NCBI GenBank assembly: GCA_030698625.1
Contig: JAUYMS010000003.1
Location: 83,471 to 147,470 of the forward strand
DNA: 64,000 nt
Reading direction: 5' to 3'
From: Candidatus Omnitrophota bacterium
GTDB taxonomy: Bacteria > Omnitrophota > Omnitrophia > Omnitrophales > Aquincolibacteriaceae
The position numbers were made by a program, and so were the translations under genes. Below the pieces are notes generated by a model. That model saw only the letters and a list, made by a program, of their open reading frames with translations. It was not told where the DNA came from and did not search any database. Below, piece by piece: positions 1 to 64,000 of the stretch (the stretch's first letter is position 1; the number at the start of each line of letters is the position of its first letter).

Positions 1-210
1 TATCCTCAGCTATTAGGCATAGCCGCCTTCGTTGTCGGCTATGCTATGAATGTTTATTTGCCCCTGTTTATGGATGAGTCCGGCAGTGAGGCAGAGGGCC
101 TTATCCCCCTGAGTCTTGCCTTGGCGAAGTTACTCATGATCGGCGGGTTTGCCATGATTATTGCGAGCGGAATTAAGCGGATGCGGAATAAGAAAAAGAA
201 GCAAGGTTGA
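1..210 (+). CDS. 3' end of a membrane protein CDS (partial; start lies upstream of the window)
   Basis: Frame +1 is open from base 1 to TGA at 208-210. The translation YPQLLGIAAFVVGYAMNVYLPLF...LALAKLLMIGGFAMIIASGIKRMRNKKKKQG shows two hydrophobic helices and a basic tail. No family recognised. Confidence 0.4.
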   Translation, partial: YPQLLGIAAFVVGYAMNVYLPLFMDESGSEAEGLIPLSLALAKLLMIGGFAMIIASGIKRMRNKKKKQG

Positions 211-217
211 CCGGTTC

Positions 218-703
218 ATGTATGGCAAAATAGGAGCGGTTTCCGCCCGTTTTCTTATAATTGCGCTGATGCTGGGAGCTCCTTTTGTCGCTGCCGAGGA
301 AGGGCCTCAGACAGCATTGGATAAAGCGCTTCAGGCGGCTTGGGATGATCCCGAGCATCAGCTCGAGTACTACAACGTCTTCCTCAATTCCCAGATTCTC
401 ATACCTACCGTAGACAGGCCGGAAACCACAGGGGTTCGTTTAGCCGGCGACGATGAGACCATTTCTCCCGTTATTATCGAGTCCGAAGGGGTTCAGTACC
501 TCATGCTTTTCGACACAGAAGAGAGACTTGCCGATTGGGCACGCCGGCCGATGGGTTTTGCCGGTGTCCCCGGTCATGCCATTGTGAGAACCATGAAGCC
601 GGACTTTTACTGGCTCTTAAATGTAGGAACCGACTACACTAAACGCTTCGTGCCGGAGGAGATTAGCTGGCTAAAAAGTGAGATTGTAGCGCTAGACGAG
701 TAG
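218..703 (+). CDS. SseB-like protein with N-terminal signal peptide
   Basis: The tracked ORF is 161-703, but ATG 218 (MYGKIGAVSARFLIIALMLGAPFVAAEEG) gives a clean signal peptide and avoids overlap with the upstream CDS ending at 210. The body (YYNVFLNSQILIPT...GVQYLMLFDTEERLADWAR) resembles the SseB N-terminal domain family. Confidence 0.55.
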   Translation: MYGKIGAVSARFLIIALMLGAPFVAAEEGPQTALDKALQAAWDDPEHQLEYYNVFLNSQILIPTVDRPETTGVRLAGDDETISPVIIESEGVQYLMLFDTEERLADWARRPMGFAGVPGHAIVRTMKPDFYWLLNVGTDYTKRFVPEEISWLKSEIVALDE

Positions 704-744
704 CGTTTTTCCCCCATTGGCCATCCGGCCGCCGCCTGTCGCAG

Positions 745-776
745 TTGTCAAAATGACACATATAGCGTGTTATAGC
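745..776 (+). promoter_or_regulatory. Possible sigma-70-type promoter of the giant gene (TTGTCA ... TGtTATAGC extended -10)
   Basis: TTGTCA lies at 745-750 and TGTTATAGC at 768-776. The spacing to TATAGC is about 20 nt, which is long. This is the only promoter-like pair in the 200-bp gap upstream of 903. Confidence 0.25.
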
Positions 777-855
777 ATTTCGCCTCATAGCGTCGCACCA
801 TAAGGTGAAAATCTCCCCAAATTTGTGACCTGAAAAAACTGCGGGTAATCTTTAC

Positions 856-880
856 TAACTTATTATCTCTTAATAAGTTA
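856..880. promoter_or_regulatory. Perfect 10-bp inverted repeat TAACTTATTA-tctct-TAATAAGTTA, operator or 5'-UTR hairpin candidate
   Basis: Read directly: 856-865 TAACTTATTA, 866-870 tctct, 871-880 TAATAAGTTA. It is AT-rich and sits 14 nt upstream of the AGGA Shine-Dalgarno (894-897) of the giant ORF. Confidence 0.45.
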
Positions 881-902
881 ACCCAAATACGACAGGATCA
901 AA

Positions 903-1022
903 TTGATGCGGAAAAAGAATTTCAAAAGGGGATTTTGCATCTGGCAAAAACTAACGGCCGCCTTTGTATCGGTCTGCATGATCCTCTTGAGTGTTGTCGA
1001 ATACGTGCCGGCCGCTTATGCC
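903..1022 (+). other. N-terminal Sec-type signal peptide or signal anchor of the giant protein
   Basis: MMRKKNFKRGFCIWQK (basic n-region), LTAAFVSVCMILLSVV (h-region), then PAAYA/ST (AxA-like site), covering aa 1-40. Confidence 0.6.
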
Positions 1023-4000
1023 TCGACCGCCGCCATCTCCGCAGCCCAACCGAACTTATTTTCACTCCAACTGCCCTCAGCCCTCGGAAACGTAGAAGAG
1101 TCGTTTCGCGGACTCAGTACAAAGACAGTCATTCTCATCCAGGACGCACATGATTCTCTCGAAGCCCAAGAACATATTGCGGAACTCGTCGACCACCTGG
1201 TGGCAGAAAAGGGAATAAAAACCGTTTACGAAGAAGGTTATGAGGGAGAGGTCCCAAGCGATGAGCTTTTTGGTTTTATCGAGGACAAGGATCACCGGGA
1301 AAAGGTGTCCTACTTTTTTATGGATCGCCTAAGAATCGGCGGCGCCGAATATGCCCACATCAACCGTAAAAAAGATTTTCGTCTCATCGGTGCCGACAAT
1401 ATTGACCTGCACATCGAAAACGTATCACGGTATCAGGATCTGTCCAAGACAAAGCGGGAGACGGTTGAAGACCTTCGGGCCCTAATCGGGCAGGTGACAT
1501 CTCTGGCGCACAGGTATTTCCCCCAGCCCCTTAAGGAGTGGATGAAACTCAAGGAGCGCTTTGAAGCGGGGAAGTTGGGCCTTACCGACTATCTCAAGCG
1601 GATGATGGCGCTCAGCGACGGAGTCGAGGAATCCGAAAGCATTACGGTCGGGCCTATTATCACGCTTCTTGTGGCCGCCGAAGCCTCGGGCGACGACAAG
1701 CTCCTGGAGCAGATCCGTGATCTCGATCCCAAAGCGGTATACCGTGAAATCGCCGACCTCGAAGACCGGCTGGCCGGCATCTACGTGGAGACGGACCGCG
1801 ATCGTCATATTTTCCGCTTCTACCGGGACCTGACCCTGCTCGGACGCTTGAGCGACATCGCGGTGACTCAGACCGAGTATGGTGCTGTTCAGAAGGCCCT
1901 GGCACGATTTGATACCCAAGGGTTGGCGGAATTTATCACCAAGAATACCGGGAAGTCGGTCGTGCTTTCGCGGCAGTGGGAGCGTAATATCCGCAATGCG
2001 GTGCGCTTCTACGATGTGGCCCATGCCCGGCACAAGGCCCTGCGCCGCCGCCTTGAAGAATTTAAGTCCGATCCCGAAGAGGAGACTGCCGCGCTCGTCT
2101 TCGGAGGTTTCCACACCGAAGATATTCGTGAGATCCTCAAAGAACTGGATATATCCTTCCACGTTGTTTCACCGCGGATCACCGAGATGAGCGAGCGGCA
2201 TCAGAAATATTACAAGCGCTTGATGTCGGCCGGCTATCATGACTTTGAATTAAACGACAAGGTTCGTAGGGCGTCGCGCGCCGTGACTTACTTTGAGCTC
2301 GATGGCAGCGCCGCAATCATCGCGCGTGCTCATGATTATGTGCGGAGTGAATTGCGGGATTTGCCGCGCGAAATTTTGAATACCAATATTGAAAAGCATT
2401 TGGGCGGCGAGGCGGTCTTACAAGCGGGCGTGAAGCCGGAAGCACAGACGGACGCGGATTTGCTTGGTCCGGCGCCGGGCATCGAGAGCGTTGTCGGTTC
2501 TGAGCGCTCCGAACTTAGGCGTCTGGAGTATGGGGGGACAACGCTGTTATTCACCGCAGCGGCCGGAAGTGCGGCCGCAGGTGCGGTCCTCGCATTCCTC
2601 CTGCCGTGGATGGGGCTGAAGGCTTTGGCCGCTGCAATCGGCCTCGGGGCGGCAATCGCCTTTGCGGGCAGCGCCCGCAGCCGTATCGCCCTTGCGTCCA
2701 AAGTTCGGGCAGCCCTCGGGGAAGTCACCGTCATCGGCAAGGGTTCCTACACCAATGTCATGGGACACGAGTCCCTCACCAACAGCCTTAGGCCTGAAAG
2801 CACAAAACTCTCACGCGGTTGGGTAATCCTGCAGAAACGCGGCGCAAAAGCGCTCAAAGACCTTGAGGAATCCGTCAAAGGACCGCAGAACCGCGATGCC
2901 GAGGAAAAGGCTGTCTATCAAGCGCTGTATAAACGGGGATTGGTTCCGAAGACCGTCTATCTTGGGCTCATGCCGATACGCGACATCAAGATCAAACCCA
3001 CCGACAGAAACATGCGCGGCATTTACGACGATGCCGAAGGTCAGTTCCGTAAGGACCGGAAGGACAAGGACAGCCGGCTGCCGGATCACCGCAGCGCCGA
3101 TATTGTTCGCATTGCCATTCAGGAAGAGGGCCTGCCCCTGCATGAATATTTCAAGCTTGTCACCGCGAAAAAAGGCACGGCCATCACAGCGCTCGTAGAG
3201 TTTACCCAAAAGCTTTGGGGTGAGGGGTTCATCGACCTTGACCTGCGCATTGATAACTACATGGTGAAGCTGAAAAATGGAAAGCCCGTCACGGATGCCG
3301 ATGGCAGCCCGGTCATTCTCCTGCATGACTTCGGGGCCGTTTTTAAACTTCCGCGCTCGAGAGAAGGCATCGAGTCCTTTCTGAAAAGCACGATCAATAA
3401 GTCCGACATCTCAGCCGGATTTTTTCTCCTTAGAAATCTGATCCACGTCAACCGCAGCTTTGAGCAAGCCGGCAAAAAAACTATCAAGGTGTACAGCCCC
3501 ATCGCAGACTCCCATGAGAATGCCATTGCGAAGAAGCTTTTCCCCGGCATGAGCCTCAAGGGCATTGCCGAGATGTATGTGCTGGGCCGCAACGAGGCGA
3601 ATCACGTTTCGACGGGCTTAAAGACCTATCTGTTGGAATTCTTTCAGCGCGACGGGCGAGGAGAAGTGATCGAAGGTCATATCGAGGAACTGGCGCGTCG
3701 TATTTTCTTGGCGCTTACAGAAGCAAGCGGCGATCGTGACGACCGCACCCGCTCGGAATTAAGGGCGGCGGATGCGGGGTGGATGGCAGAGCTTGACGAC
3801 GCGTCGGCGCATCAGCTGGCCGTCGACGTGATGCGCCGCCTGGAGCACGTGAGTCCGGAGACGCCTTACGAAGCCAAGTTAGGGGCGGGCAGTGTCTTTA
3901 AAATGGGCGAACAGAATATTGCGGTCGAATACGGCACAGCCAAAACAGGCGGTTGGTTTAGTAAGGACACCGCGGTGATGCGCATTGGCGCGCTGGTTTT

Positions 4001-7000
4001 TGTTCAGCTGCAGCGCGGATCAGCGCGCTCTCTTACGGCACAGCTAAAAAAGCACATGATAAATCTGGGGGATCTCTATCAACAGAACCGAGGCAACATC
4101 ATTTTCATGCCGCCCGCCGACTACTCACGGCCTTCAGCCCAAGACCCCGTGCACATGATTACGCAGATTGCGGTTGCCGCCATGCTGGCAAGCCGTGAGT
4201 CTTTTCCGGGTGCCGTTGTCACGGATCTGGGCGCCGGAGACGGGTTGCTTTCGCAGATTGCCCTGCGGTTGGGGGCCAAGCGGGTCGTCTTAGTCGACAG
4301 GAAGTACGGACAGCTGAGGAAGGCCGAAAAACTCCTTCGAGGCCAGGGCTATGACCAATTTGAATTACTCGAAGCCGATCTGACCGATACCCGCTTTATC
4401 AAACGCATCCTGGAAGAAAATCTCGACCGGGAATCTACGATTGCGCTCGTGAATATCGGACCGCATAAGCGCCTCTACGGCGACGCGAACCGGATCGTTA
4501 TGGAGCGAATCATGCGGTGGACCGGCTTGGGGTTGATTATCAATGCGGGATACTATGGCTCCGGGTGGATCTTCCCGGAAGCCCACGACGAGGAAATTAA
4601 GTATCTCGAAGAATTGCTTCCGCACCATGGCTTTGAAACGACGGTCTATGAAGACGGTATGGGTTGGCGCCGGGCCCTGACCGCGAAGCGCGGCGCGCAA
4701 CGCTCTGAGTTAAGAGCGGAAGAAGGCAAGGCTGAATTTATCGCGCGTATGGAACAGATCTTTGCCGGCGTGAAGCAGTCGGGAAAAAAGCTCGGCACGG
4801 AAGAGTTCGCAGAGCGCATGGGTTATCCGGGGCGCTGGGTCACGGCAAGAAATCGCGCCAAGCGTCTGGGTTATCCGCCCGCGACCTTGCAGCAATACGT
4901 TGAAACCGGGGCCGGAAAGGGCAGGGCCAGGGAAACCAAACAGGAATTCGCGGCGCGCCTGGAAAAGATTTTTGAATCCGTCAGGAAGTCGGAGAAAAGA
5001 GAAAAGATCTCGCGCAAGCTTTTCATGCGCTTAACGGGTTATACGAATAAGTGGGATGCCTTACTGCAGCGCGCGCGCAAGGCCGGCTACGCGTGGGAAG
5101 CCATCAGTCCCTATGTGGAGGCAGACGAGGCCCCGTCAAAGATTGAATTCTTGAAGCGGCTCCGGGCGATTGCCGACGCGGTGAAGCGCCATAAGAGACG
5201 CGACAAGATTTCGCGTGATTTCTTCATGCGCCTCATGGGCTATCCTGAAAATTGGACTGCGCTTATTCAGCGTGCACGCACAAGCGGCGTTACCCTGGCT
5301 GACATTAGTGAATTTGTTGAGAGTGCCGAAGAAACGGGGGTCGATGACAGAGGCCGCATACGCGAAGAGCAGCTTCGCGATGCCGTCACGACGGCCAAAG
5401 AAGAATTCGGTATAACGGGTCAAAGCATGCAAACCCTGAACCGCGCAAGGCGCGCCGAGTATCTGAACCGCGTTGCCGCACTTGTCGGTTACACGAACCG
5501 AAATAACTTCCTTCACCTTACCGAAAAAATGGGCGTGAATCTCGCGGCATTCGACATTCACCGCCTGGAGCGCCTCGTTCCGTATACGCTGACCGAAAGC
5601 CGCCAGTGGTTGATTGACAATCTGCCGAAGCCGGAGGATACGGAGGGCCGAAGGAAGTGGATCAGCACGATCATGCATCTTACCGGTATGGGGATGCTCG
5701 GCAGGACGGCCGCTTATACCTTGCTGCGCGCTGTAAGCTCGGGAGAATCCGGATTCAGTGAACTCGACAAGCCGGTGGCTGAAGAACTCGAACTGGATCT
5801 CTCGACCGTCTCCTCGTCGCTGCTTGGTAAAGAGCCCGTATCCATGGACCGTTCCCCGAATCTCCTAGACTTTTTTGTCACGGCGGCCAATCGCAAACTC
5901 GAGATCGAGCGGCTCAACCCATCGGCCCGCAGCCGTCAGATTACGATGACCCCGCTGCTCGATAATCATCTCTTTCCGTATCACTTGGAGCAGATGCTCA
6001 CAACACAAAGAACGAGCACAAGGGCAGGGGTGCTGGTCGAAGAAGTGATCGGGGAGTTGGGGAGTGAACTGAATGCGGAGGAGCGTACGTTGCTGCGGGC
6101 CGTTGTGCGGGCCCGTGCCGCGGGCACGCGCTTGCGTTATCAGACACATCGAACCGTTACCGCCGCCAATGAAATCTTGTTTGGGACCCGGGAGACTCTT
6201 GGGAGTACCGGCGTGTATCACAAAGTCAAAGCTGCCGTTGAGAACAGCGAAAAGCTCCGCGCAGCATTTGAGGCTTTGCGGGGTGATCTGGATCTTTCCA
6301 CGGACCGTTTTGACCGCGGCTTTTTCGAGTGGCTTCATACCGGGGGGTATCTCCATGACGCCGAGATTCATGGCATTACGCGGCTTATGGTTTACGACAT
6401 CGAAAACGTACCGTCGCCGCATCTCTTGCCGAAACTATCGCCTGAAAACAAACAAGCCTTTGCCGTCGCCTACTTTAGAAACCATCACTTTCAGCAGATT
6501 GCCGAGAATAGCGCCGCAGTCCTCGATGACCCGGGCCTTCCGGTGCATACGCTCTCAGCCGGGTCTCTGCGGGGATGGATTCAGGGGCGCCGGCCCCGAA
6601 AGATTGTGGGCGGCATTCGCAGGCTCGAAGCCGCTCTGAAACCGGGGAGTCCGGTTCAAGAGGTGCGTGAAAGTTCTACGGAACACGAACGTGAAACAGG
6701 ACAAATACTCGCGGGCGGGGGGCACAATAAGGATCTGTTGAGTTTTATTAACGGCCTGCATATGCGAAGGGCGAAGGTTGTCGCATTCTTTAATTTGGCG
6801 ACAAGGATTTCAGAGTCGGTAACGGGTCCGAAGGCCCTTGAGCTGAAGCATGCCTATCAAACTTTGCTTCTTGGGGTACTCAAGAACCCTGAATTGGAAG
6901 TCGACTCAACGCCTGTCCATCTCATGCTCATGAGCACGATTGTTAACCACCGTCACGACGAGGCGTTTTTAAGAAAATTCTTCGAGACCTTACTCGTGGC

Positions 7001-10000
7001 GGCCCATGGCATGAGCGCGCGAGTTTCGAACAGAGAAGCGGCGAACATGTTGGCCCGGACAATTCAGGGTTCGGCTGTCTATCTTGCGGCCGGCCCCAAG
7101 GGACCGATTACGCGCGAGGGTCTGGTTCACGCCTATCAGCGATCGGCGGCGGAGAAAAAACGTTACCTCAAAGTGCAGACGGTGCGGGACGACGCGGAAT
7201 TTCGTCTCATGGGCAGCTTGGCGGTCCCGGTTGGCTTGCGCCCCGATAATGTTTACTTCTCGAAGCTCTACAATGCGGTCATTGCAAAGGTCTATGCCCC
7301 GGTCCGCGTTATCTCTGACGAAGATGCCGCCGGTCACAAGGTCCGGAACAGATCACCCAAGACGTTGCGGCATGTCCGTGAAAGCCAAAAATTTGATCTC
7401 GCAAAAATTCGCAGTGAAGCCGACGAACACCGCCGGCGCCTGCGGCAGGCAGAGCGGCTCGCCTATGACTTTTGGGGCACCCAAGGCGAGCCGGGGTATT
7501 GGCCGGAAGAGAAGGTGAAGGGCTACATATGGACCCACTACCGAAGGTGGGTTCGCGAGGTCGTGTGGGAAAACGGACGCCGCGACATGGGCAGTCACGA
7601 CGGGGTCGATATGGAGGACCTCATGGATCTCGCGCGGGATTCAGTCGCCTATGTGGGTTACACCTACAATGCGCCGGAAGAATTCACGCTCAATCTCGAC
7701 GACCCGGGCTCCCCCGAGGAGCGTCACGCAATGATCACCGGAGTTGAAGCATTGGTGCAGGAAAAGGATGCGACCCTTAAGGAATTCGAACTCATGGTTA
7801 AGGACAAAGACAAAGATGCGACGGAGCTAAAAAGAGCGGGGTTCGGTTTGAAAAAGGCGGAGCGCGCAAAGGCTTATGTGGAATCAGTGCTGACGCTGCA
7901 TCGGCATTATCTGGAAGGGGATGCCGAAAAGGCAGCTAATGTGTATTTCGACCTCGCCGAGCAGCGTGAGACGATCGAGCGGAATATTATGCGAAGTCTG
8001 TTCACGAGTTATCTCAGGCCGAGTATTTTGCATTACAAGTCACGCCGGGCGGTCAAACAGGCGTTTTTTGAATTGAAGGCCATATCTCTGGATCAGCCGC
8101 TTCCCGACGGTGACGGTGAGCTTATGGACATCGCGATCCCCGTTTTGAGATCGCGGGATGAAGAGGCGGTTATCGTTGATGACCCGAGGCTTGCCTCCTT
8201 CCGCAGCATTGCCATTAAACAGCACTTTGCACAAGTGAGGACATCAGCCTTAAGTGATACGGATCGGGATCAATACATCATGCGGCTTTATTACGGACTC
8301 GAGCCGGCGTATGCGGGTGTTGACCTGACGCAGACAGACATCGCGACTATCGTCGCCTTTCATGGCGGGGCCCTCATTACCGATGAGCGAATCCGGCAGA
8401 TTATCGCCAGGCACGACAAGGATATTTTCCGGAGAGTGGTGCACCTGGCCCAGGCGGATAACCTGAAGTCCTGGGACACCTTTATGCTTCAACTCGGAGT
8501 TAAGGAGCCTGATGACGCTCCGCCGCCGGTTGTGATTCCGATCGAAGAGAACGAGTCTAAGATCTGGCTGGGCTCACACATTTGGATTGCCACATTGGGG
8601 GATCATGCGGGCAAATATCTCTCCTTCAAGATCATCGCCTATGACCGTTACAATCCGCGCTCCGCCGATGCAGGCTACAACAACGTCGAACTGCAAAAGA
8701 GAATCTACCCTTATATGCTCGAGATTGTCGTCAGGGATCCGACAAAGCCGGAAAAGGGCAATGAAAATCTGGTCGCCGTTTTTCACGTGCATGTGATTCA
8801 TCGGCCCACCGGATCCGTACAGCAACTACCCATCATCGCGGTTCGCGGAAAGCCGCATTACTTCCTACGCGTTGATAGCGGTGCGCATGACAGTACACTT
8901 GAGCCGGCGGCCGAGAAGGTCGACCGGGATCAGGGCGAGAGGCCGGAGCCTACGGAAGTTCCCGAAGAGCCCGTTCGGGAGGCCGCGATAGAAGAGCCTG
9001 TCGACCGCTTTAAAGATTGGCACGAGTCGGCGATCCCGCATTTGCAAAGACAGCTGAAGAGCGCGCAGGCGACGTCACTGGGGCACCCCGATTTTGAGGA
9101 ACTGGCACCGGTCGGGGAACACGGAAGAATCTGGGTAGCGTATCAGAAAGGGAACGTCGAACGTAAGGCCTTCTTCCATACCGGTATTGCAGGCGAAGGT
9201 CAGGCATGGGTGGGGCGGCGGTATGATCTGAGTAAGTCTCTTTATGTCTATCGAATCGTGCGCGTCAGCGACACCGGCGAGGCCGAATCCACTCGCTACT
9301 ACAGGCTGGATCTTGACGACCATGGCCAGCCCACCGCGATGGGCTTCCGTGAATTTAAGTACGACGGCAGTGTCTGGGAAAAAGTTTCCATTCCCGGCCC
9401 GTTTTGGCTGAAACAGCGGAGTGAATTGAGATCGGCGTCAAACACCGATGATTTTGATCCCCGATTGATCGATACCTACAGCCGCCTATTTGTCGAAGGC
9501 CTCCTCAATACAGTTGAGTCGGAGGGGTATCCGGAACCTTATCAGGGTGCGGTCAAGGAAGCTCGCTCCCGTCTTAATGCCGTCGATATGCCGAGCCTTG
9601 CGGATGTTCTTCAGCCGGTTGAAGCGGCATTGAAAATTCCGGTCACGCTCGACGGTTTAAGCGGTGCGGCAGACGAAACTAAGGTTTACGAACTAGCGAG
9701 ACTCCAATATAAAGTCCGCGCCCTAAACAAGTTTCGCGTACCTATTCGGGAATTTATCAAGAATCTAATGGAGCGGGCGGAATTTGCGGCAAGGATTCAA
9801 TCGTCGACCGAGGGCCCGGTCCGGATGGGACTCATTCATTTTGAAGAGGAAGGACACAAATCGGGTCAATACAGCAACGGATTGGCAGACATTGTGATTG
9901 ACTGGATGAGCACGTGGGACGCCTCGGTCAACGCGATTGTGTTCAGAAACATACGTTTCGATTACTTCTTCAACATCGTCGGGTTGGCAAACGCACTGCA

Positions 10001-13000
10001 ATCCAAGTTTTTCCCGGATGCCCCTGATCCCGACGCCTTAGTTGTTCTCTTGCGGGAATCCTTGAGAAATGCCGTTGTGTGGGGCAACAAGAGCCGGCCG
10101 GACAATTTAGCGGCAATACGCTGGCGGTTCGAGGGAGAAGAGCTTGTCATCGATGTCATTGACCGGAACCGGGAAGAGATTGATTTCACTAAAAAACCGG
10201 AACCCCCGCGGGGCGTCAAGCCGATCTACTATAGCCCGCGTACGGATCCTGCCTCGGGCGGGTATCCGGGGGACATCAAACCCTTTATCGATCCCGCTTT
10301 CCTGACGGGTGATCGCTACGATTTTCCGATTCTCGATAAATCCGGCCGGCGTCTAGGCCAGGTCCTGCACCTGCGTTACCCCTATCCTCAACGATCCGAG
10401 TTACGGGACGAAGACGATGAAGAAGTACTGGGTTATGTGGCCGATCATGCCGACTTCGATACGACGGGATTTATCACGAGCCGGTTTTCCGGAGGTTCTA
10501 ACGTCGTCGGTTTGGGGGATCTCCACACGAATCTGGCGGTCAAGGCGCAGACGATCGATCTGATACGGTCGGGGGAAATTACGCATCTGGTTATGGAGCT
10601 GAACGGTGAGGATCTGAACAAGGCGCTCAAGAATCGGGAATCATTGCGCGAAGCGATTCGGCGTCATTTTGAAATCCTTGTCATTAATGACGAAGACATC
10701 GAGAGTTTCGTCGACGTGATCCTTGCGGCCCAGACAGCCGGCGTTGAGTTGGTCTTCCCTGATCCTCGCAAGACGAGCCGGCCGGACGATCCGGGCCAGG
10801 AGACGGTCGACATGGAAGCGGCCCTGGCAATCGGGTCTATTGTCAGATCTGATCAGGATGCGAAAGTGCTGGTTCTATTCGGAGCCGAGCATACGCGCCG
10901 CGGTCTGCGCTGGCCGCGCAAGGAAGGCCGGAGCCGCCTTACCCTGGGAGAAAATCTCAAAACCGAAGAGGGTGTGCGCTACTATTCGGTCTATCTTGAA
11001 TCGCCGGACCGCAGGGATACCTCGGATTACACCCTGGTGAGAGGCGATAAATACCGCCAGCAGGGATTCGCCCTTACAAATATGGCGTCCTTCCCGCGGC
11101 AGATGCTGGACAGGGCAGCCGATACCGACTTCTTTCGACCTGAGGAAATCGATGCCTACGTTCAACTGCCTCTCCTTAGTTACGAAGACTACCGGACACT
11201 CGTCGCTGCGGGAGAGGATCTACCCAAATTTGTTTTGCCGGAGTTTACCGAAGACTTGGCGGTCAAAAGCAGTGTCGGCGAAAATGAACCGGAGCGCCGC
11301 CGTGCCATCCGTGAAAAAGCGGCTAGGCTGGTGGCCTTGTTGAGAACACAACCGGACGCCGATTGGCCGATCGAAGAAATGGTTGAGGAGTTTAACGGGT
11401 TCCGTCTTGATGTGAGCGAGTACGCGCCGGAGATCGGAGTCATTTATCTCTGGCTCAGCCCGACCGACTCGTTCACGATATCCGTCCCTACTTATTTCGC
11501 CGTCCCCTCACAAGGGATCGTCGTTCACGCCCCGGAATTCAGCGATGACCGCTATGAGGATGAAATCATTCAACTGCCCATCGAGATCGCGAAACTCCTG
11601 AACGGTAATGAGATTGAGAAAGACTCCAGCGGAATCTTTAGCCCGGCGGGGTCTGATATCTACTGGAAGGAATGGAGACAGCGGCATGCCTATCAATACT
11701 ACCGGACCCTCGTGGGCCCCATTGGGGCGGGTGCGGTGCAGGCGATTCTAGCGCGCGAGAGCGGCAGGAAGTGGAGAGTTGTCGACTTCTTCGCCGGAGA
11801 CGGGAGCTTCTTGCGGTATTTAAGTAAACACTTAGCAACGGTGCAGCCGGACACGGATGTTGATTACGCGATGGTGGAGAAGTTCAGCGAACTCATCGAT
11901 CAAGCGCCGCGTACTTTAGCAGGCACGGCGGTCGAAATTCATCAAGCGGATATTCGACACCTGCAGGACGTTAAAGCGATTATCGGTAAGAAGCCGGTCA
12001 TCGTGACAGCCTTCGGCGGGTTGAATTCCGGAGTCGTCAAGCAGGACGACGCCGAGGCCATTGCGAAAAGAATCTACGCAGCCTTGCCGGCCGGCAGTTA
12101 TCTCGTGCTCGGCGGCTACAGCGCGATGATGGTCAATGCGAAGGAGCTCGCTGCAATGGGCTTCGAGGTGCTCAATACGGGACTGCCGCATTACATGGTG
12201 ACCGAAGACAGAGAAGCTCCCAACCAACTTTATATCCTGCGCAAGCCCTATCCGTGGTATCGCGGCGGATTGTGGCGCTCGGAGTTAAGGAGCGCTTTTG
12301 ACTACGATGCCTACAGGAAGCGTCAAGAAGCCGGTCTTGAGGTAATCCTTGAAGAGATCGATGCCCTGCGCACCGACGGCCGCTGGGAAAAGATGCCGCT
12401 TAGTGCGCGGCTCCAACTGATCGGTGAGCGGGCCGACGTGGTTCCCCTCGACTGGGGCGCTTGGCTTGAGCTCCTCGAAAAAACCGGCATGTGGTTCGGG
12501 CCTGAGCGTGAAAAGATGGAGGACCCCACCGATCAGGTCGAGGCTACGATGACGGGTGACTACCAAATACTTCAGGCGCCCAGCATGCGCCAGCCGCAGC
12601 AAGGCGAAACCTACTCGCGCTATCTGACCTCCTATGGCGCTTGTGACTGTCTTGTGTTGACCCTTTATCATCCGGGTACCAAGGTCGGCATGATTGATCA
12701 TCTGTATCTGGAGCGAAAGAAGAATCCCGCCGAGCGCATCGCCGGTGCGCTAAAGACGATGCATGAGGAGTACGGCATCGATCCGCGCGAAGTCAGGGCC
12801 GAGATTTCCGGCGGTCAGATGGACCTATCGAACTTCAAGGCCATTCAGATTCTCGAAGCGCTCGAAACGCATGAAGTGCCGATCTACTTCTTCCAGGCCC
12901 TGGACTTCCCGCTCGTTATGCTGGACGGCTATTATCCGTATGCCGAGGGTGACGGCCATGTCGCCCTGGATTTAGAAACGGGCCGCCATTACCGGCTGCA

Positions 13001-16000
13001 CGATATTATCCCGCCCGCACAAAAACGACGGCATCGGTCTGAGCTCAGAAAGGGGAAGCCGATTGAGGATTATCTGAAGGAGCTCGAAAACGAGAAGGCC
13101 GTATTCGGACCGGACAACGCAGGGGAATTTTCAGAGAGCCACCGTTATGTGGACGGTATTCTTAAAAAACTGATCCTTACAGCGGGTTTTGATCCCGCAG
13201 AGTACTCTCTATACCTGGTCGATGACCCGGAACCCAAAGCCTGGATTCAGGGGCGCTATCCCGCCGTATTTATCTCGCTCGGCCTGCTGCGCTTTTTCGG
13301 GCGCCATCGGCTTTCACAAGACGCCCTGGCCCACCTCCTGGCGCATGAAGTGCTGCATCTCCGCCAGCATAAAGAGGACGAGCACTATAGCGGGCCGTCA
13401 AGCTGGTCTGAATACTACGCGGAGTACTATGCGAATGAGTACGACGCCGATGTCCGGGCACTCAGGCTTATGGCTGAGGCAGGATTTTCCATTCAGGACG
13501 CCGAATCGACTTTCGAAAAATTACGCGAGGGAATGGGCAAGAATGATTACTCGCCTCTCGGCTCCTACCCGCAGATGCGCACGCGCAGCGACCGCATCAA
13601 ACAGATCCGTGATTACGGGCGCTGGCCCGACAGCGCGCGCGCCGCGCCGCAGGCCATGCCTCAGGAGGTTCTTCGCGAGGCCATGCGTTTCTCGCTCAGG
13701 CGGCAGAAATGGCATCGCGCCAACCGCATTAATCAGGTGAAGGAGCTTTCCGAATTGATCGAGACGGCTGATGCGCTCAATGACCTTACGTTTATCCTAT
13801 GGTCGGGTCTCGGACGGCTCAAGAAGCGCCGGGTCCTGAAGTCGGCAAAGGTGCCGCATGCCGTCGAGTCCGCGCTCGTGACCCGGCTTGCTGCATTACC
13901 GATCTGGCCCGAATATCTCTCGGCCGACACGCGTGACCTCGCCGCGAAACTACTCGGTAAATTCCTGGCGGCGACTGTCTACGGAAAGTTTATGGAAAGA
14001 ACGGTGCTGATCGACCATGAATTGTTGAATGAAAAGGCATTGCTTGACGAGCTTTCGGAGATTTTTCACTCGGCAAAGAACGCGAAAGATGTGCTCGACC
14101 TGATCTCGGCGGCGATCTTTGTGACGATGCCGCAGCGCATCGCGCTCGGGCGTGAGACGGCCGGCGACGCTCAAAAATCCTATGCCGCATACCAAAACCG
14201 GTGGCATGCCGAACCGCGGCGGGGCGGTGACACGGTGGGATGGGTCTATACGTGGGAGCAGTTTCTGGGACGGGCGCTGCTCGAAGAAGTACCGTACGTG
14301 CCGATAGCCGGCCGGCAGGTCCGGTGGGGCCCTTTTATCCGCGTCGTCGGCTGGATTCAAGGGGCCGTCCGGTTCGTTCTCGGCCGGTTCGTAAGTATCG
14401 ATTGGATTCAGGTGCGTGACCCGCTTGCCGGGTGGACGGCGGCAGACCTCGGGCGCGTGTACGAAGCGGGCGCGGGGCGTACCTGGGGCGGGTATCATAT
14501 CGGTCCGATGCGTCATTCCAATGTGGTCGGCATCGACCACTGGTTGTTTCAGGCGGCGATCAATCATCCCGAACTCGTAAAGGCCATGGACACCGATACC
14601 TTCCGCCGTTTTGTCAAAGACGCCACGAAAATCGCGGTGGCCAAGGGGCCCGGCCACAGTGATGATCCCGAGACACAGGAAGCCAAGATGCGCAACATGA
14701 TTTATGAAGCGGCGTCTTTGGATGCCGCCAAGCGTGAGGTGATCCAAAATCTTCTGGGTAATGATTATGATGTCTTCGGCTTCTTCAGAACGGGGATCGA
14801 ATCGTTTCCCGATACCTGGATCTTCGGTGAAAACGCACCGGGTACCGGATATGCATACGCAGAAAAGAGAATGGATGATCTCATCCGGCAGCTGCACGCG
14901 CGGCGCGGGTCGATCAGCGGTATGGTGCTCCACCACTCGGAAGTGCTTCATGCAAGCGATCGTCTTGCGGAGAGCGCGAAACTGACGCAGACCGAACACC
15001 TGCGCCTCATGGCCCACCTTGCGAAGACCGAATGGTATTCGGCTGACATGATGTGGCACAGCCTGCTCGGCTGGGAATCGGGTCGCGTTCAGTGGATACC
15101 CTCTTTTCTCGGACAGGCCGACGACGAGCTGAACGCCTTCATCGACCTCGATTTGAGGGCGCGGCTCGGTGACGGCGTCTGGGAAAGCCTGCCGGTGACG
15201 GGACGGTTCATTTTTTATGCTTACCTGAACGATATCTACCAGTTGCCCGCCGACTGGGAAGCTTGGGACCGGGAAGTACAGTCGTGGAGCACGGAACAGA
15301 TCCGGTTGCTGCACAGGGTGGTTGCACAGAGTACGAACCGGCCCGTCTTCGACACGGATGCGAGGCTTGACCGCGAGGCGATCGACCGCCGGCCGCCGCT
15401 TCCTTACCGCCGTTCGCGCGAAGAGCTCTTGTTGCGCTTGAGTGTGCTGGGCCTTTTGAAGGAACAGGGCGTTTCTCTAAAGAAGTATTTGCCGCCGGTG
15501 GAACTCGGAAGGTCGGCGCCGAGCGGGGCCTTTGGTTTTGCGGATCAGCTGGCTGATTTGCCGCGCGGAAGGAAGGAGGACAATCCGCGCGTCAGGCGGG
15601 CGATGGATCACCTCTTTCACATGTTCCGGCTTGAAAAGGGCCGCTCGCCGTGGATTAACCGAACCGATATCGAAAAGAACGGTGAGCAGGGGATGACCGC
15701 CATCCTGGGTTATGTGTTCGCGGAAACCGGCGAGACTCCCGCAGACATGGCCGATCGTATCGCCCACTGGCTGCCGGCCACGGCTTATCGTAACTGGGTG
15801 CTCTATCTGATTTTCATGCACCACTACCTTGGCCGAACACTCGGCGTTAAGATAGACCGGAAACGGCTGGGGGATACGAGCTATATGGCGGAGGTGTGGG
15901 CAAGCGTGAGTGATAACCAGCGTGAATCCGCACGTCATTTTATTCGGGAAAAGATCGCACCACTCATGGTGCAGGATGCGCGATTGGAAGGCTTGAATCT

Positions 16001-19000
16001 CGCCAGGGTTTTTGACCATTTTATTCATGAGAAACTCCATGAGGTTGACGAAGCCGCTTACGAAAAGGCATTGCCGGGTTTTCAGGATGTAAGGTATTTC
16101 GTTCCGGGCACCGTGTTGACTCAGCTCGACCTCATGATGGGGGGCGTATTCTCCCCGGGAATTTCAGAGCAAATCGCCGATGCGGCAAGCGATCCTCAAG
16201 ATATTCTCGAACAGATCAGTACGGCCTATCCGCGTGCCTCGGCTGAGCGCGACCGTTTGTTGGTCGAACTTGCCGACCACGCGCGTGCCGATAGCGGCGT
16301 CCTCAAAGACATCATGCCGCTGCTTGACGGCCCGTGGTATAAGCAGGAAATCGGAGTGCGGGCACTTAGAAGCATTCGTGCTTCGCAATCCACAACGTCT
16401 GTTGACGATTCCCTGAAGCTCATCGAAAACTGGCTGCCGAGCGCGACGCCGATACGTGACGGGCTCCTTCACGAGGTCATTCAGGAAGAGGTCGGCACGC
16501 TTCCGGAACTGAATGCGGTGGAAGAAAAGCTCTTCGCACTGCAGCCGAACGAACAGAGGCGCCTGCGCGGAAACCAGGCCGTGGCGCTTATGGGCCTCGA
16601 GTTTTTTCAGGCCATATTCGGGTACGGCACTCCGATGGCCTCCAAGCTGGACCTCTTGGATTGGTTTTTCTTTGAGGGCGGCAAGCCGGACATCCTGCGG
16701 CGCTATGAATTTCATTTCCGTATTTCCTTTGAGGGTTTTATCGAGGAATCCGGCGATCTCGCCAAAAACGAACCTGAGGTTGCGCGCGAGGTCAGAAAAC
16801 GGCTTCTCGCGTTTGTGTTGGACGGCGACCAGGGTATTCTTTCAGACGACGATGCGACTGACGAACTTTTTAATCGGCTGCTGGCCCGCTGGCTTCCGGA
16901 AAACACCGAATTCGACATCGTCATCCGCACGGTTCTCGAGAGTTTGATCGGGCTCTCCGACCGTTTGCGAAAACGTGAAATCCTCATGCACCTGTTGGCA
17001 GGCCCCGACGATCTCAGTGCACTCGGAAACGACCCGGAACTCCGGCAAGCCAAAGTGGCGAAGCTCATTCTCGAAGCCAACGGCTTAGTCGGTATCAAAG
17101 TCGGACAGGTGCTCGCGAACTCGGCACTTGTGACCGATATGCCGGTGCCGATGAGGACGGAATTGGCGAACCTGCAGGACCGCGCCGACCCGATGGACCG
17201 CGCCGTGAGCTTGCGGATTCTCGACCAGATCCACAACGGCAAACTGCACGACCATTATCCGCGAATCGGCCGCGTGCTCGGGAGTGCATCCACCAGCGTC
17301 GTTTATGACGCATGGCACCGCAGCGGGCGGCACGTGGCGCTTAAGCTGCTGCGGCCGACCGCGCGAAATCGTACTGTCGGTGATCTCGCGATGCTGAAAC
17401 TCATACCGGCCGATGTCATCGAGCGGCTGAATGCGAAGAATATCGCAATTCCGGAGTGGCTTGAAAACTACCTCGGTCTGCTTGTCGGGCGCGTCGAACG
17501 TCTCGTGATGCCCGAACTCTTTTATACGGTGGAGGCACAAAGCATGGACCGGTTCAGGGTGCGTCAGCTGGCGCGGGGTTCGGCGCTCCGTATTCCCGAA
17601 GTCGTGGAAAATCCGGGTGACGATCTGATTGCGATGGAACTCATCGAAGATGCCGTGCCGGTTTCAGATGAAGCGGGCATCAATACCCGAGGGCGGCAGA
17701 TGGGTGATGTGCGGCGCGACATTGCGCAGGAGATGATCGTCGAAGTTCACGAAGGGGAATATCACGGTGATCCGCATCCCCGAAATTTCCTGGTCGACAA
17801 GGACGGCCGACTCTGGATGATTGATCTCGGTGCTGTCTACGAGGTGAGTCCGAAGAGTGCCGCATTTCTCATCAGCCTCGTCGCCGCCTTGCACATGGGC
17901 GCAGATATACGGCCCATTCTCGCGGACCTGCTTACGGCGAATGCGGATCCGGCCGCTCTTGAGTCGGCGATTTCAGAAGCGGCGCGAGTCGAAACAATTC
18001 CGGAAAAGATTGCCCAGATTTTCCTCACGCTTGACCAGCAGGCGCTATTGCCCGAAGACCTGGCGCTGACACAGCGGCTTTTCCTGCAGGGCGGTCACAT
18101 CTTCGAAGGCCTGAGTCTCTGGGACCTCATGCAGATCGGCGAACAGCTCAAAGACGGGCCTCAACGCTCCGAGCTCGGATCCGAAACCCCCGTCGTGCGG
18201 GAAGGTCTGCGGCCGGATTTGACACCGTTCATCGGTATCGGCGTACACCGTAAGGACCATCTGTCTTATGGGAACTCGGCCGCAATTGAAGGCGCGGAAA
18301 AGTTGACGGACTTTCTTCGGGACCGCGATTTGCTGCATGAGATACAGCTGACCGTCGAGACTGAGGCCCAGTCTCAGATCGGCCGCGAGATTGCGTCCAA
18401 ACTAGACCGGGTTCCCGACGCAACAATGCGTTTGATTGTGGACGGAGCGTTCATGCAAAAGTGCTGCTCCGAGGCCGTGCTGGGTATCTTTGACCACTTG
18501 GAGGCTAAACCCGGGCGTTTCGCGGAGCTCCATCTGCCCCTGGATCTTATCCTTTACTGGGACGACCGCCAGATGCGGGACTCTCCGCCCGAAGAAAAGG
18601 AGGAATATATTGCGATGCAGGTTCTCCCGAACCTTGAGCGCCGTGGTTTTGGATATAAGGCTTACGGTGTCAATCACCAGATCCTGGCCGAGCGCGACCC
18701 GCCCAAGGGAGGCGAAACCCGGCTGGTCGTCAAACTCTGGCATTCCGCCAAGGAAATGGAGAACTGGGCCGACAGCCTCGCGGCAAAACCCCTGAGGTCG
18801 GAGCTGAGGGCGCTCGAGCCGGTGATGCCGGTGAAGAAGGTGCTTGTCATGACGGGCGAATATTCTTATATGCCGTTTGACAAAGAGCGTGAATGGGAAC
18901 GGTACGTGGTCGATTACCTGCGCAAGGCCGGTGTCGAAGCAGAGTTTGTGTACGCCAACGGGGCGGGTGGAACCTTGCGGCGATTCGAAGAGGAGTTCGA

Positions 19001-22000
19001 TGAAATCGGTCTCGTGATCGCAACCGATGACGTCCTGCGCGGCGTCCGCGAACGGGAACGTCTGATCGGGCGGAATCCGGTGCCTTATATCTTAATGAAG
19101 ACGACCTATCTGCGAATGGACGAACCGGAGCTCGAAGAGCTCGGCAATGCGGTTTATGTGCATAGTGGGCTTGGGACATTGGACGAACTCAAGGAAATCA
19201 TTCCCGAGATTGTCGGCAACGCCGAAGGGGCGGTCTATGAGCCGTTTTGGACAGGAGAAGGCATTGAGGCGAAACCGGCGCGGGAAGGGGTCGAACATCC
19301 GGCCGTCGAGTTGCTTGAGGAATTACGGCAAGACCTCACAAATCCCACATTCCTGAAAAAGATTTACCGCGACACGACCGACTACGATGCCGAACCCCTG
19401 ACAGCGCGCTTCACGTTGATTCCCGGATACAGTCTACCGGCTTTTCCGATGACGCCCGCGAGTTTTCGTGACGACGTCCACCGCCGCATTATCAAGGAGG
19501 TTTATTCCATCCTGCCGCATGTCATCGAATTTCCCGTGGAGGCTACGGGCCGCGCGCCCGTGGTCATCGGAGCGGACTCCGATGAAGGCATCGCCCGGTG
19601 GGCGAAGACAATGAGGGTCGGCAGCCGTTTCGATCAGTGGATCAGCGATAAAATGCCTCTGGTCCATATCGAGCAAAGCCTCAACCGGATCATGACCGAA
19701 ATCGACGGAAAAGAACGTGCGAACAAGGCATTGAGGCGTAGTGTTTACAGGAAACTCGGATGGCGTGTCCACGATCTTGAAATCAAGAGCGAAGCGGCAG
19801 GCGATGAGGCGGGGCAGACGATATTTAATGTTATGGGAACGTGGCTCCTTGCGAACCCGGAGGCCGTCACTCGCGCCTGGGTGGCCGAAGACGAAGACGG
19901 CGCAGCGGCCGGTATGCTGGTACTCAAAAGAACGATTGCGAACGAAACCTTCGGTGAGCACCGGGAGATGGTGAATTCAGCGATCGCAATCGCATCGGAT
20001 GCGGCAACTCGCGGCAAGGGAATTGCGCCGCGTATGATTCGCGAGAGTTTCGAAGCCATGCGACAGAGGGGCATACGCTATTACTTCGCGGATATTGATT
20101 ACCGCAATAAACCGTCTTTCCGCACTTTTATAAAAACAGCGGCCGCGGCCGGGGCTACGGTGACTCACTTCCCCGAAATGACGACTAGCCGGGAAGAGGA
20201 ACGGCCGTTTCTGATCGACCTTTTTTCCGACCAACCCGCGCCGCGCGATCTTCCGGAAGCGCTGCCCTCCGATCCCGATGAGGCCTGGGCTTATGTTCTG
20301 GCGCAGGGATTGATGCAGGAGCCGAGCGATGAGTACTCGTGGACGCCACCGGCCGCTGACGGGGACCGGGCGGTCCGCGAGTATCGAGTCAAAGATGTGA
20401 CCGAAGAGATTGAGGCTGACGAAGATGCGGGGACCTGGATTGATTTTCAGGAACTTTATGACGACAAAGTGCATGCAAAACTTAGGGATATCACGGAATA
20501 CCCGGACCCGGCCGGCCATGAAGCAATGATGAGAGGATTTGAAGTCCAACCCGACGGCAGTTTTGATACCGTCAAACTTGAGGATGGGGCCTACTCTGCG
20601 ATTGTCCGCATTGCGGACCGCGCCGCCGTTCAGGATACCCAACAAGCCTTCCGCAAGTTTGTTGATGCGATTGCTAAGGTGTTTCCGGCGGATGTGCGTG
20701 ATCAAGTGCGCGTGTGGGAAACCGGCGAGGACAACCCCCATATCGGAACGGCGGTCTTTCAGGTGCCCGAAGTACTCTTGGGCGGAAAACAGCCCCGCTT
20801 GCAACCGCGGCATATCGAACCTCTGCAGGAACTTGTCCGTGAAATGACTCAGGACGAAGAAACAATTCCGCTCACTTTCTTGGGCTACGGCATCGGAGCC
20901 GACGGCGGCTTTGTGCGGCTCTACAGCGACCCGGCCGGCCGGTTCATGAAACTGCGCAACGCCCTTCTCCTCAAAGGCCACAAGGTGAGCCAGATGTACG
21001 CTTCGGGGCGGGGAACGAACATTATTGCTATGACCGGAGGCCGCATTTTGCATCTGCCCTATTCCGCCGATGCCGCGATTGCGGCCCGGCAGAAGGACCG
21101 CGTTCTGGAAATTGTGCGCGACAGGGCGCAGGCCTTTCAATCGCAGTGGGAACAGAACCTCGCAGAGCCTCAAATTCTTGATGTCGACGGCCTTACCTGG
21201 GTCTTGGAAGACAAGTGGCTGACCGAACGCAACGAACAAGGCGTCGAAGACGTCTTCTTTCCTTTTGGCGGCCGTTCGGAGCTGCGGAGTTTGAGCGAGG
21301 ATCTGTTAGCTGAGTTGGCTGCGGAGTACGCGGTATCACGGTTGACGAGCGGCAGGAATTCGGCCGAAGAGCAGGAGCTGATGCTGAAAACCATGCGGTC
21401 CGATGTCCACAAGGCAATCCTCTGGCGGTACAAGGGCCTTGAGTTTGAACTTCGCGAGCGTATCGAAGAGGTTGTCTTCGAAGCCGTTCAGGCTGCGGTG
21501 AGAACCTATGACGGAGTACGGCTGAGCTATCTCGATTATTTTTACGCGACGGCACAGGAAGCTATTTTGCATTTTTTCGCAAAATCCGTGCCGGCGGCAA
21601 AGCGGCCCTATCTGCTTTCGGAGCCGCTTGAGGCATATCTGAGGTTTCTGAGTCTCGAGAACCGCCGGCCGGAGCTCGACGAGTTTCTCGGTCTGACCGT
21701 AAATGATATGAAGAACGAAGATTACCTCGTCCTGCAGAGAGAAACGGATGCCGCTAACTACGAAGATTCGATTTCGGTGCCGGTTCGTGCGGCGGCGCCG
21801 GAGAATCAACTGCCGAAGCCCGTTCAGATCGCGAACGCGGGAATGGTGCGGCTTGCGAAAGCATTCGGAATTCAGGCGGCCGACATCACGGCAGCCATGA
21901 TCCACAGCGTGCCTAACACCGAATGGGCCGTGCTCTCCTTATTTTTCGGCATCGATGGCGAACTCATACAGGATCCCGAACAGATCGCCCGAAGGCTCAC

Positions 22001-25000
22001 CGAACTGGGTTACCGCGATGCGAATAATGAAGCGTTACGGGGCGAGAAAGTTTCCGACTACGTTGTCCGGGGTTTGAACCGCTTGCAAAATCGCGAAACC
22101 GGGCGCACGCGCCTTGCCGATGCGTTGGGCAAAAAGCCGACCGAAATTACGCCCGATCTCCTGCAGGCCTTGACCTCGCGTGAAGAGGCGCTCATCCGGT
22201 ATAAGTTTGGTATCGGTAAATCGCGTCTCATGACTCATCTTGAGATCGCCGAGAAGTTGACGAAGGAGGGCTTCAGCTTCAACGACGGTGTTCACGTGAC
22301 AAAAACACTCTACCGCATTTTACAAAAGCTGAAGACAGCTCAGACAGGGTGGCAACTGCTCGCCGCCGATCTCGGGAAGCCGGAAGAAGAAGCGAGACGT
22401 GATTTCGAGAAAAATGCGGCAAAAATGACCCAATTGGAAACATTGGCCGTCACCCATTATTACGGTCTCGGGGTCAACCGGATCAAAGACAAAACACGCC
22501 TGGCCAAGCATCTGAGTGATCTGACTCATGAGACCATCCGAAGGAATCGCCTTTACCGTCTGCTTGCGCGAGGCCTTGCCGTGCTGCGCGGCGAAAAGAA
22601 ACGCGTCCGCGTCAAATCCGCCTACCAACCGCCGATCATTTCGGAGATCCCGGAAGAAGTGGGCGTGACTGGCGACGAACTCCTTCAAGTCATGCGCGCC
22701 GCCGCAGGCGATCAATCTCTGGCGGAGGCATTGGTGCCCGTCCGGGATGCATGGTATGCGTTGCATCCGCTCGGGCGGGAAATCCTGATCATCAACTTCG
22801 GCCTCGGAGTTACGGCCGCAAAATCGCTTCCTGAGATCTCCAAACGCCTGAAAGAAAGTCCTTACTGGGTTGAGAAAAGTGATCCGGCAAAGACAACACT
22901 CACACGCCATCGCCGGTTAGCGCTTGCAGATCTAAAACAACGCGTGAGCGGCCTTAACCGCCTTGCCGAAGACACGGGTGTTTCCGAAGAGTATCTTCCG
23001 GGAATCATTTCGCAGGGACTCGCGCTTGAGCAGAAACGTGTTCTCAAGATGACTTTCGGACTCGATACCGAACGAATCGTGCCGGATAAATTAATCGTTG
23101 ATATCTTTCGTGATGCATGGAGCGAGGAAATCAATGCCATGCGGGTGCGGACAGTGCGCAGGGACGCACTGCAGAGGATCCGCGAATTTGCCGTCAACGC
23201 GGGTTATGCCGACGAGTCGGTTCTGACGAAACGGAAAAAAGACATGTCGAAACGGACGCCGCGGCCGCCCAAATGGACGCGCGAACGAGTCGACCAACTC
23301 ATCGCCGAGTCTGCGGACGAAAAGTTGCGCGCTACGATCCTGCATCGCCAAGGCCTGGGCGGGCTTGTCAATGCGGCGTCGGGTTTCTACGGGTCGTGGC
23401 AAAAGGCTCTGGAGGCGCATCACCGCGATATTACGAAAATCAACATACGAAAAACACCGCAGCGTTCGGAACTGCGGGCAGACAGTCCGGAGTTATCGGA
23501 TTCCCGAGATGCGGAATACAAAAAGAGACTGACGGACATTCTCGAACAGCGCGCTTTGATCATGGAGTTAAGAGAGCTTGAGCCCGCGAGCGATGAAATG
23601 GTAGCGGTCATCCTGGAGCGGTTGGGAGAATACGCGGCTTCCGCGAAAGCGAGCCTGGTTGATGTCGAGGATTTTAAGTTCGTCCTGCGCCTTGTGACGA
23701 ATCCCGCTTGGAGGACGGGTAAATTTAGTGAAAAGATGAAGGCGCTTACTCACCTTTGGGGATATGTGGTGTTCACAGCTGTACGGGAACATCGCATGAA
23801 TCCGCAACTCCGAAGCTCGGTAGACCACCTGATCACAGACATGCTTGGTGCGGAGTTTGAGAATAGGGCCCCTCTCCGCAGGATTCTAATTAACACCGAG
23901 GTTGGAAGCCCGTATCACGAAAAACCCCTGCACGGTGAGGAGCAAATGCTGGGCTCCGACTTTGTGTATTTGATCAAGAGTTTGGCTAAGAATCTGAATT
24001 TATCCGGCCGTCTGGCTGAGAGGAACGACCGCCTTGTCGGGCCCATCCTGCGGGCTTTCGAGGGCCGGTATGATTTTACGCTGACCGAGGCGGAGCGGGG
24101 CAAAATTCTGCAGTTGATGGAAGGCAATGACCTCCTGGCCATTTTTGTCTCGGCGATGGACAACGGGCTCACCCGGCCGCCTTCCAGAGAAATGACGCTT
24201 GAAGACATCCGCAAGATCCGCGGGAAATTCCGCGAGGTTGTGGCGGATTCGATAGGGTCGTATCCGGTCTCCGCGAGGGACCGGATCCTCGTTCGCATCC
24301 TGCAGAAGCAGCCCGAGCTTGGCCGTGAGTTGATGGCTGAGGCTCAGGCGGCTGTGAGTTACAGCCGTAAGCCCATCGACTTTGAGGCAGCCGGGGCAAG
24401 TACTGTGAAGAGGCGAAAAGGTGTGAATGTTGCCGATACCGAAGGTTTTGGTGACTTTGCAGTAAAGCACCCCGACCTTCATGCGGTTTTGACGTCCCGT
24501 GAGAGTCTGCTCACGCTCATGCAGACGGCTGCGCTTGTCCGCGACTTCTTTCCGTATACACTCACGGCCCCCGACAAACTGCAGACCCCGGTTCAGTTTG
24601 CCATTGAATACGGAATGTATCTGCCGTTGGGGCATGGCTATTATCTGACACCGATTTCCGGCTCGTTCAAACGTCACCTGCTCTTTACGATGGATGACAA
24701 GAACCGGCCGGTCATGACGGTGCCGATCAAGATTCCCGGAAAGATCCCGGGCCGCCGGCCCGCTCTAAACGGTGATCTCGACCGCTACCGCGATGCCCGT
24801 GAAGTCTTTGGCGACGATATGGAGATTGCCGGAGCGATGGGAACCGTGGAGCCGGCGGGACTCGAGTCCGTTATGCTCTATGGCGAAGAGCGCGAAGTCA
24901 CAGAGAAGGATCATCTGCGTGTTCTGGTCTTGGAAGGGCCCGAAGCCGGGTGGCGCGTCGAATATCTGCGCCATAAAGACCTGCAGCGGATCTCAGACCA

Positions 25001-28000
25001 TTATCCCAAATACCATGGTGATGCCAGCCTCGTTGCCGACGATATTGCCAGAAGTATTCTTCGCGGCGTGGCCCAGTGGCATGCTCTGAACTATTTAGGA
25101 AAAGGCCCGGGAGAGGGATCCGGCACGGACCTTCACACCGGCAATTGGGAACTCCTCACGCCGCCGTTAAACGGAGACCCCGAGCAGGGTATCTCAGTCC
25201 GCAATATCATCGATCTTGCTTCCCTGCATCAATATGTAGAGGACCGGGCGGCGTTTGATGGGCAGCGCATGTGGGATCTCAAAACGGTCATTGATGCCAG
25301 AGATGTCCTGACGGGCCCCGGAGTCACCTTCAGTCTTTTGGCGCTGCACCTCAAGGAGAACGAACACGATTTTCTCGAAGACCCTCACGACCTCTTCGAA
25401 AAGTACACCGCGATCTATTCGGAGGAGTATGAAGCGGTCAAGCAGATAGCCAAGCGGCCGCCGCCGATGAGTTACAGGGAAATCTATACGACAATCCTCG
25501 GAGAGACGCATGAAGCACCCCTGATCATTACGGGGCTTACGGGCGCGGGAAAAACGATCTTGGCAGAAAACTATGAGAAGTATCTGCGGGAAGGGGAGGT
25601 GGAGGTGCCGGCCCACCTCGTGCATAGTGATGGTTTCTTACGGTACTCGGTAATGGCCCTGCTCATTCGCTTGCTGATCACGCTCGGCTGGATCAAAGTT
25701 GATGCGCTTACGAAGGAAGGCTTCATTCAGCGGCATTACTTCGATTTGGAGAAACGCGACCGATTCGTCGATGAAGTCAAAGCCGGAAAGTACGAAGGCA
25801 AGCAGCTCGTAATCGAAGGCATCTTCTCAGACATCCTTTTTGCGCAGGCCTTAAATGCAAAGACGCTTCTTATAGAAGCGAACAGCGCATCGGTCTATGA
25901 GGAGCGGTACGTCGACCGGTCCATGAAAGACAAAAAACGCCTCAAGCTGCCGGCCCAATTCCTGGCGCGTACGCTGATTTCAAATCGCTTAAATCAACAG
26001 CTCCTTGATTCAAGGGAGAATCATGACCTTGTCTTGAACCTTGATGACATCTTTAAGCCGAAGCTGACCGTCAACCGGCCTCCTAAAAAAGCAGAATTAC
26101 GCCGCTCGGGACTTCTTAAAGTCATAGTCGACGCTCTGACTGCCCCGGCGGGAATTCGCGAGCGTCTTACCGCCGACGGGGTGAAGTTCGGCAGCGTGCC
26201 GGAACCCTACGTATCGACATTCGACCTTGAAGGCCTGCCCTGGGTTTTTACGCAATACCGGAATGAGGACAAGGATTCTCCGTTGCTATCGCTTGATGAA
26301 CTCAAGGAACAGGCTTTGACATTGACCGGCACGCTGGAGGTGAAGTTCGACGGCGGTGCGAGAAACGCCGGGGTCTTTCTCGGCTATGTCCAAGAAGTCC
26401 CGCATCCAGTTGTTATCAAATACTTCCAGGCAGGCGTCAGCGATATGGATGCTTATGATCGGGCACTTGAACTTTATATGGCGCAAATAGTCGCGTTCAG
26501 CGGGGTCGGGCCTGAATTTTACGGGGTGCTCGTCGAGGACGGGGAGATTGTCGGGTACGCCATGCAGGCGGCCCCGGGTGCGTTCGCGACCCAGACAAGC
26601 GACCTGCTTTACCTCATGCGCTATCTGTATCAATCGGGTGACGCCGACAACAAGGCCGTGCAGCAGAACGTGATGCGAATCGAAGAGACGATGGCCCGCT
26701 ACGCCATGGTTCCCGTAGACGGGCATTTGAATGTTCTCCTTTCCCGGACCGGGCACATATCTTTGATTGATGCGGGCAATGTCCGGCCGGCTTCCGAACT
26801 TGCGGAATTTCGCATGCCCTCGTGGATGAGTTCCGAAGAAAAAGTCAAGCAGCTGTTCCAACTTATGCAGGCCTACCTGCAAAAACGACGGCCGCTAATA
26901 ACCCGTCGCGGCGCTATTCATACGTTGCTTGATCATACCCAAGCGGAGCACGCAGCACCTCTTGTATCGGTAACAACACGGGAGATGATGAAAGATGGTT
27001 TGCACGAAAGCCTGGTTAAGTACGTAAGGCAGGGAGGGCATCTGGTATTGACGACTCCAGCCTTCAAAGAAGAGGCCTTCCTGAGCGCGATCGACGGCAT
27101 CCACCGAAATTTTGCGGAGACCGGCGAAATCGAATTGCTGGGCCGCATCCACTTCATCGCAAGCGACAATAATCTTAAAGACATTTTTGTCTACGAATCC
27201 GATGCGGGCGGGTACCGGTTGTTGCCGGACGATCCGATGGAACCGGATCCCCTGCTCAAACTCGTTCGCTATCTGAACACGGCAGGCCGCAAGGTGCTGC
27301 CCTTGATGTCCTATGACTATGAGTCTGCCAGCGTACCCCGTCGTGCCTATTTCGATACTGCCCATCGCGTGTTTTCGCAAACCCCACATGCCGGCAAATA
27401 CGTTGCGATATGGGATATCGAAGAAATCACCGAGCGGCTTGCCGAACGCGCCCCCGAAGAACTCGAAAAGGGCAGGAAGGAACTACCGGCTCAGCAGGAC
27501 TTTATGGAATGGACATTCGAAAGCACCCCGTTCGAGGTGCCTGCCGGAAATCAGGTGAAGGTGATCGTCGGGGAAAAAGGACGGGGCGCACCGGGTTTCG
27601 TTTGGGCCGGTGTCAACGATTGGGAAAAGACCTATCTGATTCCGTTGGTTCAAAACCCGGCGACCGGCAGACACGAAGCCGTGCTCCCGGCCGGCACGAC
27701 CGCATTCACGTTCTATTGGCGCGATTCCCCGAAGGCCGCCGGCGAGCGATGGGAAGGCCGCGATTTTCATGTGCGCTCTGCTGAGCGCTCGGAACTACGG
27801 GCAGCCGCGGTCAATATCACGGAAACCGTATTGCCGAATGCGGGGCTCAAAGGAATGGCGTCACAGGATGCAAAGGTGCTGATCGCCGAACTGGACGGCG
27901 ATTTCCTACTGGAAAGTAAGACCTGGCCCGAAAGGAATGCGCGCACGTTTACCGCCGCCGAACGGAAGATCTTCGAAACGGGTGAGGGGCTGACGCCGTT

Positions 28001-31000
28001 TTCGGAATTCGACCTCACGCACGACGACGTTGCTTCGGTTACGCACAGCATCTATGACCGCACGAGCGGTATTATCGGCATACGGGCGGCCGTCGAGGAC
28101 AAAGCGGGAACGGTCCGCTATATCCGGTTTTCGGGCGCAGGCACGAACGAAATGGAGAAATTGAAAACTCTCATGCCACCCATTTCTGAGATGACCGCAG
28201 AGGGGACGGTCCTGCGCGTTTCGGCCGGTAATCAGGGTGACCTGGCCGGGAATTTTACCGTGCACTCACGCAAAGAACGGGGCTGGGAGTTTTTCGGGGC
28301 CAATGACGAGCCTTGGCGGGGAGCGAGATATAAGGCTTTTGTCCAATTGGAAAATGGGAAAAGGATGTTGGGCGAGGTCGAGCTTGTCGGCGAAGCTAAG
28401 GACAACCGCATTAAACAGGTCTTTATCACGCCTGTCGGCGGACGTGAACGAGTCGAGCTCGATGCGATGCAAACGCGGTCGGTCATTGTTGCCTATACGC
28501 TGGGTTGGGGCGAAACGCCGGCGGACGAGTTACTGAGGAAAAATTACGCCATGAGTTCCGATATCCGGCACCTGCTGGCCTTTCCCTTCTTCCGAGGCGG
28601 TCCGCAATTTTACAATCAGACGGTTTTGACCCGCGAGCGCTATAAAGCCGCGATGAACTTCCGGCCGTTGGATTTTGATATTGTCGACATGACCGGTAAC
28701 GCCATTCCCGTCGCAGAGCTTCTCGGCCAACTTGATAAATACGGTTATGTTGCTAAGGATACCGCTGACGAAGTCGTGAAACCGGGCGATTATTTTATTG
28801 CGGACGAAAACAACATTCGTCTTATTTTTCATCCTGCGGTTTATCCCGTCAACATTCTTGTGACGAGTCAGGACGGCGAAAAGGCGGCTTTCGTCAGCAT
28901 CCAGGGTGTTTCCGGAAATCTTGGCGCGAACTATTGGAATGTCTTTGAGTGGATTCAGGAACAGCTGCCCTGGGCCTTTGCCGCCTTTGCCCTCGACAAC
29001 GGCAAGGACCCGTCATGGCAAAGCTACAATGAGGACGGAACCGAAGCGGAGCTGCTTGTTACAGGCCGCGACCTCGTCAATGCGACCGTGCTTGTCACAA
29101 AACGTGACGGTTTTCAACGGTCAGAGTTAAGGCTCCCGGCACGGACCGCTGAGGAAATGATGACGCGCCGGGAATTTATCCCGCGGGCGGCGTTGGCGGT
29201 TGCTGCCGGTCTCGTTGTTCTTTATGAATCGCCCAATATTGTTCTTGCCGCCGACGAAGAGAAGGGAGAAGTGACACTCTTTCTCCTGAGTCACGGCACG
29301 GTTGAGGACTTCGAGACAGTAAAACCGCATGTGGAAGCGGTCATCAAGCGGCTGCTCGATGCGGGTAAGACCGTGCATTATTTTGTTGAAGCCGCCGATC
29401 TCGAAGCGGAATTATCACTGACATCCCTCATTTACGCGGCGCTTGCGCCCGATCAGTCCGCCGACTTGCGCGAGGTCTTTGGCAACCTCTATACGGAGCC
29501 GCTCCCCGAGGCCTTTCTCGAAACCTCTTTTGAGCAAGATCAGCTATTTGTGCCGCTCCTTCAGGGGGTCGAGCGAGGACTTCAATATATGAAGGATCAC
29601 AACGAGATTCCTGCCGACCGTATTGCCGATTACGAGCTGGTCCTCAAGCTTCTGCCTGTCTTGCGGAAGATCAAGGAGAAGTTCCGGGGAATCGTGCGCG
29701 GCACGGCATCGCCGGACTCCGACGACGTCACTCGCGAAGTCGCGATCGAGAGGCTTACGAAACTGTTTGATGAATTTTATGATGCGACCGACCATTCTTA
29801 TGAGCCGGATGGGTTAGCGAAGGCTCCGTTCGCGCATCGATTGCACTATGCCCTTAACCGGGATAAAGACGGAAAGCCCTGGGGATTCTGGGGCGCGCAG
29901 GAGATGTACCTTAGAGAAGGCACGTTTGCCCCGGAACTGGGAACACGACTGCTTGTTCACAGGGAACGCCTGCTTACGCCCGGCCAGCTTGATGCGTATA
30001 CGACAGCGTCGGTGCAATACTCGAAACTATTTGAAGCGCTCGGATTTCCGGGAAATCCCAAATCAGTTATCGAGATCGAAGGAAAATTTCCGGAAGCGGT
30101 TTTCTATGCGACGCAGGGTACCGCGGAGGAGAGATTGGCCCTCGTGCGCAAAGCCTACTACGAGGCCGGCGCCCGATTTGAGAGTGCCGTCATGGGTGGC
30201 CGCGACAGAGCGCTATCGCAAGAGGCGGTCCGTTTAACACCGGAGGACAAAGACGCATCGGTGATTACCCGCGGTTTGGCTCACGTGGCGGCGGGAAGGC
30301 TTCTGGCGGATAATGCCGCGACGGATGTCAGGGACATGAAGCAGATTCAGGGAAGGGCGCAGCCGGCAGTTGACGCGCCCAATACCGAAGCGGAGCTCAG
30401 AGAAATGCGCGGCGGCAATCCGGGCGACGCCATAAAATTAAAGGTTGGGCAGCATATGGTGGTCGGTTTGATCTCCGATCTCGTTCGCGAAGTCCACAAG
30501 GATCATTTGAAGGCGTATCGAGAGCGCTACGAGAACCTCGCGGCCGGAATCCCCGATACCCTTCAAGGTGAGGACCGGGAAAAGGAAATTGAAAAACAGA
30601 TGAATCAGGCCCCTTACTTCCGCGCCATGGATCCTGCACCGCTTCCGAAACGGCTTGAGAGGTTTTTTGTCGAAGACAGACGCAGTATCTGGAACGCAAT
30701 GGCGGACCACCCGGAACAAGTTGAGGAATTCCTGCTTCAGGCCTTTAGGATTCATGCGGCATACCAGCGGGTCGTTGCTGCAACGCTCCGGAAGAAAAAA
30801 GAGACGGAGCCGGAGGAGGATCCTGTGGAAATGGCGGGGAGAATCTATGCGACTTATCTGGCGATGCTGAAGCTGCGGTCTGCCTCGATCCCCACGCCGC
30901 TTGAAGCCGAAGAGCTGCCGTTCAAGTTGATCACAAAGGCCGTTGCCGACGGAGTGTATGAAGGGGATGTGAAGACTTTCCTCGATACCTTCGAAGCAGA

Positions 31001-34000
31001 AGCCGAAAAAGTCATGGATTTCAAACCTTCGCTCCTGCGCCGCGAACGCTATCGCTCCGAGCTGCGGGATGATGAGCCTGTAAAGGAGATTCCTCTTTAT
31101 ATGGCTTATGCGCGGCATTTAAACGCGGCGGACACCTTTGATTTCGCAAAGCCGTTTTTTGATGAGGCAATTCAGAAAACATCTCGCAAAGACGGCCGCC
31201 CGAACGGCATTATGATTATCGAGCATGTGGATTCCAATCTTGCTGCTATGTTCATGAACGCGATGCACCGAGTCGTTGATCCGGTGCAGTTTCCGGACTC
31301 GGTCGTGGGCGCTTGGTTCAGACAACAACTTACTATTCCCAAACAATGGACACCTTATGAAAAGATGGAATCGTTTCTCGTGCAGTACCGGCAAGATCAG
31401 CCGTTCAGGACTGAAGTGGACAACCAGTATCAGGCCTTTCTCAAACATATTGGCGTCGAGAGAATCTATGGCATCTATGACCTAAAGCAAAGGATCGGGC
31501 CGGCCTCTGTTTTACAGCATGCGGAGCTCGACTATTTTATCGAAAAGGGGATAGGTCAGGCCGCGTTGGAGCCCGCCCGCTTTGAAACGGCCGCGACGGC
31601 GTATCTTTTCGGGGAATTGGATAAGGAGATAAGGCAAGCGCTTACGCAAAGGAGATATGACGATGCGGCCAACTTGCATTTAAAGTCGATTGATTTGCTT
31701 GAGGACTCGGGCAAAGTCCGCGACAGGATAATGAATCAATTCGTAGGTGAGCTCATCCGGGAAGATCCTGAGCGTGCCATCTATCACTTTCGCGGTTTTA
31801 ATCATGAGAGAAATCACGATCTCCTTACGGGTGACGGGCAAAAGGCCGCAGGTGTCTTGGTCGGCAGCAGGCTGGGCCAGAGGCCTGTCTTTTCGACAAC
31901 CACCTTTCAAGCCATGGACGGCGCAGAAAAAAACCTTCTCCTCATACATTTTATGAATGAGGTCCTGGATCATTTACTTCATGAAGAGAAACTCAGCTCG
32001 CATCGCAGCATCCAGGAATTCCTGGCTTTTCACCTGAGTCTGACACAGGGGCTTGAGCGGGAATTTAAAAGCCTGGAACAACCTGAAGACTACGATGCTT
32101 GGTTTAGGGAAATCTTTGATGCCGCAAACGAAACAGTACAAAGGAAGAGCCTGTCCCTGGGTCTCGCGCTGCTTGAAGTTTTGGAAGAAAGAAATATCCT
32201 GTCTCGTTCCGAGCTCAGGACCGAAGGCGGCGATAAAGAAAAGCCTCGCGGGCAAATTACGCGAAGGACGTTTTTGGATTGGATGGTGAAAGCCGCCAAT
32301 GCGGCCGCGGCGGCATCGGGGGTTTCGCCCGGGGCATTGCTCGAGGCCGCCGTCTCCATCCCCGCCGAGAAACCAGACTTGTCGCTGGCGGCGTTGGCCC
32401 GGCGATTTGCCCATAATCCCGATTCCCTGAAGGAACTCGAACAGGGTGTTGCTTGGCTTCAGGCATTCACTATCCTATACGGAACTGACAAGAAAGAGGA
32501 AGACTATGAGCTGGGCTTGATAAACCTGAAGCTCGCCGTACTGGACGGCGTGCGCACACGCAAAGAAAGTGAAGGCGTGACCGCGCTTTCCGAAGAGGAA
32601 GCCGCTTCACGGCTTGAGACGGCCCTGAATTCGCTGGAATCCATTGCCCAGTCCGAGGGCCTGAAAAAGGCCCCGCATCTCTTGGAGCGTCTGCGGAGCC
32701 TGATGGCCGAACCGTTCAGCTTCAAAGCTGCGCTGTCTGCACGAACGGCTCTGATACGGCACGCCTGGGGCACCGTACTTGGACCCCGCAGCGAGCTGTC
32801 GAGGGTCGCCAAAGACGTTGCCGAATGGTATGGCCGCGATCTCCGGGCCGCGCAAGCCGTAATGGCGGAGATCGCCGAACAGCTCACGCCGGAAGGATTC
32901 CGAAAAATACGGCAGCGGGAATTGATCTTCGAAAGGAATATGGACAACTACTTTGATCGTTCACTCCTCCCTGAGATTGCGCGCGGCGAGGCCGAGATCG
33001 ATTGGAGCAACCTTTTGGAAGACGACTACCGCGCTCGCATGTCGCGGTTTAAGGATCTGGCCGGTCAGTTGCCGGCAGCGGTGCGCAAGCAGGTGTTTGC
33101 CAATCCTAAAGTGCGGGAGGCTGAACGCAGTTACCGGCAATGGCAGCGCGAAAGCTGGAAACGAAAGGAGGAGCGGGAAACCTCCGCCGATCCCGAATCG
33201 CTCAAGATGATCATCGTCGGCGGCAGGTTCGACGACGAAGGCGGCAGGCCGTCATCATTAGTCAATCAGATTCATGCCGCACTGCCCGCGGGCACGAAGC
33301 GCGTCAACGGCGGCCGCTTTGACGCAATTCCGGGCCTCGCAAAGACCCTCGCCGATTATGACGTGATCATCTGGTTTCCCGATATTCCCAATGACAAGGC
33401 GAAATACCGGAATCTGAAAGCGCGGTATCCCGACAAATTGCTGGTGACCTCGAAGCGCAACCACGAAGGCAGTTATAGCGACCTCGAAGTCGTCGATCAC
33501 GCGCTCAAACTCAAAAGCAATCTCGTCATCGAATTTTCGGATACGATTCCGTTTAATATGAGGCTGCTGGATCCCTTGGGAAATGTCTACGAAGATACTC
33601 AGGACGCGTCATCGCTCGCCAAGTCGATGACAAGGCGCCTCAAGGTGATCGCGAAGGTGCGTCGGCAGGGGACAAAACGCGTCGCGGTCGCCTCACCGGT
33701 CAAGGTACCGGATGAGCCCGAGTTTTTCGATATTATCCGCGATCAAGCCGCGCGATTTCACGAGATCATGAGTGAACGTCGGCCGGAGACGGAAGAAAAC
33801 GAGGAGTTTTGCTTCCGTTGCGAAAGGGGATTCCCGAGTATGCGCGAGGGCGATTTCGCGTTCGTCTCGAAGCGGGGTGCCGCAAACACGGAGCGGCATT
33901 TTACGCGCAAAGATATGGTTCCCGTGGATTTGGCGAGTTTCCGCGAGACGGGCGAAATTAATTTCTACGGCCCCAACAAACCGGCGGTGGATACGCCGGT

Positions 34001-37000
34001 CCAGGTAAGACTCTATAATCAATATCCGGAAGTAAAATATATCATGCATTCGCATGAGTACGTGGAAGGCGCGCCGTTTACCGATGAAGTGTATGCCAGT
34101 GAGGCGCTTCAGGAATTTGACGAGATCGTGAAGGTGGTCGGAAAGGAGCCGGGCGTTAAGAATGTTGCCGTCAATCTGAAAGGGCATGGCAGTGTCGTGC
34201 TTGCCGCCGATCCGGAATATTTGCGCAATACCAAATATGTCTCCCGGACTTTTATCAGCGAGAGGACGGAAATGAACGCTATCCTCGTAGGCGGCCGATT
34301 TGACGGCGAGGGCGGGACGCCGTCGGCACTCATCCAAGAACTTCACGGGGCGTTCCCGCCGGGCGTGACGCTGCACAATGGCGGATCTATCGAAGAGTTG
34401 ACTGCGCTATTCAGCGGGTTGAGCGAGTATGAGGTCATTATGTGGTTCCCCGAGATTCCGCGGGGAGAAGATACCCTTACGTCGAAGATTAAGCTGGTCT
34501 ATCCCTTCAAGAAGCTCATCACGGCGGCCCACAACCGAAGCGGCGACCGCCCGTTCCAGGTGATAATGGACAAGGCGCTCGGCGTGCGGAGCAATTTGGT
34601 TGTCGAATTTTACGACGGCGAGAAGCCGGGCATGCGGCTCTTGGACCCATTATCCAACCAATACGGTGATACTACAGACCCGGCGCTATTTGCCGCTGCC
34701 ATCAGGGAGCGGCTTGAGATCATGAGGAAGTTTACGCGCCAAAGAACGGTTTTGGCGGGTGAAGCCAAAGTGCCGCCGAGGAATGCAGAATTTGAAGAAT
34801 ACCTCGGAATCATCCAGGCGTACGGCGAGAAAGTGCATGAGTTGATTCATCCGGCCGAAGGTGTCAAACGGTTCCTCGGCAATACCTCATTCCGCGCTTC
34901 CTATATGTATCCCGACGCTGGCTACGACGACCTGGTCTACATCTCAAGACGGAACGTCGATAAGCGCAATCTCGATGAAACCGGCTTTATCGCAATCGAG
35001 AAAGACTCGTTTAAAAATAGGCAGATCGGCTACTATGCGGACCGGGATCCCATCACGGGCGAAGAGCAGAAACCGAGCGTAGATACCCCGACCCAGGTGC
35101 GGTTCTTTTCGAAACTGCCGAACGTGAATTTTATCCTGCATTCCCATGTGTATATCGACGGCGCACCGTTTACTGAAGCCCTGTGCCCGTGCGGTTCGCT
35201 CGAAGAAGTCGAAGATGTTCTAAAACTCATCGGTCATGACTACAGCAGGACGAATTTCGCGATCAACCTGCGCGGGCACGGCAGCCTTCTCTTCGCACAA
35301 AGTCTTGATTATCTAAAGGAAGATCACCCGTACACGGCCCGCCCGCTTCCCGAGCTTCTCAATACCGACGGATCCAAGGCGAGAGCCGCTGACTACTTGA
35401 AGAGCCCGTATATTCGCGAAGCCCGTATCGTCGGTGACGGAGAAACCGTTACGGCCGAAATCTTGCCGAACTTCGAAACCCTCGAAGCCTTTGCCCGGGA
35501 GGAAGGGCTCTACACACTGCGTGAAGTCGATCTTCGGAACGATCCCGCAGTTTATCAACTCTTTATGGATATCGCCGGCGGTGTCAACCGGCTGCTCGAT
35601 GAGTCCGAGCATATCCGTAACATTGTCCTTTTAAGTTCTCCGCCGGGCGCGGACAGGCAGCAAATGATCGATACCGCGATAGCCGAAACCGCTCTGGAGG
35701 AGACAACGTCGGCGTACTTCGAGAGCGAAGAATTCGCCCGGGAGATTCTCGCCGTGCCGGGCCGCGAATTGCCGGAAGCCTATGTCAACGTACTGCGCCG
35801 CGATTTTCGTGCCGGCCGGTCGGGGCATTATAAGCGGCTTTTAGGTTTTACGGGTTCCGGCGAAGCCATGTTCGAAAGCATGGAAGAGTATTTCAATAGT
35901 GATGCGGCGGTTAAGATCTATAAAGTTCTGTTTAAAGGGCGCGTGGCGGGCAGAATTGTCGTCAACGAGAGGACTAAGACACTCATTGATGCGATCGTTC
36001 TCGAGCCCTACCGCGGAAACTATCTCGGCGATGCCGTGATCGGGCTGCTCGATCAAAAATACGGCGAATACTCGATCGTGATCCCGACCGGTGTTCCTAT
36101 CTATAATTTTCTCATCAAGCGGGGCTTCAAGGTCCTGCACTCGGAGTCGTTCGGCGCCATTGACCTCGATATCATCAGCCGTACTTCGCATAGCGAAGAG
36201 GATTTGGCGCCGGTAAAGGATGTACACCGTACGATATTCGCGCTTTATGCAAATGCCAAGATGGCTGATTTATCGGCTGCGGCGAAAGACCCGAAAGAGA
36301 GCGGCCTTTACAGGAATTTTCCCGAAGTCTACGATCTGCTCTATCAAAGGTTTTCCAGGCGTTTAGGGGATTACCTGGGCCTTGTTAAGGAGAATACTCC
36401 GGATGGCGGTGCCATCATGGACGCCGCTGCGGGAACGGGCGAGGTATCGGTGCCGCTGCTTCAGGCCGGCTACCGGGTCCTTTCAGCAGACCTTAATGCC
36501 GGAATGCTCGAACAGTTGCAGAAAAAGGCAGGCGAGGGCAGCGTTACGGCAAATACGGCCGTCGCAAGCTTCCATGAATTAGGCGATAGGGAGGACCAAT
36601 TTGATACGGTCAGTGTAAGGCAGGCAATCAATTATCTGGTTGGTGAAAAAGAATTGGTCAGCGGCTTAAAGGCGTTACGCAAGCGGATAAGAAACGGCGG
36701 TAAATTCGTGTTCAACGCGCCGAATTACAATCCCGCGACTTTTACGCCGCCCGAGAGAGGGCCGGATCATATCAAACTGGGAACGATGAATGCGATTGTG
36801 TGGGAGAGCAATGCCATCGATGAAAACGGCATACTAACGCACCATCAGCGCGCTCTCGTGTGGGACGACAACGGCCGTGACGATGTCCGTTACTATCATG
36901 ATAAGAATACGTTTCAGATGTATACGAAGGACGAACTCGACTCCGCTTTGAAAGACGCGGGTTTCTCCGAGATCTCGTATTACTCCGAGCACGGCAAGGC

Positions 37001-37655: not shown

Positions 37656-37738
37656 GCGCCCCCTCGAGGCAAAAGCAAGCCTGCCCAACGCTACCGAAGG
37701 ACGGCCAGGAAACGCTCCTCCTCCGGCATCTGCGCCAC

Positions 37739-37767
37739 GAGGTGAAAACAAGGCTGTCCGAAACGCT
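37739..37767. repeat. 29-nt intergenic repeat, copy A (GAGGTGAAAACAAGGCTGTCCGAAACGCT)
   Basis: Read directly. Its reverse complement recurs at 38056-38084 (28/29 identical) and, shortened, at 37861-37884. Confidence 0.7.
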
Positions 37768-37860
37768 TCAGATTTCTTGGCCTATCTTGCCCATCAAAGT
37801 CTCGCAGAAAACCGGTGACTTTGATAATCGCTGATACGGCCAGAGAACTCCTCCGCATGT

Positions 37861-37884
37861 TTCTGACAGCCTTGTTTTCACCTC
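37861..37884. repeat. Intergenic repeat, copy B (inverted and truncated)
   Basis: TTCTGACAGCCTTGTTTTCACCTC is the reverse complement of copy A over 20 contiguous nt plus 3 more. Confidence 0.65.
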
Positions 37885-37973
37885 TTGGGTCGTGCGGCGC
37901 TAAGGCAAAAGGAAGGGCGGACGGGGAATACTCCGGAAAAACAATTAGCGCTGTTTGCGGAGTCGAGGTGATA

Positions 37974-38001
37974 AATTTTTGGGGCGACAGTCCCAAAAAT
38001 T
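37974..38001. other. AT-rich hairpin AATTTTTGGG-gcgacagt-CCCAAAAATT in the convergent intergenic region
   Basis: 10-bp perfect inverted repeat read directly. The GC core is weak, so it is at best a weak bidirectional terminator. Confidence 0.3.
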
Positions 38002-38055
38002 AACTCCGAGCGAAGCAGCGCGTTTTGGTGGTGTGTTTCCTGTCCGTCCTTGTCG

Positions 38056-38084
38056 AGCGTTTCGGACAGACTTGTTTTCACCTC
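38056..38084. repeat. Intergenic repeat, copy C (inverted)
   Basis: AGCGTTTCGGACAGACTTGTTTTCACCTC is the reverse complement of copy A with one mismatch. It ends 16 nt before the nuoI stop codon. Confidence 0.7.
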
Positions 38085-38100
38085 AGCGGAAGCGGATCTG

Positions 38101-38655
38101 TTACGGGCGTTTGGGGTCGATCTGGACGGTGTAGTTGGGGTTGGGGTCGAGAAGCTCATTCATGTTGAGCTTCATGCCTTCGCGGCTGTAAGCCGCAAGA
38201 TTCAGGATGTGAGTATCCATCCGAATGGCATCTTCAGGACAGGCCTCCACACAGAATCCGCAAAAGACACATAGCCCAAGATCAATATCAAAACTCTTGG
38301 GGCGCTTCTCGATCGTAGGATCGGGATGCTCTTCTGCCACAATATAAATACACTTTGCCGGACAAACGGTCTCACACATCATACAGGCGACACATCGCGC
38401 CGAACCGTCTTCGCGTTTTGTGAGCCGGTGGCGGGTACGCGAGCGGGGAGCGAGCGGGCGTTTGTGTTCGGGGTACATAATCGTTACGGCGGCCCGAACG
38501 GCTTTGAAAAGCCCGAAGCGGTGCATGGTGTGAAAAAAGAGATTGCGCCAGAAATGGCCCCCGGTAATACACACCCCGCGGATGATTTCCGGGATGTAGA
38601 TCTGCTGCCAGAATGTCATCTTCGGGCGTTTAATGATTTTTGTCGTAATAGCCAT
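38101..38655 (-). CDS. nuoI: NADH-quinone oxidoreductase subunit I (2x[4Fe-4S])
   Basis: Two ferredoxin motifs, CVACMMCETVCP and CVFCGFCVEACP. The N-terminal IIRGVCITGGHFWRNLF is typical of NuoI. Confidence 0.9.
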   Translation of the reverse strand: MAITTKIIKRPKMTFWQQIYIPEIIRGVCITGGHFWRNLFFHTMHRFGLFKAVRAAVTIMYPEHKRPLAPRSRTRHRLTKREDGSARCVACMMCETVCPAKCIYIVAEEHPDPTIEKRPKSFDIDLGLCVFCGFCVEACPEDAIRMDTHILNLAAYSREGMKLNMNELLDPNPNYTVQIDPKRP

Positions 38656-38670
38656 AATTACCTTTTGTGC

Positions 38671-40098
38671 TCAGAATAGGGCATGAACGGCGGTACGCGT
38701 AAAAGAAAGGACCGGTTCCTGCCAGAATCCGACCAGGATGATCGACGCGGTCAAGATCACCAAGAGAAAGCGCGAGACCGGGGATACGCCGATAGCCTGC
38801 TCACTGGACGACTCCTCAATATACATCATTCTGACAAGGCTCAAATAATAAAAGAGCGATATTGCGACGGCTAAAGCGCCGAGGAGAGCGAGCCAGCCGA
38901 GGCCTCCGCGCACCGCCGCAAGCAACACGAGAAACTTTCCGAAAAATCCGGCCAGCGGGGGAACGCCTGCCAGTGACAGAAGCGCGACAAAAAAAGTTCC
39001 GGCTAGAAACGGTGATCGCTTGGCCAGGCCCCGGTAGGCGTCGATCTTATCGCTGCCCACTCTCCTGCCGACTTCCGTGATCACGATAAATGCCGCAATA
39101 TTAGTGAGGCCGTAAGCCACGAGATAATAAAGCAGGGCCGAAGTTCCCGCTTCACCTCCCACGGCAATGCCGATCAAGAGATAACCCGCATGCCCGATAC
39201 TCGAATACCCGAAAAGCCGTTTGATATTGGTTTGAACCAGCGCTCCGAGATTGCCGTAGAGGATGGTCATGGCCGCGAGCACCGAAAACATCAGGGTACG
39301 CGCTGCTTCGAAAGGGATAAAGACCGTGAACAGCAACTTAAGGAGAATGGCGAATCCGGCCGCCTTCGAAGCGACCGAGAGGTAGGCCACGACGGGTGTC
39401 GGCGCGCCTTCGTAGACGTCAGGGACCCAGAACTGAAAGGGAACTGCCGCGACCTTAAAGCAGACTCCCGAAAGGATAAAGAGAATTCCGAGCAGGATGA
39501 GCGAATGGGTCGTTCGAAGCGCGAAGACCTCGCGGATCACCGGAAAGCTGGTAGAACCGCATGAGACATAGATGAGACTAATCCCGTATATCATGAAGGC
39601 CGAGGCCAGAGACCCCAAAATGAGGTATTTCAAGCCCGCTTCGATCGAGAGGAGCTCATGCTTAAGATAGGCCGCCATGATATAGAGAGAAAGGGTAAAT
39701 ATTTCGAGCGCTATAAATAGAAGCAGGAGGTCATTGGCCGAGACCAGGAAAAAGAGGCCTAAGAGCGAGCTCCACAACACCAGGTAAAATTCCCCCGGGT
39801 TTTTCAGACGCCGGTCAAAAAACTCGTGACACATGGGCACGACACCGATGAGCGTGATCGCAAAGAAAATCTTAAAAAATGTCGCAAGGGAATCCACCAT
39901 GAAGCTTCCCCCGAAAGTCGAGTCGGTCACACCCAAAACGGAGAAGCAGGCGATGAGCGTGACGAAAGAACCGAGAAAAGTGACCTGTGAGGCCAGCTTG
40001 CCCGAGAATTCCCGCGAAAACATCTCGCCGAAAAGCAGAATCATGAGGAACGCGAATACCGTCCATTCCGGAATTAAGAGGGACCACATGATGTTCAT
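38671..40098 (-). CDS. nuoN: NADH-quinone oxidoreductase subunit N
   Basis: 475-aa polytopic antiporter-like protein (LLLLFIALEIFTLSLYIMAAY, FQFWVPDVYEGAPTPV). The 4-nt overlap with nuoM suggests coupling. Confidence 0.88.
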   Translation of the reverse strand: MNIMWSLLIPEWTVFAFLMILLFGEMFSREFSGKLASQVTFLGSFVTLIACFSVLGVTDSTFGGSFMVDSLATFFKIFFAITLIGVVPMCHEFFDRRLKNPGEFYLVLWSSLLGLFFLVSANDLLLLFIALEIFTLSLYIMAAYLKHELLSIEAGLKYLILGSLASAFMIYGISLIYVSCGSTSFPVIREVFALRTTHSLILLGILFILSGVCFKVAAVPFQFWVPDVYEGAPTPVVAYLSVASKAAGFAILLKLLFTVFIPFEAARTLMFSVLAAMTILYGNLGALVQTNIKRLFGYSSIGHAGYLLIGIAVGGEAGTSALLYYLVAYGLTNIAAFIVITEVGRRVGSDKIDAYRGLAKRSPFLAGTFFVALLSLAGVPPLAGFFGKFLVLLAAVRGGLGWLALLGALAVAISLFYYLSLVRMMYIEESSSEQAIGVSPVSRFLLVILTASIILVGFWQEPVLSFTRTAVHALF

Positions 40099-41549
40099 GA
40101 CAGGATCGCCTCTACGGTAGGTCCGATAATCCGGAGGAGGCCCTGTGGCCAGAACCCGAACAAGAGCAGCGCGCCGAGCAAGAGCAGAAAAGGGAACTTT
40201 TCAAAAAGGGTTACGGCATCTTTGATCTGGCTCCAGCGGGGGTTCGGGGGGCCGTAGCAAACCTGCTGGACAGTGCGAAGGAGATAAATGGCTGTGATCA
40301 GAATTCCGAATACGGCCAAACACACAATCAGCGGATAGCGCGGCCAAGTCCCGATAAAGACTACGAGTTCGGACGCGAAATTAGAAAATCCGGGCAAACC
40401 GAGCGACGCCATGCAGGCCATCACAAGACACATGCCCACAAAAGGGATCTGTTTGGCGAGGCCGCCAAAATCTGCGATGCCGCGCATATGCGATTGTTCA
40501 TAGATAAAACCGACGAGTGCAAAAGTGCAGGCGGCCATGACGCCGTGCGAAAACATGAGGAAGACGGCGCCCGAGAGCGCGACCGGCGTTAGCGCCGCAA
40601 TTCCCAGCAGGACGTAGCCCATGTGACTGACACTGGAGAAACCGATGATGAATTTGAGATCCTGTTGGCGAATAGCGGCGTAGCCCGCATAAAGAATTCC
40701 AATTGCGGCCAAAACGGCAAGGGGTGTTGCCCAATGCGCAACGCCATCGGGCAGTAAAGTGACCGCCACACGCAGGATCATATACGGGCCCATCTTTTTC
40801 AGGACTCCGGCGTGAAGCATGCTGACCGAGGTCGGGGCAGCGGCATAACCGATGGGCGACCAGCTGTGCAGGGGCCAGAGGGATGCGATCACCCCAAAGC
40901 CGATCAATAAGAACGGTGCAATCCAGTTCTGGATGCTCTGATCCAACGGCGCGGCCTTAAGGGTGTCGGCCATGCGGATAAGGTCAAAACTGTTTGCTCC
41001 CATCCGGTGGTACAAAACGAGCAGGCCAAAAAGCGCGATGACGGCACCGGCCGTGATAAACAACGTCAGCTGCATCGCGCCGTACTCCTTGTTCTTGCTG
41101 CCCCAGATTCCGATCATCGGATAAAGCGGAATCAGGGTCATTTCATAGAAGAGGTAAAGGAAGAAAAGATCCAGCACGGTGAAGACACCGTAAATCGCGC
41201 CTACAAGCAGAAGGAAAAAAATGTGGTATTCCTTGGCTCTTTTGCTTACCGAGCATGACATAAACGCACCGGCGAGCGAGACCAGTGCGTGAAGCAGGCA
41301 CAGGGTCATGTTGATGCCGTCCAAACCGACCTGATAGGAAATGCCCAGAGACGGAACCCAATCGAAACGCTGCACGTATTGATAGCCGGCATTTCCGATT
41401 TCAAAATTTACGAGAAGGGAGACGGTAATCGCAAAACAGACCGAACATGCACCCAGTGTCAAACGGCGAATCAGGCGGTCCTGAGACTCCGGGACAAAGA
41501 GCATGAGAAAGGCGGTTGCGATCGGGATCCATGGAAGATAAAGGATCAT
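40095..41549 (-). CDS. nuoM: NADH-quinone oxidoreductase subunit M
   Basis: 484-aa antiporter-like subunit (LFFLYLFYEMTLIPLYPMIGIWGS, WSPIGYAAAPTSVSMLHAGVLKKMG). Confidence 0.88.
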   Translation of the reverse strand: MILYLPWIPIATAFLMLFVPESQDRLIRRLTLGACSVCFAITVSLLVNFEIGNAGYQYVQRFDWVPSLGISYQVGLDGINMTLCLLHALVSLAGAFMSCSVSKRAKEYHIFFLLLVGAIYGVFTVLDLFFLYLFYEMTLIPLYPMIGIWGSKNKEYGAMQLTLFITAGAVIALFGLLVLYHRMGANSFDLIRMADTLKAAPLDQSIQNWIAPFLLIGFGVIASLWPLHSWSPIGYAAAPTSVSMLHAGVLKKMGPYMILRVAVTLLPDGVAHWATPLAVLAAIGILYAGYAAIRQQDLKFIIGFSSVSHMGYVLLGIAALTPVALSGAVFLMFSHGVMAACTFALVGFIYEQSHMRGIADFGGLAKQIPFVGMCLVMACMASLGLPGFSNFASELVVFIGTWPRYPLIVCLAVFGILITAIYLLRTVQQVCYGPPNPRWSQIKDAVTLFEKFPFLLLLGALLLFGFWPQGLLRIIGPTVEAILS

Positions 41550-43465
41550 GATGCCCCCGACAAAATGAGCATGTAGATGCAGACCGTGACGCCTAGGGTG
41601 AATATTAAGGCATAGAACTGAATGATTCCCGTCTGTAGACGCCGGAGTAGATCCCCGGTTCCGCGGGTTAGCTGCGCCAGGCCGTTCATGCCGATTTCGA
41701 CTACGACGTAACGCTCGAATAAGTCCGACAATCTCGCAATGTTTTCCTGCACGAACCGGATGATGAGGTCATAGAAGTCGTCGAAGAAATACTTTCTTTC
41801 CAGAATCGAAACCGGGCCATGCCAAGCTGAGTCGAGGCCGAGAAGACTTGAGCCGCGATTCCGGTACAAGTAGAACGCCGACGAAAATCCCGCGGCAGCA
41901 AGTCCGAGCGAAATAGCGGCAAGTGCCGCCGGCCCGTGCCCGGCGCTATGAGCCTCACCAGTTGCAAGAAATGCGTCCAGCGGTAGATATCCGCCCACCA
42001 CCGATAGAACGGCCAGGGTCACAAGCGGAACGAGGATTCGCCAATCGGGTTCGTGTATATGCGGAGCCGGTGCGCCGCCCGTTTCCTGCCCGTGTCCGGT
42101 CAGGAACACAATGGTAAAAAGCCGCCCCATATAAAAGGCAGTCAGAAAAACAGTGACAAGAGCGATCACAAAAAGAGGCGCCGGGCCGTGGCTGGCCTGG
42201 GCCAAAATGGCCTCCTTGCTGAAGAAGCCGCTCAAAGGCGGGATCCCCATCAGGGCCAGCGTACCCAAAAGAAAAGTCCAACTCGTGACGGGCATTTTCC
42301 TCAAGAAGAGGCATCCCTTTCTTCGGCTATCTTCATGGGTGCGTGCCAGTGTGGACATCTCCCAGATATTCTGAGTATGAAGTACGTGGATGAGACTGCC
42401 GGCGCCCAAAAAGAGAAGCGCTTTAAAAAAGGCATGTGTCGTAAGGTGGAACATGCCCGCGCTTACACTTCCGAGCCCCAGGGCCATCACCATGTATCCG
42501 AGCTGACTCAGTGTGGAATAAGCCAGGATCTTCTTGATGTCCGTCTGCACAATGGCGACGGTTGCAGCTAAAAGTGCCGTGATGCCGCCCGTCCATGCAA
42601 TAACGCCGAGTGCGGTCTCGCTCATGTGAAAGAGAAAAAAGACCCTCGCGAGCAGGAACACACCGGCCACAACCATGGTGGCTGCGTGGATAAGGGCGCT
42701 GACCGGTGTCGGGCCTTCCATGGCGTCGGGAAGCCAGACATGGAGAGGGACTTGTGCGGATTTGCCGACGACCCCGAGAAAAATAAGAAGGCTGATGCCG
42801 CACATGAAACCTTCCGAGATGCCGGCCTGGGGCAGCACTTCCTCGAGTTTAGCAAAATTGAAAGTGCCGAGCCCCTTGTCGGTAAGAAAGCCATAGAGTA
42901 AAAGGATGCCGATCATCATGCCCACGTCGCCGACACGTGTCGTGAGAAAAGCCTTTTTTCCCGCGGTGCTTGCTTCCGGCTTCTCGAACCAAAAACCGAT
43001 GAGGAGGTAAGAGCTTAGGCCCACGAGTTCCCAAAATATAAAAATTTGAATGAAATTATTAGAGAGGACAATGCCCAGCATGGAAAAGACGAAAAGGGAG
43101 AGGCTCGCGAAATAGCGCGCAAGCGAGGCATCTTTTTCCATGTAGGCGGTGGAGTAAAGAAAGATGAGGGTTCCGACTCCCGTAACGATCAACAGCATGA
43201 TGAGGCTCAAGCCGTTTAAGGAAATCCCGAACTCGATATGAACCGCTCCCAGGCGAATCCATGTCAGTGCCGACTCGATAACCGCGGGATGAGCGCTCCC
43301 CGCCGCGAAAAATTGCAGGCATACTGAAACGCTTGCCAAAAATGCGAGGAACATGGCGGCCGTGGCAAGCCACGCGGCAATCCGCGGACGGGTCATGAAT
43401 AAGCACACGATGAGCGTTGTCGTAAGAAACGGAACCCAGAGAATCATCCACGCAAGCGAAATCAC
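41546..43465 (-). CDS. nuoL: NADH-quinone oxidoreductase subunit L
   Basis: 639 aa, with FIFWELVGLSSYLLIGFWFEKPEA, HVWLPDAMEGPTPVSALIHAATMV and a long C-terminal extension typical of NuoL. Confidence 0.9.
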   Translation of the reverse strand: MISLAWMILWVPFLTTTLIVCLFMTRPRIAAWLATAAMFLAFLASVSVCLQFFAAGSAHPAVIESALTWIRLGAVHIEFGISLNGLSLIMLLIVTGVGTLIFLYSTAYMEKDASLARYFASLSLFVFSMLGIVLSNNFIQIFIFWELVGLSSYLLIGFWFEKPEASTAGKKAFLTTRVGDVGMMIGILLLYGFLTDKGLGTFNFAKLEEVLPQAGISEGFMCGISLLIFLGVVGKSAQVPLHVWLPDAMEGPTPVSALIHAATMVVAGVFLLARVFFLFHMSETALGVIAWTGGITALLAATVAIVQTDIKKILAYSTLSQLGYMVMALGLGSVSAGMFHLTTHAFFKALLFLGAGSLIHVLHTQNIWEMSTLARTHEDSRRKGCLFLRKMPVTSWTFLLGTLALMGIPPLSGFFSKEAILAQASHGPAPLFVIALVTVFLTAFYMGRLFTIVFLTGHGQETGGAPAPHIHEPDWRILVPLVTLAVLSVVGGYLPLDAFLATGEAHSAGHGPAALAAISLGLAAAGFSSAFYLYRNRGSSLLGLDSAWHGPVSILERKYFFDDFYDLIIRFVQENIARLSDLFERYVVVEIGMNGLAQLTRGTGDLLRRLQTGIIQFYALIFTLGVTVCIYMLILSGAS

Positions 43466-43468
43466 TGC

Positions 43469-43774
43469 TTATCCTTTTAAGTGGCGAATGTCATTGGTAT
43501 CCACGGAGTCCATTTTTCGGAAAAGCAGTACTGCGATGGCAAGTCCGATCGTTACCTCTGCGGCGGCAATAACCATCACAAAGAAGGCCGTCAACTGGCC
43601 GTTGATTTCCCCGTGTAAGGCCGAGCCCGCAATAAAGTTCAAATTTGCGGCATTCAGCATGAGCTCGATAGACAATAAGATAAGGAGAATATTGCGGCGT
43701 ATCATTAAGCCGAATAGGCCGATCGTAAAAAGGATGCCGCTTACGATGAGATAATGGCTGAGCGGGATTGTCAT
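43469..43774 (-). CDS. nuoK: NADH-quinone oxidoreductase subunit K
   Basis: 101 aa, with LSIELMLNAANLNFIA and a conserved Glu in TM2/TM3. Confidence 0.9.
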   Translation of the reverse strand: MTIPLSHYLIVSGILFTIGLFGLMIRRNILLILLSIELMLNAANLNFIAGSALHGEINGQLTAFFVMVIAAAEVTIGLAIAVLLFRKMDSVDTNDIRHLKG

Positions 43775-44271
43775 GCCTCACCCTTTTCTTTTTTTGCGAG
43801 TGCAACCGCAGCAAAGACACTGACAAGGAGTAAGAAAGACGTCAATTCAAAGGGCAAAATATAATCCGTAAAAAGGAGCTTGCCCACGGCTTCAACGGTT
43901 CCGGAAACCTCGCGGGCGGGAGGGGATATCAGACCCGAGATAATATAGGTCATTCCCGCCAGCAGAACCATCGCCGCAATGGGGGCAAAGAATAAAAAAA
44001 GAGGATGAAACCGTTGAAGCACGCTGCTGTCTTTTGCTCCGATGCCTTGCAGCATGATCACAAAGAGAAATAAAACCAAAACAGCTCCCGCATAGACGAT
44101 CAGGTTGGCCATGGCAACGAAATGGGCGCCGAGAAGCACGTAAAGGACCGAAAGTGAAAACATGGTGAGCACAAGTGACAGAAGGGCGCGCGTAGGCTCG
44201 GGGAGCAGGATGACGAACAGGGCTGTAAGAATGGCGAGACCGGAAAAACTATAAAAGAGGACTACGCCCAT
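43771..44271 (-). CDS. nuoJ: NADH-quinone oxidoreductase subunit J
   Basis: The tracked ORF extends to 44367, but that extension overlaps atpC. ATG at 44271 (MGVVLFYSFSGLAILTALFVILLPEP...) gives a standard 166-aa NuoJ that starts 4 nt after the atpC stop. Confidence 0.85.
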   Translation of the reverse strand: MGVVLFYSFSGLAILTALFVILLPEPTRALLSLVLTMFSLSVLYVLLGAHFVAMANLIVYAGAVLVLFLFVIMLQGIGAKDSSVLQRFHPLFLFFAPIAAMVLLAGMTYIISGLISPPAREVSGTVEAVGKLLFTDYILPFELTSFLLLVSVFAAVALAKKEKGEA

Positions 44272-44275
44272 AAAG

Positions 44276-44560
44276 TTATTCGAGGGGTTTGTCGCCGCCC
44301 TGAAAGGACTGCGTAAAAAATATAGCCTGATTATGGGCGACTTCAAAGAAGCCGGGACCCACCTCAAAGGTTTTCGCTTCTCGTTGATCCTTCTCGCTGA
44401 CTTCGAAACGACCGCCGGGAGAAGACGTCACGTAGGGCGCGTGATTCGCCAATACCCCGACAAAACCGCGTTCCCCGGGAATGAGACAATGACTTGCCTC
44501 TCCCGTGTACGAGACTCCCTGAGGAGTGATAACTTTAACTTGATAGAACGCCGGCATCAA
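44276..44560 (-). CDS. atpC: F1 ATP synthase epsilon subunit (short, beta-sandwich only)
   Basis: Located just after atpD. VKVITPQGVSYTGEASHCLIPGERGFVGVLANHAPYVT is the epsilon N-terminal domain. At 94 aa it has no C-terminal helical hairpin. Confidence 0.8.
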   Translation of the reverse strand: MMPAFYQVKVITPQGVSYTGEASHCLIPGERGFVGVLANHAPYVTSSPGGRFEVSEKDQREAKTFEVGPGFFEVAHNQAIFFTQSFQGGDKPLE

Positions 44561-44567
44561 AAACGCC

Positions 44568-46032
<1,465 letters not shown>

Positions 46033-46036
46033 TGCT

Positions 46037-46918
46037 TTACCTGAGTTTGAGGGCTTGAGAGCCCGACACAACCTCAATGAGTTCTTTTGTAATAGATGCT
46101 TGCCGCGCCTTATTGCGCAACAGCACTAAGGACTCAATCATTTCTTTTGCGTTTTTTGTCGCCTGATGCATCGCGTTCATGCGGGCGATCTGCTCCGAGA
46201 CAAAAGCTTCCAAAAAAATCATGCGCGTTTTCGCTTCGAAGAAAAGGGGGATCAACCTGTCAAAGATTTCGTCCGTTGACGGTTCAAAAATATAGTCCGT
46301 GCCTGCTCCCGGCGCGTCCTCCTGGGCCGCCTCAGGCTCTTCCAAGGGCAGGACTTTTTCTAACACGGCCTTGTAAGCCGTGCGAGTAAGAAAATGACAA
46401 TAAACAACATAGACCGCGTCGACTTCGCGGTCAAGATACAGCTTTTCGAGGGTCGCTTGAAACTCGCGCAAAACAGGTTCGACCTGGCTCGCACGAGTAT
46501 CGGTAAAACCTCTATGAAATCGGTGGCCTTTGCGCTCAAGGGCACTAATGCCGCTCTTGCCGACCCCGACGAGCAGGCAGCGCTCCTTTTTTCCTGCAAG
46601 AAACGCGTTCGCCATGTTGATGAGCTCCGTGTTATAGGTCCCGCAAAGTCCCGCGTCTGAGGTGATGAGTACCAAGGCGATACGATTTTCAGTCTTTTTC
46701 TCGAAGAACGGGTGCAGCTTCCGCTCGGCGTCACCTTGCGCGCCGTTCAGCCGCTTCAAAAGTGTTTCGATTCCCTCGGTGAAGGGTTTTGCATCCTGCA
46801 TCATGGTCTGAAAGCGCCTGAGTTTGGCGGCGGCAACCATCTCCATGGCGCGCGTGATCTTCTTAGTGTTCTCTACGCTGCGAATTCGATTTTTAAGGAC
46901 TCTTAATTGACCGGACAT
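46037..46918 (-). CDS. atpG: F1 ATP synthase gamma subunit
   Basis: 293 aa. N-terminal LRVLKNRIRSVENTKKITRAMEMVAAAKLRR and C-terminal ITKELIEVVSG are gamma signatures. Confidence 0.95.
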   Translation of the reverse strand: MSGQLRVLKNRIRSVENTKKITRAMEMVAAAKLRRFQTMMQDAKPFTEGIETLLKRLNGAQGDAERKLHPFFEKKTENRIALVLITSDAGLCGTYNTELINMANAFLAGKKERCLLVGVGKSGISALERKGHRFHRGFTDTRASQVEPVLREFQATLEKLYLDREVDAVYVVYCHFLTRTAYKAVLEKVLPLEEPEAAQEDAPGAGTDYIFEPSTDEIFDRLIPLFFEAKTRMIFLEAFVSEQIARMNAMHQATKNAKEMIESLVLLRNKARQASITKELIEVVSGSQALKLR

Positions 46919-46924
46919 CCTGGT

Positions 46925-48427
46925 TTACTCGAAAGTGGCTTTAAATTTAGTGACCGCGGAGGTTAATTTCTTTTTTAGGTCATCGCTCAAAGCCTTTTTT
47001 TCACGAATCTCATGCAGGATGTCGTGGTACTGTGCGTCGACAAACTCGAGCAGACGCCGCTCAAATTCTGCGCACTTTGCTAAGGCGACATCGTCGAGAT
47101 GGCCTTCGTTACCCGCGAATACGGCAACGACTTGTTTTTCAAATGGGATAGGAACAAGAATGTCCTGTTTGAGGACTTCGACCATGCGCGCACCGCGCGT
47201 CAGCTGATCTTTGGTTGCCTTGTCCAGATCCGTAGAGAGCTGCGCAAAGGCGGCGAGTTCGCGGTACTGCGCAAGGGCTAAACGTAATTGACCGGCCACC
47301 TGTTTCATGGCCTTGGTTTGTGCATTACCACCGACACGAGAAACCGACAAGCCGACGTTAATGGCCGGACGCACGCCGGCATAAAAGAGATCGGTCTCGA
47401 GATAAATTTGCCCGTCGGTAATGGAGATAACGTTGGTCGGCACATACGCCGAGACGTCACCGAGCTGGGTTTCGATAACCGGCAACGCTGTCAGTGAGCC
47501 TGCCCCTAGATCATCGCGAAGTTTTGCGGCGCGCTCCAGCAGGCGGGAGTGAATGTAAAAGACGTCACCCGGATAAGCCTCGCGGCCCGGCGGGCGCTGT
47601 AAAAGAAGCGAGAGTTCGCGGTAGGCAACGGCGTGCTTCGAAAGGTCGTCGTAAACGACCAGCGCATGCTTTCCGGAATGCATAATCTCTTCACCGATCG
47701 CGCAACCGGCATAAGGCGCCAGGTATTGCAGCGGTGCCGGATCTTCCGAAGAGGCGCACACGATCGTGGTGTATTGCATCGCGCCGTGTTTTTCGAGCGT
47801 TTGTGCCAGGGCTACGACACTTGAGAGCTTCTGCCCGATCGCGACATAGATACACTGAACACCACTGTCCTTCTGGTTGATGATGGTGTCGATTAGGATT
47901 GCCGTTTTTCCCGTTTGACGGTCACCGATAACCAGTTCGCGTTGTCCGCGGCCAATCGGAATCATCGCGTCGATGGCCTTGATGCCTGTCTGCAGAGGTT
48001 CCTTCACCGGTTGACGTTCGATCACCGAAGGCGGAACCGTTTCCATGGGACGTTTCTTATCGGCGGCGATGGCACCTTTGCCGTCGAGCGGTTCGCCGAT
48101 CGGGCTGATGACGCGGCCAACGAGGGCTTTGCCGACGGGAACTTCAGCAATGCGGCCTGTGCGCTTGACCTGATGGCCTTCTTTGATACCCGAAACGGGA
48201 CCGAGAACGACGACACCGACATTGTCCGGTTCCAGGTTCAATACGAGGCCGGTGGTTCCGTTGGGAAAGGTGACAAGCTCGCCGGCCATCACCTCATCGA
48301 GACCATAAACGCGGGCAATACCGTCACCCACCTGGAGCACGTAACCGACCGACTCCATCTTCAGCTTGGTTTCGTACTTTTGAATTTCAGTCTGTATTGC
48401 CTGTACGACTTCTTCCGGTTTTAGCAT
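46925..48427 (-). CDS. atpA: F1 ATP synthase alpha subunit
   Basis: Walker A GDRQTGKT, 500 aa, position in the operon. Confidence 0.97.
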
Positions 48428-48442
48428 GATTACAACCTCTTC

Positions 48443-48991
48443 CTAACGTGGAATGGACGCCTTGAGTTTCTGTTTCACTTCCGCAAGACGGCTCTGATAG
48501 CTAGCATCGATTTCAGTACCATTAAAGCGAACAATAAGGCCCCCGATGATCCGGGGGTCCACTTCTTTAACCAGACGAATCTCGGCTTTAAGCTTCTTTG
48601 CGAGCATCTCGACCAATCTCTTTTCATTGGCGTCGCTCATGGTTTCGACAGTCACGGCGACGACTTCCTGCAAGCCCTGCTGTTTTTCATAGAGCTTGCG
48701 GAAATGCCGTTGAATCGCCACCAGTTCTCGAAAGCGCTTCTTCTTGATCAGGATCTTGATGAAGTGAAGGACGAGCGATGATGTCTTCGGAGGAAGGATC
48801 TTGCTGATAAAGTCTTCCTTTTCCGGCCGCGAGATGGTTGAGTTCGCAACCAAATTGGTGATTTCAGCATGTTTTTCAACCAGCAGGCACACGGCTTCGA
48901 GATCCGCATCCGTCTGCTTTAAGGCAGCAGCCTTTTCGGCCAACCCGAAGAGGGCGCGCGAATAACGGCCTGTGGCGCGGTGGTCGATCAT
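48443..48991 (-). CDS. atpH: F1 ATP synthase delta subunit (OSCP)
   Basis: 182 aa. RYSRALFGLAEK... and C-terminal IGGLIVRFNGTEIDASYQSRL are typical delta sequences. Confidence 0.9.
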   Translation of the reverse strand: MIDHRATGRYSRALFGLAEKAAALKQTDADLEAVCLLVEKHAEITNLVANSTISRPEKEDFISKILPPKTSSLVLHFIKILIKKKRFRELVAIQRHFRKLYEKQQGLQEVVAVTVETMSDANEKRLVEMLAKKLKAEIRLVKEVDPRIIGGLIVRFNGTEIDASYQSRLAEVKQKLKASIPR

Positions 48992-49491
48992 CGGGCCTTC
49001 TCAAGCTCCTCTATAATTCCGAGCACCTTGGCTTCCTGCTTTTTGGTGTCGGACATTTCTTCTTTGAGAATCCGCGCGGACACGTTGATGGCGAGATCCG
49101 CGATCTCACGCCTCAGCTCCAGACGGGCCTTGGCAAATTCAACTTCCAGATTCTCTTTTGCTTTTTGAAAGGTCTGTTCCGACTCTTTGCGGGCACCGTC
49201 CTGAATTTCGCGGGCGATGCGCCGTCCTTCATCGACGGCCTCCTGCAATTTGGAGCGGGCCTCGTCATCGATTTTCTGAAGATGAACCGCATATTCCGCC
49301 TTTAGAGTCTCGATCTCTTTCTTCGCGGTTTCAATCCGGTCGAATTCTTTCTTGATTTGGTCTCGGCGCTCCTGGAGCGCCGAGAGGATCGGTCCCCAGG
49401 CCATTTTGCGCAAGGCCCAGAAGACGATCAAAAAAGCCAAGAGTTGAACAATGACCTCTCCCGGAATAATGTTTTGCTTAAAAAAATCCAT
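48988..49491 (-). CDS. atpF: Fo ATP synthase subunit b
   Basis: A single N-terminal TM followed by a long charged coiled coil. Located between atpE and atpH. Confidence 0.88.
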   Translation of the reverse strand: MDFFKQNIIPGEVIVQLLAFLIVFWALRKMAWGPILSALQERRDQIKKEFDRIETAKKEIETLKAEYAVHLQKIDDEARSKLQEAVDEGRRIAREIQDGARKESEQTFQKAKENLEVEFAKARLELRREIADLAINVSARILKEEMSDTKKQEAKVLGIIEELEKAR

Positions 49492-49509
49492 CGGGATCCT
49501 TTCGCAAAA

Positions 49510-49740
49510 TTAGAGTTTGCCTAAAAGGGAAAACCCGAAGACAAGCGCGTACAGAGTAAGCGCTTCGATTAGGGCGCAACCGGCCATCATATTGACAAGA
49601 ATCTTCGTTGCGGCTTCCGGTTGACGCGCCGTGGCATCCATCGCCGCGGCGACGGCTTTGCCCAAAGCAAGGGCCGAAGCGAAGGCCGTCAAAGCTAATC
49701 CTAAAGGTGCTCCCAATGCAATTGCGGTTTGTACATCCAT
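49510..49740 (-). CDS. atpE: Fo ATP synthase subunit c
   Basis: 76-aa helical hairpin with an ARQPE loop and the carboxylate in CALIEALTLYALV. Confidence 0.93.
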   Translation of the reverse strand: MDVQTAIALGAPLGLALTAFASALALGKAVAAAMDATARQPEAATKILVNMMAGCALIEALTLYALVFGFSLLGKL

Positions 49741-49761
49741 CCTGAAACTCCTTCCTTGGTG

Positions 49762-50625
49762 TTAATGAGCCGGAGCAGTTTCTGCTTCGTGCTCGTGGTC
49801 TTCGTGAGGTAATACCAGTGAAATGTAAACAGTCGACAGCAGCATGAAGACGAAGGCCTGAACCAGGCTAAAGATGATCGCCAGCATGTTGCCAAACAAC
49901 TGGAAAAAGAATCCGATATAAAAAGGTGAACCGAGCGTGAGTTGAGCAAAATTTAAGAGCAGTCGGTCTTCACTTGAGATATTGGCAAAAAGACGTAATG
50001 ACAGACTGAACGGCACGGCGCCGAGCTCGAGAATGAGATTGATTACGAGCATGAGCGGGATCAAAATAATACCGAATATGTTCTGCGGATTTCCGGCCAG
50101 GTGCTTGAGGTAATGCCAGACACCCTGTTCGCGTATGCCGGTAATCTGGACATAGACCATGGTGACAAGGGCAATGGCCACGGTTGTCGACCAGGCTGAA
50201 GTGGGCGACTTCATGAAAGGGACGAGGCCTAACCAATTCTGCAAAAGGACATAGAAAAAAAGCGTTCCCAAAAAAGGAGCATGTTTTGTGCCGTGGGGGC
50301 CGAGGATGCCGGTGACAAAGGCCTCGATCGCTTCAAAGAGCACTTCCACGAAATTCCGAATACCCATGGGAATAAGCGTGTCTTTCTTCGCGGCGCGAAT
50401 CGCGACAAGACTAATCAGGCAGGCGATGGCTCCCGAGAAGATGACGTTCTCCCACTGGTGCAGAAAATGGGTCCAGCCCGTGTCGAAGTGGTCGTTTAGG
50501 AGCGTGATCCAGTTGGGGAGCTCATGCGCCTCATGATGCTCCGCCGCATGTTGCACAACTTCATGCACGGCCTCGTGAATGGCCCCGGTAGCGTGGGTTG
50601 TCTCGTGATGAATGGGATCTGCCAT
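49762..50625 (-). CDS. atpB: Fo ATP synthase subunit a (His-rich termini)
   Basis: LSLRLFANISSEDRLL carries the essential Arg, and LLSTVYISL is typical. The N- and C-termini are unusually His-rich. Confidence 0.92.
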   Translation of the reverse strand: MADPIHHETTHATGAIHEAVHEVVQHAAEHHEAHELPNWITLLNDHFDTGWTHFLHQWENVIFSGAIACLISLVAIRAAKKDTLIPMGIRNFVEVLFEAIEAFVTGILGPHGTKHAPFLGTLFFYVLLQNWLGLVPFMKSPTSAWSTTVAIALVTMVYVQITGIREQGVWHYLKHLAGNPQNIFGIILIPLMLVINLILELGAVPFSLSLRLFANISSEDRLLLNFAQLTLGSPFYIGFFFQLFGNMLAIIFSLVQAFVFMLLSTVYISLVLPHEDHEHEAETAPAH

Positions 50626-50634
50626 GAAAGTCGT

Positions 50635-50883
50635 TTATGGTTTGTTGTGGGATTCGTAATTCCGGATTCTCTGAATCAGTTTAACGGTTTGCATCCCGGC
50701 GGCAACAAAGCCCAGCCCAACCGAAACCGGAAGACAAAACTCACCCCAGCCGAACTTGTCGACAAGAACGTACTGGCCGATCAGATACCCAACGACGGGC
50801 CCGCCAAAGAGAATAAGCGGAAGCATCATGACTGCTCCCAGCATCCATAGCTGATGATTGGAATTTCTCTTTGGGTCGGCCAC
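50635..50883 (-). CDS. AtpZ/AtpI-like small membrane protein (GTG start)
   Basis: 82 aa with two TM helices (LWMLGAVMMLPLILFGGPVVGYLIG...), first gene of the atp operon. The start codon reads GTG (plus-strand CAC at 50881-50883). Confidence 0.55.
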   Translation of the reverse strand: MADPKRNSNHQLWMLGAVMMLPLILFGGPVVGYLIGQYVLVDKFGWGEFCLPVSVGLGFVAAGMQTVKLIQRIRNYESHNKP

Positions 50884-50928
50884 AAATCCAAATATGACAA
50901 ATAGTTACAGCGATTTTTGTAAGTCCTT

Positions 50929-50957
50929 ATTATCCAAAAACATGCAAGAGATGTCAA
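50929..50957 (-). promoter_or_regulatory. Sigma-70-type promoter of the atp(-nuo) operon: TTGACA-17 nt-GATAAT
   Basis: On the minus strand, -35 TTGACA corresponds to plus 50952-50957 and -10 GATAAT to plus 50929-50934, with a 17-nt spacer. The -10 lies about 45 nt upstream of the atpZ-like start. Confidence 0.55.
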
Positions 50958-51880
50958 GCAGATAAGGAAAGGACTGTACGGACGACACCTTCGGTGACCC
51001 GGGTGAGAAAATCGAGGTCGAGGGTATCAATTCGGTCTCCAGGGCCGTGATAATGCGGGTTGCGAAAAAAAGAGGTGTCGGTGACCAAAAGTGCCGGATA
51101 ACCGGCATCCCAAAAGGGAGAATGATCGCTTAAGCGGCATTCGGGGATCAACCGGCCTTTGGCGGGCACCTTCAGGGCCTCGACATGCAGTCCTTCAACC
51201 GTTTTAAATGCGGCCTTGGTCTGTTTTAAGAGCGCAGAAGCACGGTTGTCGCCGACCAGGGCAATAAAGGTCCCCGTGCTGGGGTAGAAGGGTTTTAAGA
51301 AGATCGGCAGTTTCTGACTATTGGGTTCGCGGCTTGTGTATCCGATCATTTCCAGCGATAGCATGCCGCGCAAGCTGGTTTTATTTTCCTGCAATTGACG
51401 GACATAGTGAGAACTTCCGACCATCCCGTACTCTTCAGCATTAAAGGCGATAAAATCGATGCCGGCAACCTCGTCGAATGTCGCAAGGAGTCGAGCGGCT
51501 TCTAACAAACCTGCGACACCGCTGGCATTGTCGTCCGCGCCGGGGGTTGAGGGAACGGCATCGAAATGCGCGCCGATGATAAAACGCGCCGATTTGGGAT
51601 CGGCAGTACGGGTCCGGGCTAGAAGGTTGTGAAACGTTCGGCCTTGAAACTCGAAAGGGATCGGCCGCGTGTCGTACCCACAAGAAATTAACTCTTCGCG
51701 AATGTAGGTTTCGATTGCCGCTAGACCTTCAGGGTTTTCAAACAGATCGCGCGGTTGCGAAATATTTTCCAGGTGTTTCTTCAGAAGGGAGGTATCCGCT
51801 TCAACGATTGGCATGTTGGACATGAGTCCATCATAGAAGGTATACGTGGATTTTTCCAGAAAATTGGGATAGATTAACAT
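50954..51880 (-). CDS. M28 family metallopeptidase (aminopeptidase-like)
   Basis: Zinc ligand blocks IIGAHFDAV, ADDNASGVAGLLE, FNAEEYGMVGSSHYV and the C-terminal HYHGPGD. Confidence 0.85.
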   Translation of the reverse strand: MLIYPNFLEKSTYTFYDGLMSNMPIVEADTSLLKKHLENISQPRDLFENPEGLAAIETYIREELISCGYDTRPIPFEFQGRTFHNLLARTRTADPKSARFIIGAHFDAVPSTPGADDNASGVAGLLEAARLLATFDEVAGIDFIAFNAEEYGMVGSSHYVRQLQENKTSLRGMLSLEMIGYTSREPNSQKLPIFLKPFYPSTGTFIALVGDNRASALLKQTKAAFKTVEGLHVEALKVPAKGRLIPECRLSDHSPFWDAGYPALLVTDTSFFRNPHYHGPGDRIDTLDLDFLTRVTEGVVRTVLSLSA

Positions 51881-51882
51881 CC

Positions 51883-52701
51883 ATGAAGTCCCTCCTCCGC
51901 ATCTCCCTGATTTTTGTTCTGGGCGTCGTTATTCTTCTTGGGGGTCTGTATTACTGGCGCAACCAGCTGATCGAAAAGCTGTTCGTAAAATTTGTTGCCG
52001 GCAAGCTTCAATGCGAAGTGACGCTAACCGAAGCGCAACTCGACCTCTTCGCGGCCAAGGCCACTTTTAAGAACATTAAAATTTCCAACCCCGAAATCTT
52101 CAGCCGCGGCACACTGACTGCCATTCGTGAGCTTTACCTGGATTGGGATTTTCCGGCCTTGTTGGAAGGAAGACTGCATTTCTTCGCGGTAAAACTGGAA
52201 GTCGGGACCCTGCGCATTTTGCGCAACAAGCAGGCGCTGATTAATATATTGGAACTGAACGTTTTTAAGGAAGCGGACGGGGCAGAAGGCGAAGAAGCGC
52301 AGCCGAAACGCGATATCAACCTGCAGGTGGACGAGTTTATCCTTATTCTAAATCACGCGACTTATACCGATTTGTCGGGCATCGTACCGCTGCAGAGAAG
52401 CTTCAATTTACACATGAAGGAAATCGCATTTAGTAACCTGACAGACCTCAAGATTCTTGTGAAGATTGTCGGTTGGGAGACGCTCAAGGCAATGGGTATT
52501 GAGGACATGACCAACCTCAACCCCAACCTCCGGGCGCAGCTTGAAAAGATTCGTCCAAGCGCGTCGGAAGGCTTCGTGACTAAGTTTGTGGAGAAGGTGA
52601 AACAGATTGGTGAACCGGGAGCCGTTATCACTGACGAAGCGACTGCTGTTCAAGAGGTGTTGGAGAAGAGTAAGCGGGCAGAGGGAATCGAACCCTCATA
52701 A
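51883..52701 (+). CDS. Hypothetical membrane-anchored protein
   Basis: 272-aa ORF with an N-terminal anchor (LLRISLIFVLGVVILLGGLYYW). No family recognised with confidence. The last 29 nt overlap tRNA-Gly on the opposite strand. Confidence 0.55.
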   Translation: MKSLLRISLIFVLGVVILLGGLYYWRNQLIEKLFVKFVAGKLQCEVTLTEAQLDLFAAKATFKNIKISNPEIFSRGTLTAIRELYLDWDFPALLEGRLHFFAVKLEVGTLRILRNKQALINILELNVFKEADGAEGEEAQPKRDINLQVDEFILILNHATYTDLSGIVPLQRSFNLHMKEIAFSNLTDLKILVKIVGWETLKAMGIEDMTNLNPNLRAQLEKIRPSASEGFVTKFVEKVKQIGEPGAVITDEATAVQEVLEKSKRAEGIEPS

Positions 52702-52743
52702 CGAGCTTGGAAGGCTCGGACTTTACCATTAAGCTATGCCCGC
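52673..52743 (-). tRNA. tRNA-Gly (anticodon UCC)
   Basis: Folded by hand from the minus strand: GCGGGCA-TA-GCTT-AATGGTA-AAGT-C-CGAGC-CTTCCAA-GCTCG-TTAT-GAGGG-TTCGATT-CCCTC-TGCCCGC-T. It has a 7-bp acceptor stem and a TTCGATT T-loop. CCA is not encoded. Confidence 0.9.
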
Positions 52744-52758
52744 ATGGCGGTCCGTGTT

Positions 52759-53604
52759 TTACGAGTACGTGTTCGCTATAGCGCGTTCAGTCGGGACTTT
52801 GACAGCTTTCGCTAAGCGAAAAAATTCTAACACCTTGATCATCCAATAAGTCGTATCAATTTCCCACCACTTCAACCCGTGCCGCGCCGAAGTCTGGAAA
52901 GCATGATGATTATTATGCCAGCCTTCCCCGTAGGTCATTAACGCAACCCACCAGAGATTTTTCGACCGCTCTCCGGTCTTGAAGGTTTGATATCCCCAGA
53001 CGTGAGCGGCGGAATTTACAAACCATGTGGAATGGTAAACGAACACCGTTCGCGCAAATATTCCCCATGTCAGAAACGGCAACCCCCCCCACGCGTAGAG
53101 CGCAATAGCTAGCAGAAGGGTGCTCAGCATGTGATAACTGTTGAGGAAACGATGAACCGGATCCTTGGCTAAATCCGGGGCGTATTGCTTGTATTCATTG
53201 TAATCATCAATCGTCTTATTCCGGCTCATGCACCAACCCATGTGGGCCCAGAAGAAGCCGTGAACCGGGCTATGCGGATCGAGCTCTTCGTCGGAGTTCG
53301 CATGGTGTAAGCGGTGGGCTGCAACCCAAGATATAGGCCCGCCCTGGCAAGCTAGAGTTGCAAAAAAGGTAAGGATGTATTCCACGAATTTAGAGGCCTG
53401 AAAACTGCGATGCGTTAGGAGGCGGTGATAGCAGAGGGTAATTCCCAATCCGCCGGTCACCCAGTGAAGTGCGACGCACAGAAACAGTGCTGACCAGGTA
53501 AAGTTAAAGATTGCCCCGATTGCCAGAATGTGGATGGCTGCAATAAAGCAGAGGGGAACCCAATGCGGTTTGGCGGATTTTTTTACCAGAGCCTGCCCTG
53601 ACAT
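52759..53604 (-). CDS. Acyl-CoA/acyl-lipid delta-9-type fatty acid desaturase
   Basis: Three histidine boxes (HRLLTH, HRLHHANSD, HNNHHAF) with the TM topology typical of membrane desaturases. Confidence 0.88.
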   Translation of the reverse strand: MSGQALVKKSAKPHWVPLCFIAAIHILAIGAIFNFTWSALFLCVALHWVTGGLGITLCYHRLLTHRSFQASKFVEYILTFFATLACQGGPISWVAAHRLHHANSDEELDPHSPVHGFFWAHMGWCMSRNKTIDDYNEYKQYAPDLAKDPVHRFLNSYHMLSTLLLAIALYAWGGLPFLTWGIFARTVFVYHSTWFVNSAAHVWGYQTFKTGERSKNLWWVALMTYGEGWHNNHHAFQTSARHGLKWWEIDTTYWMIKVLEFFRLAKAVKVPTERAIANTYS

Positions 53605-53824
53605 TTCCGTAACTTATTCTCCCATATAGACTTAAGTGTAATCGGCTAGTCTTTAATCCTTACATAATAGAGGATTCTGGCTTCCGTGGCCAGCTATTTT
53701 TAGCCGGTTGTCCACATGGATTAGCATCTTTGCGACTATTTATGATCAATAGGGTAATGCGAGTTAACAATTTCTATCAGCCAGAGGAGCCCCCCCATCG
53801 GCAAATAGGTCAAGGGGGCCTCAA

Positions 53825-53853
53825 TTGACATACGACCTATTCTGCCCTATAAT
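53825..53853 (+). promoter_or_regulatory. Consensus sigma-70 promoter TTGACA-17 nt-TATAAT upstream of nusA
   Basis: TTGACA at 53825-53830 and TATAAT at 53848-53853, with a spacer of exactly 17 nt. Both hexamers match the consensus perfectly. Confidence 0.7.
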
Positions 53854-53889
53854 GCTGACACTTTTTTACGACGGGTGTGCGCGATGATG

Positions 53890-53918
53890 AAGTGGGCCTA
53901 TTTGTAGCCCACTTTTTT
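53890..53918 (+). terminator. Intrinsic-terminator-like hairpin in the nusA leader (attenuator candidate)
   Basis: AAGTGGGC (53890-97), ctatttgta, GCCCACTT (53907-14), with a run of six T at 53913-53918 whose first two T lie in the stem. It sits about 35 nt downstream of the predicted TSS and 30 nt upstream of the nusA ATG. Confidence 0.55.
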
Positions 53919-53948
53919 GTTTCTTAAGAAGGCTATGCGAAAAATACT

Positions 53949-55073
53949 ATGAACGAAGAACTCCTATCATCACTCGAATATATTGAGAAGGAAAAGGGAA
54001 TCGGGAAGGCTGTTCTCATCGATGCCCTTCGCCAGGCGCTTCAGTCTGCCTGCCGTAAGACCTTTCCTCAGCGCGCGGAGATCGACGTTCGTATCGATCC
54101 CGATACCTGCAGCATTCATCTCTTTGATGGTGAAGAAGAGCTTCACGACGCCGATTTTGGCCGCATTGCGGCGCAAACAGCCAAGCAGGTCATTATTCAG
54201 AAGATCCGCGAGGCAGAACGCGAACATATTTTCGACGATTACGCTAAGAAAATTGGCGACATCGTATCGGGGACAGTTCATCGCGTCGAGCGAAAAGCGC
54301 TGATCGTTGATTTCGGCAAGACGGAAGGTATATTGCCGGCCCGCGAACAGTCTCCGCAGGATTTCTTTCGTCAGGGCGATCTCATCCGATCCTATGTCCT
54401 GGAAGTCAAAAAGACATCAAAGGGCCCCGAGATTATTCTTTCGCGTGCGCATGCCGGTTTGGTGAAGCGACTCTTCGAGCTTGAGGTTCCCGAGATTCAC
54501 GACGGTATCGTTCAGATCAAAGGATCAGCGCGAGAAGCGGGTTCGCGCACCAAGATCGCTGTTATTTCGTCCGATGATAAAATCGATTGCGTCGGGTCTT
54601 GCGTTGGCGTGCGCGGTCAGAGGGTAAAAAATATTGTACGGGAACTGGGCGGTGAGAAGATCGATATTATACGGTACAGCTCGGATCTTGAGACGTACAT
54701 GAAAAATTCCCTGGCCCCGGCCCAGATCGCCGAGATCAAGATGGACGAGAAAACCAGGTCCGCCCAGGTTCTGGTAGAGGATGACCAACTGTCGCTGGCC
54801 ATTGGTAAGAAGGGGCAGAACGTGCGCCTGGCATCCAAGCTCCTTGGCTGGAGGCTTGACGTGCGCAGTGTTCACAAAAAGATTCAGTTGGCAGATCTTG
54901 ATGGTATTGGTGAGAAGACCGAAGCTATCCTGAAAGAGGCCGGCATTAAGACGCTCAAAGACATCATCAAGACGACGGCCGAGGAGTTGAAAAAGATTCC
55001 CGGCATCGGAGATAAAACTGCCGAGAAAATTATTATCTCAGCCCATAAAGCCATATTGGAGAAGTCGGACTAA
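53949..55073 (+). CDS. nusA: Transcription termination/antitermination factor NusA
   Basis: N-terminal domain, S1 (GDIVSGTVHRVERKALIVDFG), two KH domains (IDCVGSCVGVRGQRVKNIV; LSLAIGKKGQNVRLASKLLGW) and a C-terminal HhH. Confidence 0.96.
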   Translation: MNEELLSSLEYIEKEKGIGKAVLIDALRQALQSACRKTFPQRAEIDVRIDPDTCSIHLFDGEEELHDADFGRIAAQTAKQVIIQKIREAEREHIFDDYAKKIGDIVSGTVHRVERKALIVDFGKTEGILPAREQSPQDFFRQGDLIRSYVLEVKKTSKGPEIILSRAHAGLVKRLFELEVPEIHDGIVQIKGSAREAGSRTKIAVISSDDKIDCVGSCVGVRGQRVKNIVRELGGEKIDIIRYSSDLETYMKNSLAPAQIAEIKMDEKTRSAQVLVEDDQLSLAIGKKGQNVRLASKLLGWRLDVRSVHKKIQLADLDGIGEKTEAILKEAGIKTLKDIIKTTAEELKKIPGIGDKTAEKIIISAHKAILEKSD

Positions 55074-55078
55074 AGACC

Positions 55079-57124
55079 ATGAGAGTTCACGAATTAGCCA
55101 AGGTGCTGGGAATGACAAGCAAGGATCTGATGGCCCGCATTAAGCAGCTGGGCGGCAGTGTGAAAACGCATATGTCCGTGGTTGACGAGGAACTCTTGAG
55201 CCTGATTCAAGGCAAGATTGAAAGCGGTCAGCAGACAGGCGGGCAGGCCGGAGAGGCTGTAGAGAGTACCGGAGCTAAAGCGGGCGCCGCCGAAGCAGGC
55301 CCGGGCGAAGAGCACAAAAAACAGATTGCGGCCGCAATCAAGGAAGAGGAAGCGACCGTCGAAGGCGGTGCGATCCGGATCAAATTCCCTATCACCGTCG
55401 GGAATTTCAGCAGTGAAATCAAGGTCAGGGTTCCCGAACTGATCAAGGCTTTAATGGGGATAGGTATCTTTGCCAACATCAATCAGCTCTTAAATGAAGC
55501 AATCGGTGCCGCGGTGGCCGAGAAATTAGCCATTAGTATAGAAGGAATTCCGGACGAAGCCGATGCCATCCTCAGCAGAAAAGATAAGGATGAGTTGCAC
55601 GAGAATCTCAAGCCGAGACCGCCGGTCGTGACCATGATGGGTCACGTCGATCATGGTAAGACCTCGCTTCTGGATGCGATTCGCAAGACCAATGTAGCCG
55701 GGGGCGAGAGGGGCGCGATCACGCAGCATATCGGTGCTTATAATGTCGAGATCCCGGGAAAAGGTCAGGTTACGTTTCTTGATACACCGGGCCACGAGGC
55801 CTTTACCGCCATGCGCGCTCGCGGAGCAAATATTACCGACGTTGTGGTTCTTGTGGTGGCCGCCGACGATGGTGTCATGCCTCAAACCATTGAGGCTATC
55901 GATCACGCGCGTGAAGCCCAATGCCCCATCGTTGTTGCCATGAATAAATCCGATCTTCCAACCGCAAATCCGCAAAAGGTGCTTCAGCAATTGCAAAAGC
56001 TAGATTTGGTTGCTGAGGAATGGGGCGGAAAGACTATTATTGTAAAGGTCTCAGCCAAGACGGGCGCAGGCCTGGATAAACTTCTTGATATGTTGCTGCT
56101 CGAAGCCGAAGTTCTGGAACTGAAGGCCAATCCGGACCGGGAGGCCATTGGTACGGTTATCGAAGGGCATCTATCGAAAGGTGCCGGTCCGGTAGCAACC
56201 GTGATTGTGCAGAGGGGAACGCTCAGGCAGGGCGAAATGGTTGTTTGCGGACAGCACATGGGCCGTGTCCGCTACATGAGAAATGACCAGGGGCGAAATC
56301 TAAAAGAGGCCGGGCCGTCCGTTGCCGTCGAGTTGAGCGGTCTTAGCGGAGTTCCGGGCTCGGGCGATATTGTTTACGCCGTTCCGGACGAAAAGACAGC
56401 GCGCAAAATTACTACTAAGAAGGCCCTCGAGATTCGCGAACGTGAGATGAGCGGCGCGGCCAAGCATCTGTCGCTAGCTGAACTCTACGACCGGATCACA
56501 GAAGGTAACTTTAAAGAGTTAAAGCTCGTGATCAAAGCGGATGTGCAAGGGTCGGTAGAGGCCTTGACGCAATCGCTGGAAAAGGTGAGCTCGGAGCGTT
56601 GCCGCGTTCGTGTTATTCACGGCGGCACCGGAGGTATTAATGAATCCGACATTATGTTGGCGGCGGCTTCTGATGCAATCATTATTGGGTTTCATGTAAA
56701 GGCCGATTCGCAGGCCGAGCGCCTCGGCCAAAACGAGGGCGTCGACATTCACTATTATCACATTATCTATGAAGCCGTTGAAAACGTTCGCTTGGCTATG
56801 GAAGGGCTTTTAGACCCGACCCTGAGCGAGGTGACCGAAGGCCGGATTGAAATCCGTCGTATTTTCACATCCTCCAAAGTGGGCACGATTGGTGGCGGCA
56901 TCGTTATTAAAGGAAAGGTGACGCGCACCCATCCCGTACGTGTCCTCCGCGACAATGTGGTTGTGCATGAAGGAAGACTGGGAGCCCTTCGCCGGTTTAA
57001 GGACGATGTGCGCGAAGTTGCCGAAGGTTATGAGTGCGGTGTGTCTTTTCCGAAGTTCGACGATCTCAAAGAAGGTGATGTCGTTGAATCCTATCGAATA
57101 GAAAAAACCGCCACTAAACTTTAA
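55079..57124 (+). CDS. infB: Translation initiation factor IF-2
   Basis: G-domain motifs [13 protein letters not shown] and NKSD. Follows nusA. Confidence 0.97.
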
Positions 57125-57148
57125 AAAAGGGTGCAAAAGCCTTTTTGA

Positions 57149-57199
57149 ACGAGACACCACAGGGATTCGAATAGTCTTGTCGGGCAGTCTCGTTTTTTT
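57149..57199 (+). terminator. Possible terminator or processing hairpin after infB
   Basis: ACGAGAC...GTCTCGT arms (57149-55 / 57187-93) are followed by T7 (57193-57199). The loop is long (about 31 nt) and only partly self-complementary, so the call is weak. Confidence 0.3.
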
Positions 57200-57228
57200 A
57201 TCTCCGCAGAGGGGACAGAGGTCAGCGG

Positions 57229-57600
57229 ATGCAAGGAAAAAGATTAGACCGTGTTGGTCATTTGATTCAAATGGAGTTAAGCCAGCTTGTGCTGACGCGC
57301 GTTAAGGATCCGCGCCTTGGATTTGTGACTGTGACGCATGTGGATGTCACACCCGACGTGCGATCGGCCTGTGTCTTTTATAGCGTGATGGGTGACGACA
57401 AGGCCAAAAAGGAAACGCAGGGTGTTTTAGAGCGTGCGGCGGGCTTTCTCCAAAGGGAGATTGGCAGCAACTTGAAGTTGCGTTTCACGCCGAAGCTGAT
57501 CTTCCGCAGGGATGATTCCATTGATATGGGCATAGAAATCGATTCGGTTTTGCGCAGTGCTAAGGGACAGGGAAGTACATCAAGTGAGAAAAAACAGTAA
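57229..57600 (+). CDS. rbfA: Ribosome-binding factor A
   Basis: RLDRVGHLIQMELSQLVL.RVKDPRLGFVTVTHVDVTPDVRSACVFYSV is the RbfA signature. Confidence 0.93.
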   Translation: MQGKRLDRVGHLIQMELSQLVLTRVKDPRLGFVTVTHVDVTPDVRSACVFYSVMGDDKAKKETQGVLERAAGFLQREIGSNLKLRFTPKLIFRRDDSIDMGIEIDSVLRSAKGQGSTSSEKKQ

Positions 57601-58582
57601 TACGAGCCTAAAAACATTCTGTCAGGCATTGAAGCGTTATGACCGCTTCCTGCTTTCCTGTCACGTAACTCCGGAAGGGGATGCGATCGGAAGCATGCTG
57701 GCCATGGATTCGCTGCTGCACCGTCTCGGAAAGCAGACAACGGTTGTTTGCCAAGATGAGTTTCCGAAGCGGCTGCCGTGTTTATCCGACAAGCGCTGGA
57801 AGCAGGTCGAAGAGGTTCGCAAACCGTTGGGCCACTATCAGGCTTTGGTGGTGACTGACTGCCCGACCATCGAACGTATCGGAAAAGTAAGGACGCTGCT
57901 TACCCCCGAGACCGTGATTTTCAACATCGATCACCACATCAGCAATCTCTATTACGGCCATTACAACTACGTTCGCCCCGAGGGTTCGGCAACCGCCGAA
58001 GTCGTTGTCGATATATTCAAGGGTTTGAAGCAAAAGCCTACAAAAGAAGATGCGCTGAACCTTTATGTGGGGATTACGACAGACACCGGTTCGTTCAAGT
58101 ACAGCAACACGACGGTGCGCAGCCATCAGGTCGCAGCGGAGCTCATTAAGACGGGTATCGATATTGCGAAGATTAACGATCAGCTTTACAGCACTTATTC
58201 ACTCAATAAAATTAATCTCTTGAGCCGTCTTTTTTCACGCGTGCGTACGACGGCTAACGGAGCCGTGGCGTGGGTGGAGATGCGGAATCAGGATCTCGTG
58301 CACTCCGGGGCAACCTATGAGGATGCCGAAGGTTTTATCGATTATCTTCGCTATATGAAGGAAGTGCAGATTGCCTTTTTTATGATTGAGATGCCCAAAA
58401 GCAAGACGGTCCGGGTTTCGTTTCGTGCGAAGGGTGACTATGATGTTAACAATATCGCGACCTGTTTTGACGGGGGCGGTCACAAAAAGGCATCGGGATG
58501 CGTTGTGTCGGGATCGCTGAAAGACGTGGAGCGTGAGATCTTGCAGCGCGTCCGCCTCGAACTTAAGACACCGCAGAAATAA
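57557..58582 (+). CDS. nrnA: DHH/DHHA1 phosphoesterase (NrnA-like oligoribonuclease/pAp phosphatase)
   Basis: HVTPEGDAIGS, FNIDHHISN and FDGGGHKKASG motifs. The start is uncertain: ATG 57557 overlaps rbfA by 44 nt, whereas GTG 57584 overlaps by 17 nt. Confidence 0.8.
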   Translation: MLRDREVHQVRKNSNTSLKTFCQALKRYDRFLLSCHVTPEGDAIGSMLAMDSLLHRLGKQTTVVCQDEFPKRLPCLSDKRWKQVEEVRKPLGHYQALVVTDCPTIERIGKVRTLLTPETVIFNIDHHISNLYYGHYNYVRPEGSATAEVVVDIFKGLKQKPTKEDALNLYVGITTDTGSFKYSNTTVRSHQVAAELIKTGIDIAKINDQLYSTYSLNKINLLSRLFSRVRTTANGAVAWVEMRNQDLVHSGATYEDAEGFIDYLRYMKEVQIAFFMIEMPKSKTVRVSFRAKGDYDVNNIATCFDGGGHKKASGCVVSGSLKDVEREILQRVRLELKTPQK

Positions 58583-58583
58583 C

Positions 58584-59306
58584 ATGAACCAAATAGACGG
58601 CTTTCTTATTGCAGACAAACCCCAAGAATGGACATCGCACGATGTCTGTGCCTTTGTGCGCAAGCACTTCAAGATTAAGAAAGTGGGGCATGCCGGTACG
58701 CTCGACCCGATCGCGACCGGTGTGTTGGTGCTGCTCCTCGGACGCGCGACGAAGCAATCGATTCCTCTGAGCTCCTGCGAAAAGGAATACCAGGGAGTTA
58801 TGGAACTAGGAATAAAGACAGATTCGCATGATCGCTCCGGAAAAGTCATCGGTGAAGCCCCGTGGGAGTCTGTAACTCTGGAGGATGTACGCGAACGAGC
58901 GAAAGATTTCACCGGCGAAATTATCCAGGTCCCGCCGATGGTATCAGCGCTTAAGCACAAGGGTGTGAGACTTTACAAACTGGCGCGGCAGGGAAAAGAA
59001 GTTCACAGGGATGGCCGCAGTGTCACCGTCCGCGAATTCAATATTGTAAAGAAAGAAGGTGCACGGGTCCATTTTTCCGCTACCGTATCGAAGGGAACTT
59101 ATGTGCGGACACTGGTGCATGACCTCGGCGATGCCTTGGGCTGTTTTGCGACGCTTGCCGCTCTTGAGCGCATTCGCAGCGGGACTTTTCACGTGAAGGA
59201 TAGCGTGAAGGTCGACGCCATGAAGAAAATGAGTTTCGATGATCTGTGCGGGCGTATGATCCCGATTCATCTATCCCCCGTGTATTCCTTCTCTCTGGAA
59301 TCTTAA
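58584..59306 (+). CDS. truB: tRNA pseudouridine-55 synthase
   Basis: GFLIADKPQEWTSHDV and KVGHAGTLDPIATGVL (catalytic Asp). ATG 58584 lies just after the nrnA stop (58580-82). The tracked start at 58533 is a spurious 5' extension. Confidence 0.93.
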   Translation: MNQIDGFLIADKPQEWTSHDVCAFVRKHFKIKKVGHAGTLDPIATGVLVLLLGRATKQSIPLSSCEKEYQGVMELGIKTDSHDRSGKVIGEAPWESVTLEDVRERAKDFTGEIIQVPPMVSALKHKGVRLYKLARQGKEVHRDGRSVTVREFNIVKKEGARVHFSATVSKGTYVRTLVHDLGDALGCFATLAALERIRSGTFHVKDSVKVDAMKKMSFDDLCGRMIPIHLSPVYSFSLES

Positions 59307-59312
59307 TCCCTC

Positions 59313-60335
59313 ATGCAAATTCTAAGCAATATTGATTCTTACCAGCGTAGTTCTGATTGCCCGCTTATTCTGGCGATCGGTAATTTCGATGGTGTGCATC
59401 TCGGTCATCAACTCATTCTGAAACGGGTTACCCAGAGGGCACATTACCTGCGGGGAAAGGCGGCTGTCCTGACCTTTGTCGAGCATCCTCAGCGGGTGCT
59501 GCATCCGGGATCGAAGCCCCTGATGCTTAATTCTCTTGAGCAACGGCTCTGGCTTTTGAAAAAGACGGGTTTAGATATATGTTTTCTAATTCATTTTACA
59601 GAATCGTTCTCACAGCAGGAGCCGGCTGACTTTGTGAAAAATGTTTTGGTCGATCAACTCGGCGTGTGCGAGCTCTATTTAGGGTCCAACGCAAGGTTCG
59701 GAAAGAACCGCGTTGGCGACGCGTCATTGATGCAGAAGATCGCTTCAAAACTGGATTTTGCGTTTGAAGAGGTCGGTCCCGTGATGGTTGGCGAAGAGGT
59801 CGTTTCAAGCTCGCGTATTCGTGAGTTGGTGCGTGAGGGGCAGATCGAGAAAGCCTCGGCTTTTTTGGGAAGACTGATGACGATTCTCGGAATGGTGGTT
59901 GCCGGCGACGGCCGGGGCAGAGAACTCGGTTTTCCGACCGCCAATCTGAAAATAAGAAGTGACGTGTTGCCCCCGGAAGGGGTCTACCCCGTGCTGGCGC
60001 GGCCCGTAGAATTGTCCATCGAAGACTCTTGTGCCGAGGCCTCCAAGCTTCATGCAAAGCGCGAGCCCACCTGGCATCAAGGATTGCTCAACTATGGCCG
60101 AAGACCTACCTTTAAGGAGGGAGAATCCGGTGCTATCGCTGAGGTCTTTATCCTGGATTTTGAAGGTGATCTATACGGGCAAACCTTGGAGTTGTGCCTT
60201 TTTGACCGCCTGAGGCCCGAAAAGGCCTTTTCGGGAGCCGAGGACCTCAAGACGCAGATCTCTGCGGACGTCCTGGAATGCCGAAATTTCTTTAAAAACA
60301 GGGAAAATAACAACTTTACAAGCCTCGTGGATTAA
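59313..60335 (+). CDS. ribF: Bifunctional riboflavin kinase / FMN adenylyltransferase
   Basis: IGNFDGVHLGHQ (FMNAT), then GDGRGRELGFPTANL and EVFILDFEGDLYG (riboflavin kinase). Confidence 0.93.
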   Translation: MQILSNIDSYQRSSDCPLILAIGNFDGVHLGHQLILKRVTQRAHYLRGKAAVLTFVEHPQRVLHPGSKPLMLNSLEQRLWLLKKTGLDICFLIHFTESFSQQEPADFVKNVLVDQLGVCELYLGSNARFGKNRVGDASLMQKIASKLDFAFEEVGPVMVGEEVVSSSRIRELVREGQIEKASAFLGRLMTILGMVVAGDGRGRELGFPTANLKIRSDVLPPEGVYPVLARPVELSIEDSCAEASKLHAKREPTWHQGLLNYGRRPTFKEGESGAIAEVFILDFEGDLYGQTLELCLFDRLRPEKAFSGAEDLKTQISADVLECRNFFKNRENNNFTSLVD

Positions 60336-60396
60336 CGTATACTAACAAACTAAAAATAGTCTAAATAGAGACGAGACAAGGAGTTAGGTAAGGTTT

Positions 60397-60666
60397 ATGG
60401 CTCTTGCGAAAGAAACGAAGACAAAAGTTATCGCAGATTATAGGCGCTCAAAAACGGACGCGGGTTCACCCGAAGTACAGGTTGCTGTTCTGACGGAACG
60501 AATCAACGGGCTTTCGCCGCACTTTGAGGCCAATAAGAAGGATCACCATTCCCGTTATGGGTTGATCAAAATGGTGAGCCGGCGTAAACGTCTTCTTAAT
60601 TATCTTCGAAAGATTGCCCCGGACCGCTATCAGGATTTGATTAGTCGCCTGAATTTGAGGAAGTAA
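60397..60666 (+). CDS. rpsO: 30S ribosomal protein S15
   Basis: 89 aa, with GSPEVQVAVLTERINGLSPHF..NKKDHHSRYGL and RRKRLLNYL. Confidence 0.97.
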   Translation: MALAKETKTKVIADYRRSKTDAGSPEVQVAVLTERINGLSPHFEANKKDHHSRYGLIKMVSRRKRLLNYLRKIAPDRYQDLISRLNLRK

Positions 60667-60700
60667 CTCCTTCCAGAACCCCCCAGACAAGGATCCGACC

Positions 60701-62887
60701 ATGGCCATCGAGAAAGTAACCGCTCAAGTAGGAAATTCCGAATTTATTTTTGAAGCAGGACATATAGCTAAGCAGGCTCACGGTTCTGTGACTCTACAAT
60801 GTGGGGGCACTGTCATTTTGGCGACGGCCGTGGCCAAGATGGAGCTCGACATAGGCAAAGACTTTTTCCCTCTTATGGTTGATTACCGTGAGAGAACATA
60901 CGCCGCCGGTAAGATTCCCGGAGGATATTTCAAGCGCGAAGGCCGGCCGACCGAACGTGAGATTTTGACCTGCCGTTTGATTGACCGTCCCATACGTTCT
61001 CTTTCCAATAAAGACTGGAAATACGACACCCAGTTAATCATTACGGTACTCTCTTCGGATGGTGTGAATCCGCCCGATATCCTTGCCATGAACGGAGCCG
61101 CTGCCGCTCTCTTTATTTCTGACATCCCCTTCGAAAATGTGATGGGTGCCGTACGTGTCGGATTAATTGACGGTGAGTTCATTATCAATCCAAGCTTCCG
61201 GGAGGTGGAAGAAGGCGATCTGGATCTAATCCTTGCCGGTACTGACGAAAGAATCGTCATGATTGAAGCGGGCGCTAACGAGCTTAGTGAAGAAAAGATG
61301 ATGGAAGCGCTGAAGTTCGGTCATGAACATATCAAGAGCCTTGTGAAGGCCCAGAAGGCGTTGCAGGCCAAGGTCGGTAAAGCGCGTCGCGAAATTCCGA
61401 AGGTTGAAATTTCGACGGAGATTCAAGAGAAGGTGGCGTCTGCCATCAAGGGAGAGTTCGACAAGATCTTCAAGCTTCCCAGCAAAGAGGAACGGGAAGC
61501 AGCCACAGAGGCGCTTAAGGCAAAGGTCCTGAGCCAGTTCGACGAAACCGCAGATGGTTTTAATTCCGGCCATGTAAAAGCAGTCTTCGGTAAACTTGAA
61601 AAGGAACATGTCCGCGAGATGATTTTAAGCGAGGGCAAGCGCCCCGACGGCCGTGGCTTTGGCGACTTGCGTAAAATTACCTGTGAAGTCGGGGTTCTGC
61701 CTCGGACCCACGGGTCAGCTGTTTTTACCCGCGGTCAGACGCAGGCCCTTGCCGTGACCACGCTCGGAACAGGCGGTGACGAACAGCGCATCGATTCTCT
61801 GGAAGGCGATATAACGAAGCGTTTTATGCTTCACTACAACTTCCCCCCCTTCAGCGTTGGCGAAGTCGGTAGAACGGGCGGTCCCGGACGGCGTGAAATC
61901 GGTCACGGAGCCTTAGCCGAGCGTTCCTTGAAGCCCATCATTCCGCATCAGGATGATTTTCCGTATACCATCCGCCTTGTTTCCGATATTTTGGAATCCA
62001 ACGGTTCCAGCTCTATGGCCTCGGTCTGCGGCGGTACTCTTTCTTTGATGGATGCCGGCGTTCCTATTAAGGCCCCGGTAGCCGGAATTGCGATCGGTTT
62101 GATCACTGGGGGAGACCGCTGGAAGGTTCTCACAGACATCGCAGGCATCGAAGATTATCTCGGCGATATGGATTTTAAAGCTGCCGGAACCGCCAAGGGA
62201 TTGACGGCTCTTCAGATGGATCTCAAGATCGCAGGTGTTACCGATGAGATTCTCTTGGAAGCATTCAAGCAGGCCAAGGATGCGCGGTTCAAATTACTCG
62301 ATTGCATCAAGGAGACCATTGCGGCGCCACGTGAAGACCTATCGCAATATGCGCCTCGAATTACCACGATCCGCGTCAACCCCGAGAAAATCGGCATGAT
62401 CATTGGCCCGGGCGGAAAAGTCATTCGCAAGATTTGCGAAGACACGGGTGCAGAGATCAATATTGAAGACGATGGTCGCGTGCATGTCTCCTCTGTGGAT
62501 GCCGATGCCGTTAGTGAAGCGCTTGCGCAGATCGAGCTCATCACGCAGGATGCCGAAATAGGCAGGATCTATGAAGGAAAAGTGCGTAAGCTGATGGGTT
62601 TTGGAGCCTTTATCGAAATCCTTCCGGGCAAAGACGGCATGTGCCACGTATCTGAAATCGCAGACGGCTTTGTGAAGAGCCCCGGCGACTTTATGCGTGT
62701 CGGCGATATCGTGCCTGTCAAAGTCATTAAGGTCGAGGATAATGGCAAGGTCAGTTTGAGTATTAAAGAAGCCAAGGAAGGCGGTCTGTCCCCAATTCCC
62801 GAAGGTGAAGAGAAGGGGGTTGTCGAGGAATCAGCCGGCCGCGGCGGAGGACGCGATCGTGGCAGCAGGCCGCGCTCGCGCAGGTAG
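60701..62887 (+). CDS. pnp: Polyribonucleotide nucleotidyltransferase (PNPase)
   Basis: Two RNase PH domains, a KH domain (IGMIIGPGGKVIRKI), an S1 domain (GRIYEGKVRKLMGFGAFIEI) and a short Arg/Gly-rich tail. Confidence 0.97.
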   Translation: MAIEKVTAQVGNSEFIFEAGHIAKQAHGSVTLQCGGTVILATAVAKMELDIGKDFFPLMVDYRERTYAAGKIPGGYFKREGRPTEREILTCRLIDRPIRSLSNKDWKYDTQLIITVLSSDGVNPPDILAMNGAAAALFISDIPFENVMGAVRVGLIDGEFIINPSFREVEEGDLDLILAGTDERIVMIEAGANELSEEKMMEALKFGHEHIKSLVKAQKALQAKVGKARREIPKVEISTEIQEKVASAIKGEFDKIFKLPSKEEREAATEALKAKVLSQFDETADGFNSGHVKAVFGKLEKEHVREMILSEGKRPDGRGFGDLRKITCEVGVLPRTHGSAVFTRGQTQALAVTTLGTGGDEQRIDSLEGDITKRFMLHYNFPPFSVGEVGRTGGPGRREIGHGALAERSLKPIIPHQDDFPYTIRLVSDILESNGSSSMASVCGGTLSLMDAGVPIKAPVAGIAIGLITGGDRWKVLTDIAGIEDYLGDMDFKAAGTAKGLTALQMDLKIAGVTDEILLEAFKQAKDARFKLLDCIKETIAAPREDLSQYAPRITTIRVNPEKIGMIIGPGGKVIRKICEDTGAEINIEDDGRVHVSSVDADAVSEALAQIELITQDAEIGRIYEGKVRKLMGFGAFIEILPGKDGMCHVSEIADGFVKSPGDFMRVGDIVPVKVIKVEDNGKVSLSIKEAKEGGLSPIPEGEEKGVVEESAGRGGGRDRGSRPRSRR

Positions 62888-62917
62888 TCTCGCCGTTCTG
62901 GTGCCCCTCGTTTTTTC

Positions 62918-63373
62918 ATGCCAGAACTCGAAGTTCTAATTAAAGTCCATCCTCATTTTGAAGGCCTGAGTCTGCCTGAATATAAGACACACGGCTCCAG
63001 CGGAATGGATCTATTGGCTGCTTGCACGGAGCCTATTGTTCTCCATCCCGGCGACCGTGCTCTCATACCGACTGGCCTGTCGGTTGCCATCCCCGAAGAT
63101 TATGAAGCGCAGCTCCGGCCGCGTAGCGGACTTGCCCTTAAATTTGGCGTTGGGCTTCCCAATAGCCCGGGAACGATCGACTCCGACTACCGTGGCGAAA
63201 TTAAGATAATCCTTATCAACTACGGGCGTGAGGATTTTACGGTAACCCGGGGTATGCGAATCGCACAAGTAGTGATTGCGCCTGTGGTTAAGGCGAGGTT
63301 ACTTCCGGTCGATAATCTAGACGAAACTCATCGCGCGAGCGGGGGGTTTGGCCACACCGGCTTGCATCACTAA
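62918..63373 (+). CDS. dut: dUTP diphosphatase
   Basis: SSGMDL, RPRSGLALKFG, GTIDSDYRGE and GGFGHTG motifs. Confidence 0.95.
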   Translation: MPELEVLIKVHPHFEGLSLPEYKTHGSSGMDLLAACTEPIVLHPGDRALIPTGLSVAIPEDYEAQLRPRSGLALKFGVGLPNSPGTIDSDYRGEIKIILINYGREDFTVTRGMRIAQVVIAPVVKARLLPVDNLDETHRASGGFGHTGLHH

Positions 63374-63379
63374 GAACTC

Positions 63380-64000
63380 ATGCGCAAAGAACGAATCAAC
63401 GAGATATGGGGTGTGCTTTTTTTGCTGCTAGGGCTGTTCACTCTCGCGAGTCTCGTCTTCTATCATTCCGGCGATCTTAGTTTCTATAGCTCCCATCCCA
63501 ATCGGCCGGTGCTCAATTATACAGGGCTTACAGGTGCGTACCTGGCCTTCGGTCTGTTCCTGACCTTCGGCGCGAGCGCTTTTCTGATTCCGCTTATATT
63601 CCTGCTCTGGTCGAGCTGTTTTTTTATGCAGCGCATTCCGGAACGAAAGTTTTTTAAATTTCTCGGCCTGGGTATCGCGATGTTTTCCGCAGCGACGATT
63701 ATCGCAATTTCCGTAAACCCGGAGTTGCGCCTGGAGCGCGGCGGCGCGATCGGCTATCTGGCTGGGACGCAGCTTCTACGCTATTTCGGGCACTTGGGCA
63801 GTTTTATCCTGGCGGCATCGTGTTTACTCTTATCGATGTTACTGGCGACCGATTTTCTTTTGTACCCGCTCTTTAAGAATGCTATGAAGCGGCTGCAGAA
63901 AATGACGCGCGGGTTTTCGGACTTCAGAGAAAATTTTCAGGAACTCTTCGCTGGGATCCGGATTCCCAAGCAACGCCCCACGATGGAAAATCTGGCTGAG
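63380..64000 (+). CDS. ftsK: DNA translocase FtsK, N-terminal membrane domain (partial; runs off the window)
   Basis: ATG at 63380, open in frame to base 64000 (207 codons). MRKERINEIWGVLFLLLGLFTLASLVFY... shows the four-TM pattern typical of the FtsK N-terminus. No motor domain is in the window, so identity rests on the TM pattern only. Confidence 0.6.
   Translation, partial: MRKERINEIWGVLFLLLGLFTLASLVFYHSGDLSFYSSHPNRPVLNYTGLTGAYLAFGLFLTFGASAFLIPLIFLLWSSCFFMQRIPERKFFKFLGLGIAMFSAATIIAISVNPELRLERGGAIGYLAGTQLLRYFGHLGSFILAASCLLLSMLLATDFLLYPLFKNAMKRLQKMTRGFSDFRENFQELFAGIRIPKQRPTMENLAE

Follow-up and report, generated by a model that had tools for sequence, protein, structure and literature searches.

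A tandem pair of CoaB-like and class II aldolase-like modules with complementary residue losses in a giant gene of Omnitrophota

MARTX toxins and the polyvalent proteins of phages and conjugative elements carry arrays of effector enzymes on one polypeptide, from which they are released by processing. Proteins of 10 kaa or more are common in Omnitrophota, and the giant genes of this group have been treated by West-Roberts et al. (10.1101/2023.11.21.568195) and by Nielsen and Lui (10.64898/2026.06.07.730766). Those of the Archaeovorin type exceed 90 kb, encode SecA-like helicase domains and have a peptidase of the C39 or S8 type close to their N-terminal end, while information on the points of cleavage is lacking (10.1101/2023.11.21.568195).

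We analyzed a stretch of 64,000 nucleotides from a Candidatus Omnitrophota bacterium (the window), in which positions 903-37655 of the forward strand form a giant ORF of 12,250 amino acids. This chromosomal ORF lies beside nuo and atp genes and probably starts at the ATG at 906 with an N-terminal signal or anchor. A hydrophobic segment and a TIKI/RRSP-like (TIKI/Ere-like) hydrolase domain occupy its N-terminus; methyltransferase, M48-like, GNAT and ABC1 domains also occur, and most of the enzyme modules have no family match. Self-comparison of the ORF revealed a sole large internal duplication, at 33207-34271 (copy 1, residues 10769-11123) and 34272-35360 (copy 2, residues 11124-11486). Both copies are in frame 0 of the one ORF and are joined head to tail with neither a linker nor a stop codon. 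They are collinear over their full length (BLASTP E=4e-75) and identical at 123/352 positions (35%, with 55% positives) rather than at the roughly 40 percent estimated in the initial annotation, whose motifs GGRFD.EGG, WFP.IP, SNLV.EF, MRLLDPL, KP[AS]VDTP, HSH.Y and NL[KR]GHGS were all recovered. They are thus paralogues of a single two-domain enzyme module, arranged as N1 (33207-33653), C1 (33660-34262), N2 (34272-34724) and C2 (34731-35360), all on the forward strand.

The C domains had been likened to class II aldolases. Pfam Aldolase_II (PF00596) indeed matches both copies just over its gathering score of 22.2 bits (23.3 for copy 1 and 24.8 for copy 2), each match being partial and covering profile positions 16-92 of 183, or about 40% of the profile; most free-standing homologues of the module also carry a precomputed match to this family. 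All 54 aligned sequences, copy 1 included, have D271, H290, H292 and H336 (numbered as in copy 2), which line up with the metal ligands of the AraD motif KPSSDTP...HTH. The C domain has the class II aldolase/adducin fold in its AraD-like form, with an intact metal site of one Asp and three His. In FucA and AraD, phosphate is bound by a GN.S loop and by Ser residues preceding the acidic ligand. RFLGNTS and KPS are present in C2, but S(R)RN.DK replaces the (T/K)PSG usual in class II aldolases; C1 has lost GN and DK and, in the window copy, the Ser as well. Compared with AraD, FucA and MtnB, members of the same Pfam family, the module scores barely over the Pfam cut-off and more than 100 bits under the equivalog models (TIGR00760, TIGR03328 and NF006672; at best 24.2 vs 389.1 bits for AraD and 24.6 vs 226 bits for MtnB). 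It further differs from class II aldolases in two family-specific invariant cysteines and in that its C domain always follows a CoaB-like one of some 155 aa.

For the GGRFD domain, structure prediction had been suggested as a route to remote homologues, and the model of copy 2 led to a CoaB/phosphopantothenate-cysteine-ligase (PPCS)-like fold, which N1 would share by homology to that model. By predicted fold and remote profile similarity the N domain groups with CoaB (PF04127), although in hhalign only its second half aligns. Pfam DFP (PF04127) matched neither copy at E<=1, and the NCBIfam CoaB models gave no match to the copies. At about 155 aa the N domain is shorter than the DFP domain (about 225 aa), and the CoaB/PPCS signatures GGT.E.ID...SSG and AAVADY are not conserved in it as such.

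The fused pair was found in six other sequences, all of them giant ORFs or long ORFs with many domains, and across these copy 1 is orthologous with copy 1 and copy 2 with copy 2. Since each copy is orthologous across sequences, the duplication is old and has been maintained; at least seven sequenced lineages diverged after it. The orthologues thereby support the earlier proposal of an old internal duplication under selection and not an artefact. Orthologues are about 57% identical for both copies, and dN (NG86) is 0.34-0.36 between them and 0.65 between copy 1 and copy 2. While the alignment suggested along with a dN/dS estimate confirms homology, the ratio itself is uninformative for copies and orthologues alike, because synonymous sites are saturated (pS 0.74-0.87, NG86). 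Four lineages have a single C domain, in the order N1-N2-C2 in L147, P0075 and P0079 and N1-C1-N2 in P0076. Strictly, then, neither C domain is indispensable, and in P0076, which is without C2, the eroded C1 alone must suffice unless that protein is defective.

To score the domains we built a module HMM from 50 free-standing homologues. N1 reaches 154 bits and departs from the consensus at 2 of 27 conserved N-domain columns, whereas N2 is eroded: every N2 has lost the residues at alignment columns N103, K107, S126, K127, Y140 and G191, which are equivalents of CoaB motifs and are retained by every N1. N1 also bears a Ser-Lys motif, TSKRN. The C domains show the reverse. C1 (179 bits, against 222-294 for free-standing homologues) keeps its metal-binding D, H.H and H as well as the RCxxGFP loop with C205, but every C1 has lost RxxGN, DK (within NxDK), PCG and E486, residues of the substrate pocket that every C2 retains. 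The pocket of C2 is complete (RFLGN, RRNVDK, KPSVD, HSH, PCG, GHG), and it is C307 and G311 of the RCxxGFP loop that every C2 has lost and every C1 retains. Free-standing homologues conserve all residues lost by either copy at 98-100%, and no residue belongs to both sets; among columns invariant in 50 of 50 free-standing homologues, seven are missing from copy 1 and three others from copy 2.

CoaB acts as a dimer, and class II aldolases form tetramers whose active sites lie between subunits; the fused pair would thus work as an intramolecular pseudo-heterodimer. On balance we lean towards a pair that has been subfunctionalised as such a pseudo-heterodimer and that possibly acts on a CoA precursor. 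A nucleotide-dependent CoaB-like site would reside in N1 and the RCxxGFP loop of C1, and a metal-dependent aldolase-like site in C2, while N2 and the C1 pocket would serve mainly as structural partners, a split into two sites that we read from the conservation patterns. The lineages with a single C domain speak against this reading. The substrate might be a phosphorylated CoA precursor, e.g. 4'-phosphopantothenate or phosphopantoate, and the pair could belong to a larger set of enzymes that a polyprotein releases or displays. Reciprocal losses fixed after a tandem domain duplication would amount to subfunctionalisation in several lineages, for which natural variants lacking one domain exist.

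The same losses could instead mean that one functional module is accompanied by relics, the N2 site and the C1 pocket decaying without any division of labour and C1 being dispensable. We regard this as rather unlikely. C1 has been deleted in three lineages (L147/L128, P0075 and P0079), and both C1 and N2 score under the range of free-standing homologues. Yet in each of the four lineages that bear C1, it retains the four metal ligands, KP.VD, Y404, E423, N450, R482 and the RCxxGFP loop, and it remains about 55-57% identical between lineages whose synonymous sites are saturated; P0076 has C1 without C2, and N2 is present in 7/7 lineages. The losses, moreover, are identical in every lineage, which argues for early fixation followed by maintenance and not for progressive decay.

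It is improbable that the copies have separate origins, say in two phages or other donors, and were then fused side by side, even though giant ORFs clearly shuffle and accrete modules. The copies are about as similar to each other (35%) as to free-standing homologues (31-39%), and in a neighbor-joining tree with the window copies only, their sisterhood had a bootstrap of 32%. Once orthologues were added, however, the four copies were monophyletic in 156/200 bootstraps (78%), albeit in a star-like tree with long branches, and no free-standing homologue has a loss pattern of the copy 1 or copy 2 type. Equivalent and fully active copies, duplicated for local dosage or as a pre-assembled oligomer only, would fit the metal site and overall fold signals found in both, but hardly the non-overlapping losses of seven and three invariant columns or the conservation of this pattern across lineages, and we consider them very improbable. 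Barely credible is the notion that the copies are separate proteins made from internal Met starts or that the pair is an assembly artefact: an ATG does open each copy in the window, as annotated, but orthologue L070 has K or I at these positions and hence no internal start is conserved, 36.7 kb are free of stop codons, four independent assemblies carry the fused pair, and copies so far diverged are no collapsed or duplicated read artefact.

Outside such ORFs the module normally stands alone as a protein of about 360 aa, forming at least 547 clusters at 50% identity and encoded by huge phages, including Lak, and by DPANN, CPR and Tenericutes genomes. Siminovitchia thermophila DSM 105453 (locus L072) also encodes a free-standing homologue. 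When the fused pair was included in a MAFFT alignment, all homologues aligned onto copy 2. One locus with two apparent copies (L062) proved to hold a single module whose N and C domains are encoded by two ORFs, with no tandem. We found no family for the module in PHROGs, which also lacked one for every segment of the ORF except the ABC1-like part, no defence-system family in PADLOC and no specific family in NCBIfam; Pfam matches its aldolase-like part only. A widespread family, common to megaphages, DPANN, CPR, Tenericutes and Omnitrophota, is thus not described as such in the libraries searched. The architecture of a CoaB-like and a class II aldolase-like domain was likewise not found in the literature searched, where no paper joined class II aldolases with phosphopantothenoylcysteine or CoaBC.

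In 21 cellular loci, L099 and L075 among the coaBC-linked ones, the module adjoins coaB or coaC, and two very distant groups have free-standing homologues within coaC-coaB or coaBC operons, which suggests that its chemistry may act on a phosphorylated CoA precursor. This linkage and the host-dependent nature of the carriers make the module a candidate for a missing or alternative step of CoA-precursor metabolism. Against a role in CoA metabolism stand the phage loci, where RNA-repair and NUDIX genes instead of coaBC are its neighbors, and the giant ORF itself, in which no CoaB or CoaC domains were detected.

The giant ORF is punctuated by a short motif, RSELR, which occurs 16 times in the window's ORF; RSExR occurs 41 times across four giant ORFs against about 0.8 expected, and the delimiter has no match in the 7,916 aa of the remaining window proteins. 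All five codons show synonymous variation, which excludes a repeat at the DNA or RNA level and implies selection at the peptide level. Tat-like signals immediately follow two RSELR delimiters. The pair lies in a segment at 32787-37064 (forward strand) bounded by RSELS (aa 10629) and RSELR (aa 12050), within which 140 aa are followed by N1-C1-N2-C2, a block of about 320 aa without family match and a SAM methyltransferase. Further probable delimiters, decayed, flank the pair on the same strand: RKEER just upstream of N1 (33162-33176) aligns with RSEVR of L147, and RAADY just downstream of C2 (35382-35396) stands where L070 has ARSEVR and P0075 GTRLAG. L070, L127, P0076 and P0079 likewise combine this set of blocks with the pair, L070 and L127 in another order. 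AMP-binding domains occur upstream of N1 in P0075 and P0079. A reading of aa 11487-11800, behind copy 2, as a C-terminal piece of an acyl-CoA synthetase plus GNAT was dropped for want of Pfam or PDB support. A conserved C-terminal module (seg18) was rejected too, its one match being a weak one to P0067 (27% identity, E=0.002). Our search for conserved genes upstream of giant ORFs found none, and a literature search on RSELR returned nothing on such a motif.

Judged by its delimiters, Tat-like signals and N-terminal hydrolase domain, the giant ORF looks like a polyprotein. More tentatively, it may be a self-processing polyprotein that is cut at the delimiters to release shufflable enzymes, the module representing a new CoA-precursor-related family. 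The cutter might be the TIKI/RRSP-like hydrolase conserved at the N-terminus or else the M48-like zincin (13140-13367), acting at pentapeptides that differ by lineage, such as RSE[LVI]R in this one and G[ATS]RLA[GE] in another; some released enzymes would then expose Tat signal peptides. The pair and the methyltransferase block could be metabolic effectors, cytoplasmic or directed at a host, of a kind that huge phages and episymbiotic archaea and bacteria also have. If so, host-dependent microbes and megaphages would use a new family of CoA-precursor-related enzymes. The analysis names motifs at which cleavage may occur, candidate proteases (seg1 at 1068-2240 or the M48-like domain) and free-standing proteins that correspond to the pieces, and so offers a testable answer to the question of whether and where Omnitrophota giant proteins are cut.

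Like the Archaeovorin-type genes, the giant ORF comes from Omnitrophota and combines an N-terminal signal or anchor with an array of methyltransferase, peptidase and other domains. It differs in its length, only 36.7 kb and thus below 90 kb, in its visible recurrent delimiter, and in having a TIKI/Ere-like domain where those genes have an N-terminal C39 or S8 peptidase; Pfam gave no match to SecA-like, C39 or S8 domains in the giant ORF at E<=0.01. Unlike MARTX toxins it has no detected RTX repeats or cysteine protease domain, and, unlike these and the polyvalent proteins of mobile elements, it is chromosomal, with processing that is only predicted. With both it nevertheless shares the assembly of unrelated enzyme modules in one ORF, a short motif recurring between them and modules that have free-standing phage homologues. 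The likeness to MARTX extends to the TIKI/RRSP-like domain, RRSP being a MARTX effector of TIKI-like fold (PMC6254334).

Both copies of the module, in which a class II aldolase-like C domain comes after a CoaB-like N domain, are encoded in frame 0 of a single giant ORF, copy 1 (N1 and C1) at window positions 33207-34271 (ORF residues 10769-11123) and copy 2 (N2 and C2) at 34272-35360 (residues 11124-11486). BLASTP of the two translations aligned them over 352 residues (E=4e-75, 55% positives), confirming the collinear tandem described in the initial annotation, with 35% identity instead of the roughly 40 percent estimated there. All motifs that the annotation had quoted were found in both translations, and the Aldolase_II assignment held as well, since each copy passed the Pfam gathering score of 22.2 (23.3 bits for copy 1 and 24.8 bits for copy 2) with a match confined to positions 16-92 of the 183-position profile. 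Self-BLAST of the complete ORF in chunks identified the fused pair as its sole large internal duplication; two further repeats were short (~70-85 aa), lying at window 4713-5288 (+ strand, 41% identity) and 21822-22571 (+, 27%). The junction between the copies is conserved between the window (KYVSRTFISERTEMNAILVGG) and L070, another giant-ORF locus (KYIPRPFIQNKTAINGILIGG). The methionine said to start each copy is indeed present in the window, but that of copy 2 is replaced by isoleucine in L070 and therefore does not represent an internal start.

Fused pairs were confined to long multi-domain or giant ORFs. Besides the window, these were the loci L070 (at least 3,849 aa), L127 (at least 7,372 aa) and L147 (at least 6,752 aa, identical in sequence to L128), and the proteins P0075 (3,012 aa), P0079 (3,298 aa) and P0076 (990 aa) found by profile search. 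None of the 121 free-standing loci contained a true tandem. One candidate, L062, was rejected because its N and C parts are two ORFs of a single split module. The window copies share 52-58% identity with their orthologues. In neighbor-joining (NJ) trees, the copy 1 orthologues from different lineages grouped together in 200/200 bootstraps and so did the copy 2 orthologues (200/200), bearing out the view that the internal duplication is old; all four copies were monophyletic in 156/200 bootstraps, and sisterhood of the window copies alone received 32% support. Judging from these groupings, the duplication predates the split of the fused-pair lineages and most likely occurred once, with moderate support for the single origin.

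The architecture N1-C1-N2-C2 is found in the window, L070 and L127, N1-N2-C2 in L147/L128, P0075 and P0079, and N1-C1-N2 in P0076; N1 and N2 are thus present in every fused-pair lineage. Survival of the short peptide that precedes N2 in L147/L128, P0075 and P0079 indicates that C1 was deleted in the N1-N2-C2 lineages. In both P0075 and P0079, N1 is fused at its upstream side to a full AMP-binding (ANL) enzyme that immediately precedes it.

The AlphaFold2 model of copy 2, built from 54 aligned sequences, reached a mean pLDDT of 92.7. At the sequence level, the family profile matched AraD from the PDB (E=5.7e-7), aligning KPSVDTP...HSH with KPSSDTP...HTH of AraD. Residues D271, H290, H292 and H336 (copy 2 numbering) are invariant in 54/54 sequences and, based on the AraD sequence alignment and on the known AraD/FucA structures, we take them to be the metal ligands. 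When the N-domain profile was compared by local hhalign with the CoaB proteins adjoining homologues, a match with 82% probability (E=1.1e-5) paired FPNVPND with the AAVADY region and TSKRN with the FK region of CoaB. Yet the N domain has no DFP assignment in Pfam, the module has no NCBIfam family, and neither PHROGs nor PADLOC holds a matching entry. These results mark the module as a distinct architecture that is not curated. Its N domain is CoaB-like in fold yet fails the CoaB family sequence model, and its C domain belongs to the class II aldolase superfamily as a divergent member, ruled out as an AraD, FucA or MtnB equivalog with AraD and MtnB equivalog scores far below the cut-offs.

As a free-standing protein, the module was recovered 52 times by a word-indexed search (342-393 aa, 31-39% identity), and an exhaustive profile search at E<=1e-30 returned at least 547 clusters, represented at 50% identity and nearly all of 343-430 aa with one matched stretch each. 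IMG/VR yielded 65 module loci, many of them from 200-600 kb contigs, and Lak megaphages encode a homologue at 26% identity. A full-length homologue, unannotated in all cases, was seen in 15/15 Prevotella Lak megaphage records (MK250015-MK250029), for example at MK250016.1 357713-358765. The two contexts studied closely look like huge-phage genomes and hold RtcB, HNH, Rnl1 RNA ligase, NADAR, metallophosphatases and Band_7. Among GTDB genomes, 57 loci occurred in DPANN archaea, CPR bacteria, Tenericutes/Bacilli MAGs, Dependentiae and the isolates Siminovitchia and Pelotomaculum.

When ORFs from the 121 loci were clustered, CoaB/CoaC was the only strongly recurrent neighbor, encoded one to three genes away on either side at 21 cellular loci; its identity was confirmed by Pfam DFP (1.6e-31) and by a score of 285 bits with the NCBIfam CoaBC equivalog (cut-off 219.7). 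In Tenericutes/Bacilli, a divergent LysR gene is followed by coaC, coaB and then the module, the LysR regulator going with the Tenericutes coaB/coaC operons. In DPANN, a divergent gene for an AbrB/MazE-type (SpoVT-AbrB-like) regulator comes first, then an Amidohydro_2 gene, and after it the module and coaBC. The module shares an operon with coaB/coaC or coaBC at archaeal loci that include the Amidohydro_2 gene (DPANN and other; L075, L079, L084, L089, L093, L100, L102 and L113), at bacterial loci from Tenericutes/Bacilli and a few other MAGs (L088, L091, L092, L094-L099, L104 and L106-L108), and at one locus from a Cellvibrionaceae MAG (L116). Viral neighbors were weaker, at no more than 11 loci each (NUDIX, CCA-adding enzyme, RNA ligase, thioredoxin, metallophosphatase). 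Occasionally, the module is fused to an inositol-monophosphatase/CysQ-family domain (6.7e-39) or to PTH2. The coaBC linkage, seen in two cellular groups very distant from each other, suggests that the module acts on a relative of 4'-phosphopantothenate or of its precursors; no further support for a CoA-precursor substrate comes from the phage and Omnitrophota contexts.

Scored with a profile of 50 free-standing homologues, the domains of the fused pairs differ in a complementary manner. Free-standing homologues reach 124-204 bits with the N-domain profile and 222-294 bits with the C-domain profile; in fused pairs, N1 scores 126-158, N2 102-123, C1 160-188 and C2 201-231 bits, with N1 above N2 and C2 above C1 in all lineages. 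We then compared the 48 alignment columns conserved in at least 49/50 free-standing proteins. C1 (window, L070, L127, P0076) lacks R292, G295 and N296 of the RxxGN motif, D338, K339, P417-C418-G419 and E486, often also N336 and S378, and every C1 keeps KP.VD, H.H, the third His, E423, N450, R482 and the RCxxGFP loop. From every C2 (seven lineages) C307 and G311 are gone, often together with F312 and P313, with the other columns kept. Absent from every N2 and present in every N1 are N103, K107, S126, K127, Y140 and G191, which hhalign pairs with the CoaB motifs; N1 is further altered at L150, L190 and R234 in the C1-less lineages. Losses in the two copies show zero overlap and are identical across lineages, so they were fixed early and maintained thereafter. 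With dN of 0.34-0.36 between orthologues, the pattern is consistent with the selection initially proposed, of the purifying kind, but its strength is not quantifiable because synonymous divergence has reached saturation (pS 0.74-0.87).

CoaB enzymes work as dimers. Class II aldolases form tetramers, with their active sites assembled where subunits meet. Two protomers joined head-to-tail that then lose residues reciprocally show the pattern expected for an intramolecular pseudo-heterodimer, and the fused pair may work as one. In that case N1 would retain the nucleotide-dependent CoaB-like site, perhaps with the RCxxGFP loop of C1, C2 would retain the metal pocket, and N2 and the C1 pocket might serve as structural partners. 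The existence of both C1-less and C2-less variants shows that neither aldolase-like domain is indispensable and weakens a strict pseudo-heterodimer model. The libraries and papers searched contained neither this architecture nor its megaphage/symbiont distribution, coaBC linkage or subfunctionalised fused pair.

The giant ORF (window 903-37655, + strand; 12,250 aa, likely ATG at 906) starts with a signal or anchor sequence, and over most of its length it matches nothing in Pfam or PHROGs. The gene is chromosomal, as it is flanked by NuoN, IF-2, PNPase and ATP synthase alpha subunit that exactly match NCBI entries of a Candidatus Omnitrophota MAG, from a contig of 151.5 kb. Downstream housekeeping genes at 38101-50625 (-) and 53949-63373 (+) include nuoI, nuoN, F0F1 ATP synthase alpha, IF-2 and PNPase; further ORFs in these intervals are possibly more nuo genes. 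No mobile-element signs were seen adjoining the giant gene, which belongs among the already known very long Omnitrophota genes. The cleavage points of such giant proteins are stated to be unknown (10.1101/2023.11.21.568195).

The pentapeptide RSELR occurs 16 times in the giant ORF, at apparent module boundaries (15 nt each, + strand, at 2343, 2505, 3750, 4701, 9417, 10392, 12276, 13035, 18795, 21273, 23463, 27786, 29118, 31053, 32205 and 37050), along with single variants RSELG (18165, +) and RSELS (32787, +). Since all five codons vary synonymously, selection on RSELR acts at the peptide level. The segments between these delimiters hold unrelated domains or none; among them are methyltransferases, an M48-like zincin, a GNAT domain and an ABC1/UbiB-type atypical kinase domain (17172-17891, +; Pfam 3.7e-25), the only part of the ORF matching PHROGs (phrog_9248). 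The M48-like zinc metallopeptidase motif HEVLH (13140-13367, +; Pfam 29.8 bits against a cut-off of 20.3) opens the segment after the RSELR at 13035 and is a second candidate protease. In four related giant ORFs, RSExR was found 41 times against ~0.8 expected from shuffles, with 7-10 copies each in L070, L127 and L147 and 0 matches in 7,916 aa of other window proteins. Position x is L in 22, V in 10 and I in 3 cases, and small residues flank the motif. These sites are candidate polyprotein cleavage or recognition sites.

Right after internal RSELR copies lie two Tat-like signal peptides, TRREFIPRAALAVAAG (29118-29222, +; aa 9406) and TRRTFLDWMVKAANAAAAASG (32205-32321, +; aa 10435), which would work only if a new N-terminus arose there. 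Homologues of segment 1, the N-terminal TIKI/RRSP-like domain, also exist as free-standing proteins of 431-486 aa that end at the position of the window's first RSELR, and longer homologues have RSE[MFVLA]R immediately C-terminal to this domain. P0076, a gene of its own, resembles segment 17 of the window, which is bounded by delimiters. When window 32787-37064 was compared with related giant ORFs (the L070 ORF from nt 5468, L127, and L147 from nt 1313), the modules proved to be shuffled in order: a methyltransferase block lies ahead of the fused pair in L070 and L127 but behind it in the window. Delimiters flanking the pair are intact in some lineages; the window has probable decayed forms, RKEER upstream and RAADY downstream. 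P0075 contains no RSExR and has instead six G[ATS]RL[AG] sites (residues 151, 304, 869, 1242, 1489 and 2616), one of them directly after C2, exactly where L070 has RSEVR, which suggests that delimiter motifs are lineage-specific.

In a 17-sequence alignment of segment 1, D80-x-H82, E109/E110 and E148/H151/R154 are invariant, and GGFH belongs to the consensus but is not invariant. Taken together, the delimiters, internal signals, free-standing segments, shuffled order and segment 1 residues make it a reasonable hypothesis that the giant ORF encodes a self-processing polyprotein. The spacing of 28 residues between H82 and E110 of segment 1 is the same as that between H3902 and E3930 of RRSP.
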